Virus record (IMG/VR): IMGVR_UViG_3300023174_000038
Coordinates: 1 to 64,000 of that record
Direction: 5' to 3' (one strand)
Length of the DNA: 64,000 nt
The position numbers and the translations under genes are program-made. Numbering within the stretch: position 1 is the first letter of the stretch; each line of letters starts with the position of its first letter. The notes under the pieces were generated by a model, which did not search any database, had not been told where the DNA came from, and was given only the letters and a program-made list of their open reading frames with translations. Shown in pieces: positions 1 through 64,000 of the stretch.

Positions 1-448
1 CAAAGTATACACATCTTGGCTTAGGACCATCATCAATAGGCACACATAAGAATTGACCATTCTTCAAACGAGGTGCATACCATGTTACATCGTGATAAAT
101 GTCTACAATTTCAATTGGTACAAATGAAGGGCTAAAACTAGTTAGTGGATTAAATTCAAATGCATTGAATCCTCTATCATTAATACTAGTTAGTGGTAAT
201 GTTTCTAAGTCTCCGTGTTCTTGTTCACCAATTAATATCTGCCAATCTACTGGCATTTTAATTGTTTGATTGCCTATTCTTAATACTAATGCAGGGCTGT
301 TAAATGATTCCAAAAAGATTAATGGGATATAATGATAATCTACGTTTTGTGGATTACTGTTATCTAGTATCGCAAAGCGAAGGTCGTCAATCTCTTCAGG
401 CAATGTCTCTAAATTATAAAATTCGTTTTCAAGTGTTAATATACGCAT
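1..448 (-). CDS. Phage hypothetical protein, running off the window start (MRILTLENEFYNLETLPEEIDDLRFAILDNS...)
   Basis: Hand translation from ATG at 448, open to position 1; directly follows uvsW; absent from the ORF track because it has no stop in the window. Confidence 0.8.
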   Translation of the reverse strand, partial: MRILTLENEFYNLETLPEEIDDLRFAILDNSNPQNVDYHYIPLIFLESFNSPALVLRIGNQTIKMPVDWQILIGEQEHGDLETLPLTSINDRGFNAFEFNPLTSFSPSFVPIEIVDIYHDVTWYAPRLKNGQFLCVPIDDGPKPRCVYF

Positions 449-468
449 GTTTTTATTCTATCACATTC

Positions 469-1926
469 TTATCTATAAGTCAACTTTTCTACATCAAACG
501 GGTAATTAGCCTCTTTATAAAAAGCCTTACGTTGAGTTAAATGTCGTTTGGCAAATTTACAACTACTTGTTATATCGTAGATTTGGACATGGTCTTTATC
601 CTCTGCTTTTCTAATACCTCGCCCGATAGATTGGATAACTCTAACAAAGCTCTTTCCGGGTTCAATCAGAACAAGATTAAAAATACGAGGTATGTTAATA
701 CCAACAGCCGCAACACCATATGTAGCCACGATAATCTTGTTAGTGCTTGTAGCAACTTCATCATATTCTTCTTTCCTTTCATTCATATTAGTAGCACCAC
801 TAACAAACACGCTACCGGGTAATCTACTGACAATCTCTTTTCCTGCATTAACCCTATCAACTAAAATCAATGTATTACCGGTATCATTAATACCACTGAT
901 TAAACTAGCTATCTTATCTAATCTTTCACTATCTTCTAGTAAATGTTTCAATTCGCTTTGATAGTTGGTAAACTCTTTACCATCTTGTAATTGCATGATG
1001 TTAACGTAACAACGTGCTAATACACCTTGGTCCTGCAATTCGCTTGCTGACAGTTTACCAATAACATTACCCAAACTTACATAGATGCTTTGTGATTCAA
1101 ACTTAGCTTTAGGGATAGTTCCTGTTAATCCCCAACGAATGGGTACTTTAGCAAATACACCAGTAAGCAATGTTTTTAGTGCGTCAGCTTTTGCCATATG
1201 CACTTCGTCAACCATCACACATACAACACCTTCAATGAAGTCTCCGATATCCACTTCTGCTTCACCTGCTTTTGTTTTCTTAAGCATATTGTTAAGACTT
1301 TGCCAAGTACAGATAGTATGTGTCTTACCAAACTCTTTACGATCACCAAAGTATACACCAACATCTAATCCTAGATTGATATAATCTGCTTCTGTTTGTG
1401 TTACTAATGATTTGTTTGGAACAATAACAATACTACGACCATACTTCTCAACGCTATTAGATAATGCCGCAGTCATCAGTGTTTTACCTGCCCCTGTAGC
1501 AATTTCTTGTAATGATTGGGGGTTTTCTAGGAAGTTGTTTACAATTTCAATTTGATAGTCACGTAATACTACTGGCTCACCTTCTTTAGGATGACCTTTA
1601 GGCCAGTTCTTATTTTTGAACGTATCCTCGGACACTTTGTCAAATGTAAAGGTTGTAGTGTAATCTCTTAAATCTTCTAGTTCAATATCATATCCTGCAT
1701 TGTCTAGGTAAGGAAGTATTTCAGGTAACAAGTTAATGTATGTACTACCCGCCAAACTGAAATAGCTTACCTTACCATTCCATCTACCTAGTCTTACTGC
1801 AGGTAGATAACGTGCTCCGGGTATTTCATACTCAAACATTTTCATCAGTGCTTTTCGCTCTGCTAGTTCAAGTCCCTCTATCTTTACATTCACTTCGTCT
1901 TTGACGATTATTTTACATTGTTTCAT
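469..1926 (-). CDS. uvsW: UvsW-like SF2 DNA helicase
   Basis: Q motif LRDYQ, Walker A ATGAGKT, DEVH, TGT, QSIGRGIR; near uvsX/uvsY. Confidence 0.9.
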   Translation of the reverse strand: MKQCKIIVKDEVNVKIEGLELAERKALMKMFEYEIPGARYLPAVRLGRWNGKVSYFSLAGSTYINLLPEILPYLDNAGYDIELEDLRDYTTTFTFDKVSEDTFKNKNWPKGHPKEGEPVVLRDYQIEIVNNFLENPQSLQEIATGAGKTLMTAALSNSVEKYGRSIVIVPNKSLVTQTEADYINLGLDVGVYFGDRKEFGKTHTICTWQSLNNMLKKTKAGEAEVDIGDFIEGVVCVMVDEVHMAKADALKTLLTGVFAKVPIRWGLTGTIPKAKFESQSIYVSLGNVIGKLSASELQDQGVLARCYVNIMQLQDGKEFTNYQSELKHLLEDSERLDKIASLISGINDTGNTLILVDRVNAGKEIVSRLPGSVFVSGATNMNERKEEYDEVATSTNKIIVATYGVAAVGINIPRIFNLVLIEPGKSFVRVIQSIGRGIRKAEDKDHVQIYDITSSCKFAKRHLTQRKAFYKEANYPFDVEKLTYR

Positions 1927-2941
1927 TCTTTTCCAAGTTAACTGGTTGACTATTTACCACGTTGATTACTTTTGCTGTGTTAGCATGATCGGTATCACTT
2001 ATCAATTTGAATTTGATTACTACCGGGAACTTATACTTACTCATATTATCGTGTAGCATAAATCCCGGAGTATCATTATAACGTATCCCGGCAATTTCTA
2101 ATGCCATCTTTAAATCGTTTTTAAACTTTACATTAGTTGACAATGCTACACCCGATACAGAGACATAATCACATTTGATATTTTTTAACCAAGGCACAAT
2201 GTCACATATGTTTGTTAATTCTACTTTGGGATTATATGAGCCGGCAAATCGTTCTTCATCAGTTAATAAGATATTGTTATCAATATCTATTCCATATCGC
2301 ACTAGTTCTGCTAATGTAGATAATTCTGTATTTAAAGTAATATGTTTGATAGCTTCATTTAATGCAGAGTTAGTAGATGCTATCATATAATTTCCATTAA
2401 TACAAACTAATGTGGGTGTCCAATATTTTACATCTTTGTAATAGTCTTGTTGGTTTAATATTTTCTTAACATTATCGCTATATCTAATTTCATTGAAGAA
2501 AATTGCAGTCATACGTAATGCTAATTTTAGTGAGAAGGTACTCAAATCAGCAATATAGTATTTATTTGTATTATCCCATACAAAACTAGATTGACTAAGA
2601 TTCCTAAATGCTGTAATAAATGCTTTATTGTAAGGTGTCTTTAGAATGATATTATCATCTACAATACCTATATGAGCGGATGTATATTCATCAGTAGTTT
2701 CTACTACAAGTGTTTTCCAAGGAAGGTTTGATAAATCCTTAATGAACATTTGATTTTTTACAAATTGTCGTTCATATTTTTCAATAAGTTTATCCACTAA
2801 ATTTGATTGATTGCTAGTGATACGTTTTTTAATTAATATAATTTTCTCAAGATTTTGAAGGAATCTAATGTCATACCTACTTAATCTTAAGTTGGCAGCC
2901 ATATAATATATCAATTGTTCTTTATTATTCAATTCAATCAT
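1913..2941 (-). CDS. Hypothetical protein
   Basis: 342-aa ORF overlapping the uvsW start; TTGATT-N17-TATAAT just upstream. Confidence 0.75.
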   Translation of the reverse strand: MIELNNKEQLIYYMAANLRLSRYDIRFLQNLEKIILIKKRITSNQSNLVDKLIEKYERQFVKNQMFIKDLSNLPWKTLVVETTDEYTSAHIGIVDDNIILKTPYNKAFITAFRNLSQSSFVWDNTNKYYIADLSTFSLKLALRMTAIFFNEIRYSDNVKKILNQQDYYKDVKYWTPTLVCINGNYMIASTNSALNEAIKHITLNTELSTLAELVRYGIDIDNNILLTDEERFAGSYNPKVELTNICDIVPWLKNIKCDYVSVSGVALSTNVKFKNDLKMALEIAGIRYNDTPGFMLHDNMSKYKFPVVIKFKLISDTDHANTAKVINVVNSQPVNLEKNETM

Positions 2942-2976
2942 TCACTAATTATACAACAAATAAAACAAAAAATCAA

Positions 2977-3002
2977 TAAAAAAGGAGAGACCAAAGTCTC
3001 TC
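2977..3002 (-). terminator. Intrinsic terminator after the ATPase gene
   Basis: GAGAGAC-TTTG-GTCTCTC followed by CTTTTTT on the minus strand. Confidence 0.75.
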
Positions 3003-3082
3003 AAAAGTAATTAACAAAGGAACTAACGAAAAATATTAACGAAACGGGCTTATTGACATTGCCGTTACGCACACTGCAGGGG

Positions 3083-4111
3083 TTATGCTTTCATGCAAGT
3101 TGTCTTAGCAAGATTCTGCCAGTTACTGGGACTGATCTTAACTAAGTCTGCAATCTTTAAACACATACGCAAGGACACTTCACGCAATTTAGTATGATTG
3201 TCCCACATGAAGTTAATAACAGTTTGTGACTGTTCTTCATTGAAATCATAATCTTTAAACAAGCCACCATCAGCATCACGATGTACTTGCTTGATACGCA
3301 ACATCTTGTCACGATCACCGTCAATTGTCAAGTCAAGAAAGTGACAACGTGACTGCAATGCTTCTAAGTGGTCCTGCAATTTCTTAGACTTCAGATTGCC
3401 AAATTTCAAGTTAGTGATAAAGATAGCACTACCATTGAAGTTGAAAGTATTCGGGATACCTTCTTCACGCAACAAACGTGAATCACTATTCCAGCAAATT
3501 CTACGTGTCTTGCCTGAATCTAATGCTGCCTTGAGAATGTTCAAACTCAAGTCATCAGTAAAAACTGAATCACAATCATCAAAAATTAACACATTCTTTG
3601 TGTCAGAATACTTGTACAGTTGAGTATACAAACCCAATGCTGTCATAGCACCTTTAACAATTTGAAAACGCACACGTTTGCCTGCAAGTTTGTCAAACAT
3701 ACTTGCTTTTTCCATTTGTGTCTCAACACCATAACTTTTGCCGACACCGGGCGGGCCTGAAACAATCATAGCACGAATATCACCATTGATACAAGCACGT
3801 GACATTTCATCAAGAACCTCAAAACGTGTAGCAATACGGTCCATTGCTTCTTGTTCTGATTCTTTAGTTACTTCTTTCTTAAACTCTACTACAGCATTAG
3901 CCATAACTTTATCTCCATTTAAAAATTCAATATTATCAATCGTATCTACTAAGATTTTAATCTCAGCACTACGACCTGGGAACTGACCATCATTTTTAAC
4001 AGTCACATAACTACCTTTTTTACCTGTCTGAAAACCCTTAACAAGTGTGAACACTTCACCTTTAACTGCTTCATTGCGATATGAACCTGACAAAATACGA
4101 ACTGTAGACAT
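3083..4111 (-). CDS. P-loop (AAA-like) ATPase
   Basis: Walker A GPPGVGKS, Walker B LIFDDCD, FITN, ALQSR; SD AGGAGA. Confidence 0.85.
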   Translation of the reverse strand: MSTVRILSGSYRNEAVKGEVFTLVKGFQTGKKGSYVTVKNDGQFPGRSAEIKILVDTIDNIEFLNGDKVMANAVVEFKKEVTKESEQEAMDRIATRFEVLDEMSRACINGDIRAMIVSGPPGVGKSYGVETQMEKASMFDKLAGKRVRFQIVKGAMTALGLYTQLYKYSDTKNVLIFDDCDSVFTDDLSLNILKAALDSGKTRRICWNSDSRLLREEGIPNTFNFNGSAIFITNLKFGNLKSKKLQDHLEALQSRCHFLDLTIDGDRDKMLRIKQVHRDADGGLFKDYDFNEEQSQTVINFMWDNHTKLREVSLRMCLKIADLVKISPSNWQNLAKTTCMKA

Positions 4112-4134
4112 AGCTTCTCCTGTGTGTTAATCAA

Positions 4135-4177
4135 TCAATACAAGTATTGTATCACGGATACCATTTATTGTCAAATT
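4135..4177 (-). promoter_or_regulatory. Sigma70-type early promoter, copy 1 of an exact 43-bp direct repeat
   Basis: TTGACA-ATAAATGGTATCCGTGA(17)-TACAAT; identical to 4576-4618. Confidence 0.85.
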
Positions 4178-4553
4178 AAGCTACCTTACGAAAATACATA
4201 TAGGGCAAGCCCAATGTATAGCAGAGGTACTCATCATCACCTTGAGTGTCCTCAGCTTCGTGGATCCAACGCATTGCTGTTGCACGGTCCTTGGCACCTG
4301 ACAAGATCAGGGCATCCACTCTTTTCTCAAAAGAGAAAACAGCGTTTTGTTGTGCCTGAACACGGATCTTTTCTTCACGGTCAATAACCTCACCCAACTC
4401 CTTGAACTCAGCTAGGAAGTCTGTTTCAGTCCATGCAGAAGTATCAATACCTCGGGGACGAATGCCAAAAGCATCTTTATACATATCCCAGTAGATACCA
4501 GCATATTGCTCTAAAGTTGTCAACTCTTCCCAAGACTTGAATTCTGTAGTCAT
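4176..4553 (-). CDS. Hypothetical early protein
   Basis: 125-aa ORF with SD GAGGA, flanked by the 43-bp repeats. Confidence 0.8.
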   Translation of the reverse strand: MTTEFKSWEELTTLEQYAGIYWDMYKDAFGIRPRGIDTSAWTETDFLAEFKELGEVIDREEKIRVQAQQNAVFSFEKRVDALILSGAKDRATAMRWIHEAEDTQGDDEYLCYTLGLPYMYFRKVA

Positions 4554-4575
4554 TTCGTAGTCCTCTTTATCAGTT

Positions 4576-4618
4576 TCAATACAAGTATTGTATCACGGAT
4601 ACCATTTATTGTCAAATT
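4576..4618 (-). promoter_or_regulatory. Sigma70-type early promoter, copy 2 of the 43-bp repeat
   Basis: Exact copy of 4135-4177. Confidence 0.85.
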
Positions 4619-4824
4619 TTGGCTATCAAATTAGCGTGAATTTCATTCATTTCCGACTGTTCTACGTAGAAATCGGATCTAGGATCATAATATTGGCCCT
4701 CTTTGTTGTCATAATACAACACTCTACCGGAGAAATTGAACGGACCTTCTAGGCCATTACGTGGACCATACTTTGTACGCATTTCGTCCATCAGATACTT
4801 GTCAGCAACAACTTTGTAACTCAT
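4612..4824 (-). CDS. Hypothetical early protein
   Basis: 70-aa ORF (GLEGPF..GRVLYYDNKEGQYYDP); its TGA stop lies inside the TTGACA of the next promoter. Confidence 0.8.
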   Translation of the reverse strand: MSYKVVADKYLMDEMRTKYGPRNGLEGPFNFSGRVLYYDNKEGQYYDPRSDFYVEQSEMNEIHANLIAKI

Positions 4825-4850
4825 AAGGCCCTTTCAACTGAATAAGACTC

Positions 4851-4884
4851 TATTGTATAGCAAAATCCATTTATTGTCAAATTT
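4851..4884 (-). promoter_or_regulatory. Sigma70-type early promoter (TTGACAATAAAT family)
   Basis: TTGACA-ATAAATGGATTTTGCTA-TACAAT. Confidence 0.8.
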
Positions 4885-5875
4885 TGTACACTATGGTATC
4901 ATCGCTACTTTTAGCGTTTTTTACTATGTTCTGATTACTTTGTCGTTTGCTACTTTGAACTGTCAATACATCAATTTTGTTATATCCAAACTCAGTATGA
5001 TATTTTAATACATCATCGGCCATATCTCTATTACGAACCTTACCTACATTCCAGCAACTGACACCATTTGGATTTAGATGTTCTATACCCAATTTAATAA
5101 TCTCACGTAAGAATCCATCAGCCCAATCCTGATATGTAGGTTTAGTAGTAATTGATTGAGTTGGTTCATGTGTATATACTTCTAAATCAAAGTAAGGTGG
5201 ACTAGTCAATACTAAATCAGCTTTAGGTAATTTGTATTGTTTCATATTCAATGCATCATCACATATCAATGTGACTTTGTTTTGTATACCTAAAAAGTTT
5301 ACAATACTCATTAAATTATTATATGTTTGTGTGTTAGGTTCAAAAGCGATGTAATGTGCTCCATAACTTACTGCACCTAACATACGACCTCCCCAACCTG
5401 CACAAGGATCTAGTACTACTTCTGGCTTATATTTAATACAAGCTAGTTTCATCATTTGCGGCCTATACATTGTATTTTTAGTAAGACTACAGCAGAAGTA
5501 TATACCACGTTTTAATTCACTAAGATACGGTGTGCTATGACATTTACGATTCCATTTGAGGACTTTTTCTAAATTAGTTTGAGTCCACAAACTTCTAAAA
5601 CTTGTACCTGTACTGCTTTCAATATCATAGAAGTTAGGGCAATAGTGTTCGCTTAGTTTCATACCTAAACGTGATGTACTACTAATTGTTGTATCAGTAG
5701 TAGTCCACTTGCATAGTTGTTGCCAATCTTTTTTTAGTACATCGTCAGTGTATTGTGGTAAGAAGTTATATTGTTCTAGTTCCTTAGCCAGATTGGGAAC
5801 GGCGGCATCAAAGTCTGCGTCTGATAGATTACGTGTTGAGTAACGTACATTTAGAATATCAGCTAATGTTACCAT
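4877..5875 (-). CDS. Amino DNA methyltransferase (m4C/m6A)
   Basis: Motif I VLDPCAGWGG followed by motif IV LTSPPYF. Confidence 0.85.
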   Translation of the reverse strand: MVTLADILNVRYSTRNLSDADFDAAVPNLAKELEQYNFLPQYTDDVLKKDWQQLCKWTTTDTTISSTSRLGMKLSEHYCPNFYDIESSTGTSFRSLWTQTNLEKVLKWNRKCHSTPYLSELKRGIYFCCSLTKNTMYRPQMMKLACIKYKPEVVLDPCAGWGGRMLGAVSYGAHYIAFEPNTQTYNNLMSIVNFLGIQNKVTLICDDALNMKQYKLPKADLVLTSPPYFDLEVYTHEPTQSITTKPTYQDWADGFLREIIKLGIEHLNPNGVSCWNVGKVRNRDMADDVLKYHTEFGYNKIDVLTVQSSKRQSNQNIVKNAKSSDDTIVYKI

Positions 5876-6411
5876 TCTTCAAAACTTTTAACCCAAGGCA
5901 ATTTCAAAAAGTTTTCCCAAGCATTAGCCTTACTCCTGGTGGTATTATACATCCAATCATCATTACCGCCACCTTCTCCTCCTTGTTGCCGACTAAAAAA
6001 ATTATAAGTATCTTGTAAATGTGTTGTAAAGTCGGCTTTGGTAAACCATATTATGGTACTGTCCTCTACAGTATGAGCTACTAGTATAGCTCGTTCCCAA
6101 TCTTTCCCCACACCAAAATGATTAAAAATAAAACCGTTACTAGCATTTAATGCGCTAAATTTAATTTCAACTTTAATTTCACCCACAAATCTATCATGAC
6201 CGGGATTTTCTTTACCTCTTACGATATGCCCAAGTGAGGTCAAAATGTCTGTTAACATTGCTTCCCCGAATGCTCCTTTTGCACCCGGCTGAAGATAGGG
6301 TAATCCAGCTAATGGGGTGTTAGCCCATTTATCATTAAGTGATTTTGATATAAGACTGATTGTCTCTGGTGAAATATTAGTGTATACTGTTTCACTATTT
6401 ATTAATTTCAT
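5869..6411 (-). CDS. Putative PD-(D/E)xK restriction-type endonuclease
   Basis: KGAFGE...GHD...VEIKFS pattern; overlaps the MTase start; ATG at 6411 preferred over the track start at 6429. Confidence 0.6.
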   Translation of the reverse strand: MKLINSETVYTNISPETISLISKSLNDKWANTPLAGLPYLQPGAKGAFGEAMLTDILTSLGHIVRGKENPGHDRFVGEIKVEIKFSALNASNGFIFNHFGVGKDWERAILVAHTVEDSTIIWFTKADFTTHLQDTYNFFSRQQGGEGGGNDDWMYNTTRSKANAWENFLKLPWVKSFEEW

Positions 6412-6413
6412 AT

Positions 6414-7235
6414 TTAAACTAAACTCCAATGTAATATTTGATAGTATTGTAACTCATCATACTTTTTAGGATAATATGTTCCTTCAATACGCAAATGTTC
6501 ATTAGTAAACATCTTATCCCAAATATGTTTTAACGGGTTTTTAGGCTCAACAGAAATCATATGTGCATTTCCGTTACTATTCTTTAGCCAGTATTCATGT
6601 TGTTTTACACGTTTGTTGCTTTTATAAAAACTTGTAATAGGTGTCAACGTAGTAATTTGTTTAAGAGGGGGTGAATCAAAAGTAGGTAATTCTAATTTAA
6701 TATCTCTTTTAAATATATCAAATTTAACATCATAATCATAGAATTCGGGCAATCTAAAAATAATAGGTAACAATTCTTCTGTAACTTTTTTATCATTGCC
6801 GTGAATAAACGTATTTAGGTCTTGTCTATATTTTGATAGTTTAACACCCTTAAGAGACCATAGCATAATTTTCTTACTAAAGTAATCTCTAATTTCAGTA
6901 GCACGAACTCTATCAGATTCTTCTACCCGCCTAAATAAGTTATCATCTAATAGACTAGTAATACCAATATAGTGTGAGCTTTTATCTTTACTATCACGTA
7001 AACGTTTCCAAGCCACACTTAATGCCAGCACATCTTCGGTAGTTTCAATAACTTCATATCGTTTTACGTAGTCACTTCTATTAATATTTTTGAATAGGTT
7101 ATTAAGATAGCTATCATCTAATGAAATAGATGACTGCGGTGATATTGAACCGATACTTATTGGGCTGATAGAATTCATTCCACTAGCTCCACCACCAGTT
7201 ATTGTTATTGTATTACTACTATTTGTATTAGTCAA
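6414..7235 (-). CDS. Hypothetical protein
   Basis: 273-aa ORF coupled to uvsY. Confidence 0.7.
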   Translation of the reverse strand: MTNTNSSNTITITGGGASGMNSISPISIGSISPQSSISLDDSYLNNLFKNINRSDYVKRYEVIETTEDVLALSVAWKRLRDSKDKSSHYIGITSLLDDNLFRRVEESDRVRATEIRDYFSKKIMLWSLKGVKLSKYRQDLNTFIHGNDKKVTEELLPIIFRLPEFYDYDVKFDIFKRDIKLELPTFDSPPLKQITTLTPITSFYKSNKRVKQHEYWLKNSNGNAHMISVEPKNPLKHIWDKMFTNEHLRIEGTYYPKKYDELQYYQILHWSLV

Positions 7236-7689
7236 TTCGTATATCCTCCATGCCTGCTGTACGTAAACGTACTATATGTCCCATCTGCCATTGTTTAGCT
7301 TCAAGACCCTTCATTATACCTAACCAACGATTTCTTAGTAATGCTACTTCATTGATAAGTGTTTCAAAGTCAACTACTTCATCTTCACCATCAACATACT
7401 TTTCAGCGTCACGGCTTGTTAATGCTCTATTATACGCTTCTAAATATTTTTGAAAATGTTTTCGGCGAATTTTCCGTAATTGAATATTAAGATAGTTCAG
7501 TACTGCTTCTATCTCTTGTAGTTGATTAAATCTATGTTCTGTGATTCCGGGTAATGCGGCAATGTTTTTTTCAACATTGCCGTATACCTTTACATCACTC
7601 TTTGCCGAAATTATTTCGTTATCATAATGACTAATAAAATCGGGTATCACAGCTAAATTAGTTGTGATCCGTGTATACCAATTTGACAT
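7228..7689 (-). CDS. uvsY: UvsY-like recombination mediator
   Basis: Size, helical composition, AEKYVDGED motif, position downstream of uvsX. Confidence 0.75.
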   Translation of the reverse strand: MSNWYTRITTNLAVIPDFISHYDNEIISAKSDVKVYGNVEKNIAALPGITEHRFNQLQEIEAVLNYLNIQLRKIRRKHFQKYLEAYNRALTSRDAEKYVDGEDEVVDFETLINEVALLRNRWLGIMKGLEAKQWQMGHIVRLRTAGMEDIRID

Positions 7690-7941
7690 TTAGTTCCAAT
7701 CGTCTTGGTCTTCGTCTTCTTCGTATTCTTCGTAGTCATCTTCAATATCATGTTGTTCAGCGTAACCTTTCAATGCACTAAGCATTTCCTTGTCACCTTT
7801 AAACGCATCTTTGATATCGTCAGTTTCGTAGTTGTTGTCAATCAATAAATTGATTAATGTATCTGCGGCATCACCACGGTCATTGAAATCAATGTGTGTT
7901 CGTAGTGCATCCCAAACTTCAGCAACAAAATCTAAACTCAT
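7690..7941 (-). CDS. Hypothetical acidic protein
   Basis: 83-aa ORF coupled between uvsX and uvsY. Confidence 0.75.
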   Translation of the reverse strand: MSLDFVAEVWDALRTHIDFNDRGDAADTLINLLIDNNYETDDIKDAFKGDKEMLSALKGYAEQHDIEDDYEEYEEDEDQDDWN

Positions 7942-9005
7942 TCTGTACCCTCCTCCTCAGGTGTTACAGTACTTATCTTTGTAGATGCTTTTTGACTATA
8001 CTCAGTCATAACTTTGTCTAAGCAACTGTCAGTATTTGCTTCCCAGCCTTTACGAAACTTCTTAATGATTTCACCATCAAGTGTTGTGTAGACAAGTGAG
8101 TTACCTTCTTTTTTAACAAGTTCAGCCTTCTCAATCATATCTAGTAAACCTGAATAAGGGCTCATACCTGTTTCATAAGGAATCTTAACTTGTACTGATT
8201 CAAATGGTTTTGCATAACGTGTTTTCATAATCTTACATGCCGCACGAATACCTCGCACGTCACTAATCTTATTACCATCTTCATCTTCTTTAAGTTTCAA
8301 TTTCTTCATAGCAACAACAATACTTGATGCGTAAACAAAACCTTGACCACCACTAATTTTATCATCTGGATCAAACATATCTTGACTAGCATATGTGTGA
8401 TTAGTAGCAACCAAACCAATGTTCAATGAACCAAACATATTAACACAGTTACGAACAAGTGCTGTTAGTGCTTTAGGCTTACGACCCATATCACCTTTCA
8501 TATCACCTGCTTCAAACTGATTAACGTCAGTTGGTGTTAGTAGCATACCAAGACTGTCAAGTACGAATAGTACCTTTGGTCTATCTGTTTCTGCAAGACC
8601 TTTATAGTCTTTAACGAATGTTGATATAGTTTTACCCACATCGTCAATCATGGCCATGTTAAGTTTAAGCAACTTGCTTTCGTCAGTTGATACACCTAAG
8701 GCATGAAGCCATGCTTCGTCCAGTGCGTTCTCGGAGTCAATAAGAACTACAAAAATTCCTTGTTCTTGTGCGTGTCTAACAAGGTTTCCTGAGCAGATGA
8801 ATGATTTTCCTGCTCCTGACTCTCCGGCAAAGACAGTAACTTTACCAAGAGGAACGCCTTTATTAAAATCGCCGCTAATAAGATAATTGAGTGCATAGTT
8901 ACCAGTTGAGATCCAATCAGTAGGATCATTAAATCCTATTGATAGACCTTCAATACTTTTTGTTATGTCGCGGCGAAATTTGCTGATATCAAAAGGTTTT
9001 GCCAT
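7938..9005 (-). CDS. uvsX: UvsX/RecA-like recombinase
   Basis: ISTGNYALN, Walker A GESGAGKS, LIDSENA, VLDSLG, SGGQG. Confidence 0.93.
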   Translation of the reverse strand: MAKPFDISKFRRDITKSIEGLSIGFNDPTDWISTGNYALNYLISGDFNKGVPLGKVTVFAGESGAGKSFICSGNLVRHAQEQGIFVVLIDSENALDEAWLHALGVSTDESKLLKLNMAMIDDVGKTISTFVKDYKGLAETDRPKVLFVLDSLGMLLTPTDVNQFEAGDMKGDMGRKPKALTALVRNCVNMFGSLNIGLVATNHTYASQDMFDPDDKISGGQGFVYASSIVVAMKKLKLKEDEDGNKISDVRGIRAACKIMKTRYAKPFESVQVKIPYETGMSPYSGLLDMIEKAELVKKEGNSLVYTTLDGEIIKKFRKGWEANTDSCLDKVMTEYSQKASTKISTVTPEEEGTE

Positions 9006-9006
9006 A

Positions 9007-9198
9007 TTAATTATCCAATTCTAGTGCTAATGCTTCTTTGATTACCTCAAAGAGTTCTTCATCAGTAGTACAAAGAAATTTGTAATTCTTCCAATCATTC
9101 TCCGAATCTCTTCCACCTACTTCAATCATATAACCGTTAGTATAACGATTGATTGTAAATGATTCATTTACTTTGTTTAGTTTTTCTAGGTATTTCAT
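9007..9198 (-). CDS. Hypothetical protein
   Basis: 63-aa ORF with SD AAGGA, in the operon. Confidence 0.7.
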   Translation of the reverse strand: MKYLEKLNKVNESFTINRYTNGYMIEVGGRDSENDWKNYKFLCTTDEELFEVIKEALALELDN

Positions 9199-9210
9199 TT
9201 TATATTCCTT

Positions 9211-9444
9211 TTATTTTGCGTGTACACCATTAGTATACACACTGAACGTTTGTTTGTCTAGTATATCTGGACATTTTTCTGCGATAGATTCTAATTCCCA
9301 ATCATTTGGATAATGACGTAATGCTGTTCTTGCACGATCTCTAATTAAGCTAGGAACACGTGGTGTTTTACCTGGATCGCATAATTCTTCCAATAGTTTT
9401 TTACCTTGCTTAATGGCGCGGTATCTTTCGTCACTTGTTGTCAT
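9211..9444 (-). CDS. Small hypothetical protein (BPSL0761-like)
   Basis: ERYRA...TPRVP..IR..A...LRHYP motif. Confidence 0.65.
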   Translation of the reverse strand: MTTSDERYRAIKQGKKLLEELCDPGKTPRVPSLIRDRARTALRHYPNDWELESIAEKCPDILDKQTFSVYTNGVHAK

Positions 9445-9486
9445 GGAGTTCTCCTTAGGTAGGGAGCAATTGCTCCCTATTACCTT

Positions 9487-10491
9487 TTAAGACTTGTTTT
9501 GTCTAGCACGAATCATTGCTAGAATGTCTTGTGCTTTGTCACTTGATGGTTGTGCTGTTGGAACCTTAATAGATTCGGCTGCAGCCATTGCATCTTCTTC
9601 CCATGGTGCTGAAGTTTCTGCTACGGGGGCGGTTGCGGGTGCTCTAGTTTCAGTAGTAGCTGTTTGTTTTTCCGCGGTTGCTCCTGCAGGTGCTTCTAGT
9701 CCCCAAGGACGATAGTAACTACCCCAACGCTCTAAGTCATATGGTTGACCATCTACACTTGCATCAAACATTTCTTTGATTACACGCAACTCTGCTTCGC
9801 CAGGGCGCTTTGGCAAGAACTCTGCCAAATTGTACAAACCATGTGCTTCAATAGCGGCTTGTTCTGCCTCAGTCAATGCTGACTCTTTACGTGCCCAATT
9901 ACTTGTTGAGTAATCAGCATAGCCACCTTTACTTGTTTTCTTAATGTTCAAATCAAGACCACGCATAAAATCTGTTGGCAATTCTTCCATCTCAGGATCC
10001 ATCAAACTTGCTTTAATGATTGTAAAGATTTGTGGACTGATAATGAATCTACGAATCGGATTAGCCGGTGTCTTATCATCACCAATTGGGTTCTGACGAA
10101 CAAAACCTTGAAACAAATAACTGCGTTTCTTCCAGTATTTGTTTGCTAACTCTTTTAATGTTTCATCTTTATACCAAGGACGAACTTCTGTTAAGATTGG
10201 GCACTGTGCTTTTGGGTCATACATCTCAACGCAAGGTACTTGTACTTCAATACGCTTAACGTTAGGATCACCCTTAACTCCATTGAATGGGAGTTTAATA
10301 ATTTGTCGTTCTACCCAGAAGTATGGGTTATTACTATCTGCATCAGGCAATAGACGTAATGTGGCTGTCGTGCCTTCGTCCATATTCCAGTGGGGGTAGA
10401 TAGAGTTATCTGATTGTTTCTGTGTTGAACCAGAAGTTGATTTGTTTTCTTGTGCCGCAATACGGGCACGAATCTCTGCTAATGATGCCAT
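9487..10491 (-). CDS. gp32: T4 gp32-like single-stranded DNA-binding protein
   Basis: LRLLPD, CPI, KKTSKGGYADYSTS, acidic Ala-rich tail; next to uvsX. Confidence 0.85.
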   Translation of the reverse strand: MASLAEIRARIAAQENKSTSGSTQKQSDNSIYPHWNMDEGTTATLRLLPDADSNNPYFWVERQIIKLPFNGVKGDPNVKRIEVQVPCVEMYDPKAQCPILTEVRPWYKDETLKELANKYWKKRSYLFQGFVRQNPIGDDKTPANPIRRFIISPQIFTIIKASLMDPEMEELPTDFMRGLDLNIKKTSKGGYADYSTSNWARKESALTEAEQAAIEAHGLYNLAEFLPKRPGEAELRVIKEMFDASVDGQPYDLERWGSYYRPWGLEAPAGATAEKQTATTETRAPATAPVAETSAPWEEDAMAAAESIKVPTAQPSSDKAQDILAMIRARQNKS

Positions 10492-10569
10492 GATAAATTT
10501 CCTTATAAATTGAGATGGTCTCGTTTTTAATATTCGCCGCTTCCCTATGAAGCGACTAACACAAGAGTT

Positions 10570-10608
10570 AGTATAGCATGTCTAACTCTCAATGTCAATA
10601 GTATTTAT
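10570..10608 (-). promoter_or_regulatory. gp32 promoter: sigma70 TTGACA-N17-TATACT plus an upstream ATAAATA
   Basis: Minus strand ATAAATACTATTGACATTGAGAGTTAGACATGCTATACT. Confidence 0.7.
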
Positions 10609-10654
10609 CCCTATTGTGGGTAAACACATTTTTTTGTATAGGTTTTTAACCCTT

Positions 10655-12091
10655 TTAGATGTAGGGTAATCCAATGATTTTGTCCAGCATACGTGAATAT
10701 GTTTTATCCAAACTTTCAGTAAACAAGTCAAGTTGATTTTGTACTGGCTGTTCCCACAATTTATGTTTAACAACTGTTAGCCAATTTTCTACTTGTTCTT
10801 TTTTCAATGGAGTATTTTCGTCACCTAAATTATATAACATAGGTGTATATTTTTCTATCATATAATGTATTTGTTCATCTGTATACTGGGTTTCAGGGTT
10901 TTCCAAATCTCTCCAATATGTATTTTTAAATACTTGAATTAATGCAGGTAAATGTTTAGTTATCCATTCATTGTATTTGGGATTACTATACTTTTGTAAA
11001 GGTTTAAATGTTTTACCTTCGGCTAGTTTTCTACCAATCATTTGTTCTGCACCTTTAGTAATATTCTTTTCATCTGCTGGACCTTTAGCCATTTTACTTA
11101 ATATGTCGGCTTGTGGACCTGCACCAGCTGGCTCTTGCATAGTAGAATCGTTTTGTGCTTGCCCTGTCATTTTACTAGTCATTGCAGTAATTAAATTAAG
11201 CTGATCCTCAATTTTATCTTTCATATCAGAAACTGTCTGTGCATCTTGTTGTGCACCGGCTCTTAATTGATAGGTAATGTCTTTTTCTTTTTGTACAGCC
11301 GCTAACTGTTTTTTTACATTATTCATTTCATTACCAAAATCTTTAATTTGATTTTCATAACCTTTAACTATTTCAGAATATTTTTGAATTTCTCCGGCGT
11401 GTGTTTTTTGCAGGTTACCCAATTGACCTGCTTTCTTGTTAATATATTTTACAAATCTACCTTCTTTTGCATTCAAATCGTCCTGAGTTTTTTGTAACTG
11501 GTTTTCCAATCTCTGATATAACTCATCTCCGATATTTTTTTGTTTGTTTAATGTGACTATTAAAGTATTTACTTTTGCCAAATCTTTATCGTCAATAGAA
11601 GGATTGTTGGAAATTTGTTTAATTTGTGCTTCTATATTTCTAAACTTTTCTGGATCCATTCCAGGTTTATTTTTTAATATTTCTAAATCTTTTTGCAATT
11701 TTTCTAAATCATCGGCACTTACTTTTGCTTTTTGTTGTGTTTTAGCACCGCCGGTTGTTAATGTACCACTCAGTTGTTTTAATCTAGCAACTTCACGATC
11801 CGTTTCAATAGATTGTCTTTCAAAATCTTGTAACTCTTGATCCAAATCATCCACTGCACCTCTTAAACGTTCATTCTCACGTTTTTGAGTATCAATTAAT
11901 TTATTTTGAGTTGAATCAGTTTTTTCCTGAGTAGACATTTGGTCAGCAATATACAATGTCAATGCTTGTTGGCTATCATAACCAGGATATTTATTTCTAG
12001 CTCTGTATATTAAATCTTTATCAACCGGCAAACCTCTAACAGTACCTGTATTGGTTTCACGGTCTTCATTTAATAATGATGAAATTTTCAT
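10655..12091 (-). CDS. Coiled-coil protein, possible internal head protein
   Basis: 478 aa, K/Q/E-rich heptads, N-terminus MKISSLLNE. Confidence 0.7.
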   Translation of the reverse strand: MKISSLLNEDRETNTGTVRGLPVDKDLIYRARNKYPGYDSQQALTLYIADQMSTQEKTDSTQNKLIDTQKRENERLRGAVDDLDQELQDFERQSIETDREVARLKQLSGTLTTGGAKTQQKAKVSADDLEKLQKDLEILKNKPGMDPEKFRNIEAQIKQISNNPSIDDKDLAKVNTLIVTLNKQKNIGDELYQRLENQLQKTQDDLNAKEGRFVKYINKKAGQLGNLQKTHAGEIQKYSEIVKGYENQIKDFGNEMNNVKKQLAAVQKEKDITYQLRAGAQQDAQTVSDMKDKIEDQLNLITAMTSKMTGQAQNDSTMQEPAGAGPQADILSKMAKGPADEKNITKGAEQMIGRKLAEGKTFKPLQKYSNPKYNEWITKHLPALIQVFKNTYWRDLENPETQYTDEQIHYMIEKYTPMLYNLGDENTPLKKEQVENWLTVVKHKLWEQPVQNQLDLFTESLDKTYSRMLDKIIGLPYI

Positions 12092-13983
12092 TTTTTAATT
12101 CCAGCAATGTTTAATATTCTTGCTAAGTCATCGGAACCTTCGGCTACAGTCTCATTAGTTAACGGTGTATCTAATTTCTTAACAGGAGGTTTTGGAGTAG
12201 GATAGTATGCAGATTTAGCACGTTTATCAGTACCTTTGATTTTAGGATTGTCTACTCTAGGATTTACATGTTTCCATGGGTCAAGAGCATCATTATCTTT
12301 CTCTTCACCTTCACCAACTAGATCACCAATTGTTGCTGGCTTGTTAGCTTTAGGACCTTTATTACGCCATTGTCCTGCTTCCCCTGTAGCATAGTCACCC
12401 GCAAACTCACCATCTTCTGTTACAGGTTCTTCTTTACTGCTATACTTGGCACGAATATTTTGCATTGTTTTCTCACTAGCATCTTCTTGTCCGGCTTTAC
12501 GTAGTGCATCCATACCATCTTTACCATACTTCTTGTCACCCAAGTATGCCTGCAATGCACTTTCTTCAACTTCATCTTCTTCTATGGTACTCATACGTTT
12601 TTTCAACGCTGCCATACCGGCTGGACTTGTCATATTTTTTTCATCAGCTTTGGCTAAATCTTGTTTAGTAACTTTCCAATCACCACCTGGTTGCTTGCGT
12701 TGTACAGCCGGTGTGTTGATTTTTTGGTCAGCTTGATGTGCGGCGTCTAAAGCCTCATCAACTGGTTTATCTTTAGGTTCAGGTTTTTTACCAGTTTGTG
12801 GTACGCCGGCTGATTTTTGTAATTTTTTAATTAGGTCTTCTTCACTACCACCACCTAATTTGTCAAATACTTTACTTCCGACTTTCTTAACTGTATCTAA
12901 TATACCTTCATCTAAATCTTCCTCTTCAGGAATACCAGCTGGATTAAGAGCCTGTTGACCACCGTCACCTTCTTCTAAAGCAACTTCAGTTAAACTATCA
13001 GCCCATTCACTTAACTCATTAACTTCTTTCATCTCAGCTACTTTCTTGTGTAGCTTATTCAATATTGGCATTACACTTTCAATACGTGGATCTAATGTTT
13101 CTTGTACAAACAACTCATTCAAGTTATTTTCTTCACTTTCATCTTCCATTAATGGCGGAGTATATGATTCAAAGTACGCATTGTACCCACGTGCACCACG
13201 CATCTTGCTTAACGATTCTCTTAAACTTTGATAGTGGTTAATGCCTTCATTAACTAACTGTTGTGCTGATTCGTTAAACTGATTATTACGTGTAGCACGA
13301 ACAAATGCACCCATCTTATTGTATTCTTCACATAGACCGATAATATGATTCCAACGGTCATCATGTGGCATACCGCCTTCAGCTAAATGTCGGGCATATA
13401 CCTGAGCAACTCCGGGCTTAGTTGTAGGAGCAAGAATTCTTTCACCTTGTGTGTTCTCTAAGAAGATACGGTTTACATTACGATAACGTTGTTCACCCTC
13501 TTCAATTTGACGACTATGTTCAATAACAATCTTAACTGTTGGAATATTGTCATTATAACTGGCTTTCTTACCCATTGGATAGTAACCTTCTGATATTCTT
13601 TCTTGCTTTTTCATATGTTCCCTTTTTGCCATATCATATTTTAAATGGTCTCTGTTTTTAACTTCAAAACTTAATTGATGTTGCTGTGCAAAACGCTTTA
13701 GATGATTCAATAGTTTGTACCATGAGTCATCACCACCATTATCTTCTTTTTCACTATTGGCAACATCATCACCAAAGTAAATTATCAACTTATGTAATCC
13801 ATCAATAGATGCTGTTACTGTGCCATATTCTTCCCCGTCTTTAGTAAACTTAAACTGAAAGACTTCTGCTTCTTCTGGAACTGGAATTTCCTTACCAGAA
13901 GTATCTAATAGAGTCGGGGCATACCCTCTACTACGTAATAGCTCAAATAATGAGCGGTTAATTGATTCTTGATTTTTAGCCAT
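12088..13983 (-). CDS. Putative head/core-associated protein
   Basis: 631 aa; many (L/I/V)xE motifs in the low-complexity C-terminal half; ends DLARILNIAGIKK; ATAAATA just upstream; follows the terminase. Confidence 0.65.
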   Translation of the reverse strand: MAKNQESINRSLFELLRSRGYAPTLLDTSGKEIPVPEEAEVFQFKFTKDGEEYGTVTASIDGLHKLIIYFGDDVANSEKEDNGGDDSWYKLLNHLKRFAQQHQLSFEVKNRDHLKYDMAKREHMKKQERISEGYYPMGKKASYNDNIPTVKIVIEHSRQIEEGEQRYRNVNRIFLENTQGERILAPTTKPGVAQVYARHLAEGGMPHDDRWNHIIGLCEEYNKMGAFVRATRNNQFNESAQQLVNEGINHYQSLRESLSKMRGARGYNAYFESYTPPLMEDESEENNLNELFVQETLDPRIESVMPILNKLHKKVAEMKEVNELSEWADSLTEVALEEGDGGQQALNPAGIPEEEDLDEGILDTVKKVGSKVFDKLGGGSEEDLIKKLQKSAGVPQTGKKPEPKDKPVDEALDAAHQADQKINTPAVQRKQPGGDWKVTKQDLAKADEKNMTSPAGMAALKKRMSTIEEDEVEESALQAYLGDKKYGKDGMDALRKAGQEDASEKTMQNIRAKYSSKEEPVTEDGEFAGDYATGEAGQWRNKGPKANKPATIGDLVGEGEEKDNDALDPWKHVNPRVDNPKIKGTDKRAKSAYYPTPKPPVKKLDTPLTNETVAEGSDDLARILNIAGIKK

Positions 13984-14004
13984 ATTGTATTTATCTTTTT
14001 TGTC

Positions 14005-15552
14005 TTAGCTTATGACCGCAAAGAAGGGTAAAGGAGCTATATACTCATCATGGTCACGTATCTGTGTCTCTAAATTCACATGATAATCACTTAAATGCTG
14101 TAACATACGTGTTACTAATAAGCTAGCCATAATCAAATCGTCGGTATCACCTATTTTAGCAGCATAACTACCACCATGTGCTACAAATGCTTTTAGTTCA
14201 CTTATAAGACTACGACTATTTACAGTCATTTTCTTGCTCTCAACCAATGTTTTGAACTTAGCACAACTTGCTAGTTTACTTTTATTAGTTGTGTTAAATC
14301 CTCTACGTCCTTTGCCTGCTTCACTAATAAAGATGCCCGGGATATTGCTTTCGCCGTATTCGTTTAATGATATGATAGCGGCTTCCCCTATACCATTACA
14401 TTCTATACTGTAATAGATGTTATTGGGTTCATTTGTACATTCTGCTATGTATTTGCTTATTTGTGCTAAGAGTTTAATCTGACTAGGGATATCTGTTTTA
14501 TTATGTTTCCATTCACCAACTTGGGTAGTAGTGTTTGCTTCAAAAATTTGTATTGCTGACGGATCACCGCCTGTACCAAGACTTGGATCTAATCCTATAC
14601 AATAGATATTACCTTTCTTTGGCTTTTCATACCACCGAACTTGTCCTATACGACTAACAGGTTCTATACCTTCCATAGCTATCAATGTGTTAGGATTAAT
14701 CAATGTCTCATCGGCAATAATAAATTCGCACCCAATTTCTCGGTTGAAACGATCCTCGCCGAGCTGTGCTTTCATTTCGTCAGCCCACTTTTGGTCTCGT
14801 CCTGGTTGCTCACTCCAATGCGCTCTATATGCTCTAAATCCGTTAACACCAATCTCAGTGGTATTGCCAAAATCATCTTCAGTCTTGTTAGCACCTTTCC
14901 AAATATAAGCAAATTGATCCTCATCACTATTTGGTGTGCTTGTGATAATAGCTTTACCACCAGTACTTAGTGTTGGTGTAATAGCTGTCCAGAATTCTTT
15001 AGCGATACTTGGGCGAACGAACGCAAACTCATCCAAGTATAATAGAGTAATAGACATACCACGACCTGTATTTTCAGTTGTTGTAGCTGAAACTATACGA
15101 GATCCATTCTCAAAGTCTAATGACCCTTTATTGTATGTTGTTACACCTGCTTTAATGTAATCAGGACAGTTTTCATATGCATATCGTATCCGTTGCATAA
15201 TCTCCTGTGCACCTGTATATTTGTGTGCCGCAACTAAGATAGTAGAGTCCGGAACAAACATTGCATACCAAAGTAGGTAACCGGCTGCACTTGTTGATTT
15301 ACCTGATTGTCGTGGCATCAAACTAATTGAAAATCTATAGTTATGATAGGTTTCAATTAATCGTGTTTGATAAGCCCAAGGGTGATAGACCATACTACCT
15401 TTAGTAGGATGCTGTATTATAAAAAAGTTATCCATGAAGTATAGATAACCTGTAACAGGATCACAACATTTGATAAAATCCTGTAGTTCTTTATCAGTTT
15501 TGAAAACTGTTTTAGTATAAGGATTTTTTACTAGTGAAGGGGCATTACTCAT
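14005..15552 (-). CDS. terL: Terminase large subunit (T4 gp17-like)
   Basis: PRQSGKST, LYLDEFAF, ITSTPN, nuclease motifs GLDPSLG and DDLIMA. Confidence 0.95.
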   Translation of the reverse strand: MSNAPSLVKNPYTKTVFKTDKELQDFIKCCDPVTGYLYFMDNFFIIQHPTKGSMVYHPWAYQTRLIETYHNYRFSISLMPRQSGKSTSAAGYLLWYAMFVPDSTILVAAHKYTGAQEIMQRIRYAYENCPDYIKAGVTTYNKGSLDFENGSRIVSATTTENTGRGMSITLLYLDEFAFVRPSIAKEFWTAITPTLSTGGKAIITSTPNSDEDQFAYIWKGANKTEDDFGNTTEIGVNGFRAYRAHWSEQPGRDQKWADEMKAQLGEDRFNREIGCEFIIADETLINPNTLIAMEGIEPVSRIGQVRWYEKPKKGNIYCIGLDPSLGTGGDPSAIQIFEANTTTQVGEWKHNKTDIPSQIKLLAQISKYIAECTNEPNNIYYSIECNGIGEAAIISLNEYGESNIPGIFISEAGKGRRGFNTTNKSKLASCAKFKTLVESKKMTVNSRSLISELKAFVAHGGSYAAKIGDTDDLIMASLLVTRMLQHLSDYHVNLETQIRDHDEYIAPLPFFAVIS

Positions 15553-15588
15553 AACAAGTATTTATATGAGCAACTTAGGAATAGTATT

Positions 15589-15611
15589 AAAAAGCACTCC
15601 TAAGAGTGCTT
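15589..15611 (-). terminator. Intrinsic terminator
   Basis: AAGCACTC-TTAG-GAGTGCTT-TTT. Confidence 0.75.
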
Positions 15612-15615
15612 GATG

Positions 15616-16332
15616 TTATTTGATATCTAAAGGTCTTTGTTTAGTAGCAACAAGACAATAAAACTTCTCATTCATTGTAGTAAATGAACTAGGATTATTG
15701 TTATCTATAGCAACAGACTGCTCTGTTGGTACATTAATTTCAAATTCAAAATTATCAAATTGATTGATAACAAATCCACAACGATCCAATAGTGCGGCTA
15801 ATTGCTGTTCTCCAAAAATACTATAATGATTCAAATTCCATTCATGTTTACGCTCACTATCGGGAGCAGGGACTTCAATATATAATTTACCAAATTGCTT
15901 AAGAACACGATTATATTCCATTAAACTGAATATAGGATATGGACTATGCTCTAATGCTTGACGTAAAAAGATGAAGTCTACACTTTCGTCATAATATCCA
16001 TCTTTTTGTGGTAAAAAACTTAAATCATATTTTTTAATTGTATGACCTTTATCTTCACAAATTTTAATATCACCTGGACTTAATGTAACCCCAGTAAGAT
16101 CGGTGTACCCGCGTTCTTTCATTTCATCCAAGAAATAACCAGGACCACAACCTAAATCAAGAATTTTTGCATCTTTTTTTATTTCAAGGGGGTCAATATA
16201 TTTTTCAACAACAGATTTGGTAAGTGCTGAATGCATTTGGCTATCACCCTCATCATATATATGAGCTGTGTATAGCCATTCGTTGTAAAATTTAAGCTTA
16301 ACTAAGTCTAGTGTATTATTAATATCAATCAT
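15616..16332 (-). CDS. Class I SAM-dependent methyltransferase
   Basis: ILDLGCGPG, ALEHSPYP, RVLKQFG.LYIEVP. Confidence 0.85.
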   Translation of the reverse strand: MIDINNTLDLVKLKFYNEWLYTAHIYDEGDSQMHSALTKSVVEKYIDPLEIKKDAKILDLGCGPGYFLDEMKERGYTDLTGVTLSPGDIKICEDKGHTIKKYDLSFLPQKDGYYDESVDFIFLRQALEHSPYPIFSLMEYNRVLKQFGKLYIEVPAPDSERKHEWNLNHYSIFGEQQLAALLDRCGFVINQFDNFEFEINVPTEQSVAIDNNNPSSFTTMNEKFYCLVATKQRPLDIK

Positions 16333-16384
16333 TTAAATCCCTGTAATTTGATATAATTACTTATACTGATTGATATAGCTCAAA

Positions 16385-16762
16385 TTATTTTCTTTTATAG
16401 CCTTTAAAAGCCTTGTGCGGACTTACTTTATTAGTATCTTCTGGTTCCATACTTCTATGGTCACGTACTAGTGTAGTAGCATCGCTAGGAGATACTGTAT
16501 TAAACGCTTGTTTCATCATTGTATGCTCTGCTTCTGTATATGGGTATGCCATATTATTTTTACCAGCAAAACTCTCATGATCCATATCTAATGATTTGGT
16601 ACTTTTGCCGTCAGCCATTGCAGCTGCCTTCATTATTTGATTTAAATGATATATTCTATCAGTACCATCATCACGAAATTTATAGGCGCCTTGTGTAGCG
16701 GATGCATGATGAGAATGCATCTTACCGCTCTTACCTTCAGTTACAAATTCAATCGCTCTCAT
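16385..16762 (-). CDS. Putative internal head protein, paralog A
   Basis: N-terminus MRAIEFVTE, C-terminus FKGYKRK. Confidence 0.7.
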   Translation of the reverse strand: MRAIEFVTEGKSGKMHSHHASATQGAYKFRDDGTDRIYHLNQIMKAAAMADGKSTKSLDMDHESFAGKNNMAYPYTEAEHTMMKQAFNTVSPSDATTLVRDHRSMEPEDTNKVSPHKAFKGYKRK

Positions 16763-17154
16763 TTTCTTTTATATCCTTTAAAGGGATTTATTGGACTAGA
16801 TTTAACAACATCAACTGCTTCTTCACTCTTATTAGTGCTGATTAATTTTTTACCACCGACTACACCTGTTTCACGCATAGCATAGTCAATATCTTTATCA
16901 ATATCTCCATCCATATATGATGAAACAATCATATTCTCTCCCCATGGAGTTTCTTTTTCAAAGTTATAAGGTGGAATACTATCTTGTTCTCTGTCTATTT
17001 GACCACGAGCTCCAGCCATTGCCACACCAAACCGATATTGTTTATAAAAATCACTATTAGGTAATCCAGGAATAATGTATGTTCCTGGCAAGGCTCTAGA
17101 CACATCAACTGACAATGCCGCTCTTTGCTCTGTAATAAATTCTTTTGCTCGCAT
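16759..17154 (-). CDS. Putative internal head protein, paralog B
   Basis: N-terminus MRAKEFITE, C-terminus FKGYKRK. Confidence 0.7.
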   Translation of the reverse strand: MRAKEFITEQRAALSVDVSRALPGTYIIPGLPNSDFYKQYRFGVAMAGARGQIDREQDSIPPYNFEKETPWGENMIVSSYMDGDIDKDIDYAMRETGVVGGKKLISTNKSEEAVDVVKSSPINPFKGYKRK

Positions 17155-18032
17155 TAGCTTTCCGTTGTTAGTATTAAATTATCTTCAGTTCCCATTAGAT
17201 AATTATTAGCATATCCGTCTAATGCAATCTCAGCACCCTGTATATCAACTGGTATAGGATATGTCACAAATGCTGATATAAAATGTTCTATACCTATATC
17301 TGCTAAAGGATTAATTAAAATTCGTACATTACCATTGGCAACATCCATGTCATATCTACAAATAGCATTACCCTCAAACAACGTTGAATGTCCACTAAAT
17401 CTTACACCAGCAAGATTATTAGTAATACTTGCAGTAAGAGTAATATCTTGCATGTCAGGTGTACCACCGTCACTTGAACGAATTTGAAAATCACCTTGAT
17501 AAAAACGTACTATAGGAACTTCAAATATAACTTGATTTGCAGCTGGACCCAATGTGTACGCAGTAGCAGTGGTCGTAGTAGTAAGAAATAGATTACTAAA
17601 GTTATTGTTAATCTTATAGAAAGCTGTTCTTAATGGATCACCGTTACCGTCGTTAGGACTTTCACCAATATTAATGTATTCTTGGTTACCGTACGGACCA
17701 AATGTTAATGAATTAGTATCAACTACGTCACCTAACGTAAGTGTAGTAGGCCCTGCTGGTTTTGTAACTCTTTGTTTTTGTCTAATTAGTACCGGATTAT
17801 TTGCCCTACTATCAAATCTATTAGTAATATAAACATTACCAATGTTAAGATTGTTGGTATTACCCGTATTAGATTGAGTTGTAGGATTGATTACTTCAAC
17901 TACTGTAGGTGAATTTGTATCGGTGGTTGGAAAAGAAAACAAATTATTAGCTACATTAGCAAAAGCCGTACTTAATGGATCTGCGTTACCATCGTTTGGT
18001 TGACTACCTGTATTAATAAATTCTTGTGACAT
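17154..18032 (-). CDS. Virion protein with two gp9/gp10-like N-terminal motifs
   Basis: INTGSQPNDGNADPL and INIGESPNDGNGDPLRTAFYKINNNF; ATG 18032 lies downstream of ATAAATA (track start 18095). Confidence 0.7.
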   Translation of the reverse strand: MSQEFINTGSQPNDGNADPLSTAFANVANNLFSFPTTDTNSPTVVEVINPTTQSNTGNTNNLNIGNVYITNRFDSRANNPVLIRQKQRVTKPAGPTTLTLGDVVDTNSLTFGPYGNQEYINIGESPNDGNGDPLRTAFYKINNNFSNLFLTTTTTATAYTLGPAANQVIFEVPIVRFYQGDFQIRSSDGGTPDMQDITLTASITNNLAGVRFSGHSTLFEGNAICRYDMDVANGNVRILINPLADIGIEHFISAFVTYPIPVDIQGAEIALDGYANNYLMGTEDNLILTTES

Positions 18033-18060
18033 GTAAAATCCTAGACCTATATAGTATTTA

Positions 18061-18321
18061 TCAAAAGCCGAACCAATTCTTCTTTGGGGCTTCAATAACT
18101 ATAGGGGTTTTACTACGTTGAATCTCTTGTAATGCTCTAATTGCTTCCATTTTAACTTGGTTGTCTGAACTCTTTGTCATTTCAATCAATACTGAAATCC
18201 TTGCGGCTTCACTCATAGTGGCGTCTCTACTTATGGATTTTTGTGCTTCTAAATATAACTCAAAGTCATTATTGGTGGCACAGCCGGCTAACAATACACT
18301 CAATAATATCAAATACTTCAT
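18061..18321 (-). CDS. Lipoprotein
   Basis: Lipobox LLAGC after MKYLILLSV. Confidence 0.75.
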   Translation of the reverse strand: MKYLILLSVLLAGCATNNDFELYLEAQKSISRDATMSEAARISVLIEMTKSSDNQVKMEAIRALQEIQRSKTPIVIEAPKKNWFGF

Positions 18322-18330
18322 AATATGCTA

Positions 18331-18591
18331 TTATTTTACGTTATCAAATATCTTTTTCTGTTCGTTATACCAATCTTGCCATCCATCTACTTTAGTTGAA
18401 CATTCATAGTAAAGTGAATAGTTATGTACAATAACTTTAAGCATTTCCGTAATAGCTACTTTATCACCTTCAATTTTTTTAAGACTTTCGCATTTCTTCA
18501 TTAATTCAGGGGTAGCATTGGGGAATTTTTGTTTAACAGGAACTACGGTTGAGCATCCGGCTAATAATAGAAGTATTAATAGATATTTCAT
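18331..18591 (-). CDS. Putative o-spanin (Rz1-like lipoprotein)
   Basis: Lipobox LAGC, P..P.LM..C..L pattern, NY..Y..C; overlaps the i-spanin stop. Confidence 0.7.
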   Translation of the reverse strand: MKYLLILLLLAGCSTVVPVKQKFPNATPELMKKCESLKKIEGDKVAITEMLKVIVHNYSLYYECSTKVDGWQDWYNEQKKIFDNVK

Positions 18592-19046
18592 TTTGTAGCC
18601 GCCTTATTCAACTCAGTAGCTTGGTTATGCAAATCTATGATTTCTTTAGGAACGGGACAATTTTCAATATACTTGATAACTTCCTCTTTCTTAACTACTT
18701 CTTTATCAATATACTTGATAACATCACGACCTTTTTCACGGATAACTTTAGTCTTTTCTACAATCTTTTCTTGGATTTCAATGTTCTTATTAGCAGATTG
18801 TACTTCAGCTTGAGCCATTTTAGCTTCCATCTCTTTGACTTTAAGTTCCCACTCTTTATAGTCGGCTAATCCGCCCTCAAGATAAACGCCAAAGACAAGT
18901 ACAATAATGCTACATATTTGTATAGCAAATTGATATGTTTTGACAAAAGGAATGAATCCTAGGACGAATCCTGCTATTGTGCCCAAAATACCTAATCCAA
19001 AGATTATATGTATTGCGGCGTCGGGTAGTAATGATAGTATCCACAT
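18588..19046 (-). CDS. Putative i-spanin (Rz-like)
   Basis: N-terminal TM segments, periplasmic coiled coil, C-terminal C.VP..II.LHN. Confidence 0.65.
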   Translation of the reverse strand: MWILSLLPDAAIHIIFGLGILGTIAGFVLGFIPFVKTYQFAIQICSIIVLVFGVYLEGGLADYKEWELKVKEMEAKMAQAEVQSANKNIEIQEKIVEKTKVIREKGRDVIKYIDKEVVKKEEVIKYIENCPVPKEIIDLHNQATELNKAATK

Positions 19047-19064
19047 AGTACCCTTATTTATGCT

Positions 19065-20141
19065 TTAAAAGAATGATTTTACTTTATCCGCTATATATTG
19101 TACTTCTTGGTCATTTAACTCTGGATACATTGGGAGACTTAATACACCCCTAGATAGTAACACACTATTACTTAATAAGTCAGGTTTGCCTAACTCTTTG
19201 CCAATTGGTAAATCACCCAACACATACTCATAATGAATTTTACTATCAATTCCGTCACTAAGCAAATGAGCTTGTAGTGAATTTCTATCGGCTAGGTACA
19301 TTACAAACTTTTGATGTGCATGAGGATCTTTAGTATCTGATAAACAATTTATAGGTAAATCCTTAAATTTATCACACCAATATTTTGCTATATCACTTCT
19401 ACGCTTCTGCCAAGCATCTATATACTTTGTTCTAACAAGAATTTGAGCACAATCTTGCTCACTCATTTTACTATTAGTACCTGCATCATAGAAATAAGGT
19501 TTGTTGTTATCTCTGTAACTTGAAGCATATAGGTATAACTTCTCATCATTAGTTACAATAGCACCACCGTTACCCGAGCTAGGTAAATTCTTTGTGGGAT
19601 CAAAACTTATTGACATACCACTACCTACCTCACCTTCACATACTAACCAGTGTTGTGCACCATCAACTATTACTCCATACGCAGTTGAATAACCTGCATT
19701 TGGCCAAGGTTTACGCCCAGCAAAACCCATCACACAATCATATATTCCACCTCTACTAGCATCAATGTGAATAACACCATTTTTATCAGTATCAGCTAAT
19801 TCAACATCCCATCCTGCTGTCAGAAAGGCATTCAATGTAGCCGGATAAGTTAAATTAGGAATACGAATGGTTGGATTGCCTTCCATAGTTTCACTATGTT
19901 TAATCTTTTTCCAACGGGCAATAATCTCTAACGCTTGTGTACCTGAATGTACAGTTATAGCATATTTTGTTTTAGTTCTGTGTTTAAGCCATTCTTCAAA
20001 CGAACGTGTATAATGCCCACCAACTAACTTCCCGTCTTTGAGGGCACGGTCTGTAGCATCTAGTAATTCATCTCTTAAATTACTGTACTGTCTTGCTAGA
20101 CCAAAATGTGCTATTACTAAGCCAGGCATAATATCTTTCAA
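19065..20141 (-). CDS. DegT/DnrJ/EryC1/StrS PLP sugar aminotransferase
   Basis: HSGTQAL, DGAQ, SFDPTKNL (PLP lysine), GGAIVTND, LSLPMYP; real start may be 20129. Confidence 0.9.
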   Translation of the reverse strand: MKDIMPGLVIAHFGLARQYSNLRDELLDATDRALKDGKLVGGHYTRSFEEWLKHRTKTKYAITVHSGTQALEIIARWKKIKHSETMEGNPTIRIPNLTYPATLNAFLTAGWDVELADTDKNGVIHIDASRGGIYDCVMGFAGRKPWPNAGYSTAYGVIVDGAQHWLVCEGEVGSGMSISFDPTKNLPSSGNGGAIVTNDEKLYLYASSYRDNNKPYFYDAGTNSKMSEQDCAQILVRTKYIDAWQKRRSDIAKYWCDKFKDLPINCLSDTKDPHAHQKFVMYLADRNSLQAHLLSDGIDSKIHYEYVLGDLPIGKELGKPDLLSNSVLLSRGVLSLPMYPELNDQEVQYIADKVKSFF

Positions 20142-21057
20142 ATCCTTCTTCTACATCTACTTTAGGATCATATCCAAAGTCTCTACGAGCGGCATCAATG
20201 TTTAATGCACCGCGACTAGGAAAATCAGCATCTTTATCTTTAACTACTAATGTGCCACCGCCTACTAACTTCAACGCTAGTTGTGCGGCTTCTAACAATG
20301 TACGACTGTGGCTCTTAGTAATATTGTATGTCTTGTTCTCTGTGTTATCACTCAATGAGGCTGCAACAATACCATCTGCGGCATCATCAACATATGTAAA
20401 GTCTAATGTTTCATTAGCACCATTGACGTTCAATATTCCACCGCGCATAGCAGTAAGCATGAACTTAGCAATCACACGATCCTCAACATCTAATGGACCA
20501 TATACAGCACTAGGACGAATGATAGTGTGGACAAGATTAGACTTACGTGTGTAATCTTTGACTAACCATTCACCTGCAAGTTTTAATATACCGTATTGAC
20601 CTTGTGGCTTACAGATTGCATCCTCGGTTACATCATCGGTGAAATCACCGTATACCATTGAACTGCTGATATAGATAAATTTACGTACATCATACTTATC
20701 ACTAGCTTCCAGCAAGTTGAGCAACCCTTCACTCATAACACGACTTCCCCATGCGGGATTTGCGTTAACTACTTTTTGTCTTGGGAAGCTAGCCATATGT
20801 ATAACAATTTCTGGCTGCTCTACATTGAATACGTGGTCAACTGATTTAGCATCACTAATATCTCGGTCGTAGATATAACTATCTACTGCTATTTTCTTTC
20901 TACGTTCAGTCATCAAATAATCAATTTCATCTTGTGGGATGATGCCATAGTTTGTTTTAGTATCCATGATAGATACTAGATGACCCTTGTCTTGCAATCG
21001 TTTAACTACATTGTGTCCTATAAGGCCAAGACCTCCTGTAACCAATATATTACTCAT
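20080..21057 (-). CDS. NAD-dependent sugar epimerase/dehydratase
   Basis: TGGLGLIG, SSSMVYG, YGILK, RPSAVYGP, DFTYVDD. Confidence 0.9.
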   Translation of the reverse strand: MSNILVTGGLGLIGHNVVKRLQDKGHLVSIMDTKTNYGIIPQDEIDYLMTERRKKIAVDSYIYDRDISDAKSVDHVFNVEQPEIVIHMASFPRQKVVNANPAWGSRVMSEGLLNLLEASDKYDVRKFIYISSSMVYGDFTDDVTEDAICKPQGQYGILKLAGEWLVKDYTRKSNLVHTIIRPSAVYGPLDVEDRVIAKFMLTAMRGGILNVNGANETLDFTYVDDAADGIVAASLSDNTENKTYNITKSHSRTLLEAAQLALKLVGGGTLVVKDKDADFPSRGALNIDAARRDFGYDPKVDVEEGFERYYAWLSNSTFWSSKTVQ

Positions 21058-21382
21058 ATTTTAATTTCCAAAATGTTAATTGTTTATGTGTTAGATATGC
21101 TCTAATTTGATAGACGTGACCATAACTATATAAATCATGGTTACGATGCCAACTAGGTGCAGGATTAGAGTTTTCCATTATCCACTTACCTTGTTCTGTT
21201 TGTTGCCATTCATATATAGGTTGTGCAACCATAAGATCGGGATCTTCAACATCACCCATTCTAATAGTATGAACTAATTGAGTAATGGATATGGTTTCTT
21301 CCCCGTCATCAGACACTTGTATCTGATATTTAGGTCTAGTGAATTCGTCTTTAGACTGCCATTGTTGCTTTGATTGGGCCAT
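21050..21382 (-). CDS. Hypothetical protein
   Basis: 110-aa ORF coupled between thyA and the epimerase. Confidence 0.65.
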   Translation of the reverse strand: MAQSKQQWQSKDEFTRPKYQIQVSDDGEETISITQLVHTIRMGDVEDPDLMVAQPIYEWQQTEQGKWIMENSNPAPSWHRNHDLYSYGHVYQIRAYLTHKQLTFWKLKYE

Positions 21383-22250
21383 GACTTTGATAGTTCTCTA
21401 AATGTATATCTTCCATTGTCATCTCAAAAATATTATTCTTTGTTGCATTTAACATCAATGTAGGCAATGGATATGGTTCACGTGTTAATTGTTCTTTAAC
21501 TTGTTCAATATGGTCTTTATAGATGTGTGTATCTCCTGTACTGATGACAAGTTCACCTACTTTTAGACCACAGTGATGTGCCAATAGATGTGTAAGTAGT
21601 GCATAACTAGCAATGTTAAAAGGTAAACCCAAGAACACATCAACACTACGCTGATACATATGGCAAGATAGTTCACAATTTTTGTTGACATAGAATTGGC
21701 TCATAACGTGACAAGGGGGCAATGCCATTTCATCTAACTCGCTCACGTTCCAAGAACTTAATATGTGTCTGCGCCCATTAGGATCTTCAGTTAATCCTTT
21801 AATGAGATTTGACAATTGGTCAACTTCAATCTTGTCAACTGCAAGGCGTGTGCCACCTTTGTGTGCCGAGCCCATGTCTTTTTCGGTACGGTACTTGTTC
21901 CAATGGCGCCATTGTACTCCGTATATACGTCCGAGATCGCCTTCAAATTTTGCTTTGTGTTTCCAATACGGTGCAAGCGCATTTGGCGTCCATATCGTAA
22001 CGGTACCATCTCTACTACCATGGGTAATCTCAGCCAATCTACGTTCATCACTAGAGCCTTCAATAAACCAAAGTAGTTCACCGACACAAGCTTTCCAAGC
22101 AAGTTTTTTAGTTGTAACGGCTGGAAAACCTCTACGCAAATCAAACCTTAACTGTCTAGCAAATAAAGAAATTGTACCGATTCCAGTTCTGTCATCTTTA
22201 ATTTCCCCGTTGTCTAAAATATCTTGTAATAGTTCTAAATATTGTTTCAT
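21351..22250 (-). CDS. thyA: Thymidylate synthase
   Basis: DRTGIGT, ELLWFI, YGVQWR, MALPPCH, YQRSVDVFLGLPFN, DTHIY. Confidence 0.96.
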   Translation of the reverse strand: MKQYLELLQDILDNGEIKDDRTGIGTISLFARQLRFDLRRGFPAVTTKKLAWKACVGELLWFIEGSSDERRLAEITHGSRDGTVTIWTPNALAPYWKHKAKFEGDLGRIYGVQWRHWNKYRTEKDMGSAHKGGTRLAVDKIEVDQLSNLIKGLTEDPNGRRHILSSWNVSELDEMALPPCHVMSQFYVNKNCELSCHMYQRSVDVFLGLPFNIASYALLTHLLAHHCGLKVGELVISTGDTHIYKDHIEQVKEQLTREPYPLPTLMLNATKNNIFEMTMEDIHLENYQSHGPIKATMAV

Positions 22251-22274
22251 AAATTATTATATCATGTTAATAAG

Positions 22275-22301
22275 AAAAGCCCCGACTTATCAGGGCTTTT
22301 T
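22275..22301 (-). terminator. Intrinsic, possibly bidirectional, terminator
   Basis: AAAAAGCCCTGA-TAAG-TCGGGGCTTTT. Confidence 0.7.
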
Positions 22302-22308
22302 GATTGAA

Positions 22309-22605
22309 TTAAAGTTTACCCAAAAGTCTATCAGTTTCGGGTTGAACAGTTTCAGCAATACTTTGCACATTAAGTACAAACTCTACACTTACAATAGAAT
22401 CTTCCAACTCATTTAATTTACGACTAACAGCATCTTCTACTTGATCTGGATCTAAACCTTGTTGAAGTAACTTCTGAATGTTAATCGTTTGTTGCTTCTT
22501 ACCGGTTAGTTTAATAATTAATTTTTTAATAAACTCTACTGGTATTTTGTTCTTCTCCACATCTTCAAGGATATGCTCCCATTTATCAATAAAATCAGGC
22601 GACAT
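22309..22605 (-). CDS. Hypothetical protein
   Basis: 98-aa ORF coupled to the upstream gene. Confidence 0.7.
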   Translation of the reverse strand: MSPDFIDKWEHILEDVEKNKIPVEFIKKLIIKLTGKKQQTINIQKLLQQGLDPDQVEDAVSRKLNELEDSIVSVEFVLNVQSIAETVQPETDRLLGKL

Positions 22606-23305
22606 TAGTTACTTTTTTTGTATATTTTCTTTTTGCTGGAGCAGCCACTTCTGTGATAACCTCTGCCTTTTTAGTTTTAGCTTTAGTTGCCTTAGGTGCT
22701 AATGAAGGATCCAATGTTTGAGCCTCAGTAGTTAGACGTTGTGCTTCAGCTAATAAGCCTTTAGCTTCACGTTCCATTTTTTGTGCTTGTTCAATACGTT
22801 GTTTAGCTAATGACGCATCACCCAATGCATCGCCTGATGAAGCGACTACTGGTGATTGACCTTTTTGTCCACGCATTCTACGTGCTACATCAGCTGGATC
22901 TTGTAATCCACGACTCTGGTCTAATTCAGCCATACGTTTAACTGCATCTTCACCCAATTTCATTTCATCTAAAATTTTATTAAGTTCATTCAACTTGATA
23001 CGTGTGTTTGGTGCAGGTGTCATTACAATCACTTCTGTATTGACTTTCTTTAGTTGACTTTCAGCATGTAAAACTTGCAGTATTGGTCTTCCGTCTTGTG
23101 TATAACTTCTATTTAATGCATCAGCCAAATTTTCACTACTTTGTCCAATATCACTTTCAATACAACGAATTAATGAATCATGTATGTTCTTATTGATTGT
23201 TTCTGTATATGTTACCAAGCACATATGAGGCTCGCCTGGTACTTCTCGGAAAATTACAGCTACTTTTCTATCCCCGTGTTTCCCTACGTGTCTTGTAAAA
23301 CTCAT
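22595..23305 (-). CDS. Hypothetical protein
   Basis: 236-aa ORF, SD AAGGAG, basic C-terminus. Confidence 0.75.
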   Translation of the reverse strand: MSFTRHVGKHGDRKVAVIFREVPGEPHMCLVTYTETINKNIHDSLIRCIESDIGQSSENLADALNRSYTQDGRPILQVLHAESQLKKVNTEVIVMTPAPNTRIKLNELNKILDEMKLGEDAVKRMAELDQSRGLQDPADVARRMRGQKGQSPVVASSGDALGDASLAKQRIEQAQKMEREAKGLLAEAQRLTTEAQTLDPSLAPKATKAKTKKAEVITEVAAPAKRKYTKKVTNVA

Positions 23306-23380
23306 ATTATGTTCTCCTTGTAATATGCTTAAAGTTATTTAATAAGAAATTTGTTGTTTACAAAATTTCCATATGCCCAT

Positions 23381-23638
23381 TTATGACCATTTTAGTTCGT
23401 AAAATACTGCTTCTTGTGGATCTTCAAATGCAATACAACTAGGAGAAACTAGTTCAAGTAACCTACTACTATTACTAATAGTAGGATATGTAATACTAAA
23501 TCTACCACTCAATTTATCTAAAACCCATTGTTTAGATTCAGGTGTGCATGGGTGTGAGGTTACTATAAAATGTTTAGGAGTATGTGTCAATTCTCTTTCA
23601 CTAAACCATGTAATAGGATCCAATTGATATTCAATCAT
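23381..23638 (-). CDS. Hypothetical protein
   Basis: 85 aa ending AFEDPQEAVFYELKWS; ATGA overlap with the upstream gene. Confidence 0.7.
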   Translation of the reverse strand: MIEYQLDPITWFSERELTHTPKHFIVTSHPCTPESKQWVLDKLSGRFSITYPTISNSSRLLELVSPSCIAFEDPQEAVFYELKWS

Positions 23639-24066
23639 TTTGTTAAATTATCCAACATCTTATATTTCTCCCAAGCTTCTACTACTACAGGTGTACTGTT
23701 ATCATTAGTGGGAACAACTTGCATCCACAATCCGTGACCTAACTTTGCCGGATGGTTGTATGGATAATAATGTCCGGCTGTTCTGCCTTCACTATCAAAT
23801 ACTCTAGGTTGGTGTATTCTGCCTGAATAATACAATCTAGTTGCTAATTCTGTTACTTTAGTTAAATCATAGTCATCTAATCCATAACTTGCAGGGTTAC
23901 TGGCATGAGGATTACCTTCTAGATAATATTGCTGTACTACCTGAATGTATTTTTCATGATCAGGGCATAACGTGCGTGTTACTATAAACATAACATCATC
24001 CTCGGACACTTCACCTGCCATCAAACTAAGTAAGCAACCGCCGAGGCTTGTACCAATGTACATCAT
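23635..24066 (-). CDS. Hypothetical protein
   Basis: 143-aa coupled ORF. Confidence 0.7.
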   Translation of the reverse strand: MMYIGTSLGGCLLSLMAGEVSEDDVMFIVTRTLCPDHEKYIQVVQQYYLEGNPHASNPASYGLDDYDLTKVTELATRLYYSGRIHQPRVFDSEGRTAGHYYPYNHPAKLGHGLWMQVVPTNDNSTPVVVEAWEKYKMLDNLTK

Positions 24067-24419
24067 ACAATCAATTTTCTTTCTTGCTTAACATAATCAC
24101 TATAAACTTTCTTCCCATTCTTTCTAATCCATTCTACAATAGGTTGTGGATCATCATTAAATGCTTCTGTAAGTTCTTTATACTTTAAAGTGCTAGTGAA
24201 TTCATAAATCTCATACGCACGTTGGCTATTAAATTTAGCACGAAGGATCAGCATTTGTAATGGAATGCCTGTAGGTTTTGCTGGAATTTGTTCTTCTTTA
24301 AGAATAGCAACAACCTTTTGCTTCTCCCATTGATTGTATCTATCCATATGATAGCCAACATCATGTAGGCTTTCAAGACCGTTACAGTCCCAAACTGCTA
24401 AGTAGTGTTTAGTCATCAT
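24063..24419 (-). CDS. Hypothetical protein
   Basis: 118-aa coupled ORF. Confidence 0.7.
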   Translation of the reverse strand: MMTKHYLAVWDCNGLESLHDVGYHMDRYNQWEKQKVVAILKEEQIPAKPTGIPLQMLILRAKFNSQRAYEIYEFTSTLKYKELTEAFNDDPQPIVEWIRKNGKKVYSDYVKQERKLIV

Positions 24420-24525
24420 GCTTTGATAAGGTATCTAATGCTCCGGTGAGTAGTCTAATAAAAATATAAAAGATTACTCCTAGTACTAATACTATAAATC
24501 CATAGCCAAGTATATCTAATATCAT
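24409..24525 (-). CDS. 38-aa single-TM membrane peptide (MILDILGYGFIVLVLGVIFYIFIRLLTGALDTLSKHDD)
   Basis: Hand translation; ATGA overlap with the vWA gene stop; fills the gap between neighbours. Confidence 0.6.
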   Translation of the reverse strand: MILDILGYGFIVLVLGVIFYIFIRLLTGALDTLSKHDD

Positions 24526-25808
24526 GCTGTTACTGGCTCATCATAGATTGCATATGTACCGAATGGGGGATTGGGATTCTTATCACCATGAATGACCCAT
24601 GTCGTATCACAATAATCTGCATCACCCCAACTACCAAAAGGATAGCCATCAGTAAAACAAATCAATCGTTTAGGTACATTGCCGATATCTTTCAAGTACT
24701 TAAAGATACAATCAAAGTCAGTACCGCCACCGCCCATTGGCTCATATTCATCAATGAGGTCCATGTTCTCACTACTGAAGTCTTTGGGGTTGTATGTCTC
24801 AGTATCAAAACAGAATACATGGACCTTATAACCATCAAAACTATTCATCATGCCACCGATTTCACCTAAGAATGCCTGTGCTTGACTATTGCTAATACTA
24901 CCTGACATATCAATTGCAATAACAACATCAATTTCTTCACCGGGATTCATGCCGGGCATGATAGCATCCATGTGCCAACCTCTACGTGAGGGACGCATCC
25001 AACTATAATCTGTACGAATAGCACTTGTCAAATTAGTTTGAATCAGTTCACGCCAAGGCATAACTGGGTTAGTATGCTGTTTAATCAAACGCTCAACACC
25101 TAAGGGTAATGAACCTGCTTCAGCACTACTTGCGGCATTGATAATAGCTTGCTTAACTTCCTGACGTACACGTTCACGTTCTTCAGGACTCATTGAAGGA
25201 CGCTTACCTTTTTTATTACCTTCACCTTCTTGATCACCGTCACTATCACCGTCACCATCCATGTGATCGTCAATCATCTGGTCAACTAAATCATCAATAG
25301 AGATTTTCTGAACATTCTTCATTAAATCATCATAGATTTCTTCTGCGGCTTTACCATCATACTTTTGCTCATATAAGCAAGGTACTGTCTTAATAAACTC
25401 ACCTACTTTGTGACGTTTCAAATCAGCATTAACAGCATAGTCATCAGCAATGTTCCAGATCTCAGGATCACGATTACCTCTACGACCCATGTGGTCATAT
25501 ACAACGTGTAACACTTCATGTCCAACTAAGAATTCAACTTCTTTGGGCTTCAACATCATAATGAAACGACTATTGTAGTAGAATTTCAAGCCATCAGTTG
25601 CCGCTGTACTACACCATTCATCAGCATTAATCAATTGCATACGTGTAGCAAGATTGCCAAAAAAACTATGACGTAACAATAGACCAATACGTGCGGTAAC
25701 TAATTTCTCACGTGCTTGATAGTCAATCTTACTATCTGTAGGTCCTACAAGATTCTCAAATTTCTTACTACGACTACGTTTCTTACTGGGATTAATTACT
25801 TCACTCAT
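24522..25808 (-). CDS. Metallopeptidase-like plus vWA domain protein (DUF2201-type)
   Basis: TAATDG, HEVLH, WN.A.D, MIDAS motif DMSGS, GGGGTDF, FTDG. Confidence 0.85.
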   Translation of the reverse strand: MSEVINPSKKRSRSKKFENLVGPTDSKIDYQAREKLVTARIGLLLRHSFFGNLATRMQLINADEWCSTAATDGLKFYYNSRFIMMLKPKEVEFLVGHEVLHVVYDHMGRRGNRDPEIWNIADDYAVNADLKRHKVGEFIKTVPCLYEQKYDGKAAEEIYDDLMKNVQKISIDDLVDQMIDDHMDGDGDSDGDQEGEGNKKGKRPSMSPEERERVRQEVKQAIINAASSAEAGSLPLGVERLIKQHTNPVMPWRELIQTNLTSAIRTDYSWMRPSRRGWHMDAIMPGMNPGEEIDVVIAIDMSGSISNSQAQAFLGEIGGMMNSFDGYKVHVFCFDTETYNPKDFSSENMDLIDEYEPMGGGGTDFDCIFKYLKDIGNVPKRLICFTDGYPFGSWGDADYCDTTWVIHGDKNPNPPFGTYAIYDEPVTA

Positions 25809-25833
25809 ATTGGTCCTTTGTTATTTAAGTATC

Positions 25834-25866
25834 TATTGTAACAGAGATTGTATTAATTGTCAAAAT
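25834..25866 (-). promoter_or_regulatory. Sigma70-type early promoter
   Basis: TTGACA-ATTAATACAATCTCTGT-TACAAT. Confidence 0.75.
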
Positions 25867-26030
25867 TACATTGACAGTTTGCGATAGCCTTTATCAAAGT
25901 AAATCCTTGCGTAAGGATCCGCACCTTTAGTGTACAGTTCCTCCGCTTCACTTTTGTTCAATCCACGATCTCGGGCACTTTGACCCATTGCGTAGAAATA
26001 CTTCTTGCCAGTTAAAATCTTTGTTGCCAT
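25866..26030 (-). CDS. 54-aa hypothetical protein (MATKILTGKKYFYAMGQSARDRG...)
   Basis: Hand translation; starts just after the ATPase stop and ends at the next promoter. Confidence 0.6.
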   Translation of the reverse strand: MATKILTGKKYFYAMGQSARDRGLNKSEAEELYTKGADPYARIYFDKGYRKLSM

Positions 26031-26031
26031 A

Positions 26032-27132
26032 TTAATTACCTGCGTCTACAATGTACTTGCCGTATTTCTTGTGAAAGTCATCAAAGTTCTTCAACTGACT
26101 AGGTTCAATCGGTAACTTGTATGTCTTAAGCGCAATCTTAGCACCCATAACAACTAGTTCAGTCTCAAAGTTTGCCATAATGTAACTGAAGAAATTATCA
26201 GCCATTGTGTGAAACTCTTTACTAGAAACTTTCTTTGTTTCAAGTGCATCACGCAATTCATAGCACATTGAAATTGTCAATGAGTACATAGCAGAAATTT
26301 CTTTAACTGCAAGGTCCTTAACTTTACCTGACAAAATATCTGAGGGTTCGGGCATACGACCTGCTACTTTACGATGTGCCGCAAACTTAACAGCAAGACC
26401 TTCACCGACAGCACCTGAAATCAAATTGAACAATGTATCACTATCTGTATCATCTTCATCATTCAACAAGTCACTTACAAAACACCATGTACGAGGTGTA
26501 GCAAATGCTCTGCTTGATGATTTAGCATCAAAGTCATACAAATCTTGTTTAGCGAAACTCAAGTAACCCACAACGTCTTTGTGAATACCTTTGTTTACTG
26601 CCCAGTTCTGCCAAGAAGTAAAATCTGCTCTCATTTCTAAGTGTAAGAAACGATTAGCGAGGGGCATCGGCATACGATATGTAACACCTTTGTCACTATC
26701 ACGATTACCTGCCGCAACAATCACAACGTTATCGGGAAGTACATACTTACCAACTCTGCGATTCAAAATCAACTGATAGCCGGCCGCTTGTACTGCGGGA
26801 CTTGCTGAATTCATTTCATCTAAGAATAGAACAACGATAGGGTACTTGCTTGCTAGTTCATCATCAGGCAAGTCAACTGGTGCCGCCCAATCCATCTTAT
26901 TAATATCTTTATTAAAGAATGGGATACCACGAATGTCAGTAGGCTCCATTTGTGCCATACGCAAGTCAATCATGTAGCCACCGAGTTCTTCAGTAACTTC
27001 TGCTACAACTTCTGATTTACCGATGCCGGGAGGGCCCCACAAGAAAAGCGGGCGTTTTGCTTTAAATGCTTTAAGCATTGCTTTGCGAGTTTGTACACTA
27101 GTGATAGTGAGATTATCTGATACTGATGCCAT
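26032..27132 (-). CDS. MoxR-like AAA+ ATPase
   Basis: WGPPGIGKS, LFLDEMN, AAGNR, PLANRF, TPRTW; partner vWA gene downstream. Confidence 0.88.
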   Translation of the reverse strand: MASVSDNLTITSVQTRKAMLKAFKAKRPLFLWGPPGIGKSEVVAEVTEELGGYMIDLRMAQMEPTDIRGIPFFNKDINKMDWAAPVDLPDDELASKYPIVVLFLDEMNSASPAVQAAGYQLILNRRVGKYVLPDNVVIVAAGNRDSDKGVTYRMPMPLANRFLHLEMRADFTSWQNWAVNKGIHKDVVGYLSFAKQDLYDFDAKSSSRAFATPRTWCFVSDLLNDEDDTDSDTLFNLISGAVGEGLAVKFAAHRKVAGRMPEPSDILSGKVKDLAVKEISAMYSLTISMCYELRDALETKKVSSKEFHTMADNFFSYIMANFETELVVMGAKIALKTYKLPIEPSQLKNFDDFHKKYGKYIVDAGN

Positions 27133-27165
27133 TAAGTGCTCCTGTTGAAAATTTAATATGTATGA

Positions 27166-27298
27166 AGTATAGTATAAAACTGATTTATTGTCAAATTTTG
27201 TGTTGTTGTTTATTTACAACAGTTTGGGTGTTGATAAACTGTCAGTTTTCTAGCTTCAATATGAGTATTGTATCACTGATTGGATTTATTGTCAAATT
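27166..27298 (-). promoter_or_regulatory. Two tandem sigma70 early promoters of the TTGACAATAAAT family
   Basis: TTGACA-N17-TACAAT (about 27267-27295) and TTGACA-N17-TATACT (about 27166-27194). Confidence 0.8.
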
Positions 27299-27594
27299 TA
27301 AGCAATACACTTGTATGCTCTACTTAGCATAGCTTGTAAGAGAGTACTGGCCCTACTAACATCAAAGTTTTCTTGACGATAGTGCCATTTTTTCTTACGT
27401 TCTGCAATTTCTAGTAGGTCCATTAGTTTATACTTGTCTTTTAGATCATTTGTACCCATAAGCATTTTCTGCATATCTACAATATCTAAACTGTACTCTA
27501 CCCATTTCATTGTACTATCAATCTTTTTCTTAGGGATCATTAGTGGCCCATCAATTGATTTTGTATACTTCAATACATAATTTGCTATCTTCAT
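27298..27594 (-). CDS. Hypothetical early protein
   Basis: 98 aa with its own promoter and SD AAGGA. Confidence 0.7.
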   Translation of the reverse strand: MKIANYVLKYTKSIDGPLMIPKKKIDSTMKWVEYSLDIVDMQKMLMGTNDLKDKYKLMDLLEIAERKKKWHYRQENFDVSRASTLLQAMLSRAYKCIA

Positions 27595-27621
27595 AATAGG
27601 TCCTTAATTAAGTAAAAGTCA

Positions 27622-27652
27622 ATTATAGACCCAAAACGATTTATTGTCAAAT
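27622..27652 (-). promoter_or_regulatory. Consensus sigma70 promoter
   Basis: TTGACA-ATAAATCGTTTTGGGTC-TATAAT. Confidence 0.85.
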
Positions 27653-27906
27653 TACTTCATTAAATTAGCCATTAATACTAACTTTTCTAAGTGATTGATA
27701 GCATTATTGATATCGGCTACTTTGTCATCAAGCATTGAGAACTTACCCGTTCTACGAATAGCTACCTCAAGCTTGCTTAATTCTGTAACCATTTTGTCTA
27801 TGTTTTTGTGCATACGATGTAAGTCTGGATTATAGCCAATGCCATTCATTTGACTACTTAAGTAACTACTAACTTGATTCCAATCTAATGCACGTTCTAT
27901 TTTCAT
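27652..27906 (-). CDS. Hypothetical early protein (probably leaderless mRNA)
   Basis: 84 aa; TTGACA-N17-TATAAT ends 6 nt before the ATG. Confidence 0.7.
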   Translation of the reverse strand: MKIERALDWNQVSSYLSSQMNGIGYNPDLHRMHKNIDKMVTELSKLEVAIRRTGKFSMLDDKVADINNAINHLEKLVLMANLMK

Positions 27907-27942
27907 AAGAGTATTATAACATGTTATGGTATTTATGTCAAC

Positions 27943-27966
27943 AAAAAAGGCTCCTAAGAGCCTTTT
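27943..27966 (-). terminator. Intrinsic terminator after the porin gene
   Basis: AAAAGGCTC-TTAG-GAGCCTTTTTT. Confidence 0.8.
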
Positions 27967-27985
27967 GTATAATCTTAACTAAAGA

Positions 27986-28891
27986 TTAAAAGCTATGAGA
28001 TAAACCAATACCAACTTGTTTAACATCATTTGTTTTACCACCAGCATCAACATTGCGATAAGCAACTAATACATTGGTACGCTTACTGAAAGCATAATTA
28101 ACACCTACGTTATATGCTTTAACTTCTCCTGCGGCTAAACCAGTTTTAGTAGCATAGCTACCTTTAACACTAACTTCATTAGTTACCGGAGCTGTTACAC
28201 CATAAAAATGACCTTTAGTTTTAACTAGACCTGCTTTATCATCACTTTGAATTGTAGACAATTCAAAACCAGCTAGTTTTCCACTAGCAGTTACTACATT
28301 GGTATAATCTGTACCAGATTCAAAACGTGCAACTGCGGCTGCAACAGGACCTAATTTTCCACCAATACTCCATGATGTTGCTTCTAACGTAGCAGGTGCT
28401 GTGTACATACTACGGTCATACGTAGCAAATACAGGACCAAAATTTGCGGCTAAGTAAGCACCATCACCAATACGCTTGTCACGTACATTAACTACATCAA
28501 CCGAAACGGATGAATAAAGCGCACCGCCAAATGGATCAGCGTTCTTCATAGTAATGTATTCACTGTGTTCTTTACGACCTAAATCAATACTACCAAATTT
28601 ATTAGAAAGACCAATTGTACTTTGACGATCACCTAATTGTGTTGTAGCCCCAGCTTTTGGATCATCGGCTACTACAGAAGTTTCAACAACTACTCTAGCT
28701 GTTAATCCATGTCCTAATTTTTCTTCAGCTTTGATGCCAAAACGACTTGAATCATTAACAAGAGAGTTAATTTTTACAGTACCTGTTTTAGTGCTATCAG
28801 CAAATTCACTGATTTTACCATATACTGATACTTGTGCTGTTGCAACCATTGTTGTTGCAGCCAATAATGTCGCTAATGCGATTTTTTTCAT
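27986..28891 (-). CDS. Gram-negative general porin (beta-proteobacterial type)
   Basis: Signal peptide, AQVSVYG, SRFGIKAEEKLGHGL, RQSTIGL..FGSIDLGR, YAFSKRT, C-terminal GIGLSHSF. Confidence 0.9.
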   Translation of the reverse strand: MKKIALATLLAATTMVATAQVSVYGKISEFADSTKTGTVKINSLVNDSSRFGIKAEEKLGHGLTARVVVETSVVADDPKAGATTQLGDRQSTIGLSNKFGSIDLGRKEHSEYITMKNADPFGGALYSSVSVDVVNVRDKRIGDGAYLAANFGPVFATYDRSMYTAPATLEATSWSIGGKLGPVAAAVARFESGTDYTNVVTASGKLAGFELSTIQSDDKAGLVKTKGHFYGVTAPVTNEVSVKGSYATKTGLAAGEVKAYNVGVNYAFSKRTNVLVAYRNVDAGGKTNDVKQVGIGLSHSF

Positions 28892-28975
28892 AAAATTTCC
28901 TTTTAAAAATAAACCTGATTAATCAGGCTAGACTAATATTTATAGTAATTTTTTCTACCCATATAAAATAGTTGT

Positions 28976-29668
28976 TTACGTAATAACGTCTGCTTTAACA
29001 TGAAAAATAGCTCTTTTTACCAAACTATCTATACTATTAACTAAGGGAATGCCGTTTTTTTCTACTTCTCTAACGGCTAATGGTAATTCTGTACAACCTA
29101 ATACTACTGCACTTGCTCCACGACTAATCAAACTGTCTACTACAGGCATTAACATATTATGTGATACAACCATATCCCCTGCCTTAATTAAATCTATAGC
29201 AGGTTGTACTATGTTGTTCATTTCTTCTTGACTGGGGACAATACAATCCCAATCAATTAAACGATTTTGATATAAGCCTAATTCAATTGTAGCTTGTGTT
29301 CCCATTATACCTATTGTACCCGTAACATTTATATCACGTAATACATCAGCTACACTATCTACAATATGTAAAATAGGAACTTTAAATTTAACTAATTCAT
29401 CATACCAGTAATGCGCTGTATTACAAGGGATAACAATCGTAGTACATCCAACTGCTTTCAATACTTGCATACCTTGTAGTAAATATGGTAGTGGTCTATC
29501 ATCACCATTACGTATACTTGTGCTACGATCAGGTACACGTGGCTCATTCCATAATACAAATGGAATATGTTCTTGGTCACAAGTTGCGGGGGTTTGTTGT
29601 ATAAGTCGTGTTATATATTCCGCACTTGCTGCCGGACCCATACCGCCTAGTATACCTAGACGTTTCAT
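28976..29668 (-). CDS. Aspartate/glutamate racemase family protein
   Basis: LGILGGMGP, catalytic cysteine pair IPCNTAH and LGCTELP. Confidence 0.92.
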   Translation of the reverse strand: MKRLGILGGMGPAASAEYITRLIQQTPATCDQEHIPFVLWNEPRVPDRSTSIRNGDDRPLPYLLQGMQVLKAVGCTTIVIPCNTAHYWYDELVKFKVPILHIVDSVADVLRDINVTGTIGIMGTQATIELGLYQNRLIDWDCIVPSQEEMNNIVQPAIDLIKAGDMVVSHNMLMPVVDSLISRGASAVVLGCTELPLAVREVEKNGIPLVNSIDSLVKRAIFHVKADVIT

Positions 29669-30270
29669 TTTTTGTTAAACAATAAACTAGATGCAATAAC
29701 CATAGCAGTTTGTGCGGCTTCTACATCTGTGGGTTGTTCTTTCCAACCTACACTAATCTGCCCAATGAAGACTCCGGGCTCTGCTGGTACACTGATACGA
29801 CACATATAGTTTACTCCGTATTCTTTATATACAAATCCAATAAGACTTTGTGGCTTTGTATATGGGCTACAGGGAATCTTACCTGACATCAATCCAATAA
29901 CATCGTTATTATTGTCATAGTTTTTACTAAACAACCCAACTTCTAATCCGTCATTTCTTTTATCTCTACCACCATTGCGTGTAGCTAAGTAAACAACTTT
30001 TCGTGTGTTAAGCAATGTATTGACTTCAAGAAAGGCAACCATTTCTACTTCAGTATTTTTTAATAAGAAATTATATGCGTCATCATACTTACCGTTCATC
30101 TTTGGTAATGCCTGTTGAGCACGGTAACTTGCTAAGAAGGCATCTTTTTCTGTATAAACTATCCAACCACCAAATCCTAGTACACAGAGAAACACAACGG
30201 TGAATAGGCGAAATGGACTTTCGCCTATATAGGTTAATAAACTAAAGAGAAAATCTTTAAGTTTGTCCAC
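29665..30270 (-). CDS. Single-TM membrane protein with a C-terminal GAF-like domain; resembles the T4 holin T architecture
   Basis: N-terminal amphipathic segment, TM at about aa 20-39, two Cys, C-terminal strand-strand-helix pattern; CDS is solid, function is inference. Confidence 0.55.
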   Translation of the reverse strand: MDKLKDFLFSLLTYIGESPFRLFTVVFLCVLGFGGWIVYTEKDAFLASYRAQQALPKMNGKYDDAYNFLLKNTEVEMVAFLEVNTLLNTRKVVYLATRNGGRDKRNDGLEVGLFSKNYDNNNDVIGLMSGKIPCSPYTKPQSLIGFVYKEYGVNYMCRISVPAEPGVFIGQISVGWKEQPTDVEAAQTAMVIASSLLFNKK

Positions 30271-31534
30271 CAGTAGCTACCTCTTTGTCGCAGACAAATG
30301 CTGTTACTGCAACATTGCCGTGTACGTGACTTGCTGTACGAATCATATCCATTAATGGATCAACGGCAATTAACAATACTAACACAGCTTCACTTGGTAG
30401 TTTTAATAAGTCACACACAACTGCTACTGTAGCAACTGTAAGAATACCTGTTGTACCTGCACTTGCTAATCCTGCCAAAATACTACCAAATAACACAACT
30501 GCTAGTCCCGTTAAGCCTAATGGAGCATCATAGATATTAGCAATGAATACTGTAGCAATAGCATAGTAAACAATACTACCAATACGATTGACTGTAAAAC
30601 TTAGTGGAACTGTTAGTTCAACACCACCTTTATCAAAGTGTAGTCTGTGTAATGATTCTTGTGCGTATGGAATACAAGCTAAACTACTACGTGAACTAAT
30701 AGCAACAATCAATGTTTCTTTAGTTTCACGGATAACAGTCATTAGACTTAATCCACTACGATACCAGATCATAGCAGTACCTGCGGCTACAACTAATAGT
30801 CCACCAACAAACTGTTGGAATACAAAGTCAAACATTGTTAAGAATATACCTACCCCTACCTTACCAACTTGGGCAGCAATCATTGCTAATAGAGCGATTG
30901 GTAAAAAGTAATTTAAGAATTTAAAGATACTGATACTTGCTTGTTGAATGCTTTTAAGTACTTCAACTAGCATCTTTTGACCTTCTGTTTTAAGATGTCC
31001 AAGAGCAACACCAAATATTAAACAGAAGATAACAATCTTCAAACTTTCACCATTGTTTAACGTGTTGAAAATGTTTTCTGGAATAAACTTCTCTGCCATC
31101 TTACCTGCACTTACTGCCGGTGCTACTGGCATTGGTTCTTTAAGAGTAATGTTTAAATCAGTACCACTGTCTTTGTTATTAACCAATACACCAAGTTGTG
31201 TTTTCTTTTCAGGAGTCATTTCAGTTCCTGTGACTAAAACTGTACCTACGCCAATTATTGCGGCTAAGAACATGCTACCAACAAAGCCTACAATGATTTT
31301 GCGTATTAATTGTTGGCTGCCTTCTTTTTGTAGTAAGCCAATGATACCAACTAGTATAGTTGCTAACAAGAATGGTAGTACAACAACTTTAAGTAAACTT
31401 ATATAGATACTACCAATACTATCAAAGTTAATGCTGAACTCGGGTGCGTAAACACCACTCAATATACCCACGATAATAGAACCAAGTATGGTCCACGGGC
31501 TTGTTAAAAACGTTTTTAAATGTGCGGTTGTCAT
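30257..31534 (-). CDS. Dicarboxylate/amino acid:cation symporter (DAACS, GltP-like)
   Basis: Multi-TM; LLK.VVLP, FIPENIF, SSRSS motif, DMIRTA in TM8. Confidence 0.9.
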   Translation of the reverse strand: MTTAHLKTFLTSPWTILGSIIVGILSGVYAPEFSINFDSIGSIYISLLKVVVLPFLLATILVGIIGLLQKEGSQQLIRKIIVGFVGSMFLAAIIGVGTVLVTGTEMTPEKKTQLGVLVNNKDSGTDLNITLKEPMPVAPAVSAGKMAEKFIPENIFNTLNNGESLKIVIFCLIFGVALGHLKTEGQKMLVEVLKSIQQASISIFKFLNYFLPIALLAMIAAQVGKVGVGIFLTMFDFVFQQFVGGLLVVAAGTAMIWYRSGLSLMTVIRETKETLIVAISSRSSLACIPYAQESLHRLHFDKGGVELTVPLSFTVNRIGSIVYYAIATVFIANIYDAPLGLTGLAVVLFGSILAGLASAGTTGILTVATVAVVCDLLKLPSEAVLVLLIAVDPLMDMIRTASHVHGNVAVTAFVCDKEVATGGQT

Positions 31535-31543
31535 ACTGAGTCC

Positions 31544-32361
31544 TTATTTCTTTTCAGCTTTGTAGCGATCCATTAACTTTTTAGTGTCAATATTACTGTA
31601 TTCATTTTTAATAACGTAATTAATAATGCTTAACAGTTGTAGTGATTTAGGATTTACTGCTACAGCAATATTATCTACGCTATCACTTATTGTAATTGTC
31701 TTAGTACTAATTGCGGCGTCTGGTTTCTCAAAAGCAATTTTCTTAATTTCAAACTCATCACGGTACGCAGCCGCAATATCACCCCTTGTAACTTTATCAA
31801 TGATTACATCCCATTTATCTTCTGGTAGAAATACAGCATTAGGGAAATTGATACGGGCAAATGTGTCATAGCTTGAGTTACGAATAAAACTTATTTTACC
31901 GTTAAAATCTCTAATTACTTGATATGTTTCTTTGCCTTGACTATTTTGACTTAGCCATAAACGATTAACAACTAAACTTTGTCTTAGCTTAATATAAGGA
32001 TCACTGAACCTAACAACCTGTAATCTAGGGCCGGTTACTGACAATTTGCTAACAGCAATATCGGCACGTCCGTCTCGTACTTGTTCAACAACTTCAGCAA
32101 AACTTTCTGCATCTCGTCTAAATTGTACTGGAACTCCGAGTAATACTCCAATTCTTCGTGCAATTTCAACGTCAAGACCATGGATATCATCCTCACCGCC
32201 ACTGAAGAAGGGAGGGTTATCTTTTTTGGTCATAGCCACAATAAGAACGTTTGCTTTCTTAATTGCGGCTATATCAGGGGGTAGTGGTACCGTAGAAGTT
32301 GGTAATTGTGCGTGGACAACTGAACTAATCAGTACAAATAATAATAGTAGTAGTTTTTTCA
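31544..32361 (-). CDS. Periplasmic amino-acid binding protein (family 3 SBP)
   Basis: Signal peptide MKKLLLL, NPPFF, GLDVEIA, GRADIAVS.LSVT..R, RFSDPY; start near 32361 (track start 32380). Confidence 0.85.
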
Positions 32362-32404
32362 TAGTGTTGTATTTATGCAAGGTTATATGTCAATTGTTTT
32401 ACTA

Positions 32405-32430
32405 ATAAAAAAGAGCCCCACAGAGCCCTT
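32405..32430 (-). terminator. Intrinsic terminator
   Basis: GC-rich hairpin AAGGGCTCTGTGGGGCTCTT followed by a T tract. Confidence 0.65.
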
Positions 32431-32512
32431 AGTACTGGTTACGCAAATCCAGCGACACGCTATTTTGTGTCCGATTTAAATATAGCTAAAAACCAGCGTT
32501 TAACGCCAGTAA

Positions 32513-33160
32513 TTACTTTCCCAATAAGCTGTCAACCTTAGCCTCAGCAACATCTAAACGTGCTTCAATAGCGTCCAATATTGGATCTGCTGGAGTAGAA
32601 ACTGCTTCAACAATTTGTTGTGTTACTTCAGGAGAAACTTCTTCAACACCTGTAGCTGTAGCAATTACTTCAGCAACTGCGGCTGCTACTTCTTGTGCTA
32701 CTTCTGGGGCCGGAGTTGGCATATCAGCAACTGCTTGCATAATAGCTTCTGTAATTGCTACTGGATCAACTACAACTTCTGGCTCTGCTGTTACAACTGC
32801 CATAACTGCGGCTGCAACGATTTCAGCAACTTCCTCATGAGCAACGGCTGCTGCTTCAGTTTGTGCTATAACAACGTCAGCAACAATGTCAGCGGCTTCT
32901 GCATGGTCAGCACTTGGTGATAGTGCAACTACTTCTTCAACTTCTATCGGTGCATCTGCGGCTGGGGCAGAAATAATAGCATCAATATGTTCTTGAGTTT
33001 GAACAGCAATCAAGTGGTCAACTTGTACTTCAACTACGGATAATCTTGCGTCTAGTTCTTCAATGCTTATGGCACTGTCTGTGTTAACTGTTGTTCCAGT
33101 TAGGTTGGCTAATTTGGCTTCTACAGCTACTAATCTTGCGGCTAAATCTTCAAATCTCAT
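32513..33160 (-). CDS. Acidic Ala/Val/Glu-rich protein with three ARLxxxE coiled-coil motifs; likely -1 frameshift extension to 32460
   Basis: SD AAGGAG; ends G GGA AAG TAA followed by a hairpin. Confidence 0.75.
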   Translation of the reverse strand: MRFEDLAARLVAVEAKLANLTGTTVNTDSAISIEELDARLSVVEVQVDHLIAVQTQEHIDAIISAPAADAPIEVEEVVALSPSADHAEAADIVADVVIAQTEAAAVAHEEVAEIVAAAVMAVVTAEPEVVVDPVAITEAIMQAVADMPTPAPEVAQEVAAAVAEVIATATGVEEVSPEVTQQIVEAVSTPADPILDAIEARLDVAEAKVDSLLGK

Positions 33161-33206
33161 GAGTTTCTCCTTGTGGGGTTAATTGTGTGCCACCATGGCA
33201 CATAAT

Positions 33207-33241
33207 TATTTAACAAGTATTGTGTGACAATGATGTGACAA
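33207..33241 (-). promoter_or_regulatory. Pho-box-like direct repeat plus TAAATA
   Basis: TTGTCAC-ATCA-TTGTCAC, 11 nt, TAAATA. Confidence 0.7.
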
Positions 33242-33242
33242 A

Positions 33243-33953
33243 TCACGACCAATATTTAGATCCGTCTAAATTGTCCCAATATTTTTTATTGTTCCGATTA
33301 ACAAAATTCTTAACCAAATATTTACCCATACCAAGATATCCCATCTTTTTAAATCTACGACTATCCTGTCCAAAGTGATGCTTAATGATTCTAAATTTTT
33401 TTGGACTGTACTTTTTAGACAAGAAATAATCCTCAGATGTTACAAACTGTTCAGGGAATCCTCCATATTCAATAAACTTATCTCTACGGGTTAGCATAAA
33501 TGCCCCAACAGCAAATGGACTAAAGAATTTCAATGTATGATTTATTGTATTAAAAAGCGTAAATCCAATCATAGCTCTTGGGTCTTTATCATAAGATTTG
33601 ATGTTTAACCCAACAAGATCCAATTGTTTAGATTCCATAATATCTACTGCATCTTTTATTACATTATTCTTAAAGAAACGAACATCAGCATCAATGAATA
33701 AAATGTACGGCGTTGTGGCTAATTTAGCACCGTTATTTTTAGCAATAGAAACAGGGCCGCCACCAATAATTTCAACATTCAATGAATAACTATTATCTTT
33801 AATGACCTTTCTAGTATTATCAGTGGAACAGTCAGCAATGATAACTCTAGTATCACCAATATCTTGACTACGCAACGAATCTAACAAATGATGAATATAA
33901 TTTTCTTCATTCTTGCAAGGTACAACAATAGTAATTTTATCACTGAGTTTCAT
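33243..33953 (-). CDS. Family 2 glycosyltransferase
   Basis: TIVVPCKNEE, IIADCSTDNT, KNNGA, LFIDAD, GGF, SED; start MKLSDK at 33953. Confidence 0.9.
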   Translation of the reverse strand: MKLSDKITIVVPCKNEENYIHHLLDSLRSQDIGDTRVIIADCSTDNTRKVIKDNSYSLNVEIIGGGPVSIAKNNGAKLATTPYILFIDADVRFFKNNVIKDAVDIMESKQLDLVGLNIKSYDKDPRAMIGFTLFNTINHTLKFFSPFAVGAFMLTRRDKFIEYGGFPEQFVTSEDYFLSKKYSPKKFRIIKHHFGQDSRRFKKMGYLGMGKYLVKNFVNRNNKKYWDNLDGSKYWS

Positions 33954-34120
33954 TTTTTTATACACTTTCCTTCAATTTTAAATTGATTAAACTTTAACCA
34001 ATATGTCATACTTTGTAAACTTTGTTCACATGAGGATCGGTCCTGAAATGTCAGTTCTACCCGTCCCGGTATGTCCTTTGGGTCGTTCATATGAACTGCT
34101 AATATTAGTAATACCCACAT
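33950..34120 (-). CDS. 56-aa protein with hydrophobic N-terminus (MWVLLILAVHMNDPKDIPGRVELTFQDRSSCEQ...GKCIKK)
   Basis: Hand translation; SD GGAGAAGGA; ATGA overlap with the GT2 start; overlaps the tail of the upstream phosphoesterase gene. Confidence 0.55.
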   Translation of the reverse strand: MWVLLILAVHMNDPKDIPGRVELTFQDRSSCEQSLQSMTYWLKFNQFKIEGKCIKK

Positions 34121-34868
34121 TGTCCTTCTCCTTAGTCCAAGTAACTATTTCCCAACGTCCATCATGATGTTCTACTAATGCTGTACAACTTTCAACCCAG
34201 TCGCCATCATTCATATAGATAACACCATCTATAGTTTTTATTTCAGCATGGTGTATATGACCACATATCACACCATCAAAGCCACGCTTTTTACAATAGC
34301 CAGCAAGATTCTTTTCAAACTGAAACATAAAATCTATAGCTTTTTTTACTTTGTGTTTAAGGTATTTGCTAATACTAAAGTACCCAAAACCAAAACGATG
34401 ACGTATCCAATTGAACTTACTATTGAGCGATAAAATGAAATCATATGCTTTGTCTCCTAAAAATGCTAACCAAGGTGCTAGTCGTGTTATGCCATCAAAC
34501 AAATCACCATGTGTAACTAAATAATGCTTACCATCTATACCTATATGTTCTATTTGATTATGAATTTCTATAAGACCAAAACTAAAATCATATGGAATCA
34601 TAGGTCTTAAAAACTCATCGTGATTGCCAGCAATATAAACAACTCTAGTACCACGTTTAGCATGGCCTAACACTCTACGTACTACATTGGTATGGCTTTG
34701 TTTCCAGCGCCATTTGTTTTGCTGTATACGCCATGCATCAATAATATCACCTACTAGATAAAGTGTATCACATGTATTGTGCTTTAAAAAGTTATTTAAC
34801 CTATCAGCCTGACTATCTTTGGTACCTAAATGTACATCACTCACAAAAATAGAACGATATGTTTTCAT
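34026..34868 (-). CDS. Metallophosphoesterase of the PlcP/LpxH-like family
   Basis: SDVHLG, LVGDIID.W, GNHDE, HGDLFD, CGHIHH, YMNDGDWVESCTAL; start MKTYRS at 34868. Confidence 0.85.
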   Translation of the reverse strand: MKTYRSIFVSDVHLGTKDSQADRLNNFLKHNTCDTLYLVGDIIDAWRIQQNKWRWKQSHTNVVRRVLGHAKRGTRVVYIAGNHDEFLRPMIPYDFSFGLIEIHNQIEHIGIDGKHYLVTHGDLFDGITRLAPWLAFLGDKAYDFILSLNSKFNWIRHRFGFGYFSISKYLKHKVKKAIDFMFQFEKNLAGYCKKRGFDGVICGHIHHAEIKTIDGVIYMNDGDWVESCTALVEHHDGRWEIVTWTKEKDNVGITNISSSYERPKGHTGTGRTDISGPILM

Positions 34869-34872
34869 ATAG

Positions 34873-34907
34873 TATTTATTGAGAGATATGTGACAAATTA
34901 GTGACAA
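34873..34907 (-). promoter_or_regulatory. Pho-box-like direct repeat plus TAAATA
   Basis: TTGTCAC-TAAT-TTGTCAC, 11 nt, TAAATA, 4 nt, ATG. Confidence 0.72.
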
Positions 34908-34909
34908 TC

Positions 34910-35530
34910 TTATTTGTTAGCTAAAGGATTGTCCATAGCTTTTTGTATTTTGCTATCAACTTCTCTCTTTAGCGTCTCTACTTCACGGTTGATTTCTCTA
35001 CGTGCCGCAGTAAATTCACTGTTAATTTCTTTACGGGTTGATTCCATATCTTTGCGAATTTGATTAGCTTCGTTCCTTGCTCTCTCCAAGTCTTCTCGCA
35101 CAGCTTTACGCATATCACGCATTTCTGATTCTGTTTCACGTTGTGCATTCTTAACACTACGTTCTACTTGTTCAGTTACAGTTTCATTACGGCGAATATC
35201 GTTCTTTAAATCGGTTTTGATATCACGTGTGTAATCAGCACCCTTTTGACTATTTTCTTCAATAACTGCTAAACGCTTATCAAATCCAGATAAGTCTGGC
35301 GCAGAGTATTCAGCTATCTTTTTCTTCATACCCACATAGTCTTTATAGACTTCAAATGTTCCATAAAGTCCACCTAATATAGATGATACGATAGTAAACG
35401 CTACCATTAGTTTAGCTGGAGTAAACTCATACCCACCAATACTAATTACAGTATCTTTACTTGCGTATTTCTTAGCGGCGGCTTCAAGTTCATCAACTTT
35501 AGCATTTACGTTTTTAATTTCTTCACTCAT
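34910..35530 (-). CDS. Membrane-anchored coiled-coil protein
   Basis: One TM (LMVAFTIVSSILGGLYG), long R/E/K heptad region, ends DNPLANK. Confidence 0.75.
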   Translation of the reverse strand: MSEEIKNVNAKVDELEAAAKKYASKDTVISIGGYEFTPAKLMVAFTIVSSILGGLYGTFEVYKDYVGMKKKIAEYSAPDLSGFDKRLAVIEENSQKGADYTRDIKTDLKNDIRRNETVTEQVERSVKNAQRETESEMRDMRKAVREDLERARNEANQIRKDMESTRKEINSEFTAARREINREVETLKREVDSKIQKAMDNPLANK

Positions 35531-35541
35531 TTTATTTTCCT

Positions 35542-37209
35542 TTATTTATATTGTAGATTCACCAAATCTTGGTGTAGTTTATCGCTAGACAATTGACGCA
35601 AAACTCTTGCGTTGTCTACATTTACTTGATTTTTGTAAATCTCTTTTGGTGCATAGAACGGTGCATCTGCTAATGCAAATGAATATGCTTGATAGCCTGC
35701 AGGTTGTGTTGCCATTCTTGCTATATCAACACCGCCGGCTAATTCATTTGGCTGAACATTTCTATTCACTGTTTCTGTCTTTTGTTCTTGTGTATTTGTA
35801 TTTTGTACAATTGGTCTTTCTTCAATTGCATCATTCAATACTGAACGTGAACCCATTTTAATACCTTCATTCTGAGGTACTTCTATTTCAGGAGTAGTAG
35901 CATTACGACCCTGCGGTGATTGTAAACTATACATTTCAGTTGATCCAAATGAAACATTATTACTCATTGTATTATTAGGATCAGAAAATATAGTTTGAGT
36001 TGGTGAACGTAGTCCTCCAAGATTGATTACACTAGTCTGTGTAGTATTTACAATAGCAACAATAGATGATTGTGAGGATGTATTTATTTGTGTAGTTGAT
36101 GATCCAGTAGTTGTCATACTGCTAGTAACACTTTGTGCAGTTAGTGAACCAGCAACTGATTCTGCTTGTTCTCGTGCTTGCTGTGCATCTTTTGCGGCGG
36201 CTGACTCTGCTGCCTGAACAACTGCCTTAGCTTCATTGCCTATTCTAGTTTGGTTACTACTAATCATACTTAATACATTACCTAGACTAGGACCGGCTTT
36301 ACTATCATCTTTAGCAGATTTATTTTCACTAGGACGAGGCTGAGATCCTGCAGGAGGAGGATTTCCTGGCGGGGGAAGGGGCCCTGCTTGTTGAGAACCA
36401 TTAGGTGGGGGAGGACTACCTGGGGGAGGAGGTGGAGGTGCGCCATCTTCTGGTGGAGGTGGGGGAGGTGCATCCGCTACTGCTACTGGAGTAGGTGCTA
36501 ATTTAGCAAGAGCATCTGAGTAACCTCTACAACTAGGTGAGTATAATGGGTTAGTAGCACAAGGGTCAACACTATACTTCAAACTAAAATTTACATTAAT
36601 AATTTCAGGACCATATGGTCCAACCCAGTAGTTGTTGTCTCTTCCCACAAATCCATACTGAGCATTACCTAAATCAGGAGTAGCATATGCTGACTTAAAT
36701 GTTTCTGACCAATAGAACTGAGTCCAACCATATCTACGATTTACATCATAGTTGTATGCTTCTACTACCTTTGTGTTTGTGTTGTTGTATATGTTTACAT
36801 AAGCCTTTAGATAATCTTGTCTGCCATCATCCCATCCATTACCGTTCTTAGCAGTAAAGCCAAAGTTAAAACCATTCACTTGTAATCCTGTGCCACTATT
36901 AGGTAGCGCATTTTTAATAGCAACAGTTTGATTTAAGTCTGTTAGTCCATATGAAAAATTAATGACATTAGACCCTGCGCCCCAGGCGGCAACTCTGGGC
37001 AATGGACCACAATAACCAGGGCCGCCCGGCTCCCAACATGTAAGCTGTTGACCAATAGTACCGGCATTTTGCCATGTACTTGTAGTAGCTGTGGCATTAC
37101 TGGTAAAATTGACCAAATTACCAGTTGTTGTTACATCCTGACTATTAGAATATCTTATTGACAATAAGACCAAGAACAGCCCCAATGCCAATTTTCTTAT
37201 AAGTGTCAT
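35542..37209 (-). CDS. Secreted/surface protein with a beta-rich N-domain, Pro-rich linker and low-complexity stalk
   Basis: Signal peptide; DPCATNPLYSPSC; PPPPPP runs. Confidence 0.75.
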   Translation of the reverse strand: MTLIRKLALGLFLVLLSIRYSNSQDVTTTGNLVNFTSNATATTSTWQNAGTIGQQLTCWEPGGPGYCGPLPRVAAWGAGSNVINFSYGLTDLNQTVAIKNALPNSGTGLQVNGFNFGFTAKNGNGWDDGRQDYLKAYVNIYNNTNTKVVEAYNYDVNRRYGWTQFYWSETFKSAYATPDLGNAQYGFVGRDNNYWVGPYGPEIINVNFSLKYSVDPCATNPLYSPSCRGYSDALAKLAPTPVAVADAPPPPPPEDGAPPPPPPGSPPPPNGSQQAGPLPPPGNPPPAGSQPRPSENKSAKDDSKAGPSLGNVLSMISSNQTRIGNEAKAVVQAAESAAAKDAQQAREQAESVAGSLTAQSVTSSMTTTGSSTTQINTSSQSSIVAIVNTTQTSVINLGGLRSPTQTIFSDPNNTMSNNVSFGSTEMYSLQSPQGRNATTPEIEVPQNEGIKMGSRSVLNDAIEERPIVQNTNTQEQKTETVNRNVQPNELAGGVDIARMATQPAGYQAYSFALADAPFYAPKEIYKNQVNVDNARVLRQLSSDKLHQDLVNLQYK

Positions 37210-38287
37210 CTATCTTTTCCTCATCCATTTTTGGAATCTTGTCTGGATTAGCTTCCCACTGTGCTTTAGCTTGCTCACCAATCTTACCTTCATATGGACA
37301 AGGTGTGCCGGCTGCTAACATAGCATCAAATACACGACGGTCTTGACACATAGTAGCAACAGCGGCTACTTTCATACCCATATCATATAGTGTCTTAGAT
37401 AACTTTAATCGTTCACAATTCATATCACGTATTGTTCCACCTGAACTTACACCAAACACTTGTGTTTGTACACTACCTGAACTTCCTGTTGAACAAAGGT
37501 CAGCATTACCACCTGATAACATAGAAGGAGCTACAGCAGTAGGTGGAGGTTGAATCACACGTTGGGTAATTTCAGTCTGATTAATATTCTTGTTAGTTAA
37601 TTCACCTTGTTGAATATTTGTATTAACTGAATTGTTTTGATTTATATTATTATTAGTGGAAGTACTAGTACTAGTTGATGTGTTAATATTACGGTTAGTC
37701 ATATCACCCGTATTAACATTGTTATTAGTAGCTGTACTTGTACTAACATTGTTATTGTTATTAGTAGCCGTACTTGCACTAACATTGTTGTTATTGTATG
37801 TCATCGTACCAGTATTTTCGTTCTTATTAATATTGGTATTATTACTTGTACTCGTACTAACATTGTTATTGTTATAAGTCATAGTACCAGTATTGACATT
37901 GTTATTATTATATGTCATTGTACCAGTATTTTCATTTTTATTAATATTTGTAACAGTTCCACTCTGAATATTATTGTTTGTGTTTACACTAGTGCTAGAA
38001 CTATTGTTATTATTAGTATTTGTACTAGTACTATTAACAGCACTGGTACTATTGCTATTGCTGTTACTGACTGTATTACTGTTTGAAGTAACCGTACTAG
38101 TGCTATTACTTGTACTGTTTGTATCAACTAAACTTTTGGAATCATACCCGCCTTGATTGATTAATGTACTTGTACCTGTGGTTGTACCACCGCTGGAACT
38201 TGATGTGGTAGTAGTTTGTGCTTGTGTAGTGAATGCCATACCCAGCAAGGCAACTATAGCGAGAATCTTTTTCATTTTTATTATCAT
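37145..38287 (-). CDS. Secreted Asn/Thr/Ser-repeat protein with a Cys-containing C-terminal domain
   Basis: Signal peptide (MKKILAIV...AQA); NTGTMTYNNNNV repeats; PPPTAVAP...C..CERLKLSK..MCQD..PCP. Confidence 0.75.
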   Translation of the reverse strand: MIIKMKKILAIVALLGMAFTTQAQTTTTSSSSGGTTTGTSTLINQGGYDSKSLVDTNSTSNSTSTVTSNSNTVSNSNSNSTSAVNSTSTNTNNNNSSSTSVNTNNNIQSGTVTNINKNENTGTMTYNNNNVNTGTMTYNNNNVSTSTSNNTNINKNENTGTMTYNNNNVSASTATNNNNNVSTSTATNNNVNTGDMTNRNINTSTSTSTSTNNNINQNNSVNTNIQQGELTNKNINQTEITQRVIQPPPTAVAPSMLSGGNADLCSTGSSGSVQTQVFGVSSGGTIRDMNCERLKLSKTLYDMGMKVAAVATMCQDRRVFDAMLAAGTPCPYEGKIGEQAKAQWEANPDKIPKMDEEKIDDTYKKIGIGAVLGLIVNKIF

Positions 38288-38347
38288 CCTCTAGAGATAG
38301 TATTTATTTGCTTATTAGTTGAGAAATATCACACTTTATTAAATAGG

Positions 38348-38367
38348 AAAGGCTCCTAAGAGCCTTT
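38348..38367 (-). terminator. Terminator hairpin ending the tmRNA coding piece
   Basis: AAAGGCTC-TTAG-GAGCCTTT, identical to 27946-27965. Confidence 0.7.
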
Positions 38368-38681
38368 ACTGAGTTTCTGTTACGAGGTATGTCTTACCCT
38401 AGGCTGCGTTTAGGCTGCCAATGCGAACTGTGAGTCGTTTGCGTTTACTTTTTTTGCTTCTACGGCCGAGTTCCCCCAACCCTAACGGCTTCTGCTTTGC
38501 CGAGCGCCTAATCTTAACTACTATCCTGTCGGTCGATCCCAAGTCACCCCCATCATAAAAACACAATACCAAAGTAAATTTACACGGAATACCAAAGTAA
38601 ATTTATGCTCTTATGGTGGAGGTGGGGAGAATTGAACTCCCGTGTCGCCAGTGTTTCCTAAGCAGGTTTACGCTGTTCTTA
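38368..38681 (-). ncRNA. ssrA: Two-piece (circularly permuted) tmRNA: acceptor piece about 38681-38614, intervening segment 38613-38552, coding piece from 38551; tag ANDSQFALAA at 38442-38410
   Basis: T-arm GGGAG-TTCAATT-CTCCC and CACCTCC-ACCA end; 5' GGGGGTG pairs with CACCTCC including the G3-U alanine wobble; tag frame GCA AAC GAC TCA CAG TTC GCA TTG GCA GCC TAA. Confidence 0.92.
38565..38605. repeat. 18-bp direct repeat (AATACCAAAGTAAATTTA x2, 23-nt period) in the tmRNA intervening segment
   Basis: 38565-38582 identical to 38588-38605. Confidence 0.9.
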
Positions 38682-39314
38682 CTATTTAGTCAACCTACCC
38701 CTAGATAGATTGAATAAAGTAATTTTATCATCATCTGGTTTTAAATAAAAGTTAATTTGGGAATTATTATACCAATGTTTACCGTATGCATTACTATTCT
38801 TATTCTTTCTGTTGTCTCTCCATTCCGATGTAGGTATCCATCCGGATGGAATTTCATTTTTGTAGTACATTTTACGATTAACTAATTCAACTGACGATTT
38901 TTCTACACACCAAACTTTTCCAAAATTAGAGTTATTTTCTTTTTGTTGGTGCTTTCTTTCTTTAAAAGTTTTATTTCTCTTTTCCATTGCAGATTGGGTT
39001 TTTGACAACTTACTTGCTCGGGCTTGTTGTTCTTGATTTATCGCAAAATTAGTTTTAGTTTGAACATTTTTAAATGGATTAGGATGTAATTGTCTGCATT
39101 TTTTACCAGCTTCACTTTGTCTAATTTTTACTAATTCTTCTTTAGGACTTAATTTTGCTAAACCCTGCCATGCAACATAATCTTGCCAACGACCATATTC
39201 TTCGTATAACTTGCGATGTGCCTCTGCATGTTCATCAATAGATAATTCTATAAGGTTCCTAGGATCATCTGTCCCGCCTGCGTGTTTAGGAATAATATGG
39301 TGTTTATGGCTCAT
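38682..39314 (-). mobile_element. Free-standing HNH homing endonuclease
   Basis: HHIIPKHAGGTDDPRNLIEL...EHAEAH; two NS(N)xxGKxW repeats; own ATAAATA 5 nt before ATG 39314. Confidence 0.85.
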
Positions 39315-39332
39315 GCAAGTATTTATGCCTGC

Positions 39333-39381
39333 CGCACCCCCGTCCAAGACACTTTTCTCTTTGCTTCATACAGCAATAACT
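39333..39381 (-). pseudogene. Truncated relic of a second tmRNA acceptor piece
   Basis: TAAATA (39394-39389), then GCTGTATGAAGCAAAGAGAAAAGTGTCTTGGACGGGGGTGCG breaking off in the presumed T-loop at the HNH promoter. Confidence 0.55.
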
Positions 39382-42300
39382 TCAATTGTATTTAGTATTA
39401 AAATACTCTTTTAACCAAGGCCAATCATAACTTAGTCGTAATTTATCTAACTCACCATTGACTGATTCATAGTATTCTACAGCATGTTGAGCACCTTGTA
39501 TACTATATTGGGCATAGTCTCCTTCACCAACTGTTGTCCATACTTTCAATCTGTGTCTACTAATAGCACTATCATCTAATCGTAACTTAATAGCTTCACG
39601 GAAACTAGTGCGCCATGTACTAAACTCATCTGTATTATATTTTGCTACACCTGAATTAATCTCAACAACTTCATGCTCACTATCCAATGTAAAGTCTAGA
39701 CCTTTACCCATATTACCTAATGTAATCTGTTTATTGTATGCAATCATGGCTTGGTGACCATATACTAATCCATTAACAGGGTTACTTGCATAGAAGATAT
39801 AATGTTTAGGTACTTGTAATCTATCAGGTTGCCATGAGAAATCAAACTTACTATTGACTTTTAACTTAGCAAATACAGTAAACATCCAAGATGTTTGACT
39901 AGCAATTGCGGTTGCATGATAGGCAGCAACACGACCATTGACCCCATCAACTCTAACAACACGATTTTTCAGCCCTTTAGTCACGTTCAGTAAGTGTTCG
40001 TAGTTCTCGTCAGCTATGGCTTCACCGTTACTTAGGAAGACTATATCCAGCGGCTTTGACTGTCCCATCTTTGTTGATTTAGCAATATATGGATAATCAT
40101 ACAATTCTTTCTCAACATGATCGTTAGCTTCTTTGGGTACAACAATACGTGTGCCTCCCATATTCGTAATCAATATATTCTTAGATTCAATAGACCACAT
40201 ACTGATTGGTTCATCATTAATGTCTGGTGCGATTAAATTATCACTTGTAGTAAACACAGCATAAGGGAAGTTATAACTATGTTTTTTGAAATTCAAATGT
40301 GTATCAGCATCAGTAACAAAACTAGGGGCAGGCAAACGTTTTACTTTTTGATGCTGATTAAAGTTAATCTTCTCTATATTTTCTAGCTTATCCAAATCTT
40401 CTACAAGAATACGTAATTTGTTTACATTAATAAAGAATGTATCTCCAAACTTCTGTTTATCACTAGGGAATACATGTAACTGCTCCAATGAGAATGGATC
40501 ACATATATAAGTAAAGTCAAAGTTAGTGTAATCACATATTGAACTGCATACCCAAATGTAATGGTCCTTTTTAATGCCCAACTCATATAGCATATTCTTC
40601 AATGTAGTTAAGTAATCAGTTTCATACTTAATTGTATAAACGTTTTCACGTTTAGTCTTGCTTTCAATTAATGAAACAATATCATTAACTCCGTCATTAC
40701 CATAATCAATTAAGTAAACATCATACAAACAGTTACTAGCAACGGCACGTTTTGTTTTTACAAAGTTTAAGTTACTTAGGTGTTCAATAATTTTCACATA
40801 CTTTGTATCTTCCGCAAAGGTTTCTTTATTGACCATAAACGTACTACCCCAATGACTCCATTGTGTTCCAAACACATGAACCATTGTCATTTGCCACGGG
40901 TTAGGATAATAGTTAAAATCAAAGTTAGTGTAATCTAATTCGCTATTCAGTATCCAGCATAGTTCTGTAGTAGATTTATTGATACAGCGATTGATTGTGT
41001 CTACCCAACTGTGTAGATAACGTGTCTTTTGTAATGTAGGGAATTGTAACTTAAGCTGTTCAAATCTATTAGCTGATTCTTTATTACCTTTATCCACAAA
41101 GAAAGTATCAACTTGTTTGAATAACTTAGATAGATATTCTTCATCTAATTTTGTATTCTCAATAAAACTAATATCTCTATAACCTTTTTGCCACATCTTA
41201 CCGTTAACTAAGTAGGTTTGTGTTAACTCACTGTCAGGACTACCAAACGTATTAATATTAAATGCTTGTTCTTTAGTAGGTTTCCAACTAAAATCAAATT
41301 TAGTATAATTAATATTTTTACGTAATGCCCAAAATATTTCATTGCTATGTTGTTCTATTAATGCATCAAGTGTAGTTTCAATGTAATATTGAGGGTATTG
41401 AATAATACTATCTTCTGATAATAGTATATTTTCTAATAATACTATTTCTCCATCATTACCCGGTGTTATAAATTTAGGACCATCTTGCAAGTGAATATCT
41501 TCTAATATTGTACCAAATTGATAGATATAAGGAGGACTATATGGATCTGGGTGCCAACTAAAATCAAATATAGTTTTATCAAAACCTGCAGGTATGATCC
41601 AATTAGTAAAATTTTGTTTAAGTTTTGCTATAGGATAATCCATATATTTGACCTCAGTTGCGCCATTTGCAATATATCTTGGGCCACCTATCTTATCCCA
41701 TGTGTTAGGGAACTGATAGATATATGCAGGCTCAGTACTATCTGGATGCCAACTATAATCAAATTCTTCTATATTATCAGGTATATCCCAATTAGTTTTA
41801 TTAGGCAAATACTTTGATTTAATGATATCCATGTACTTTATGTTTGTATTTTCTGTACAGCCGGGAGCAGTAAACATAGGTCCATTTGTTTTTTGCCATT
41901 GTGTTCCAAATTGATAGAATAAAGGCTCATCATCTATATTTGGATGCCAGCTAAAATCAAACTCACTAGTATCTAGCCCTGCAGGTATAGACCAATGTGT
42001 CATATCTTGTTTAACTTTTGCTATAGGATAGTCTAAGTATTTTGTTTCTGTAGCACCCTCTACTGTAAATTTAGGTCCACCTGTTTGACTCCACGTACTA
42101 GGGAACTGATAGATATATGCAGGTTCTGTATCATCGGGGTGCCAACTCCAATCAAATGACGTTTGGTCTACATTACGTGGGATCAACCAATTTGTAAATC
42201 TCCATGCTACTACTTCTGCTTTAACAGCATCAATATATTTTAATTCTGTTGCACCAGGAACTATATAGCGAGGTCCCCCTGTCTTTTGATGTATAGTACC

Positions 42301-43524
42301 AAATTGATATATGTAAGGTGGGTCATGTGGATTAGGTTCCCAACTAAAATCAAAACTATTCTTTATAACATAAGGGGGTATTTCCCAATTGTCCGTGCAT
42401 GGTTTACGTGTAGCACGTTCTTCCATGTATTTGTATTCAGTTGCTCCTTCAACAACATATTGTATAGATATTTTATCTTCTGGCTTATTCCATTGATTGC
42501 CCCATGCATAGATATAGGGAGGACTCCACGGGTCAGGAACCCATGAATAATTTATCCCATCACTATTTTCTAAATGTTCAAATCGTGTACTGTTAGGTAA
42601 CAGTTTAGCTTTCATTGATTCATCATCAATAAACTTATATTCTGTTGCTCCTGGTACATGATATTCAACAGTTGGCATAATCTCTGCTGGATATTGCGTA
42701 TTACCAAATACATAAATAAATGCAGGTTCACGCGGATCAGGTCTCCAACTAAAATCAAAATTAAACTTATCTATAGAGTTCCATATTACCCACCTATCCC
42801 ATTCAGGTAATACAGCAACTGAGTTATCCATATACTTTCGGTCAGTAGCTCCTACACAATGATACTCTACTGTGGGTTTTAACTCAGCGGATATATATTT
42901 ATTACCCCAAGTATAGATATATGCGGGTTCACGTGGGTCAGGTCTCCAACTAAAATCAAAACTTGATTTATCTACCGCTTGTATTTCTATCCAGTTATCC
43001 CATTCAGGTATTAATTCTACTACCTCAGGCATGTATTTTACATTAGTTGCATCCTTGACATGATATTCTACATAATGTTTAATTTCAGTTGGATAGAATT
43101 TGCAACCCCATTTATATATGTAGGGCGGGTCATGTGGGTTTGGCTCCCAACTAAAATCAAACTTTAATTCATCAATTTTATCTAGCACCACCCAATTAGC
43201 ATTTTTTAAATTCTTTCTGAGTATAGGCTCAACATCAGCACGATATATAATTATGTCGCTATATCGGTGTGAGCATAGCCAAGTGCCACTATCTTTATTT
43301 TGTTTATTAGGCCATACATTGTTATGTTCACTTGTCCAAACTTCGTCATCGGGTAAAAAGTCAAAGTCCCAATCCCAATCAAAATTTGTATAATCACAAT
43401 ATTCATTGATTATCCAAAAATGGTCGGTGGTACATTGTTGTCTAGCATCGGCTAAATCAATTGCATGTTTTTCTCTGGGGTGGGCGTTGGGTTTACTACC
43501 GTAATAAAATACATCTCTAAGCAT
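39382..43524 (-). CDS. 1380-aa repeat protein with degenerate glycosyltransferase-like modules
   Basis: Nine roughly 67-aa FDFSWxPxPxxPxYIYxFG repeats; C-terminal domain (DIVFLSNGE..RVDGVNG..AYH..NPVNGLVYG..WRTSFRE..K) resembles 50931-51884. Confidence 0.75.
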   Translation of the reverse strand: MLRDVFYYGSKPNAHPREKHAIDLADARQQCTTDHFWIINEYCDYTNFDWDWDFDFLPDDEVWTSEHNNVWPNKQNKDSGTWLCSHRYSDIIIYRADVEPILRKNLKNANWVVLDKIDELKFDFSWEPNPHDPPYIYKWGCKFYPTEIKHYVEYHVKDATNVKYMPEVVELIPEWDNWIEIQAVDKSSFDFSWRPDPREPAYIYTWGNKYISAELKPTVEYHCVGATDRKYMDNSVAVLPEWDRWVIWNSIDKFNFDFSWRPDPREPAFIYVFGNTQYPAEIMPTVEYHVPGATEYKFIDDESMKAKLLPNSTRFEHLENSDGINYSWVPDPWSPPYIYAWGNQWNKPEDKISIQYVVEGATEYKYMEERATRKPCTDNWEIPPYVIKNSFDFSWEPNPHDPPYIYQFGTIHQKTGGPRYIVPGATELKYIDAVKAEVVAWRFTNWLIPRNVDQTSFDWSWHPDDTEPAYIYQFPSTWSQTGGPKFTVEGATETKYLDYPIAKVKQDMTHWSIPAGLDTSEFDFSWHPNIDDEPLFYQFGTQWQKTNGPMFTAPGCTENTNIKYMDIIKSKYLPNKTNWDIPDNIEEFDYSWHPDSTEPAYIYQFPNTWDKIGGPRYIANGATEVKYMDYPIAKLKQNFTNWIIPAGFDKTIFDFSWHPDPYSPPYIYQFGTILEDIHLQDGPKFITPGNDGEIVLLENILLSEDSIIQYPQYYIETTLDALIEQHSNEIFWALRKNINYTKFDFSWKPTKEQAFNINTFGSPDSELTQTYLVNGKMWQKGYRDISFIENTKLDEEYLSKLFKQVDTFFVDKGNKESANRFEQLKLQFPTLQKTRYLHSWVDTINRCINKSTTELCWILNSELDYTNFDFNYYPNPWQMTMVHVFGTQWSHWGSTFMVNKETFAEDTKYVKIIEHLSNLNFVKTKRAVASNCLYDVYLIDYGNDGVNDIVSLIESKTKRENVYTIKYETDYLTTLKNMLYELGIKKDHYIWVCSSICDYTNFDFTYICDPFSLEQLHVFPSDKQKFGDTFFINVNKLRILVEDLDKLENIEKINFNQHQKVKRLPAPSFVTDADTHLNFKKHSYNFPYAVFTTSDNLIAPDINDEPISMWSIESKNILITNMGGTRIVVPKEANDHVEKELYDYPYIAKSTKMGQSKPLDIVFLSNGEAIADENYEHLLNVTKGLKNRVVRVDGVNGRVAAYHATAIASQTSWMFTVFAKLKVNSKFDFSWQPDRLQVPKHYIFYASNPVNGLVYGHQAMIAYNKQITLGNMGKGLDFTLDSEHEVVEINSGVAKYNTDEFSTWRTSFREAIKLRLDDSAISRHRLKVWTTVGEGDYAQYSIQGAQHAVEYYESVNGELDKLRLSYDWPWLKEYFNTKYN

Positions 43525-43542
43525 TATATTACTTAGCTGGAT

Positions 43543-45096
43543 TTATTTGTTATAATTATTTAATATATCAGATAGCCATGGTATATAATTTTCTAATTTA
43601 TGACCTCTAATGTCATCTAACCTACGGGTATCGTCAGCTAGCTTTGGTAACAGATGGCTATTATCTTTAGCAAACATATAGTTGATTAAACCACTATAGC
43701 TATGCCTAAATATATTACCCATTTCTAGTCCATATTTTTCATCTATTTCTTTGTAAAAAAATTCATATGCTTCTCGTATTTGATTTTTTACATTAACGGG
43801 TAGTACTTGTATACTCATGGGAGACGGGCCCTCTAGTACGTGATAGCTAGGCGTTTTTCTAATTCTTTTATAATTTTTTTCTATTAACCATTTAGAAATT
43901 TCTAAAAAATGATATACATTGAATATACTTATAGTAGTAGATATTGTACCATAAATAGATTTAGTTGGATTATTACCTAACACATCTAAATTTTGTTCTA
44001 GTGCATCCCAAGTACTTGGATATCTTAGATAGTATGCCAAATCCTCAATTGCATCTATACTGCATCCTATTCCTACGGATCTGAACTCTTCCCATAAGTT
44101 ATATAGCTTATTTGGTATAGCAAACATATTTGAATTGTAATCCAAATGAACACGATTGCTATGACCCATATCTATAATTTTTTGTAATAATTTAAAATGT
44201 ATTTTATTAATTGTAGGTTCGCCGCCGGTAAAATAATATCGGTCAATATAGGGAATTAGTTTTTCAATTTGATTCCAGAATTCATCCGATTCATACCATT
44301 CAAAATCCGAAGAATCAATGGTATAATTATTATTTTTTTTGATTACATTATACGTTTTTCCCCCATAAAAAGACATAGGAGCTGAGGAAGGCTTTTCTCC
44401 CTCGTATGACATGAAAACAAAATCGTCATACCACAGACTGCTATCGGTCGGGCCGCAATATCTACATTTTAAATTGCATAAATTTCCAAAACGAATATCA
44501 ATATATTTTATTGGAAACTTTTCTATATCTATACTTCCATCATTAGCAGTGTTATCAATGAATCCTGTATGTCCGTATGTATTAATACTGTGTAATCTTT
44601 TACTAGATAAACCGGTGTCTTCTTCTTTCCAACATAAATTACATGACGGATGTTTTTCTCCGCGCAACATACTTGCACGTAATTCTTTAAATACTGTGTT
44701 ATTTCGTGATTGATTTATATCAGTATTTTTAACGTTTAACATTTCTCCGTTCTCTATTAGTTTACCGTACGGGTAGTATATCTGTTGACAACAAATTCTT
44801 AAATCTCCATTTTGTTGTATGCCAGTAGAGACCCATGGTATTGGGCAAAACGTTGAATTTTTTGGAAGGTCCTGCATTTGAGGATTTATTTGATTCAGTC
44901 TTGTTTTTGCTAGCTCAATTGAAGCTTCTGAGCAATGAGGATTTTTCATACCTGCTACTATAACTTCTGATTCAACATCATGTGTTATCATAGCTGTTAT
45001 TAATTCAGGAAAATCTGTAATTGTAATAAGTTCAACTCGTTCATTAGAATCAAAACAGTTGTGAAGTTTATTAAACCAATATTCACTGGTATTCAT
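43543..45096 (-). CDS. Radical SAM protein with an N-terminal Twitch/SPASM-like domain
   Basis: FCPIPW..GDLRICC..SCNLCW; CNLKCRYC; FTGGEP. Confidence 0.88.
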   Translation of the reverse strand: MNTSEYWFNKLHNCFDSNERVELITITDFPELITAMITHDVESEVIVAGMKNPHCSEASIELAKTRLNQINPQMQDLPKNSTFCPIPWVSTGIQQNGDLRICCQQIYYPYGKLIENGEMLNVKNTDINQSRNNTVFKELRASMLRGEKHPSCNLCWKEEDTGLSSKRLHSINTYGHTGFIDNTANDGSIDIEKFPIKYIDIRFGNLCNLKCRYCGPTDSSLWYDDFVFMSYEGEKPSSAPMSFYGGKTYNVIKKNNNYTIDSSDFEWYESDEFWNQIEKLIPYIDRYYFTGGEPTINKIHFKLLQKIIDMGHSNRVHLDYNSNMFAIPNKLYNLWEEFRSVGIGCSIDAIEDLAYYLRYPSTWDALEQNLDVLGNNPTKSIYGTISTTISIFNVYHFLEISKWLIEKNYKRIRKTPSYHVLEGPSPMSIQVLPVNVKNQIREAYEFFYKEIDEKYGLEMGNIFRHSYSGLINYMFAKDNSHLLPKLADDTRRLDDIRGHKLENYIPWLSDILNNYNK

Positions 45097-46403
45097 AGCC
45101 GTTCTCCTGTATGATGTTGTAACTCAGGAAAGGTTTTTTTGAAATCAGTATTTCTTTCTTTATCTAGTTTAATCAAATAACCCATATACCAGTTAACATC
45201 AAAGTCAACAGTTTCTTCTAATGCATTTTTAATTATACTTAACCTGTTATCAAATACATTTTTACAATCTTCCTGTAATTTTTGTGAAGATTTTAATGGT
45301 AATAATGTATTGTAATACCATTGCTCATACTCGGAAATTTTAATACGTAAATGTTCTTTCCATTCTTTACTAGCGGACCTTATTGAAAAGTACTCAGGAT
45401 ATAGTAAAACAATATTATGATAATCAGATTCCCAAATACTAGTGTTGTAAAACGTATGCGGGAAGAGGTCATTTACTAAAAAATATTCTAGTATATCTTT
45501 TATCCGATGTATATTCATCAGACTCCAGGTTGGAGTAATTACCCAATGACGATTACTTCCTGTTAAATTATCTTTTAATAGTTTAATATTTTTCAATATT
45601 TTATTTGCATCAGCTGGATAGCGTATGTAAAATAATCTATCCACATCAACTTCATCTAAACTTACTAATACACGTAATTTTTCCATGTGTTTCCAGTAAT
45701 CTAAAACGTCTGTTGATTTATAAGTCATTGTGGTTAAGTTAGTACTGTACACAAATTCTATTTCTCCTAATCTGTTTGATTCTTTAATATATTCTAGTAT
45801 TTCATAATGTTCAGGATGAAGTAAAGGTTCTCCACCAGCAAAATATATTTCTTCAACATTGTTTACTTGCGATTTTATAGTTTCAATGAAGCTTTCTTTA
45901 TGATTTTTACTGTTATTAAATTGATCCTCAGTATAATTAGGATCAATTGCCTTCATAATAGGTACCCATGAACTACTATACGTAGGATGGCACACTGTAC
46001 ATGCTAGATTACATAAATTGTTAAATCTGAAATCCCATTTCAAAAATTTCATACTACTCATTGTTCCATCTATAGCAGTATTATCTTCAATCAGTTCTTC
46101 ATAAAAATCTTTAAACCTATCATTAAAGCTTCGGCGTATTGTTGACGTACTTCCCCATTCTTCTTCTTTGTAGCATCTTGTACAATGTTTTGATTTTGTA
46201 TCGTTTAATATATCTCGTCTTAATTCTTTATAATTTTCATTGTTCCAAATATCTTGTATATTTTCTTTATACAAATTCCCCATACTGCCACCTAAACTGA
46301 TACAGCAGGGAAGTATATCTCCTGTTGGAACATTATGTATATGCATAAACGGAGCCATGCAAAATACTTTGCTTTCTTTAATGTGAAATGTTTTTTTAGT
46401 CAT
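45093..46403 (-). CDS. Radical SAM protein with an N-terminal Twitch/SPASM-like domain
   Basis: FCMAPF..GDILPCC..HCTRCY; CNLACTVC; FAGGEP; start MTKKTF at 46403 (track 46523). Confidence 0.88.
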   Translation of the reverse strand: MTKKTFHIKESKVFCMAPFMHIHNVPTGDILPCCISLGGSMGNLYKENIQDIWNNENYKELRRDILNDTKSKHCTRCYKEEEWGSTSTIRRSFNDRFKDFYEELIEDNTAIDGTMSSMKFLKWDFRFNNLCNLACTVCHPTYSSSWVPIMKAIDPNYTEDQFNNSKNHKESFIETIKSQVNNVEEIYFAGGEPLLHPEHYEILEYIKESNRLGEIEFVYSTNLTTMTYKSTDVLDYWKHMEKLRVLVSLDEVDVDRLFYIRYPADANKILKNIKLLKDNLTGSNRHWVITPTWSLMNIHRIKDILEYFLVNDLFPHTFYNTSIWESDYHNIVLLYPEYFSIRSASKEWKEHLRIKISEYEQWYYNTLLPLKSSQKLQEDCKNVFDNRLSIIKNALEETVDFDVNWYMGYLIKLDKERNTDFKKTFPELQHHTGERL

Positions 46404-48720
46404 TTGAAATTTTAAAAACTTTTTTTGATTTATTTCTATACTGTTCGTGTACCGTTTCTTTTGTTTGAATTTCAGATGATATCCAATCTTTAATATTACC
46501 TGTTTCTTCAAAAACACCATCAAAACTATAATTAACCTTTTCTCTTTCCAATCGGTATGTTTCTTTTAAGTGCGGAGTTACTGTATCATGTACAAATTTA
46601 TGTGTCAACTTTATATTATAGTTGCCATTAGAGTCTATCTCAAACGTTAGATCAGAGTCGTACATTCTAGAAATATAATCACCAAACGTATTAAAGTCAG
46701 TTTCTGCATTGCACTTAAATGTAAATTTAAAAGCTCCAAAGTACGTGTGTATAACATATAGCAAAGCAAAATATTCGTTAGTTATACTAGCAAAAAACGT
46801 GTTATCTGTGTTTCTATTCAAGTTAACATATTGGTCATATGTTATATAGTCTGTTACATTTTTAGTACCAGTAAAAGTATAAAAATCTTGTATATTGTGA
46901 TATCGTTGAGCATTAATCATAGCAGAATCAGAATAATAATTGATTATATCTAACCACACATGGTTTAATTTTATTCTTAAAAATCTATGCATAGCAGTAT
47001 TATTATCAGTATGCCATGAGTTAAATAAATTGTTATCGTAGGGTTTCTCAATCCAATTCATTCCATAATCTTTCCAATTAGTATCCCAGTGTGCAATACT
47101 TTGGGGCGGTGATGCTCCAAAGCCTGGACTTATATTATCAATCCAATTTCTACAATTGAATAGTAATTGAAAACTATGTAAGCAGTCGATTGGTTCTTCT
47201 GTGGGGAATCCTACCATCCAATTTATGTGAACAAACATCCCCGACGCTTTAGAATCTTTAAGATTATTTTCTACTTCCCATATGTCAATCTTCTTACGCA
47301 TATCATTAAGAACTTTTTGACTTCCTGATTCTACCCCATAGCTCAGACATGTGCATCCACTATCTGTAACCTTTTGTAAGAATTCAGCAGTCATTCTTCC
47401 ATCACATCTTGCGTAAGAGTTCCAATGTATTTTAATATTTCTTTCTAATATTAGATCAACCAGTTTTTGGAAATTTTTTAAATTTCCATTAACTAAACTA
47501 TCAACAAACCAAAATCTACTAACACCTAAATTATTTTGTTGGTATTCTATTTCATCTACTACTCTTTCCGGAGTCATTGATCTAAATTTCCAGAAATGTG
47601 TTTCAGCGCAAAAACTACAGTCTGCTACACACCCTCTAGACGTTTCAATGCTAACCCCGTAGCTGTGTTCGTAGTTGCTAAAATTGTAATCAGAATAGTC
47701 CGGATACGGGTATACGTCTAAATCTAATTTACTATTTACCGTCCCTATAGTTTGACTGCTACCAATATCGGTATCATCAGTTAACTCTTCCAAAAATTTT
47801 ACAAAATTTTCTTCAGCCTCTCCTATAAATTTGTAATTTATAAGAGTTGTTAATAAATGTCCGTTGCTAATAGCACCGGGACCTCCTACCACGATACATA
47901 CATCGGGCATCATATATCTTAATTCCCGTATTAGATATAGACTAGCATGGATGTTTGTATCATATAAACTAAATCCAACGACCTTGGGATTAGATTGAAG
48001 AATATTAAATAATGTTCTATCAAATACGTCCTTCAAGTCGGGCAATATAAATTCACTAAAACTTTCCGAGCTATTCCAATAAAAATATCTATTTGATGCC
48101 CAGTAGTCAATTCCGGTGGTATCATGAAGATGATGGAAAGATTCTATATTAAGATCGTACACTCTAACACTATAATCTAAATGTCTCAATAATCCTGTTA
48201 GTTTGGCGAGGTTGTAAGGTGGAAATAGTTTTCCCCAAGCTGGCGCTACTACAAGTCCAATTCTAAATTTAGAAGTGTCTGCCCATTCAACTTCTTTATG
48301 GATATATCCGGAATCTACGGTAGGTTGTTCATCTCCTAAATGTGATATTGCATGACTTAGATTTGAATCTTTTTTAAGTATATGATTTAGGATAATTTGA
48401 TCCCGATCACCGACAACCATCTTTGTTGCCTCTTCCTCTTGTTTTGCAATATCATCCGACATTAGTGTTATTCTTTGTCGTCTGTCTCTTTCACTCCAAA
48501 ATCTAGGATTATCAATTTCGGGAAATCTTAATATTGCAATTTCAATAAATGCTTTATCAATTTTAGAACTAACCGCGGCAGCCTCTACGACAGACGCCAT
48601 TGTGTCCCATTTGATCATATTTTCTAATATATAAGTTGGGCATCCTCGTGTGGATGCAACATTAATTCTTTCTAAATGATCCGCATCTTTTAGTCTTTCT
48701 TCAAAGTTTATTTTTTTCAT
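46396..48720 (-). CDS. B12-binding (class B-like) radical SAM protein
   Basis: PPYNLAKL, VVGFS, VVGGP, GEAE (cobalamin domain); ETSRGCVADCSFC; YGVESGS; MVGFPTE. Confidence 0.88.
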   Translation of the reverse strand: MKKINFEERLKDADHLERINVASTRGCPTYILENMIKWDTMASVVEAAAVSSKIDKAFIEIAILRFPEIDNPRFWSERDRRQRITLMSDDIAKQEEEATKMVVGDRDQIILNHILKKDSNLSHAISHLGDEQPTVDSGYIHKEVEWADTSKFRIGLVVAPAWGKLFPPYNLAKLTGLLRHLDYSVRVYDLNIESFHHLHDTTGIDYWASNRYFYWNSSESFSEFILPDLKDVFDRTLFNILQSNPKVVGFSLYDTNIHASLYLIRELRYMMPDVCIVVGGPGAISNGHLLTTLINYKFIGEAEENFVKFLEELTDDTDIGSSQTIGTVNSKLDLDVYPYPDYSDYNFSNYEHSYGVSIETSRGCVADCSFCAETHFWKFRSMTPERVVDEIEYQQNNLGVSRFWFVDSLVNGNLKNFQKLVDLILERNIKIHWNSYARCDGRMTAEFLQKVTDSGCTCLSYGVESGSQKVLNDMRKKIDIWEVENNLKDSKASGMFVHINWMVGFPTEEPIDCLHSFQLLFNCRNWIDNISPGFGASPPQSIAHWDTNWKDYGMNWIEKPYDNNLFNSWHTDNNTAMHRFLRIKLNHVWLDIINYYSDSAMINAQRYHNIQDFYTFTGTKNVTDYITYDQYVNLNRNTDNTFFASITNEYFALLYVIHTYFGAFKFTFKCNAETDFNTFGDYISRMYDSDLTFEIDSNGNYNIKLTHKFVHDTVTPHLKETYRLEREKVNYSFDGVFEETGNIKDWISSEIQTKETVHEQYRNKSKKVFKISND

Positions 48721-49973
48721 TATGTTTGATTTTTAAATAATTCAAGTTGTTGCTCAGTATACTGAACTACTTCTCCTGGATTTTGCATCCCTCGTATTGG
48801 AACAAGACTTACAACACCTTTAACTCTTCCATTTGCACCCGGTCTGTTTAATAAATCTAAATTTAATATTTTCTCTTTTAATTTTAATGCTCTATCTATA
48901 TATTTAGGAGGAGCCATTAATTTTACTTCTAACCAATGGTCATCGTCATGTTCATCAAAATGTTCGCATATTACTTTAATATTTTTAACAAATCTATCTT
49001 CATCATTGTATTCTGTTAAGCCGTCAAAATGAGCACTTAATAATATGCTATTCATATATTTTGCTAGTTCCCCCCAGTATTTATGATCTCTGGTTCCATT
49101 ACTAGTTACCATAGTCCATTGGTTTTTACCTTTAAGATACTTAATAAAATCTAAAAAGTTAGGATGTAACGTAGGCTCACCGCCGCCAAAGTTCCATCTG
49201 ATGGTTTTATTATGGGCCCATTCTTCAATAATCTTATCAGCAGTGCTTATCAATAAGTCATAATCTTTATGGGTATCAGTTTTATTATGCACTCCTGGCC
49301 AGCAATAGGAACAATCATAATTACATTTTCTGCTAAGATCCCATAAAATTTGATAGGGCATAGAATAATTCAATTCAACTGCAACTGGATCACTTATATT
49401 ATCAACATAATCATTTTCAGTACGGTCTCGCCCTTGCCATCCTTCATTGTTAACAGCAAGCGTTGTCCTATGCATTTTAGTTTTGACTTTGCTTAATACA
49501 ACATCAGCACCGCAGCTACATGAATTCCACGGACATACAAACCACTCTTTAGACAAAGAAAAACTTTCATTTATATTGCCCAAAAACCCAGGTATATTAT
49601 TTTTATTTTCTTCTGTTACTGGGATTATTTTTTTATATGCCTTGCCATTCTTTTTAAATTCTGATTCTAATTTTAAAAATTCTTCGCCTGTATGCCACCA
49701 CTCAGATGGAATATTTTTTCCAAATTTATCAATCTTAGAGAATAACAATTCTTTCCAATTGTCATGATTAAAACGGTCTATGAATGAACTAGCTGTATTA
49801 CATACCCAAATGTTGCCGTCAAAGTCAATATATAAATTTTGAACTCCGGCGCTACATTTCCAATTTTGCCAATAATTATATCTGTTTGCAATTGCTTCGT
49901 CAACCGAAACTCTTATAAATTTTCCATCATCATCATATATTCTTAATTGCTTGTTGTTGTTAATATTATCCAT
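48720..49973 (-). CDS. Radical SAM protein with the SPASM-like domain placed N-terminally
   Basis: N-terminal WKCSAG..IDFDGNIWVC..CPWNSCSCGAD; CNYDCSYC; GGGEPT. Confidence 0.85.
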   Translation of the reverse strand: MDNINNNKQLRIYDDDGKFIRVSVDEAIANRYNYWQNWKCSAGVQNLYIDFDGNIWVCNTASSFIDRFNHDNWKELLFSKIDKFGKNIPSEWWHTGEEFLKLESEFKKNGKAYKKIIPVTEENKNNIPGFLGNINESFSLSKEWFVCPWNSCSCGADVVLSKVKTKMHRTTLAVNNEGWQGRDRTENDYVDNISDPVAVELNYSMPYQILWDLSRKCNYDCSYCWPGVHNKTDTHKDYDLLISTADKIIEEWAHNKTIRWNFGGGEPTLHPNFLDFIKYLKGKNQWTMVTSNGTRDHKYWGELAKYMNSILLSAHFDGLTEYNDEDRFVKNIKVICEHFDEHDDDHWLEVKLMAPPKYIDRALKLKEKILNLDLLNRPGANGRVKGVVSLVPIRGMQNPGEVVQYTEQQLELFKNQT

Positions 49974-49977
49974 TATG

Positions 49978-50937
49978 TTACTTTATATCTAATTCTTTGG
50001 TGCTCATTATGTCAAAATTACAATGACACATAGTTTTATTACATAATACAGGTGTTTTTGGTACTTCAAAGGCTTCAAATATATTACCAATCTTTCCACC
50101 TACTCTACACCAACCACGATATATGTCGCCACCTAAGTCTACAATAATCTGCTCTGCACCGGCATAACAATTCCACCCACTCCAATCATTAGTCTTTTGA
50201 CTGATAAATCTATGTGCGCTAGAAACAACTTCTGTATTATCTTCTTTAATCATCTTCATGGCACCACGATAGTAATCAAATGATTTGGTATACTTAATGT
50301 GTTTAACAATCAACTCATGTTGTTTATCAAATATCTTCTTTTGAAACTCATCATAATCATACAATGTATCACCAAAATCATGTATCAACGGCTGTAATGC
50401 CATACTGATATTGCCTATACCCTTAACTTTATTAGCTACAGCATAGCAAAAATCAAACTTATCTGGACTCATCATAATGTTTACATGTGTACGTACATCA
50501 TCATGCAACAACTTTACTACTTCTACAAAGTGGTCAGCTTCTGCAAACTCAGGGTGAAAGCTTAAACATACATGGTCAAAGTATTGTTTATTATCTTCCC
50601 ACCAACGTAATGTTCTACTGCCGTTACTAATCAATCCTACTTTAGCACCTAATTCGGTGCAATGTTTACATATCTCTACAAAATGTTTGTATAGTGTTAC
50701 TTCACCACCGGTTAGTTCAAAGTAAACTTTACGCGGAGCAACTTGTTCTACTACACGTGTGATAAATTCTTTAACTTTATCTAGTTCAGGCCATTTAATA
50801 TCACCTGAATGAAGATTCTCTGGACAATAACTACATTCAAAGTTACAAGTATTACCCATACACCAATTGACTACAAACCATTCTTCATGTACAGGGTTAC
50901 TGTGTACTAACTTAATATAATTGTGTTCCATTACCAT
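49978..50937 (-). CDS. Radical SAM/SPASM protein
   Basis: CNFECSYC, TGGEVT, SNGSR; C-terminal WNCYAG..GWC..CNKTMCHC. Confidence 0.88.
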   Translation of the reverse strand: MVMEHNYIKLVHSNPVHEEWFVVNWCMGNTCNFECSYCPENLHSGDIKWPELDKVKEFITRVVEQVAPRKVYFELTGGEVTLYKHFVEICKHCTELGAKVGLISNGSRTLRWWEDNKQYFDHVCLSFHPEFAEADHFVEVVKLLHDDVRTHVNIMMSPDKFDFCYAVANKVKGIGNISMALQPLIHDFGDTLYDYDEFQKKIFDKQHELIVKHIKYTKSFDYYRGAMKMIKEDNTEVVSSAHRFISQKTNDWSGWNCYAGAEQIIVDLGGDIYRGWCRVGGKIGNIFEAFEVPKTPVLCNKTMCHCNFDIMSTKELDIK

Positions 50938-51884
50938 CCTTCTATTTTTCTAATAACATCCATCTCTTTAACTAACGGTCCGAGATTATATTTATCAGAG
51001 CTATAGTGACGCTTGAAGAACTTGCTTTGTCCCCCGTCAAAGTGATGCATTGGCAAATCAAGTTTATCAGTTAATGCCGCACCTAATAATGCTGATTCAC
51101 GATCAGGATCTCTATGTAAATGTTCTTCCCATAATACAGTATAGTTATCAAACCATTGTACATTAGCAGGATCCCACTCAGTAAGCATAGTCATATATGT
51201 TCCAAGGCGGGCTCCATAGATAGCCCACTCACCGTTCTCTATATCACGACCGATGTTGTGCCAAATAGTTAAATTGTTTAAGTTACGACTAGCAACAGTT
51301 TCTTTTAGTGCATCAACTGTAGGTTTTGATCCACGGTCAAGAACCATTTTTACTCCTTCACGGAATCCAGCTCGCCACGCTTGAAACGGAGTATAATTAG
51401 GATAAGTAGTAGAGTAGCAGTCATACATTGTCCAATATAAGTTGTCTTTGCTGTCTAAACAAAAGTCAGCAATTCGTGAAACATCACCTTCAGTTTGATG
51501 CTCGTGTGTTTTCATTTCACGCACATAAGTTTTTGTCCAACTACTCATTCCACCATTGCCATAGCGTAGTCCATTGATGTTATTAATGGCTTTCCAACGA
51601 TATTGTGCTATCTTGTAGTTAGGATCTTTGTCAGTGAAGTCTAATTGTAGGTTGAAGAAACTTTCATCTGGCATGTTGTCACCGTCAATCAAAATGAAAC
51701 GTTCTGTGTCGCTTGCTTCACCTGCGGCTTTATGTGCGGCATCAGATCCCTTAACACTATCAACACGTTTGGCCCAAGGCACCATGTTTTTAATTTTGAG
51801 CCAAAATTCTTCTTTTTGTGGTTCATCATAACTGAGATAGATGCAGTCTAAGTCTGCTACATCAATAATATCATCAGAGTTCAT
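50931..51884 (-). CDS. Glycosyltransferase-like (GT-A) protein
   Basis: IYLSYDEP, RVDSVKGSDAAHK, FILIDGDN (DxD), AWRAGFREGVKM. Confidence 0.6.
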   Translation of the reverse strand: MNSDDIIDVADLDCIYLSYDEPQKEEFWLKIKNMVPWAKRVDSVKGSDAAHKAAGEASDTERFILIDGDNMPDESFFNLQLDFTDKDPNYKIAQYRWKAINNINGLRYGNGGMSSWTKTYVREMKTHEHQTEGDVSRIADFCLDSKDNLYWTMYDCYSTTYPNYTPFQAWRAGFREGVKMVLDRGSKPTVDALKETVASRNLNNLTIWHNIGRDIENGEWAIYGARLGTYMTMLTEWDPANVQWFDNYTVLWEEHLHRDPDRESALLGAALTDKLDLPMHHFDGGQSKFFKRHYSSDKYNLGPLVKEMDVIRKIEGW

Positions 51885-52203
51885 ATGTTTTTAATTTCCA
51901 TTTAGTTATATTATTGTAAGAGCTATCTACAACGATGCTCAAATCTTCATTAGCACAACTTGTACCTTCATCATCATGTATTAACTTAGATACAACGGAA
52001 CCGGCTATAGCGCCTGCTACTTTACCATCTACTACTCTAAGATCAGGACGACCTTGAGCATAGGTACTTGAGTCTATTACAACATAATTACCTTCTGGTT
52101 TTTCACATGTATAAAATAATACATTACCACGTTCATCATAATACAATCTGAACTCAGGCTTAATGATGGGAGGTGCTTCCCAAATTACAAATTCTTCCAT
52201 CAA
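51874..52203 (-). CDS. Hypothetical protein
   Basis: 109-aa coupled ORF. Confidence 0.7.
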   Translation of the reverse strand: MMEEFVIWEAPPIIKPEFRLYYDERGNVLFYTCEKPEGNYVVIDSSTYAQGRPDLRVVDGKVAGAIAGSVVSKLIHDDEGTSCANEDLSIVVDSSYNNITKWKLKTYEL

Positions 52204-52946
52204 TAACTTTCTAATATTTTATCACTAAACGATTTAATGTGATAGTGAAACGGGTAAAGTTGTGGGTAAGTATTTACTCTAATCATTTTAGGTAATACTT
52301 CGTATACTAACGTGTTAGTCCAATCTTCACTGGGTATACCATTAACATATTGTTTCATATGAATCATACTCATTTCATTAAAATCAGGCAATGTAGTTTT
52401 TTCTACACCTACTATATGACATGCTATAGCATATACCCAATCAGTTGATACTTCTTCGTTTGGGTTACATTTTAATATGGCTTTATATTCTTCCCAATTT
52501 TCAAAAATATCTCTTACTACTGTATAAAACAGCTTAGCCGTTTCTGACTTTTTAAAGTATGTTATGCTATTATAAGTATCTGGTAGCATATTCTCATCAA
52601 TAAACTTTCTATATACTCTGCAATCAGATAGTTCACCTTTAAAATTTCTAATAGTAGTGGATACTACTACATCATTTATACTTAGTATATCCCACCAATG
52701 TTCTATGCTTCGGGGGATAATCATATCTGCTTCTAGTTTGATGGTTTCATCGTACGGGCTTGCTTCATATACTTGCCAATCATTTGTATAACCACCCGTA
52801 TCACCATGTGGCAACATGTCACTGGTGATAATAGTTACATTAGCATTGGGCATAACTTTTTTAATGCTTAACTCTAATGCTTTTGCACAATTAGTATAAC
52901 TAACTTTCTCAGTATCTTGTGCCATAATTACAAAACCTCTAGTCAT
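52200..52946 (-). CDS. GT8-like glycosyltransferase
   Basis: A..L..SIK, SPYDETIKLEADM; paralog of 52943-53746. Confidence 0.65.
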   Translation of the reverse strand: MTRGFVIMAQDTEKVSYTNCAKALELSIKKVMPNANVTIITSDMLPHGDTGGYTNDWQVYEASPYDETIKLEADMIIPRSIEHWWDILSINDVVVSTTIRNFKGELSDCRVYRKFIDENMLPDTYNSITYFKKSETAKLFYTVVRDIFENWEEYKAILKCNPNEEVSTDWVYAIACHIVGVEKTTLPDFNEMSMIHMKQYVNGIPSEDWTNTLVYEVLPKMIRVNTYPQLYPFHYHIKSFSDKILESY

Positions 52947-53746
52947 GCTATTAGCTCCATAAAGTTTTCTTTATTCATAACATGAAAATCCATATTTTTA
53001 ATTGTTATATACTCTTTTCGTATTTTACCACGTTGCCAGTTGTCATACATAACAGTATATTCTGTGTTAAACACACTATCATTATCTCTATATATTGATG
53101 TGTTTTTACCAACATGTACTAAATTCCAGGGTATAATATCACGAGGACTATCACTATGCCCATTTGCTATACGTAAGGCAAGTGTTAGTGCGTAATCATT
53201 ACGATATACTCCACCAACAAAGCTATGTATATCACAGTAGTGGTCATAGTTATTTTGTACCATTTCTAAACATTCAAATATTTGTTTAGCACGATTGGAT
53301 TTTTTAAATGTAACAACGGTAGCCCACAAAGTTTTAAAACTATATGAACTTAATACTTCCTGTGCTACTCCTGGTTGCATTAAGTAACTAGTAGTATCAT
53401 GGCAACAGAAGTCATCATATATATTAAAAATTCTTAATAATTTATCTGAGTTAACCATATAATCTGTGTCTAGCAGAATCGTTTCATCATACGGGCTAAA
53501 GTCATATGCTTGATAACGTCCCTTGTTAATCCAAATATTATGTTCACGTATGTTGTTTTTATCAGCAGTGGTAACTATAACTTTGTCAAAGGTATATGAT
53601 TCTGTTGTTGGTAATGATTCTTCATCTGTAACTAATGTAACTGGAAGATTTAAGAAATGGTTAATGCGTTTAGCAGTGGCTACTGCCATGTCATAGTAAT
53701 TAAACTTGGGAGAGTTAAACGCAAATAATATTGCACCTTTGCTCAT
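52943..53746 (-). CDS. GT8-like glycosyltransferase
   Basis: TLVTD, FDKVI, SPYDETILLDTD (DxD), YRND, FHVMNK. Confidence 0.7.
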   Translation of the reverse strand: MSKGAILFAFNSPKFNYYDMAVATAKRINHFLNLPVTLVTDEESLPTTESYTFDKVIVTTADKNNIREHNIWINKGRYQAYDFSPYDETILLDTDYMVNSDKLLRIFNIYDDFCCHDTTSYLMQPGVAQEVLSSYSFKTLWATVVTFKKSNRAKQIFECLEMVQNNYDHYCDIHSFVGGVYRNDYALTLALRIANGHSDSPRDIIPWNLVHVGKNTSIYRDNDSVFNTEYTVMYDNWQRGKIRKEYITIKNMDFHVMNKENFMELIA

Positions 53747-54048
53747 CGTACAATCTCAATCTCTTTCCATTCTTTATACCAGTCAAGCATAACTTTACTA
53801 TATGTTTCTTTTAATACGTTTAGCAATTGTGCGCGGTTGACCTGTACAGGGTTATTAAAGTTATCAATTAATACAACAAAATTATCATCTAATGCATTTA
53901 AAAATGCAATAAGTTCAGGACTAGCTTTCCATAGTCCACCTTGTTCGGCAATAATAAATTTGCCATCGTATTTGTCTTTTAGTTGCGCTTTTGCGCTATT
54001 GTGATTGAAGCGGGCTTTAGCCTCGCTAATTAAGGTTTTGGTATCCAT
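53743..54048 (-). CDS. Hypothetical protein
   Basis: 101 aa, SD AGGAG, TAAATA upstream. Confidence 0.7.
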   Translation of the reverse strand: MDTKTLISEAKARFNHNSAKAQLKDKYDGKFIIAEQGGLWKASPELIAFLNALDDNFVVLIDNFNNPVQVNRAQLLNVLKETYSKVMLDWYKEWKEIEIVR

Positions 54049-54094
54049 TAAACACTCCTAAAAGTATTTAGATAGATACTGTGCTGTTGAAAAA

Positions 54095-55045
54095 TTAACT
54101 ACCTGTTACAGTACCAGTAATACTAGGTGTTCCCCACGTGTTGGCAATATATGTAACTTCGGGTGGGCGTATAGTTACTGTAGTAGCTGAACCGGTTGCT
54201 ACAGTAAGACCATTTGGGATTTCATCCCAAACTGTGTATATAGTAACAATACTACCTACGTCACCATTACTACCTTGAGTACCATTTGTTTTAACAAAGA
54301 TATTAATGTTAGTTGATAAGTAACCAGAAGGGCCTGTACTAGCAGTTTGATAGAATACATTAGCATTAGCAGTTGACCAATTATAATATCCACTATTAGT
54401 TGATATAGTAGGGCTAGATCCTCCGCCACCTACTCTAGTTACTCCGTTATAGCTTGTACCAGCAATACTTGCAGCACCCGAAGTAGGTGAGCTTAGAACC
54501 ACAGTACCCACATTGCTTGCTAAGTTATTTAATAGCAAATTAATTCCTGAACCAGCAGGATGCGAACATGTAATTGCTAATTGTCCACCTGAGTTAAAGA
54601 AATAACGTGCGGCATCACCGTTAGCAAACGATACAGTATGAGTAAATGTGATTGCGTTAAGCCATGTTGCACCATAAGTTGCGGTATTTGCACTTGTTCC
54701 GCTTTGCGATACAGCATTTAATCTATTTGTGTAAATTGTTTGTAAATTAGTAACAACATTAGCATTATATGTAATTGTATTTCCAGAGGCCGGGGCTGTT
54801 ACACTAGTAATACTTGAACTTTGATGACTAGCTGAGTTGGATGTTCTATTAATTAAATTAGCCCAACTAGTAGCAGTAACTGTGTCACCCGTAGCTACAT
54901 TTGCTAACGCTGTTTGACCATAACCTGCACCACCACTACCTGTAGCCCATACTGTGTTTAATACATTAGCTGTGCTGCCTGCGGCTGCACCCACTAAATT
55001 ATTATAATCACTAGCTTGAATTGTTCCGTATTGTGCGTAGCTCAT
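54095..55045 (-). CDS. Virion structural (tail-associated) protein
   Basis: G/S/T/N-rich; GYGQ and ARYFFNSGG motifs; tail gene context. Confidence 0.7.
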   Translation of the reverse strand: MSYAQYGTIQASDYNNLVGAAAGSTANVLNTVWATGSGGAGYGQTALANVATGDTVTATSWANLINRTSNSASHQSSSITSVTAPASGNTITYNANVVTNLQTIYTNRLNAVSQSGTSANTATYGATWLNAITFTHTVSFANGDAARYFFNSGGQLAITCSHPAGSGINLLLNNLASNVGTVVLSSPTSGAASIAGTSYNGVTRVGGGGSSPTISTNSGYYNWSTANANVFYQTASTGPSGYLSTNINIFVKTNGTQGSNGDVGSIVTIYTVWDEIPNGLTVATGSATTVTIRPPEVTYIANTWGTPSITGTVTGS

Positions 55046-55048
55046 CTT

Positions 55049-56230
55049 TTATCCTTTAATTGAAACAAATGCTTCTACTGTTCCAACACTGTCAGTAGTT
55101 TTGTTTGCTAGAGCACGACCAATTACATTAAATGATGTTGCTTCCCCGGCTTTTGCCGCACGTGCTATGCCGTTACCAGCACTAACTAAACGTTGACCTT
55201 TTTTAACTTTTCCAGTGACTTTAACTTGTACACGACCACCAACTGCTACTGCTGGGTGAGTTGAATCATTGCCGGCACCTGCATTCATTAGATAAGCCGC
55301 AGTATTTGATACAACACCAAATACATCTTCACTTAATTCATGTACTACTGCTGTGATTTCTGCATCACCGCCCAATTCAACTACTGTGCCTGCATCATAT
55401 TGAGAGTCTGCTTCAAACCGTTCAGCCAAGTCAGCGTATGTTGCATTTAATCTTGCTCCAACCCCTAATGTCCAAATACCTGAAATTGTTCCGCCGCCTG
55501 TAATAGCTGTAGTACTTATACTGCTAGGTTGTAATGTGCCAGTATATGTTGGCAAAAATAATGCTACATTAGCATTACCATAAGTACCAGTAGGATTGAA
55601 TGGTGTTCCGTTTGCATAATAATAGTTGTCTGTTTTAATACCTGAGGTGTAAATATTACCATTAGCTACAACCATAGTATTACCACCCAAGCCTCCGTTA
55701 TATGTCCATGTACCGTTCATTGTACCAGGCGTAATATTAGAACCTGTTGTAATATTTGATGTATTTAATGTAGCAACATTACCTACTGTAATGTTGGCAT
55801 TTGCAATTGTTGCATTAGCAGTAACGGTAGCTAAACGAACAGTAATTGTATCTCCAACTAATGCATTTACTGCTGTGATATTATTGGATTGTAGATTTCC
55901 AGTAACTGTAACTGATCCAAATGTTGTTGTACCTGTACCACCTGATTGTGCTAGAGTAATCCAAGAACTTGCAGTAGTAGTTCCGTCAGCAGGACATACA
56001 CATAGTGTATTTGCATTTGTGTTATACCATAATTGACCACGTAATGGATTTGCAGGTGGAGTTGTATCTGCAAAGTTTTCCATTGCATGAACAAAGTTAG
56101 TATCAAGTGATTGACCGTAACCGGCATAATTTCTGCCCGGTAAGCCCAATGATGTACTAGTTGTGTTTATAGTACCGTCAGCAATGGTTGTTAGTACTGT
56201 TCCATCACTCTTTACAATCGTATATGCCAT
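55049..56230 (-). CDS. Tail fibre/baseplate protein with a C-terminal chaperone-like domain
   Basis: N-terminal L.GRNYAGYG..NF...ENFA..PP.NPL.GQLWY; C-terminal YADLAE...GTVV..GVVS..GRV.VKV.G.V.KG. Confidence 0.75.
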   Translation of the reverse strand: MAYTIVKSDGTVLTTIADGTINTTSTSLGLPGRNYAGYGQSLDTNFVHAMENFADTTPPANPLRGQLWYNTNANTLCVCPADGTTTASSWITLAQSGGTGTTTFGSVTVTGNLQSNNITAVNALVGDTITVRLATVTANATIANANITVGNVATLNTSNITTGSNITPGTMNGTWTYNGGLGGNTMVVANGNIYTSGIKTDNYYYANGTPFNPTGTYGNANVALFLPTYTGTLQPSSISTTAITGGGTISGIWTLGVGARLNATYADLAERFEADSQYDAGTVVELGGDAEITAVVHELSEDVFGVVSNTAAYLMNAGAGNDSTHPAVAVGGRVQVKVTGKVKKGQRLVSAGNGIARAAKAGEATSFNVIGRALANKTTDSVGTVEAFVSIKG

Positions 56231-56261
56231 ATTAAATTACCCCGATATTCTGTTATTTATC

Positions 56262-56882
56262 TTAAATTGTCACTAAGTTTGTCAAACTCTGTATTCTTAC
56301 TGTATAGTCTATTTGAATTTGCCTATTTAAACTCTTTTGTACTGGGTGAAAAATCACATGAGTTAATAATCGTGTGAGAACATTCCCGTTACTATCTGTT
56401 CCGTAGTTTGCTAATAAACCCAATTCGTCAAATACATAAGCTGAATCTGTTTGAGTGCTATTATCAAATGCATTTTGTCCTGCAGGTTCACCGTAATCTA
56501 ACAAACATTGTACTAAAATATCAGTATAAACTCTACCGGTTGTATGTGATACTGTCATTTTGTTACGTGTAGGATCTAAATTAAAAACACTTGTATCATC
56601 TACAATTTTAGCGTAAGTTTGATTATATAGGGCTGCATTTTGACCAGTTGTATTTGGGGGTAGATATGTGATTACACCTGTTTCATCTACGCTTGCACCA
56701 CCGTTCCCAAATGCCATCTGATAAATTTCACCGTAACCACGACTGCTTAATGTATCAGCAATGGCTTCAGACATGTTTTCGTAGTTAATGGCATTGTGCT
56801 TATCTACTAGAACTTCTCCGCTAATAGGGTCATAAATCTTTAAAAACCCTTCTACTTTATATGATAGTGTTATTACTGACAT
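56262..56882 (-). CDS. Putative baseplate/tail protein
   Basis: HNAI, MAFGNGG, FDELGL, LLTHVIFHPVQKS..IDYTVRI; tail gene context. Confidence 0.7.
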   Translation of the reverse strand: MSVITLSYKVEGFLKIYDPISGEVLVDKHNAINYENMSEAIADTLSSRGYGEIYQMAFGNGGASVDETGVITYLPPNTTGQNAALYNQTYAKIVDDTSVFNLDPTRNKMTVSHTTGRVYTDILVQCLLDYGEPAGQNAFDNSTQTDSAYVFDELGLLANYGTDSNGNVLTRLLTHVIFHPVQKSLNRQIQIDYTVRIQSLTNLVTI

Positions 56883-57034
56883 TAGTTATCGCCTCTTGTT
56901 TGAACCAAAACTTCTTTAGTGTTTGGATCAGTTATTTTTAGATGAGATGAGAAGTAAAACCCACCGTGTTCGTCAGGTTTTGGACCATATTCCTGTACAG
57001 GTTTGGTCTTATTTTCTTCACTATTTTCACTCAT
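56882..57034 (-). CDS. 50-aa protein (MSENSEENKTKPVQEYGPKPDEHGGFYFSSHLKITDPNTKEVLVQTRGDN)
   Basis: Hand translation; ATAAATA just upstream; TAATG stop/start coupling to 56882. Confidence 0.7.
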   Translation of the reverse strand: MSENSEENKTKPVQEYGPKPDEHGGFYFSSHLKITDPNTKEVLVQTRGDN

Positions 57035-57049
57035 ATATTTATTTATCAT

Positions 57050-60000
57050 TTAAGACACGTCCGTATTTAAGAAATATGCCGCTACAGTCTCACTAATCTG
57101 TAAAGGATCGCCCTCAGTTACATTGTAAACATTGCTATTCCAAGTCAAATTGTAATTTACGCTAGGTAATAAGTTACTAGACAATATACCAAATACTTCA
57201 GAATATTCTGGGATATAAGCTAATTCTCCAGTACCATTAGTGCCCCGTTGTAATCCGGAAATAGCATTTAATGCCACTGCAGTACCTGTACCCGATCCTA
57301 TTCCAGTTGCAGTAAATTCTAGTCCCGGGGTATTACTACTAGCACCAATAGCTATAAAGTTTGTAGTTCCCACTGACTGTATAACATAATTACGACCTAC
57401 TTTAAAAGTACTAGCCTGTAATACAGGATTTACAATTGTATATCTAATTTGTTCACCATTAATGTACAACAAATTACCCTCAAGGGTAGTAATAGTTAAA
57501 CTATCACCTACAGTAACATCATTGTATATTTCTAGTATTGGTGCTAAATCTATAATAACAATATCATAATTTATAGAATCTATATAACTGCTGGTAGTAT
57601 TATTATATACAACTACTCTAGAAATAATATTTTTGTCTGCATTTAATCCAATACTGATAACACCGTTAACAGCCGCCGGTGCAGTTACGTTTTGTATAAC
57701 AGTATCAGTTACTCTGGTTAAATCATTAATGTACAATGTTGAATCAGTATAGAACAATGGTTCTACTAACCAAGTTTTAGTATTAGTGTTTGCTCTATAT
57801 ACAGAGCCTGCCCCGTTTTTATTAACGTTCTGTAAATATACCAATTCATTTGGTGTAGCACTAGATACCATACTAGTAATGATTATTTCATCAGCCGAAG
57901 TGATTGGAACCAATATACTTAGATTGTTATTAGCATTTAAATATAATGAACTAGATGGGACACGATATCCGTTAATAGTAACCCATAATCTGTCAACATT
58001 ATTTTGTTCCCAATCACTGTCTACTACAAATGATTCATTTTCCCAAATATAACCACCTGATATATATGACGAAGTACCTACAACAGGATCGTTAACAGCA
58101 CTTATACCTGATAGATATGGTGTATTGTATAAATCAACTTGAGTAGTATTAATTACATGCACGTAGTATGTATTATTATTTAACTGAGTGGAACCTATTG
58201 TGCCATCTATTCTAATTAACGCATTTCCTGCTACCGGCGCACTTAATCCATGTGGTATTCCGGTAGTTACACGTACTGCAGGAGATCCACCTACATATGT
58301 AAACATACCACCGGTACCGTTACCTGGATTGAATGTTGCACCACCTAAGGTTTGTGATATAGTGAATGTACCATTATACGGGAACGTTACCGATTTTACA
58401 TAATAAACTGTACCATTTGTTAATACATTACCAAATGCCGTTCCTTTAAAAATAACAGTTTGGTCAACAATAAATTTACTAGTATCACTACATGTTAATA
58501 AATTGCCTGTACTAGACACCACAGTAACATTTGTAGTTACAATAGGGGGAGAAATTTCGTTATCAATATTAACTATATTTGCAACTGTTACACCATTTAA
58601 ACCATACTGAGTATTAAATGATTGACGATCTGTCAAATTATAACTGGTAACTGCAACAACGTCATTTACCGTAGCTCCGGTAGTCAATGTTAATGTAGTA
58701 GTTAAAGAATTAATTGAATATTCACTATTAGTTAAACGAATTCCATTTACTTCTACTATTGCATTCGTTGGATTATCTCCGCTTACATAGTTAGTTAAAT
58801 CAAACTCAGTTTGTCCTGTTGTGGCAATAAACGTTTCAAGTTCAGGAATAGTGTACCCATATTGAGCCGGGAATGTTTCCCCAAATACAGTATACGTCAA
58901 GTAATCTACTTTATCATCATATTGTGATGTGAATATCATTATTGCTGATATACCATTTGGCGATATACCAAATGTATAATCATTTGTAATAGCTATTGCA
59001 CCACCAACAGCATCCGTTAACGGTACTATGCTTCCTCCCGGTGTTGTTGAAATAGTAAATTGATTACTATCAATAATTGATTTGATATAATATGTTGTTT
59101 GAGGAATTATTACACCACCAAACATTGTATTACTGAATATTATTGATTCATTTACTGACATTCCTTCAGTAGAGTTACAGGTAATACTATCAGTGGCACT
59201 TTCGGTTTCAGTTATGCGAGTTGAATTTCCCATTACCATTTTAGTACCATTATGATAAACAATAGGATTACTCCATGTTGTTCCGCTACCCGTTTGTATT
59301 ACTATATCCATTGATCCAGTGTCACTGGTTAACTGAAATGTAGGGCCTGCTACGCCACTTACTGTAGTGTCAGAAATTGTAATTTTATTTGTTATTGTAC
59401 TAATAGTTTTTATGTAGTACTGAGTATTTACCACAACTCCACCAAATACTCCACCTTGAAATATGATTGGAGAATTTAATGTTAGACTATGTACGGTGTT
59501 ACATAATATTGTGTCCGTTACGCTATTAGTTTCAGTAGCAACAATATTAATAGGTTCAGAACCTGGTCTAATAACACCCGAACCTGCAGTACGTGTTGCT
59601 GAATAATTACAATTTAAATATATTTCATTAAATCCAGTTGTATTATTAGTTCTAATAGGGTCAGACTGACTATTAGATTTCTCTAATTGATCTCCGTTAC
59701 CTACTTCATATACTTCTAACATTAATGTATCATTTAATGGCAATGCACTATATAAACTAATTGTTTTTGTTATCCAATCAGTCGTAAAAGAATCATCATA
59801 TAAACGTATAGCCAATCCAGTTGAACTATCAACTTGAAATACTGATAACTGTGCTGGAATTTGCACTAGACCAAAGAAGCTAAAAGTTACTTGGCCAACA
59901 GTTGGGGTGATTTGAGTAGATACTACATTATACCCAACATGTTGATAAGTTTCTACATCCCAATTTGTACCAGGACGAGTTGTAACTACCATAGTTAAAT

Positions 60001-63000
60001 TATCAGATACTACCCCAGGCACTAATTCTTCTGGTCCATAACCCGCAGTAAATGCATCTCCTTGTACATCATATACCGTAGGAGATGTTATGAATAACCC
60101 TGTGTTTACCCATACAACACCGTCTTCACTTTGTAGTACAACATTGTTGTTACCTACTATTGTTAGTAGACTGTCCGTACTATTCCAAATAATAGCATTC
60201 AAATTATATGTTGTACCCGAAGATTGGCTTGTCCATGTTACACCGTTGTCCGATGATGTTAATATAGTACCCAATTCTCCAATCGCTACAAACAATCCTA
60301 AATCATCTGCGTATATAATATTAGTTAGATTATCGCTGCCGGTGCTTACGTTTACCCAATTAGCTCCATTAATAGATGTGTAGATAGTTCCATTATTACC
60401 TACTATAACTATAATATTATTACCACTAGTTACACCATTAATGTTTTCTGTAGATCCTGTCGGAGTAACATTCGTCCATGTTACTCCATTCACGCTTCTT
60501 AATACAACACTTTTCGTAATTGTCGGTATCACGCTATAATCCGGTCCATATCCTACTGCTATGAATCCAGTGAAGTTGTTAATATTAATGCCAGCTACTC
60601 CATATAATTCAGAACCAGTAACTCGGTATCTTTCAACCCAATTATAAGCATCGGTACTGGATACAATATTATCTCCTACTGCAACGTAAATATCATTTAA
60701 ATATGATACACTATTTAAACTAGTACTGGCTATAGATACTGAACTAGTTGTTAAACCAGTAGTAGTCCAAACTAAACCATCATTACTAACAAAGATAGGG
60801 GTTGCACCATTAGTAGAAGTCATTACATAGGTACCATTAAAGTAACCAATATCACTTAACCCTAAAGGTTGATTTGATAATTTATCTGAAACCCATGTAG
60901 AATTATTTTTATATATTACATCTGAATATGCGGGTGTGTTAGCTGATGCCAAATAAGTTACACCGTTAAATATAATTCCAGTAGTATCTACTTCTGTAGG
61001 ACTAAACGGTTGGTCTTGTAATTCAGTATCTAATGTATATTCTTCTGCCGGCGGAAATGCATTATCCATATATGTACTATTTGGATATGTTATACCATCT
61101 ACTAATTGTGTTAGGTCTAGTCCCGGCATATTAGCAGTGGGTTGATAATAACCAACTATCCTGTCTAATGCATTAAGTTTTCTATTATCACTTTGTAATA
61201 ATTCCCATTTACCAAATATAAATTCAGTGTCATTATTACTTACAATACATTGGTATACTCTGTTGTTATACTTAACAATACTTTGATTGAAGTAGAACGG
61301 TTCTGGCAGTAATGCATAATCTCCTGCAGTATAAGGGAAAGCTATACCGCTTACAGGGATTTGCATTAGAGGATCGCTATAAACTTCACATTCTGTTGCA
61401 GAAATAACTTTTAAATAATATTGCTCTGTAACTTCATTTGGGGTGCCTGCGCCAATAACAGATAATATTGTTCCGTCTGATTCTAACGGTAAGAATTCAT
61501 TATCTGGGTTAGCAGTAATAGTATCAATGGTGTTAACTGTCATAACCAAATCATTAGCAGGAGTTGTTCCACCTAATAGATTTCCAGGTATAGTTATAGT
61601 ATTAGTTACTGTATAACCTTCACCTGGATCAGTAATAATTACTCTATATCCACCTAATATCCAACTTACAGTAAATTCAGGCACTGCTGTAGGTGTTTGC
61701 GTTAATGTTACATTAGTAGATGTATCTGATAACGGGAATACTGATCCGCCAGGAGTAGTTGATATTTTGATATATGGTTGACCGGTTACTGTCATAATTG
61801 CACCACTATCACTAGTTAAATCTATTTCGCTACCGTTAGGTAGTTGTGATATTTTAAACTGTGTACTAGTAATTGAAGCGCCAATAACATAGTATGCAGT
61901 ATCTAACACAGTACCACCTAATGCAGTGCCAGTAAATAGTATTTGCATGTTATTATAAAAACCTGCAGTGCTAGTACATATTAACACATTTCCTGCAGTA
62001 GTAGATGTTACATCAGTTTGCACTACACCGTTGTCCACAACATAATATGTTGTACCACCAATTAAAGTACTATAATTAGTAGGGACTGTGATTGGCATAT
62101 TATTGTAAATATTATTCAATCCGCCACTAGCTGACGTTATGCTTAAATAATCGCCTGCTGCCAATGCATTATCTATTTCACGTTCTACTAGGTTACCATC
62201 AGTACCAGTTAGTCCAATATATGTTGACGTAGAACTTGTTGGATAGAATGTAAATTGTTGTCCAGTTATTTGTCCTGGGCTAACAGGTAAACCAACATTA
62301 CAAGTCATTGTTCCTGTTGCAGTAGTTAATTTAACGGTGTTTGTTTGATCCGTTGCCATACAAGTGCCAGTGGCATCAGCTAATGCAAATGTTCCACCAT
62401 TAATTACAGTAGAGATTTGAAAATTATTACTATTAATTACGTTACTTACATAATAAGTAGTTCCTTGAACTATGTTACCAAATGTTAACACAGACGAACC
62501 ACTGATAGACATATTATTAAATATTATTGGATCATTAACAGATAAGCCCAATGTTCCTTCACATGTAATATAATCGGTGCTAGCAGTAGTGTTAGTAACA
62601 TTAATAATTAATGGATCTTCGGTCGTAGATATAGTAAAGTTTTCATCATCTATTACCGTTGTAACATAATATCTTTCATTTTCAATGATGCCGCCAAATA
62701 CATTACCAGTAAAGAATACCGGTAAGTTAGTATAAAATCCACTTGTTCCGCCTAAGTTACCGGCTGTTAAAGGACTAGTTATTGTATTAATTGTACCAGT
62801 AGTATTTGTAACATTTAGTATGCCGGAATAGAATAATGTAACTACGGCTGTATTGGTAACTTCACCTACATATAATAGTAGACCGGCTGAGCTAATAGTA
62901 GCATCACCTAAAGCAAACGTCCCGCCACCTACAGTAGTTGATATAGTAATATCAGTATCATTTAAAATTTCTTTTATATAATATATAGTGTTGTTAACTA

Positions 63001-64000
63001 TATTACTTGCTCCAACCGCACCTTGAAACTTGATTGGCATATTAACATAGAAACCAACTGTTGCACCAACAGTTCCCTGATCAGGTGCACCGCCTATTGA
63101 TGGTTGAATTGTAATTATATCTGTAGCTGCTACGGTTGATATAACATTTCTTGTACGTGAACTCCAAGACAAGATTTGGTCATTAGTAACACCTTCTATT
63201 TCAAATACTGCACCTGCCGCACTGGCTAAGATAGTGTCAATATTGGGTTGTGTTGATTCTAAACTAATACTTGAACTAGATATTCTTACTGAATTATTGT
63301 ATAATCCTGCATAAAAACTGCCATAGAATTGACCAGCTTGCCAATCTATCAATTGTGAATTGTATGTTGTTCTATCAAATCTTAAAGCAATTTGATTTTC
63401 TCTTATAGGAATTGATGTTGAAACACAGCTTGCTTTTGCGCTAAGGTTTAATATATTATTATCACCTAAGCCTGTACTAAAAAACACAACACGGTCAACA
63501 TCATTAATAGCATCTCTGTAAGTGGTGTACAATCCTACGTTAAATGCAGGAGTAGATTCTAATACGTTTACATAATAATATTGGTCAACATCTAGTCCAC
63601 CAACGGCAGTTGTATTTGCACCTATAGTATATTTTATCAAATCGCCAGTTTGTAACAATGGTGAAGGTAACGTTATTGTATTTGATAACATATCAACATT
63701 ATCAGCAGTAAATGTTATTGATATAGAAGGATCTATTATAATTTCAGGTAATACAGCATAGCCATCACCCGAATCAATTACATCCACACGTAATATTGAA
63801 TCCAAATTCATCACAGCTTGTAATACTGCCGCACGTCTTGGTTCTGGATATATTGTAGTATCAATATATGCAGTTACTCTAGGAGGATTTGTGTACCCAC
63901 GTCCACCGTTTAACATTAATATAGCCGGTAAATCAATTGTAATAATTTCCCCAGGAATATGTACAGTTATAGGAGTACCATCAACACCACGAGTTAATCC
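57050..64000 (-). CDS. Very large virion (baseplate/tail) protein, start outside the window; repeated beta modules and a BNR/propeller-like segment
   Basis: Frame stays open from 63916 to 64000; repeated G(L/F)xxNxPIxF...GxxYY(I/V)...F(T/Q)IS motifs; SxDGxxW repeats. Confidence 0.85.
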   Translation of the reverse strand, partial: GLTRGVDGTPITVHIPGEIITIDLPAILMLNGGRGYTNPPRVTAYIDTTIYPEPRRAAVLQAVMNLDSILRVDVIDSGDGYAVLPEIIIDPSISITFTADNVDMLSNTITLPSPLLQTGDLIKYTIGANTTAVGGLDVDQYYYVNVLESTPAFNVGLYTTYRDAINDVDRVVFFSTGLGDNNILNLSAKASCVSTSIPIRENQIALRFDRTTYNSQLIDWQAGQFYGSFYAGLYNNSVRISSSSISLESTQPNIDTILASAAGAVFEIEGVTNDQILSWSSRTRNVISTVAATDIITIQPSIGGAPDQGTVGATVGFYVNMPIKFQGAVGASNIVNNTIYYIKEILNDTDITISTTVGGGTFALGDATISSAGLLLYVGEVTNTAVVTLFYSGILNVTNTTGTINTITSPLTAGNLGGTSGFYTNLPVFFTGNVFGGIIENERYYVTTVIDDENFTISTTEDPLIINVTNTTASTDYITCEGTLGLSVNDPIIFNNMSISGSSVLTFGNIVQGTTYYVSNVINSNNFQISTVINGGTFALADATGTCMATDQTNTVKLTTATGTMTCNVGLPVSPGQITGQQFTFYPTSSTSTYIGLTGTDGNLVEREIDNALAAGDYLSITSASGGLNNIYNNMPITVPTNYSTLIGGTTYYVVDNGVVQTDVTSTTAGNVLICTSTAGFYNNMQILFTGTALGGTVLDTAYYVIGASITSTQFKISQLPNGSEIDLTSDSGAIMTVTGQPYIKISTTPGGSVFPLSDTSTNVTLTQTPTAVPEFTVSWILGGYRVIITDPGEGYTVTNTITIPGNLLGGTTPANDLVMTVNTIDTITANPDNEFLPLESDGTILSVIGAGTPNEVTEQYYLKVISATECEVYSDPLMQIPVSGIAFPYTAGDYALLPEPFYFNQSIVKYNNRVYQCIVSNNDTEFIFGKWELLQSDNRKLNALDRIVGYYQPTANMPGLDLTQLVDGITYPNSTYMDNAFPPAEEYTLDTELQDQPFSPTEVDTTGIIFNGVTYLASANTPAYSDVIYKNNSTWVSDKLSNQPLGLSDIGYFNGTYVMTSTNGATPIFVSNDGLVWTTTGLTTSSVSIASTSLNSVSYLNDIYVAVGDNIVSSTDAYNWVERYRVTGSELYGVAGININNFTGFIAVGYGPDYSVIPTITKSVVLRSVNGVTWTNVTPTGSTENINGVTSGNNIIVIVGNNGTIYTSINGANWVNVSTGSDNLTNIIYADDLGLFVAIGELGTILTSSDNGVTWTSQSSGTTYNLNAIIWNSTDSLLTIVGNNNVVLQSEDGVVWVNTGLFITSPTVYDVQGDAFTAGYGPEELVPGVVSDNLTMVVTTRPGTNWDVETYQHVGYNVVSTQITPTVGQVTFSFFGLVQIPAQLSVFQVDSSTGLAIRLYDDSFTTDWITKTISLYSALPLNDTLMLEVYEVGNGDQLEKSNSQSDPIRTNNTTGFNEIYLNCNYSATRTAGSGVIRPGSEPINIVATETNSVTDTILCNTVHSLTLNSPIIFQGGVFGGVVVNTQYYIKTISTITNKITISDTTVSGVAGPTFQLTSDTGSMDIVIQTGSGTTWSNPIVYHNGTKMVMGNSTRITETESATDSITCNSTEGMSVNESIIFSNTMFGGVIIPQTTYYIKSIIDSNQFTISTTPGGSIVPLTDAVGGAIAITNDYTFGISPNGISAIMIFTSQYDDKVDYLTYTVFGETFPAQYGYTIPELETFIATTGQTEFDLTNYVSGDNPTNAIVEVNGIRLTNSEYSINSLTTTLTLTTGATVNDVVAVTSYNLTDRQSFNTQYGLNGVTVANIVNIDNEISPPIVTTNVTVVSSTGNLLTCSDTSKFIVDQTVIFKGTAFGNVLTNGTVYYVKSVTFPYNGTFTISQTLGGATFNPGNGTGGMFTYVGGSPAVRVTTGIPHGLSAPVAGNALIRIDGTIGSTQLNNNTYYVHVINTTQVDLYNTPYLSGISAVNDPVVGTSSYISGGYIWENESFVVDSDWEQNNVDRLWVTINGYRVPSSSLYLNANNNLSILVPITSADEIIITSMVSSATPNELVYLQNVNKNGAGSVYRANTNTKTWLVEPLFYTDSTLYINDLTRVTDTVIQNVTAPAAVNGVISIGLNADKNIISRVVVYNNTTSSYIDSINYDIVIIDLAPILEIYNDVTVGDSLTITTLEGNLLYINGEQIRYTIVNPVLQASTFKVGRNYVIQSVGTTNFIAIGASSNTPGLEFTATGIGSGTGTAVALNAISGLQRGTNGTGELAYIPEYSEVFGILSSNLLPSVNYNLTWNSNVYNVTEGDPLQISETVAAYFLNTDVS

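Follow-up and report, generated by a model that had tools for sequence, protein, structure and literature searches.

We found that a freshwater jumbo phage carries, just after its fibre-like genes, three conserved glycosyltransferase-like proteins followed by an exchangeable block of five radical SAM enzymes, a set that we tentatively read as decorating a phage protein with an unusual tailored glycan. The arrangement recurs in hundreds of uncultured phages and has not been studied. The stretch analysed here (the window) is the first 64 kb of IMG/VR phage record IMGVR_UViG_3300023174_000038, which is 348,701 bp long. An earlier note, based on the sequence alone, had described a locus of two GT8-like proteins, one GT-A-like protein, four SPASM/twitch radical SAM enzymes, one B12-dependent radical SAM enzyme, and a giant repeat/GT-like protein directly downstream of the tail genes. 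Our analysis confirmed this observation, and the gene inventory was correct. The genes given with coordinates below lie on the minus strand.

Gene content of the locus

Eleven open reading frames fill window positions 39382–54048. Most have overlapping stop and start codons, the largest internal gap is 18 nt, and a 46-nt gap at 54049–54094 separates them from the upstream gene. The sequence TAAATA, behind which the note had placed the locus, is present at 54065–54070, but the octamer around it was no commoner in the window than in shuffles (5 found against 6.3 expected), so promoter status is unsupported.

The first gene after the gap, p101 (53743–54048), encodes a conserved 101-aa protein with no Pfam, NCBIfam, or PHROG hit and a homolog at the same position in 79 related loci. 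GT267 (52943–53746) is a retaining-type GT-A glycosyltransferase-like protein with a predicted GT8/GT6-like fold. Its AlphaFold model had a pLDDT of 93.7, and Foldseek returned 361 PDB hits at E ≤ 1e-3 led by GT8/GT6 enzymes, with GlyE, glycogenin, alpha-1,3-GalT, and GTA/GTB at the top (E about 1e-6, probability 1.0). Its DxD motif is D93-T-D95, and D95 was invariant in 46 family members. GT248 (52200–52946) is a paralog of GT267 with E-A-D at the DxD position. It aligned with the GT267 family with the second Asp invariant, gave reciprocal cross-hits in genes 352 and 353 of the cultured Ralstonia phage RsoM2USA, and was present in 81 loci. The small conserved protein p109 (51874–52203; 109 aa), whose start overlaps the preceding stop, had no family hit but had homologs in 67 loci. 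GT317 (50931–51884) is a GT2-like GT-A enzyme by predicted fold (residues 1–165) with a helical C-terminal domain. Its model had a pLDDT of 92.1, VIA-align gave Z scores of 8–9.6 to GT-A enzymes, and the top Foldseek hits were PBCV-1 A64R and the SunS/ThuS peptide glycosyltransferases. D67 and D69 of its DxD motif (D67-G-D69) were nearly invariant in a family of 1106 clusters at 50% identity. No Pfam glycosyltransferase family was hit by any of these proteins, and the assignments rest on predicted folds.

All five radical SAM enzymes passed Pfam PF04055, and the genome holds only one further radical SAM gene, at 182.8 kb. rS319 (49978–50937) has a C-terminal Cys-rich (twitch-like) domain, a PF04055 score of 44.5 bits, and CX3CX2C at residue 31, but fell below the cut-off for every NCBIfam equivalog. 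rS417 (48720–49973; 50.5 bits, CX3CX2C at residue 217) carries the same Cys-rich domain N-terminally, with its residues 15–162 aligning to rS319 residues 232–316. Neither had a Pfam SPASM hit, so the SPASM/twitch label given to these two in the note rests on motif and homology. B12rS (46396–48720) is a 774-aa cobalamin-dependent (class B type) enzyme by domain content, with PF02310 at 35.6 bits, PF04055 at 62.8 bits, and extra N- and C-terminal regions. Its best NCBIfam match was the RiPP C-methyltransferase subfamily TIGR03975, at 118 bits against a cut-off of 281.85, and it was absent from most relatives. NTw476 and NTw517 are N-terminal-twitch enzymes of NF033640 (N_Twi_rSAM), scoring 307.6 and 348.7 bits, respectively, against a cut-off of 170. 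The NTw476 reading frame runs to 46523 from a TTG (476 aa), but the ATG at 46403 is the likelier start (45093–46403; 436 aa). Its Pfam SPASM hit at residues 55–118 precedes the Radical_SAM hit at 168–332. NTw517 (43543–45096) has an extra N-terminal stretch of about 78 aa that is lacking from its homolog in the related locus L006.

The last gene, G1380 (39382–43524), encodes a 1380-aa protein with about nine 66-aa repeats (FDFSWxPDP...YIYxFG), three modules of about 125 aa, and a C-terminal domain homologous to GT317 (hhalign probability 99.2) in which the DxD is replaced by F-A-K. It was only 63–73% identical to its counterpart in the related locus L005, while neighbouring genes were 92–98% identical. 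The G1380 family has at least 1772 clusters of 1248–2415 aa with 6–27 motif copies, and F-A-K was conserved where it could be scored. G1380 had no Pfam or PDB sequence hit. Beyond it, an HNH endonuclease gene (38682–39347; PF01844 at 22 bits) is a likely mobile insertion and not part of the pathway, as it was absent from L005, a 91%-identical relative in which about 110 bp replace about 850 bp.

Upstream, p316, fib393, and p206 (54095–56882) are virion- or fibre-like on moderate evidence and are the candidate acceptors and the fixed left neighbours of the module. fib393 had an N-terminal PHROG 'virion structural protein' hit and a C-terminal Peptidase_G2 intramolecular-chaperone hit slightly below threshold (23.5 bits against a cut-off of 25). 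The N-terminal half of p316 resembles a PA5oct 'virion structural protein', and p206 is conserved in 93 jumbo-phage records, some annotated as structural. Elsewhere in the window we found a DegT-type aminotransferase (19065–20141; PF01041 at 142 bits) and an NDP-sugar 4,6-dehydratase/epimerase (20080–21057; PF01370 at 143 bits), a possible sugar supply. The genome encodes no nucleotidyltransferase. A canonical GT2 glycosyltransferase (33243–33965; PF00535 at 78.5 bits, with weak PHROG 'GtrB-like' and 'glycosyltransferase' hits) lies 5 kb beyond the locus and its link to it is uncertain. The window also carries a porin gene.

A fixed core and a variable cassette

Comparison of core and variable gene content, a check the note had named, showed the order fibre-like genes, small protein, GT, GT, small protein, GT to be fixed in 80 related IMG/VR contigs and in RsoM2USA. 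The synteny also held in L175, a 40%-identity relative. What follows GT317 is a hypervariable cassette of 1–8 radical SAM paralogs plus sugar-nucleotide and other enzymes, which differed even between phages about 85% identical in the core. In 52 of 76 loci the next gene after GT317 was a radical SAM gene, usually within 10 nt of its stop, and 77 of 80 loci held at least one radical SAM gene within 10 kb. Nucleotide homology broke off exactly at gene ends, at 50927 and at 49990. The latter lies at the 3' end of rS319, the last gene conserved with some relatives, where homology to loci L010, L013, and L068 stopped.

Cassettes in relatives contained a dehydratase/epimerase in 17 loci (homologs of the dehydratase at 20080–21057), a carbamoyltransferase in 10, a nucleotidyltransferase-kinase, and a cupin read by eye only. 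A 368-aa family in 50 loci had GT10 as its nearest named relative, which is only a lead. Relatives also carried fatty-acid desaturase or hydroxylase and LpxO-type Asp/Asn hydroxylase genes there, which would fit host lipid or envelope remodelling, and the variable region may be a general accessory-gene hot spot.

Bacterial homologs of GT317 are fused to GT-B domains and sit beside double-glycine-leader peptides, HlyD, and C39-ABC exporters. One such locus, L174, also has two NF033640 enzymes (310 and 314 bits), and locus L138 pairs an NF033640 enzyme with a GT2. N_Twi_rSAM contexts nonetheless differ between bacteria: Paenibacillus pairs the enzyme with ACP, ketosynthase, and reductase genes, some neighbours are GT2 and ABC ATPase genes, and most are uninformative. 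The phage loci had no double-glycine-leader peptide and no exporter, and small ORFs in the cassettes look spurious.

Proposed function and alternatives

The note had proposed a dedicated pathway in which five radical enzymes in a row build and tailor (oxidise, methylate, crosslink) a glycan or protein modification on S/T/N-rich tail proteins. This interpretation was partly supported. A dedicated, conserved, glycan-related module directly after fibre-like genes is borne out, and a polypeptide acceptor gains indirect support from the bacterial peptide clusters and from the absence of membrane segments in all locus proteins. The five radical SAM enzymes are not a fixed pathway, however, as only the three-GT core is conserved, and modification of the tail proteins remains an inference.

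We propose a two-part, phage-encoded, cytoplasmic glycosylation and tailoring module. The fixed part (p101, GT267, GT248, p109, and GT317) and the exchangeable part are established by comparison, while the acceptor, the radical SAM reactions, whether these act on sugar or peptide, and the order of steps are inferred. In this view, host nucleotide sugars, possibly with an amino-deoxy sugar made by the phage's own dehydratase and aminotransferase, would be used by GT317 to start a glycan on a polypeptide, and the two GT8-like enzymes would extend it. The radical SAM enzymes would then change unactivated carbons by hydrogen abstraction, with epimerisation, oxidation, or dehydration by the twitch enzymes and C-methylation by the B12 enzyme, giving each phage lineage its own glycan chemistry. 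The most likely acceptor would be a virion protein encoded immediately upstream (p316 or fib393). G1380 may be a non-catalytic binding or scaffold partner, or itself a substrate. We put the probability of a glycan-building and tailoring module at about 0.75, but that of the full proposal, including a phage polypeptide acceptor, at only about 0.45. Structural matches to protein and peptide glycosyltransferases (A64R, SunS/ThuS, GlyE, glycogenin, and the Skp1 GalT) favour it, but there is no direct evidence for any acceptor, a complex prediction for GT317 with p316 returned no answer, and p316-like proteins exist in PA5oct-type phages that lack the module. The presence of the module in RsoM2USA makes the proposal testable.

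Among the alternatives, remodelling of host lipid-linked O-antigen, capsule, or LPS intermediates, which could block superinfection or stop progeny sticking to debris without modifying the virion, is unlikely but fits the hydroxylase, desaturase, carbamoyltransferase, and sugar-nucleotide genes in relatives' cassettes, the nearby GtrB-like GT2, the porin gene, which shows investment in the host envelope, and the GT2 and ABC ATPase neighbours of some bacterial N_Twi_rSAM genes. The locus, though, has no membrane protein, flippase, polymerase, or initiating transferase, whereas known seroconversion systems use membrane Gtr proteins, and the strict linkage to the fibre genes, the translational coupling across the loci, and the peptide clusters around bacterial GT317 homologs also speak against it. 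We consider RiPP-like maturation equally unlikely, in which the radical SAM enzymes would act directly on a phage polypeptide through epimerisation, C-methylation, or crosslinks, as in proteusins or sactipeptides, and the GTs would add only a minor decoration. The NF033640 enzymes in double-glycine-leader clusters, the sub-threshold TIGR03975 match, and SkfB among the PDB sequence matches suggest it. Conversely, the family also occurs with ACP and ketosynthase genes, the sugar-modifying enzymes BtrN and BlsE matched equally well, sugar-nucleotide enzymes accompany the radical SAM arrays, and no recognisable leader or recognition element was found in the locus profile searches or among the cassette ORFs.

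A free small-molecule glycoside, such as an aminoglycoside-like compound, made during infection is very unlikely. The enzyme set (twitch and B12 radical SAM enzymes, carbamoyltransferase, aminotransferase, dehydratase, and GTs) resembles aminoglycoside pathways such as those using BtrN, GenK, and TobZ, but no cyclitol synthase, exporter, or resistance gene was seen in the locus or cassettes, and the conserved part is the GT trio next to the fibre genes and not a scaffold-forming enzyme. DNA hypermodification, an alternative in the note, found no support and is the least likely reading. Phages do glycosylate DNA and use radical SAM enzymes in thymidine hypermodification, and all locus proteins are predicted to be cytoplasmic, but the locus has no DNA-binding, kinase, or hydroxymethylase domain, the phage thymidylate synthase keeps the canonical PFNIASY dUMP motif, GT317 relatives sit in peptide clusters, and the module is tied to fibre genes and not to nucleotide-metabolism genes.

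Comparison with described systems

Virus-encoded virion glycosylation is among the closest described processes, and the A64R GT domain is the top Foldseek match of GT317. In mycobacteriophage capsid/tail glycosylation and Chlorovirus PBCV-1 A64R capsid glycosylation, soluble GT-A enzymes are encoded next to structural genes and act in the cytoplasm, and mycobacteriophage genome reports read paired GT genes as capsid glycosylation (PMC11256854). No radical SAM enzymes are known in those systems, and the module described here, for which virion glycosylation is only inferred, has a fixed three-GT core plus a hypervariable radical SAM cassette and a giant repeat protein. Glycocin-type RiPP systems (PMC12457901, PMC6405829) share the SunS/ThuS structural match and, through the bacterial branch of the GT317 family, double-glycine-leader peptides and C39-ABC exporters, once together with NF033640 enzymes. 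The phage locus has no leader peptide, protease, or exporter, GT317 is not fused to a GT-B domain, and the acceptor would be a large structural protein.

Serine-rich-repeat adhesin glycosylation, in which GT8 enzymes such as GlyE extend O-glycans on S/T-rich proteins, resembles our locus in that GlyE is the top structural match of GT267 and the candidate acceptors are S/T/N/G-rich surface proteins. This similarity is at fold level only, with 13–16% sequence identity, and there is no GtfA/GtfB-type GT-B initiating pair. In proteusin (polytheonamide) maturation, a radical SAM epimerase and B12 C-methyltransferases act on one ribosomal product, as several radical SAM enzymes including a B12-dependent one would here, but the phage locus has no nitrile-hydratase-like leader. 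Compared with sugar-tailoring radical SAM enzymes of aminoglycoside and nucleoside pathways (BtrN twitch dehydrogenase, BlsE, and B12-dependent C-methyltransferases such as GenK), the N-terminal part of the N_Twi family profile aligned to the C-terminal twitch domain of BtrN (E 1e-8) and the core to BlsE, a B12-dependent enzyme is present, and sugar-nucleotide enzymes co-occur. No equivalog cut-off was reached, the twitch domain is N-terminal rather than C-terminal, and in phages the enzymes occur as tandem arrays of up to 8 diverged paralogs.

Gene content and predicted enzymes

The window, at the start of a 348,701-bp phage record rated complete, is about 35% G+C and essentially all of its genes are on the minus strand. 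From 54048 down to 39382 there are eleven ORFs, preceded by a 46-nt gap, most of them with overlapping stop and start codons and with a largest internal gap of 18 nt. In transcription order these are the small protein p101 (53743-54048), the glycosyltransferase (GT)-like proteins GT267 (52943-53746) and GT248 (52200-52946), the small protein p109 (51874-52203), the GT-like protein GT317 (50931-51884), the radical SAM proteins rS319 (49978-50937) and rS417 (48720-49973), a 774-aa B12-dependent radical SAM enzyme (46396-48720), the radical SAM proteins NTw476 (45093-46403, although the ORF runs to 46523 from a TTG) and NTw517 (43543-45096), and the 1380-aa repeat protein G1380 (39382-43524). None of the locus proteins has a membrane-like segment. 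The earlier note's observation of a packed radical SAM and glycosyltransferase locus at these positions is confirmed. An HNH endonuclease gene follows at 38682-39347. It is absent from the 91%-identical relative L005, where about 110 bp replace about 850 bp, and looks like a recent homing-endonuclease insertion. A promoter role for TAAATA ahead of the locus was not supported, since the octamer was not enriched, and sigma-70-like and terminator-like counts equaled those of shuffled sequence. Megablast of the locus against GenBank phages found nothing.

All five radical SAM proteins passed Pfam PF04055 and carried CX3CX2C. NTw517 and NTw476 are clear members of the N-terminal-twitch family NF033640 (N_Twi_rSAM), scoring 348.7 bits over model positions 2-397 of 398 and 307.6 bits over positions 1-396 against a curated cut-off of 170 bits. 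Their SPASM-type domain lies N-terminal to the core, with CX3CX2C at residues 207 and 171, and C84, C103, C152 and C155 were conserved across 25 paralogs. In a profile of these 25 paralogs, the N-terminal part aligned to the C-terminal twitch domain of BtrN at E 1e-8, while the core matched viperin, BlsE, SkfB and MoaA. The 774-aa protein has a B12-binding domain (PF02310, 35.6 bits against a cut-off of 32.1, residues 239-308) N-terminal to a radical SAM core (PF04055, 62.8 bits, residues 358-512) with the Cys motif at residue 364, as in class B (cobalamin-dependent) radical SAM methyltransferases. However, it belongs to no characterized equivalog such as the RiPP C-methyltransferase, PhpK or BchE: its best match was the RiPP C-methyltransferase subfamily TIGR03975 at 118 bits against a cut-off of 281.85, and all others were also below their cut-offs. 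The N-terminal extensions of this enzyme (residues 14-74) and of NTw517 (residues 16-74) were weakly similar, with 30% identity over 61 aa at E 0.015 in a six-sequence set, which is a lead only. They could share a docking or recognition domain, though the NTw517 ortholog in the related contig L006 lacks the extension.

rS319 and rS417 belong to no named family. rS417 scored only 38.8 bits to NF033640 and rS319 had no reported hit, so neither is a member, and neither had a PF13186 or TIGR04085 hit. Both carry a shared Cys-rich accessory domain of the C...G...C...CxC type, C-terminal in rS319 and N-terminal in rS417, a natural domain permutation between adjacent paralogs within one operon (48720-50937). 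The genome has just one other radical SAM gene, with an open frame of 491 aa, at 182.8 kb (182788-183291 of the full record), far from the locus. A second NAD-dependent epimerase/dehydratase lies at 265130-265762, also far from the locus.

Pfam, NCBIfam and PHROG scans gave nothing useful for the three GT-like proteins, p101, p109 and G1380, but the GT-like proteins are predicted to fold confidently. The GT267 model (pLDDT 93.7) matched retaining GT-A enzymes of the GT8/GT6 type, with 361 Foldseek hits at E<=1e-3 led by GlyE, glycogenin, alpha-1,3-GalT and GTA/GTB (TM 0.40-0.50, probability 1.0) and also including the Skp1 GalT. GT248 is its paralog. GT267 has D93-T-D95 at the metal-binding DxD motif and GT248 has E-A-D, and the second Asp is invariant in both across an alignment of 46 sequences that left out those of Ralstonia phage RsoM2USA. 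Membership of the GT8 family was not supported by sequence profile, since no Pfam family was hit at E<=0.01 and a profile of the GT267/GT248 family found no PDB sequence. The GT317 model (pLDDT 92.1) has a GT-A domain in residues 1-165, with VIA-align Z of 8-9.6 over residues 6-165, followed by a helical C-terminal domain. Its top Foldseek matches were the PBCV-1 capsid-glycosylating A64R and the peptide glycosyltransferases SunS and ThuS, its AFDB-cluster matches beyond its own family were GT2-like, and D67 and D69 are nearly invariant. There was no hit to PF00535 or any other Pfam family, and a profile search of the PDB gave only a marginal match to GmaR at E 0.19.

G1380 consists of about nine 66-aa repeats, three modules of about 125 aa, and a C-terminal domain homologous to GT317 (hhalign probability 99.2) in which DxD is replaced by F-A-K. 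Its family has at least 1772 clusters, with lengths of 1248 to 2415 aa and 6-27 motif copies, and F-A-K was kept in the members that could be scored. A PDB profile search with the repeat unit found nothing.

A conserved core and a hypervariable cassette

In all 80 related IMG/VR loci that were retrieved (55-96% identity) the order is giant protein, p206, fib393, p316, p101, GT267, GT248, p109, GT317, where p206, fib393 and p316 are the fibre-like genes. The GT genes are thus adjacent to and co-oriented with these upstream genes. The same order holds for L175, a 40%-identity relative in which six tandem radical SAM genes follow. The only cultured carrier found was Ralstonia phage RsoM2USA, which has the equivalent order: its genes 355 to 348 read fibre-like, small protein, GT267-like, GT248-like, small protein, GT317-like, N_Twi_rSAM (316 bits), then a second GT317-like gene. 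Downstream of GT317 the content varies. There were 290 N_Twi_rSAM genes in 75 loci, 1-8 per locus, falling into at least eight subfamilies at 45% identity, and in 52 of 76 loci a radical SAM gene was the immediate neighbor of GT317, usually within 10 nt. The module has a sharp boundary between its conserved and hypervariable parts. Nucleotide homology to the window stopped exactly at the end of rS319 (49990, in relatives L010, L013 and L068) or at the end of GT317 (50927, in relative L011). Only one close relative (L005/L008, about 91% nucleotide identity) shared the full cassette, and there G1380 was 63-73% identical while its neighbors were 92-98% identical. The five radical SAM enzymes are therefore one allele of a hypervariable cassette, and not a fixed pathway; the earlier note had taken five such enzymes in a row to suggest a dedicated pathway.

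Besides radical SAM genes, cassettes in relatives held NDP-sugar dehydratase/epimerase (17 loci), carbamoyltransferase (10 loci), a nucleotidyltransferase-kinase, an FkbM methyltransferase, a cupin recognized by eye, and a 368-aa family in 50 loci whose nearest named relatives are GT10 fucosyltransferases, which is a lead only. The window itself has a DegT aminotransferase and a 4,6-dehydratase/epimerase at 19-21 kb, and a canonical GT2 at 33.2-34.0 kb. It has no nucleotidyltransferase, so we infer that host nucleotide sugars must be the input. In more distant relatives the position after the GT317-like gene holds oxygen-dependent enzymes, namely TauD, Asp/Asn hydroxylase, and fatty-acid desaturase or hydroxylase. 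In L177 (10001-19186) these stand in place of radical SAM genes, and in L006 (12049-16446) they lie beyond three radical SAM genes. Two readings fit: C-H functionalizing enzymes may be interchangeable here, or the region may be a general accessory hot spot whose genes do not all serve one pathway.

Candidate acceptors and competing interpretations

The evidence that the upstream genes encode virion proteins is moderate. fib393 has a PHROG 'virion structural protein' N-terminus and a near-threshold intramolecular-chaperone C-terminus, the N-terminal half of p316 resembles a PA5oct virion protein, and p206 is shared with 93 Rak2/Atu_ph07-type jumbo phages. In RsoM2USA the neighboring genes are the tail sheath, baseplate wedge and mass-spectrometry-confirmed structural proteins (PMC8504454). 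The earlier note's placement of the locus downstream of tail genes is therefore reasonable on this evidence.

The strongest clue to the acceptor comes from bacteria, where the GT317 domain forms the C-terminal half of GT-B fusions of about 730-810 aa. These lie next to peptides with classic double-glycine leaders, HlyD-type proteins and C39-peptidase ABC exporters (bacterial loci L169/L170, L173 and L174). L174 (75-12993 of a Logan contig from SRR22411500) is an apparently undescribed peptide cluster with five such peptides, whose cores are G/P/S/T/C-rich and end in GYG plus one residue, together with two fusions, two NF033640 enzymes at 310 and 314 bits, HlyD and a C39-ABC exporter. A Cellvibrionaceae chromosome (L138) has HlyD, a C39-ABC exporter, a double-glycine-leader peptide, an NF033640 enzyme at 366 bits and a GT2. 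Both signature families of the phage module therefore occur together in ribosomal peptide clusters elsewhere. The all-soluble proteins and the fixed position after fibre-like genes point the same way, and a phage polypeptide, most simply p316 or fib393, is the favored acceptor. Several points count against certainty. No double-glycine-leader precursor or C39 exporter was present in the window or in the 80 phage loci, and a search of the phage cassettes for hidden precursor peptides gave only out-of-frame-looking ORFs. Most bacterial loci lacked double-glycine-leader peptides under a strict pattern, and a Pfam tally of the neighbors of bacterial N_Twi_rSAM genes was too mixed to assign a function. 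In the Paenibacillus isolates L121 and L141 (about 6200-12500) an NF033640 enzyme (372 bits in L121) is embedded between an acyl carrier protein, a short-chain reductase and two ketosynthase-like genes, so the family is not restricted to peptide or glycan contexts. PA5oct-type phages have p316-like proteins without the module, and a complex prediction of GT317 with p316 returned no answer and is not evidence either way.

The earlier note's interpretation, a pathway that builds and tailors a glycan or protein modification on the tail proteins, is thus supported only in part. We describe the module as a conserved phage glycosyltransferase trio, tied to fibre genes, with a hypervariable radical SAM tailoring cassette. 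The glycan-module reading is well supported, whereas the acceptor, the attachment of a glycan to virion proteins, and the SAM cleavage, substrates and reactions of the radical SAM enzymes are inferred.

Host-envelope remodeling is the main rival, supported by the lipid- and LPS-type oxygenases in relatives and by the nearby GtrB-like GT2. Direct radical modification of the polypeptide, a free glycoside and DNA modification are less likely. For DNA, the thymidylate synthase keeps the canonical dUMP motif, and nothing in the locus is DNA-related. A more far-reaching possibility, unlikely on present evidence but not excluded, is that tail-fibre proteins of a large, globally distributed clade of jumbo phages are matured like RiPPs. 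In this view the fixed glycosyltransferase trio would act on the virion surface together with a rapidly exchanged array of up to eight N-terminal-twitch radical SAM enzymes, installing lineage-specific glycans and radical-derived changes (epimerized, methylated or crosslinked residues). The cassette would then work as a diversity generator for the chemistry of the receptor-binding or exposed surface, rather than its sequence.

Virus-encoded protein glycosylation is known from only a few systems, and radical SAM chemistry is not known to have been linked to virion modification. Literature searches on radical SAM enzymes with jumbo phages and on twitch with polysaccharide found nothing relevant, and we found no description of the module in the searchable literature. 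If confirmed, it could show how jumbo phages vary their surface chemistry, which bears on adsorption, stability and resistance to host proteases or defense recognition. It would also give function to NF033640, a large uncharacterized radical SAM family, and to two orphan phage GT families, and would point to a new class of glycosylated, radical-SAM-modified bacterial peptides, as in L174. A cultured carrier, RsoM2USA (genes 348-355), makes the question directly testable.

Distribution and host-related genes

The pairing is common in nature. GT317 relatives numbered at least 8000 candidates at 90% identity, forming 1106 clusters at 50% identity, nearly all viral, and at least 584 IMG/VR contigs encode the family. 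The phage occurs in lake metagenomes from several studies. A scan of bacteria with a seven-member radical SAM alignment recovered marine MAG contigs labeled Rickettsiales, Verrucomicrobia and Betaproteobacteria. Four of these (L106, L109, L110 and L135) carry homologs of the phage fibre genes plus GT267, GT248, GT317 and N_Twi_rSAM, while L116 has the GT and radical SAM homologs but gave no fibre-gene hit. They are probably jumbo-phage contigs mis-binned into bacterial genomes, and they also show that the module occurs in marine phages.

Elsewhere in the window, the phage encodes a Gram-negative porin (27986-28891; PF13609, 82.6 bits) and an eight-helix sodium:dicarboxylate symporter (30257-31534; PF00375, 224 bits), unusual host-envelope and transport accessory genes that point to a Gram-negative host. 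At 24522-27132 a MoxR-type AAA ATPase sits next to a DUF2201 metallopeptidase/VWA protein, a pair of unknown role in a phage.
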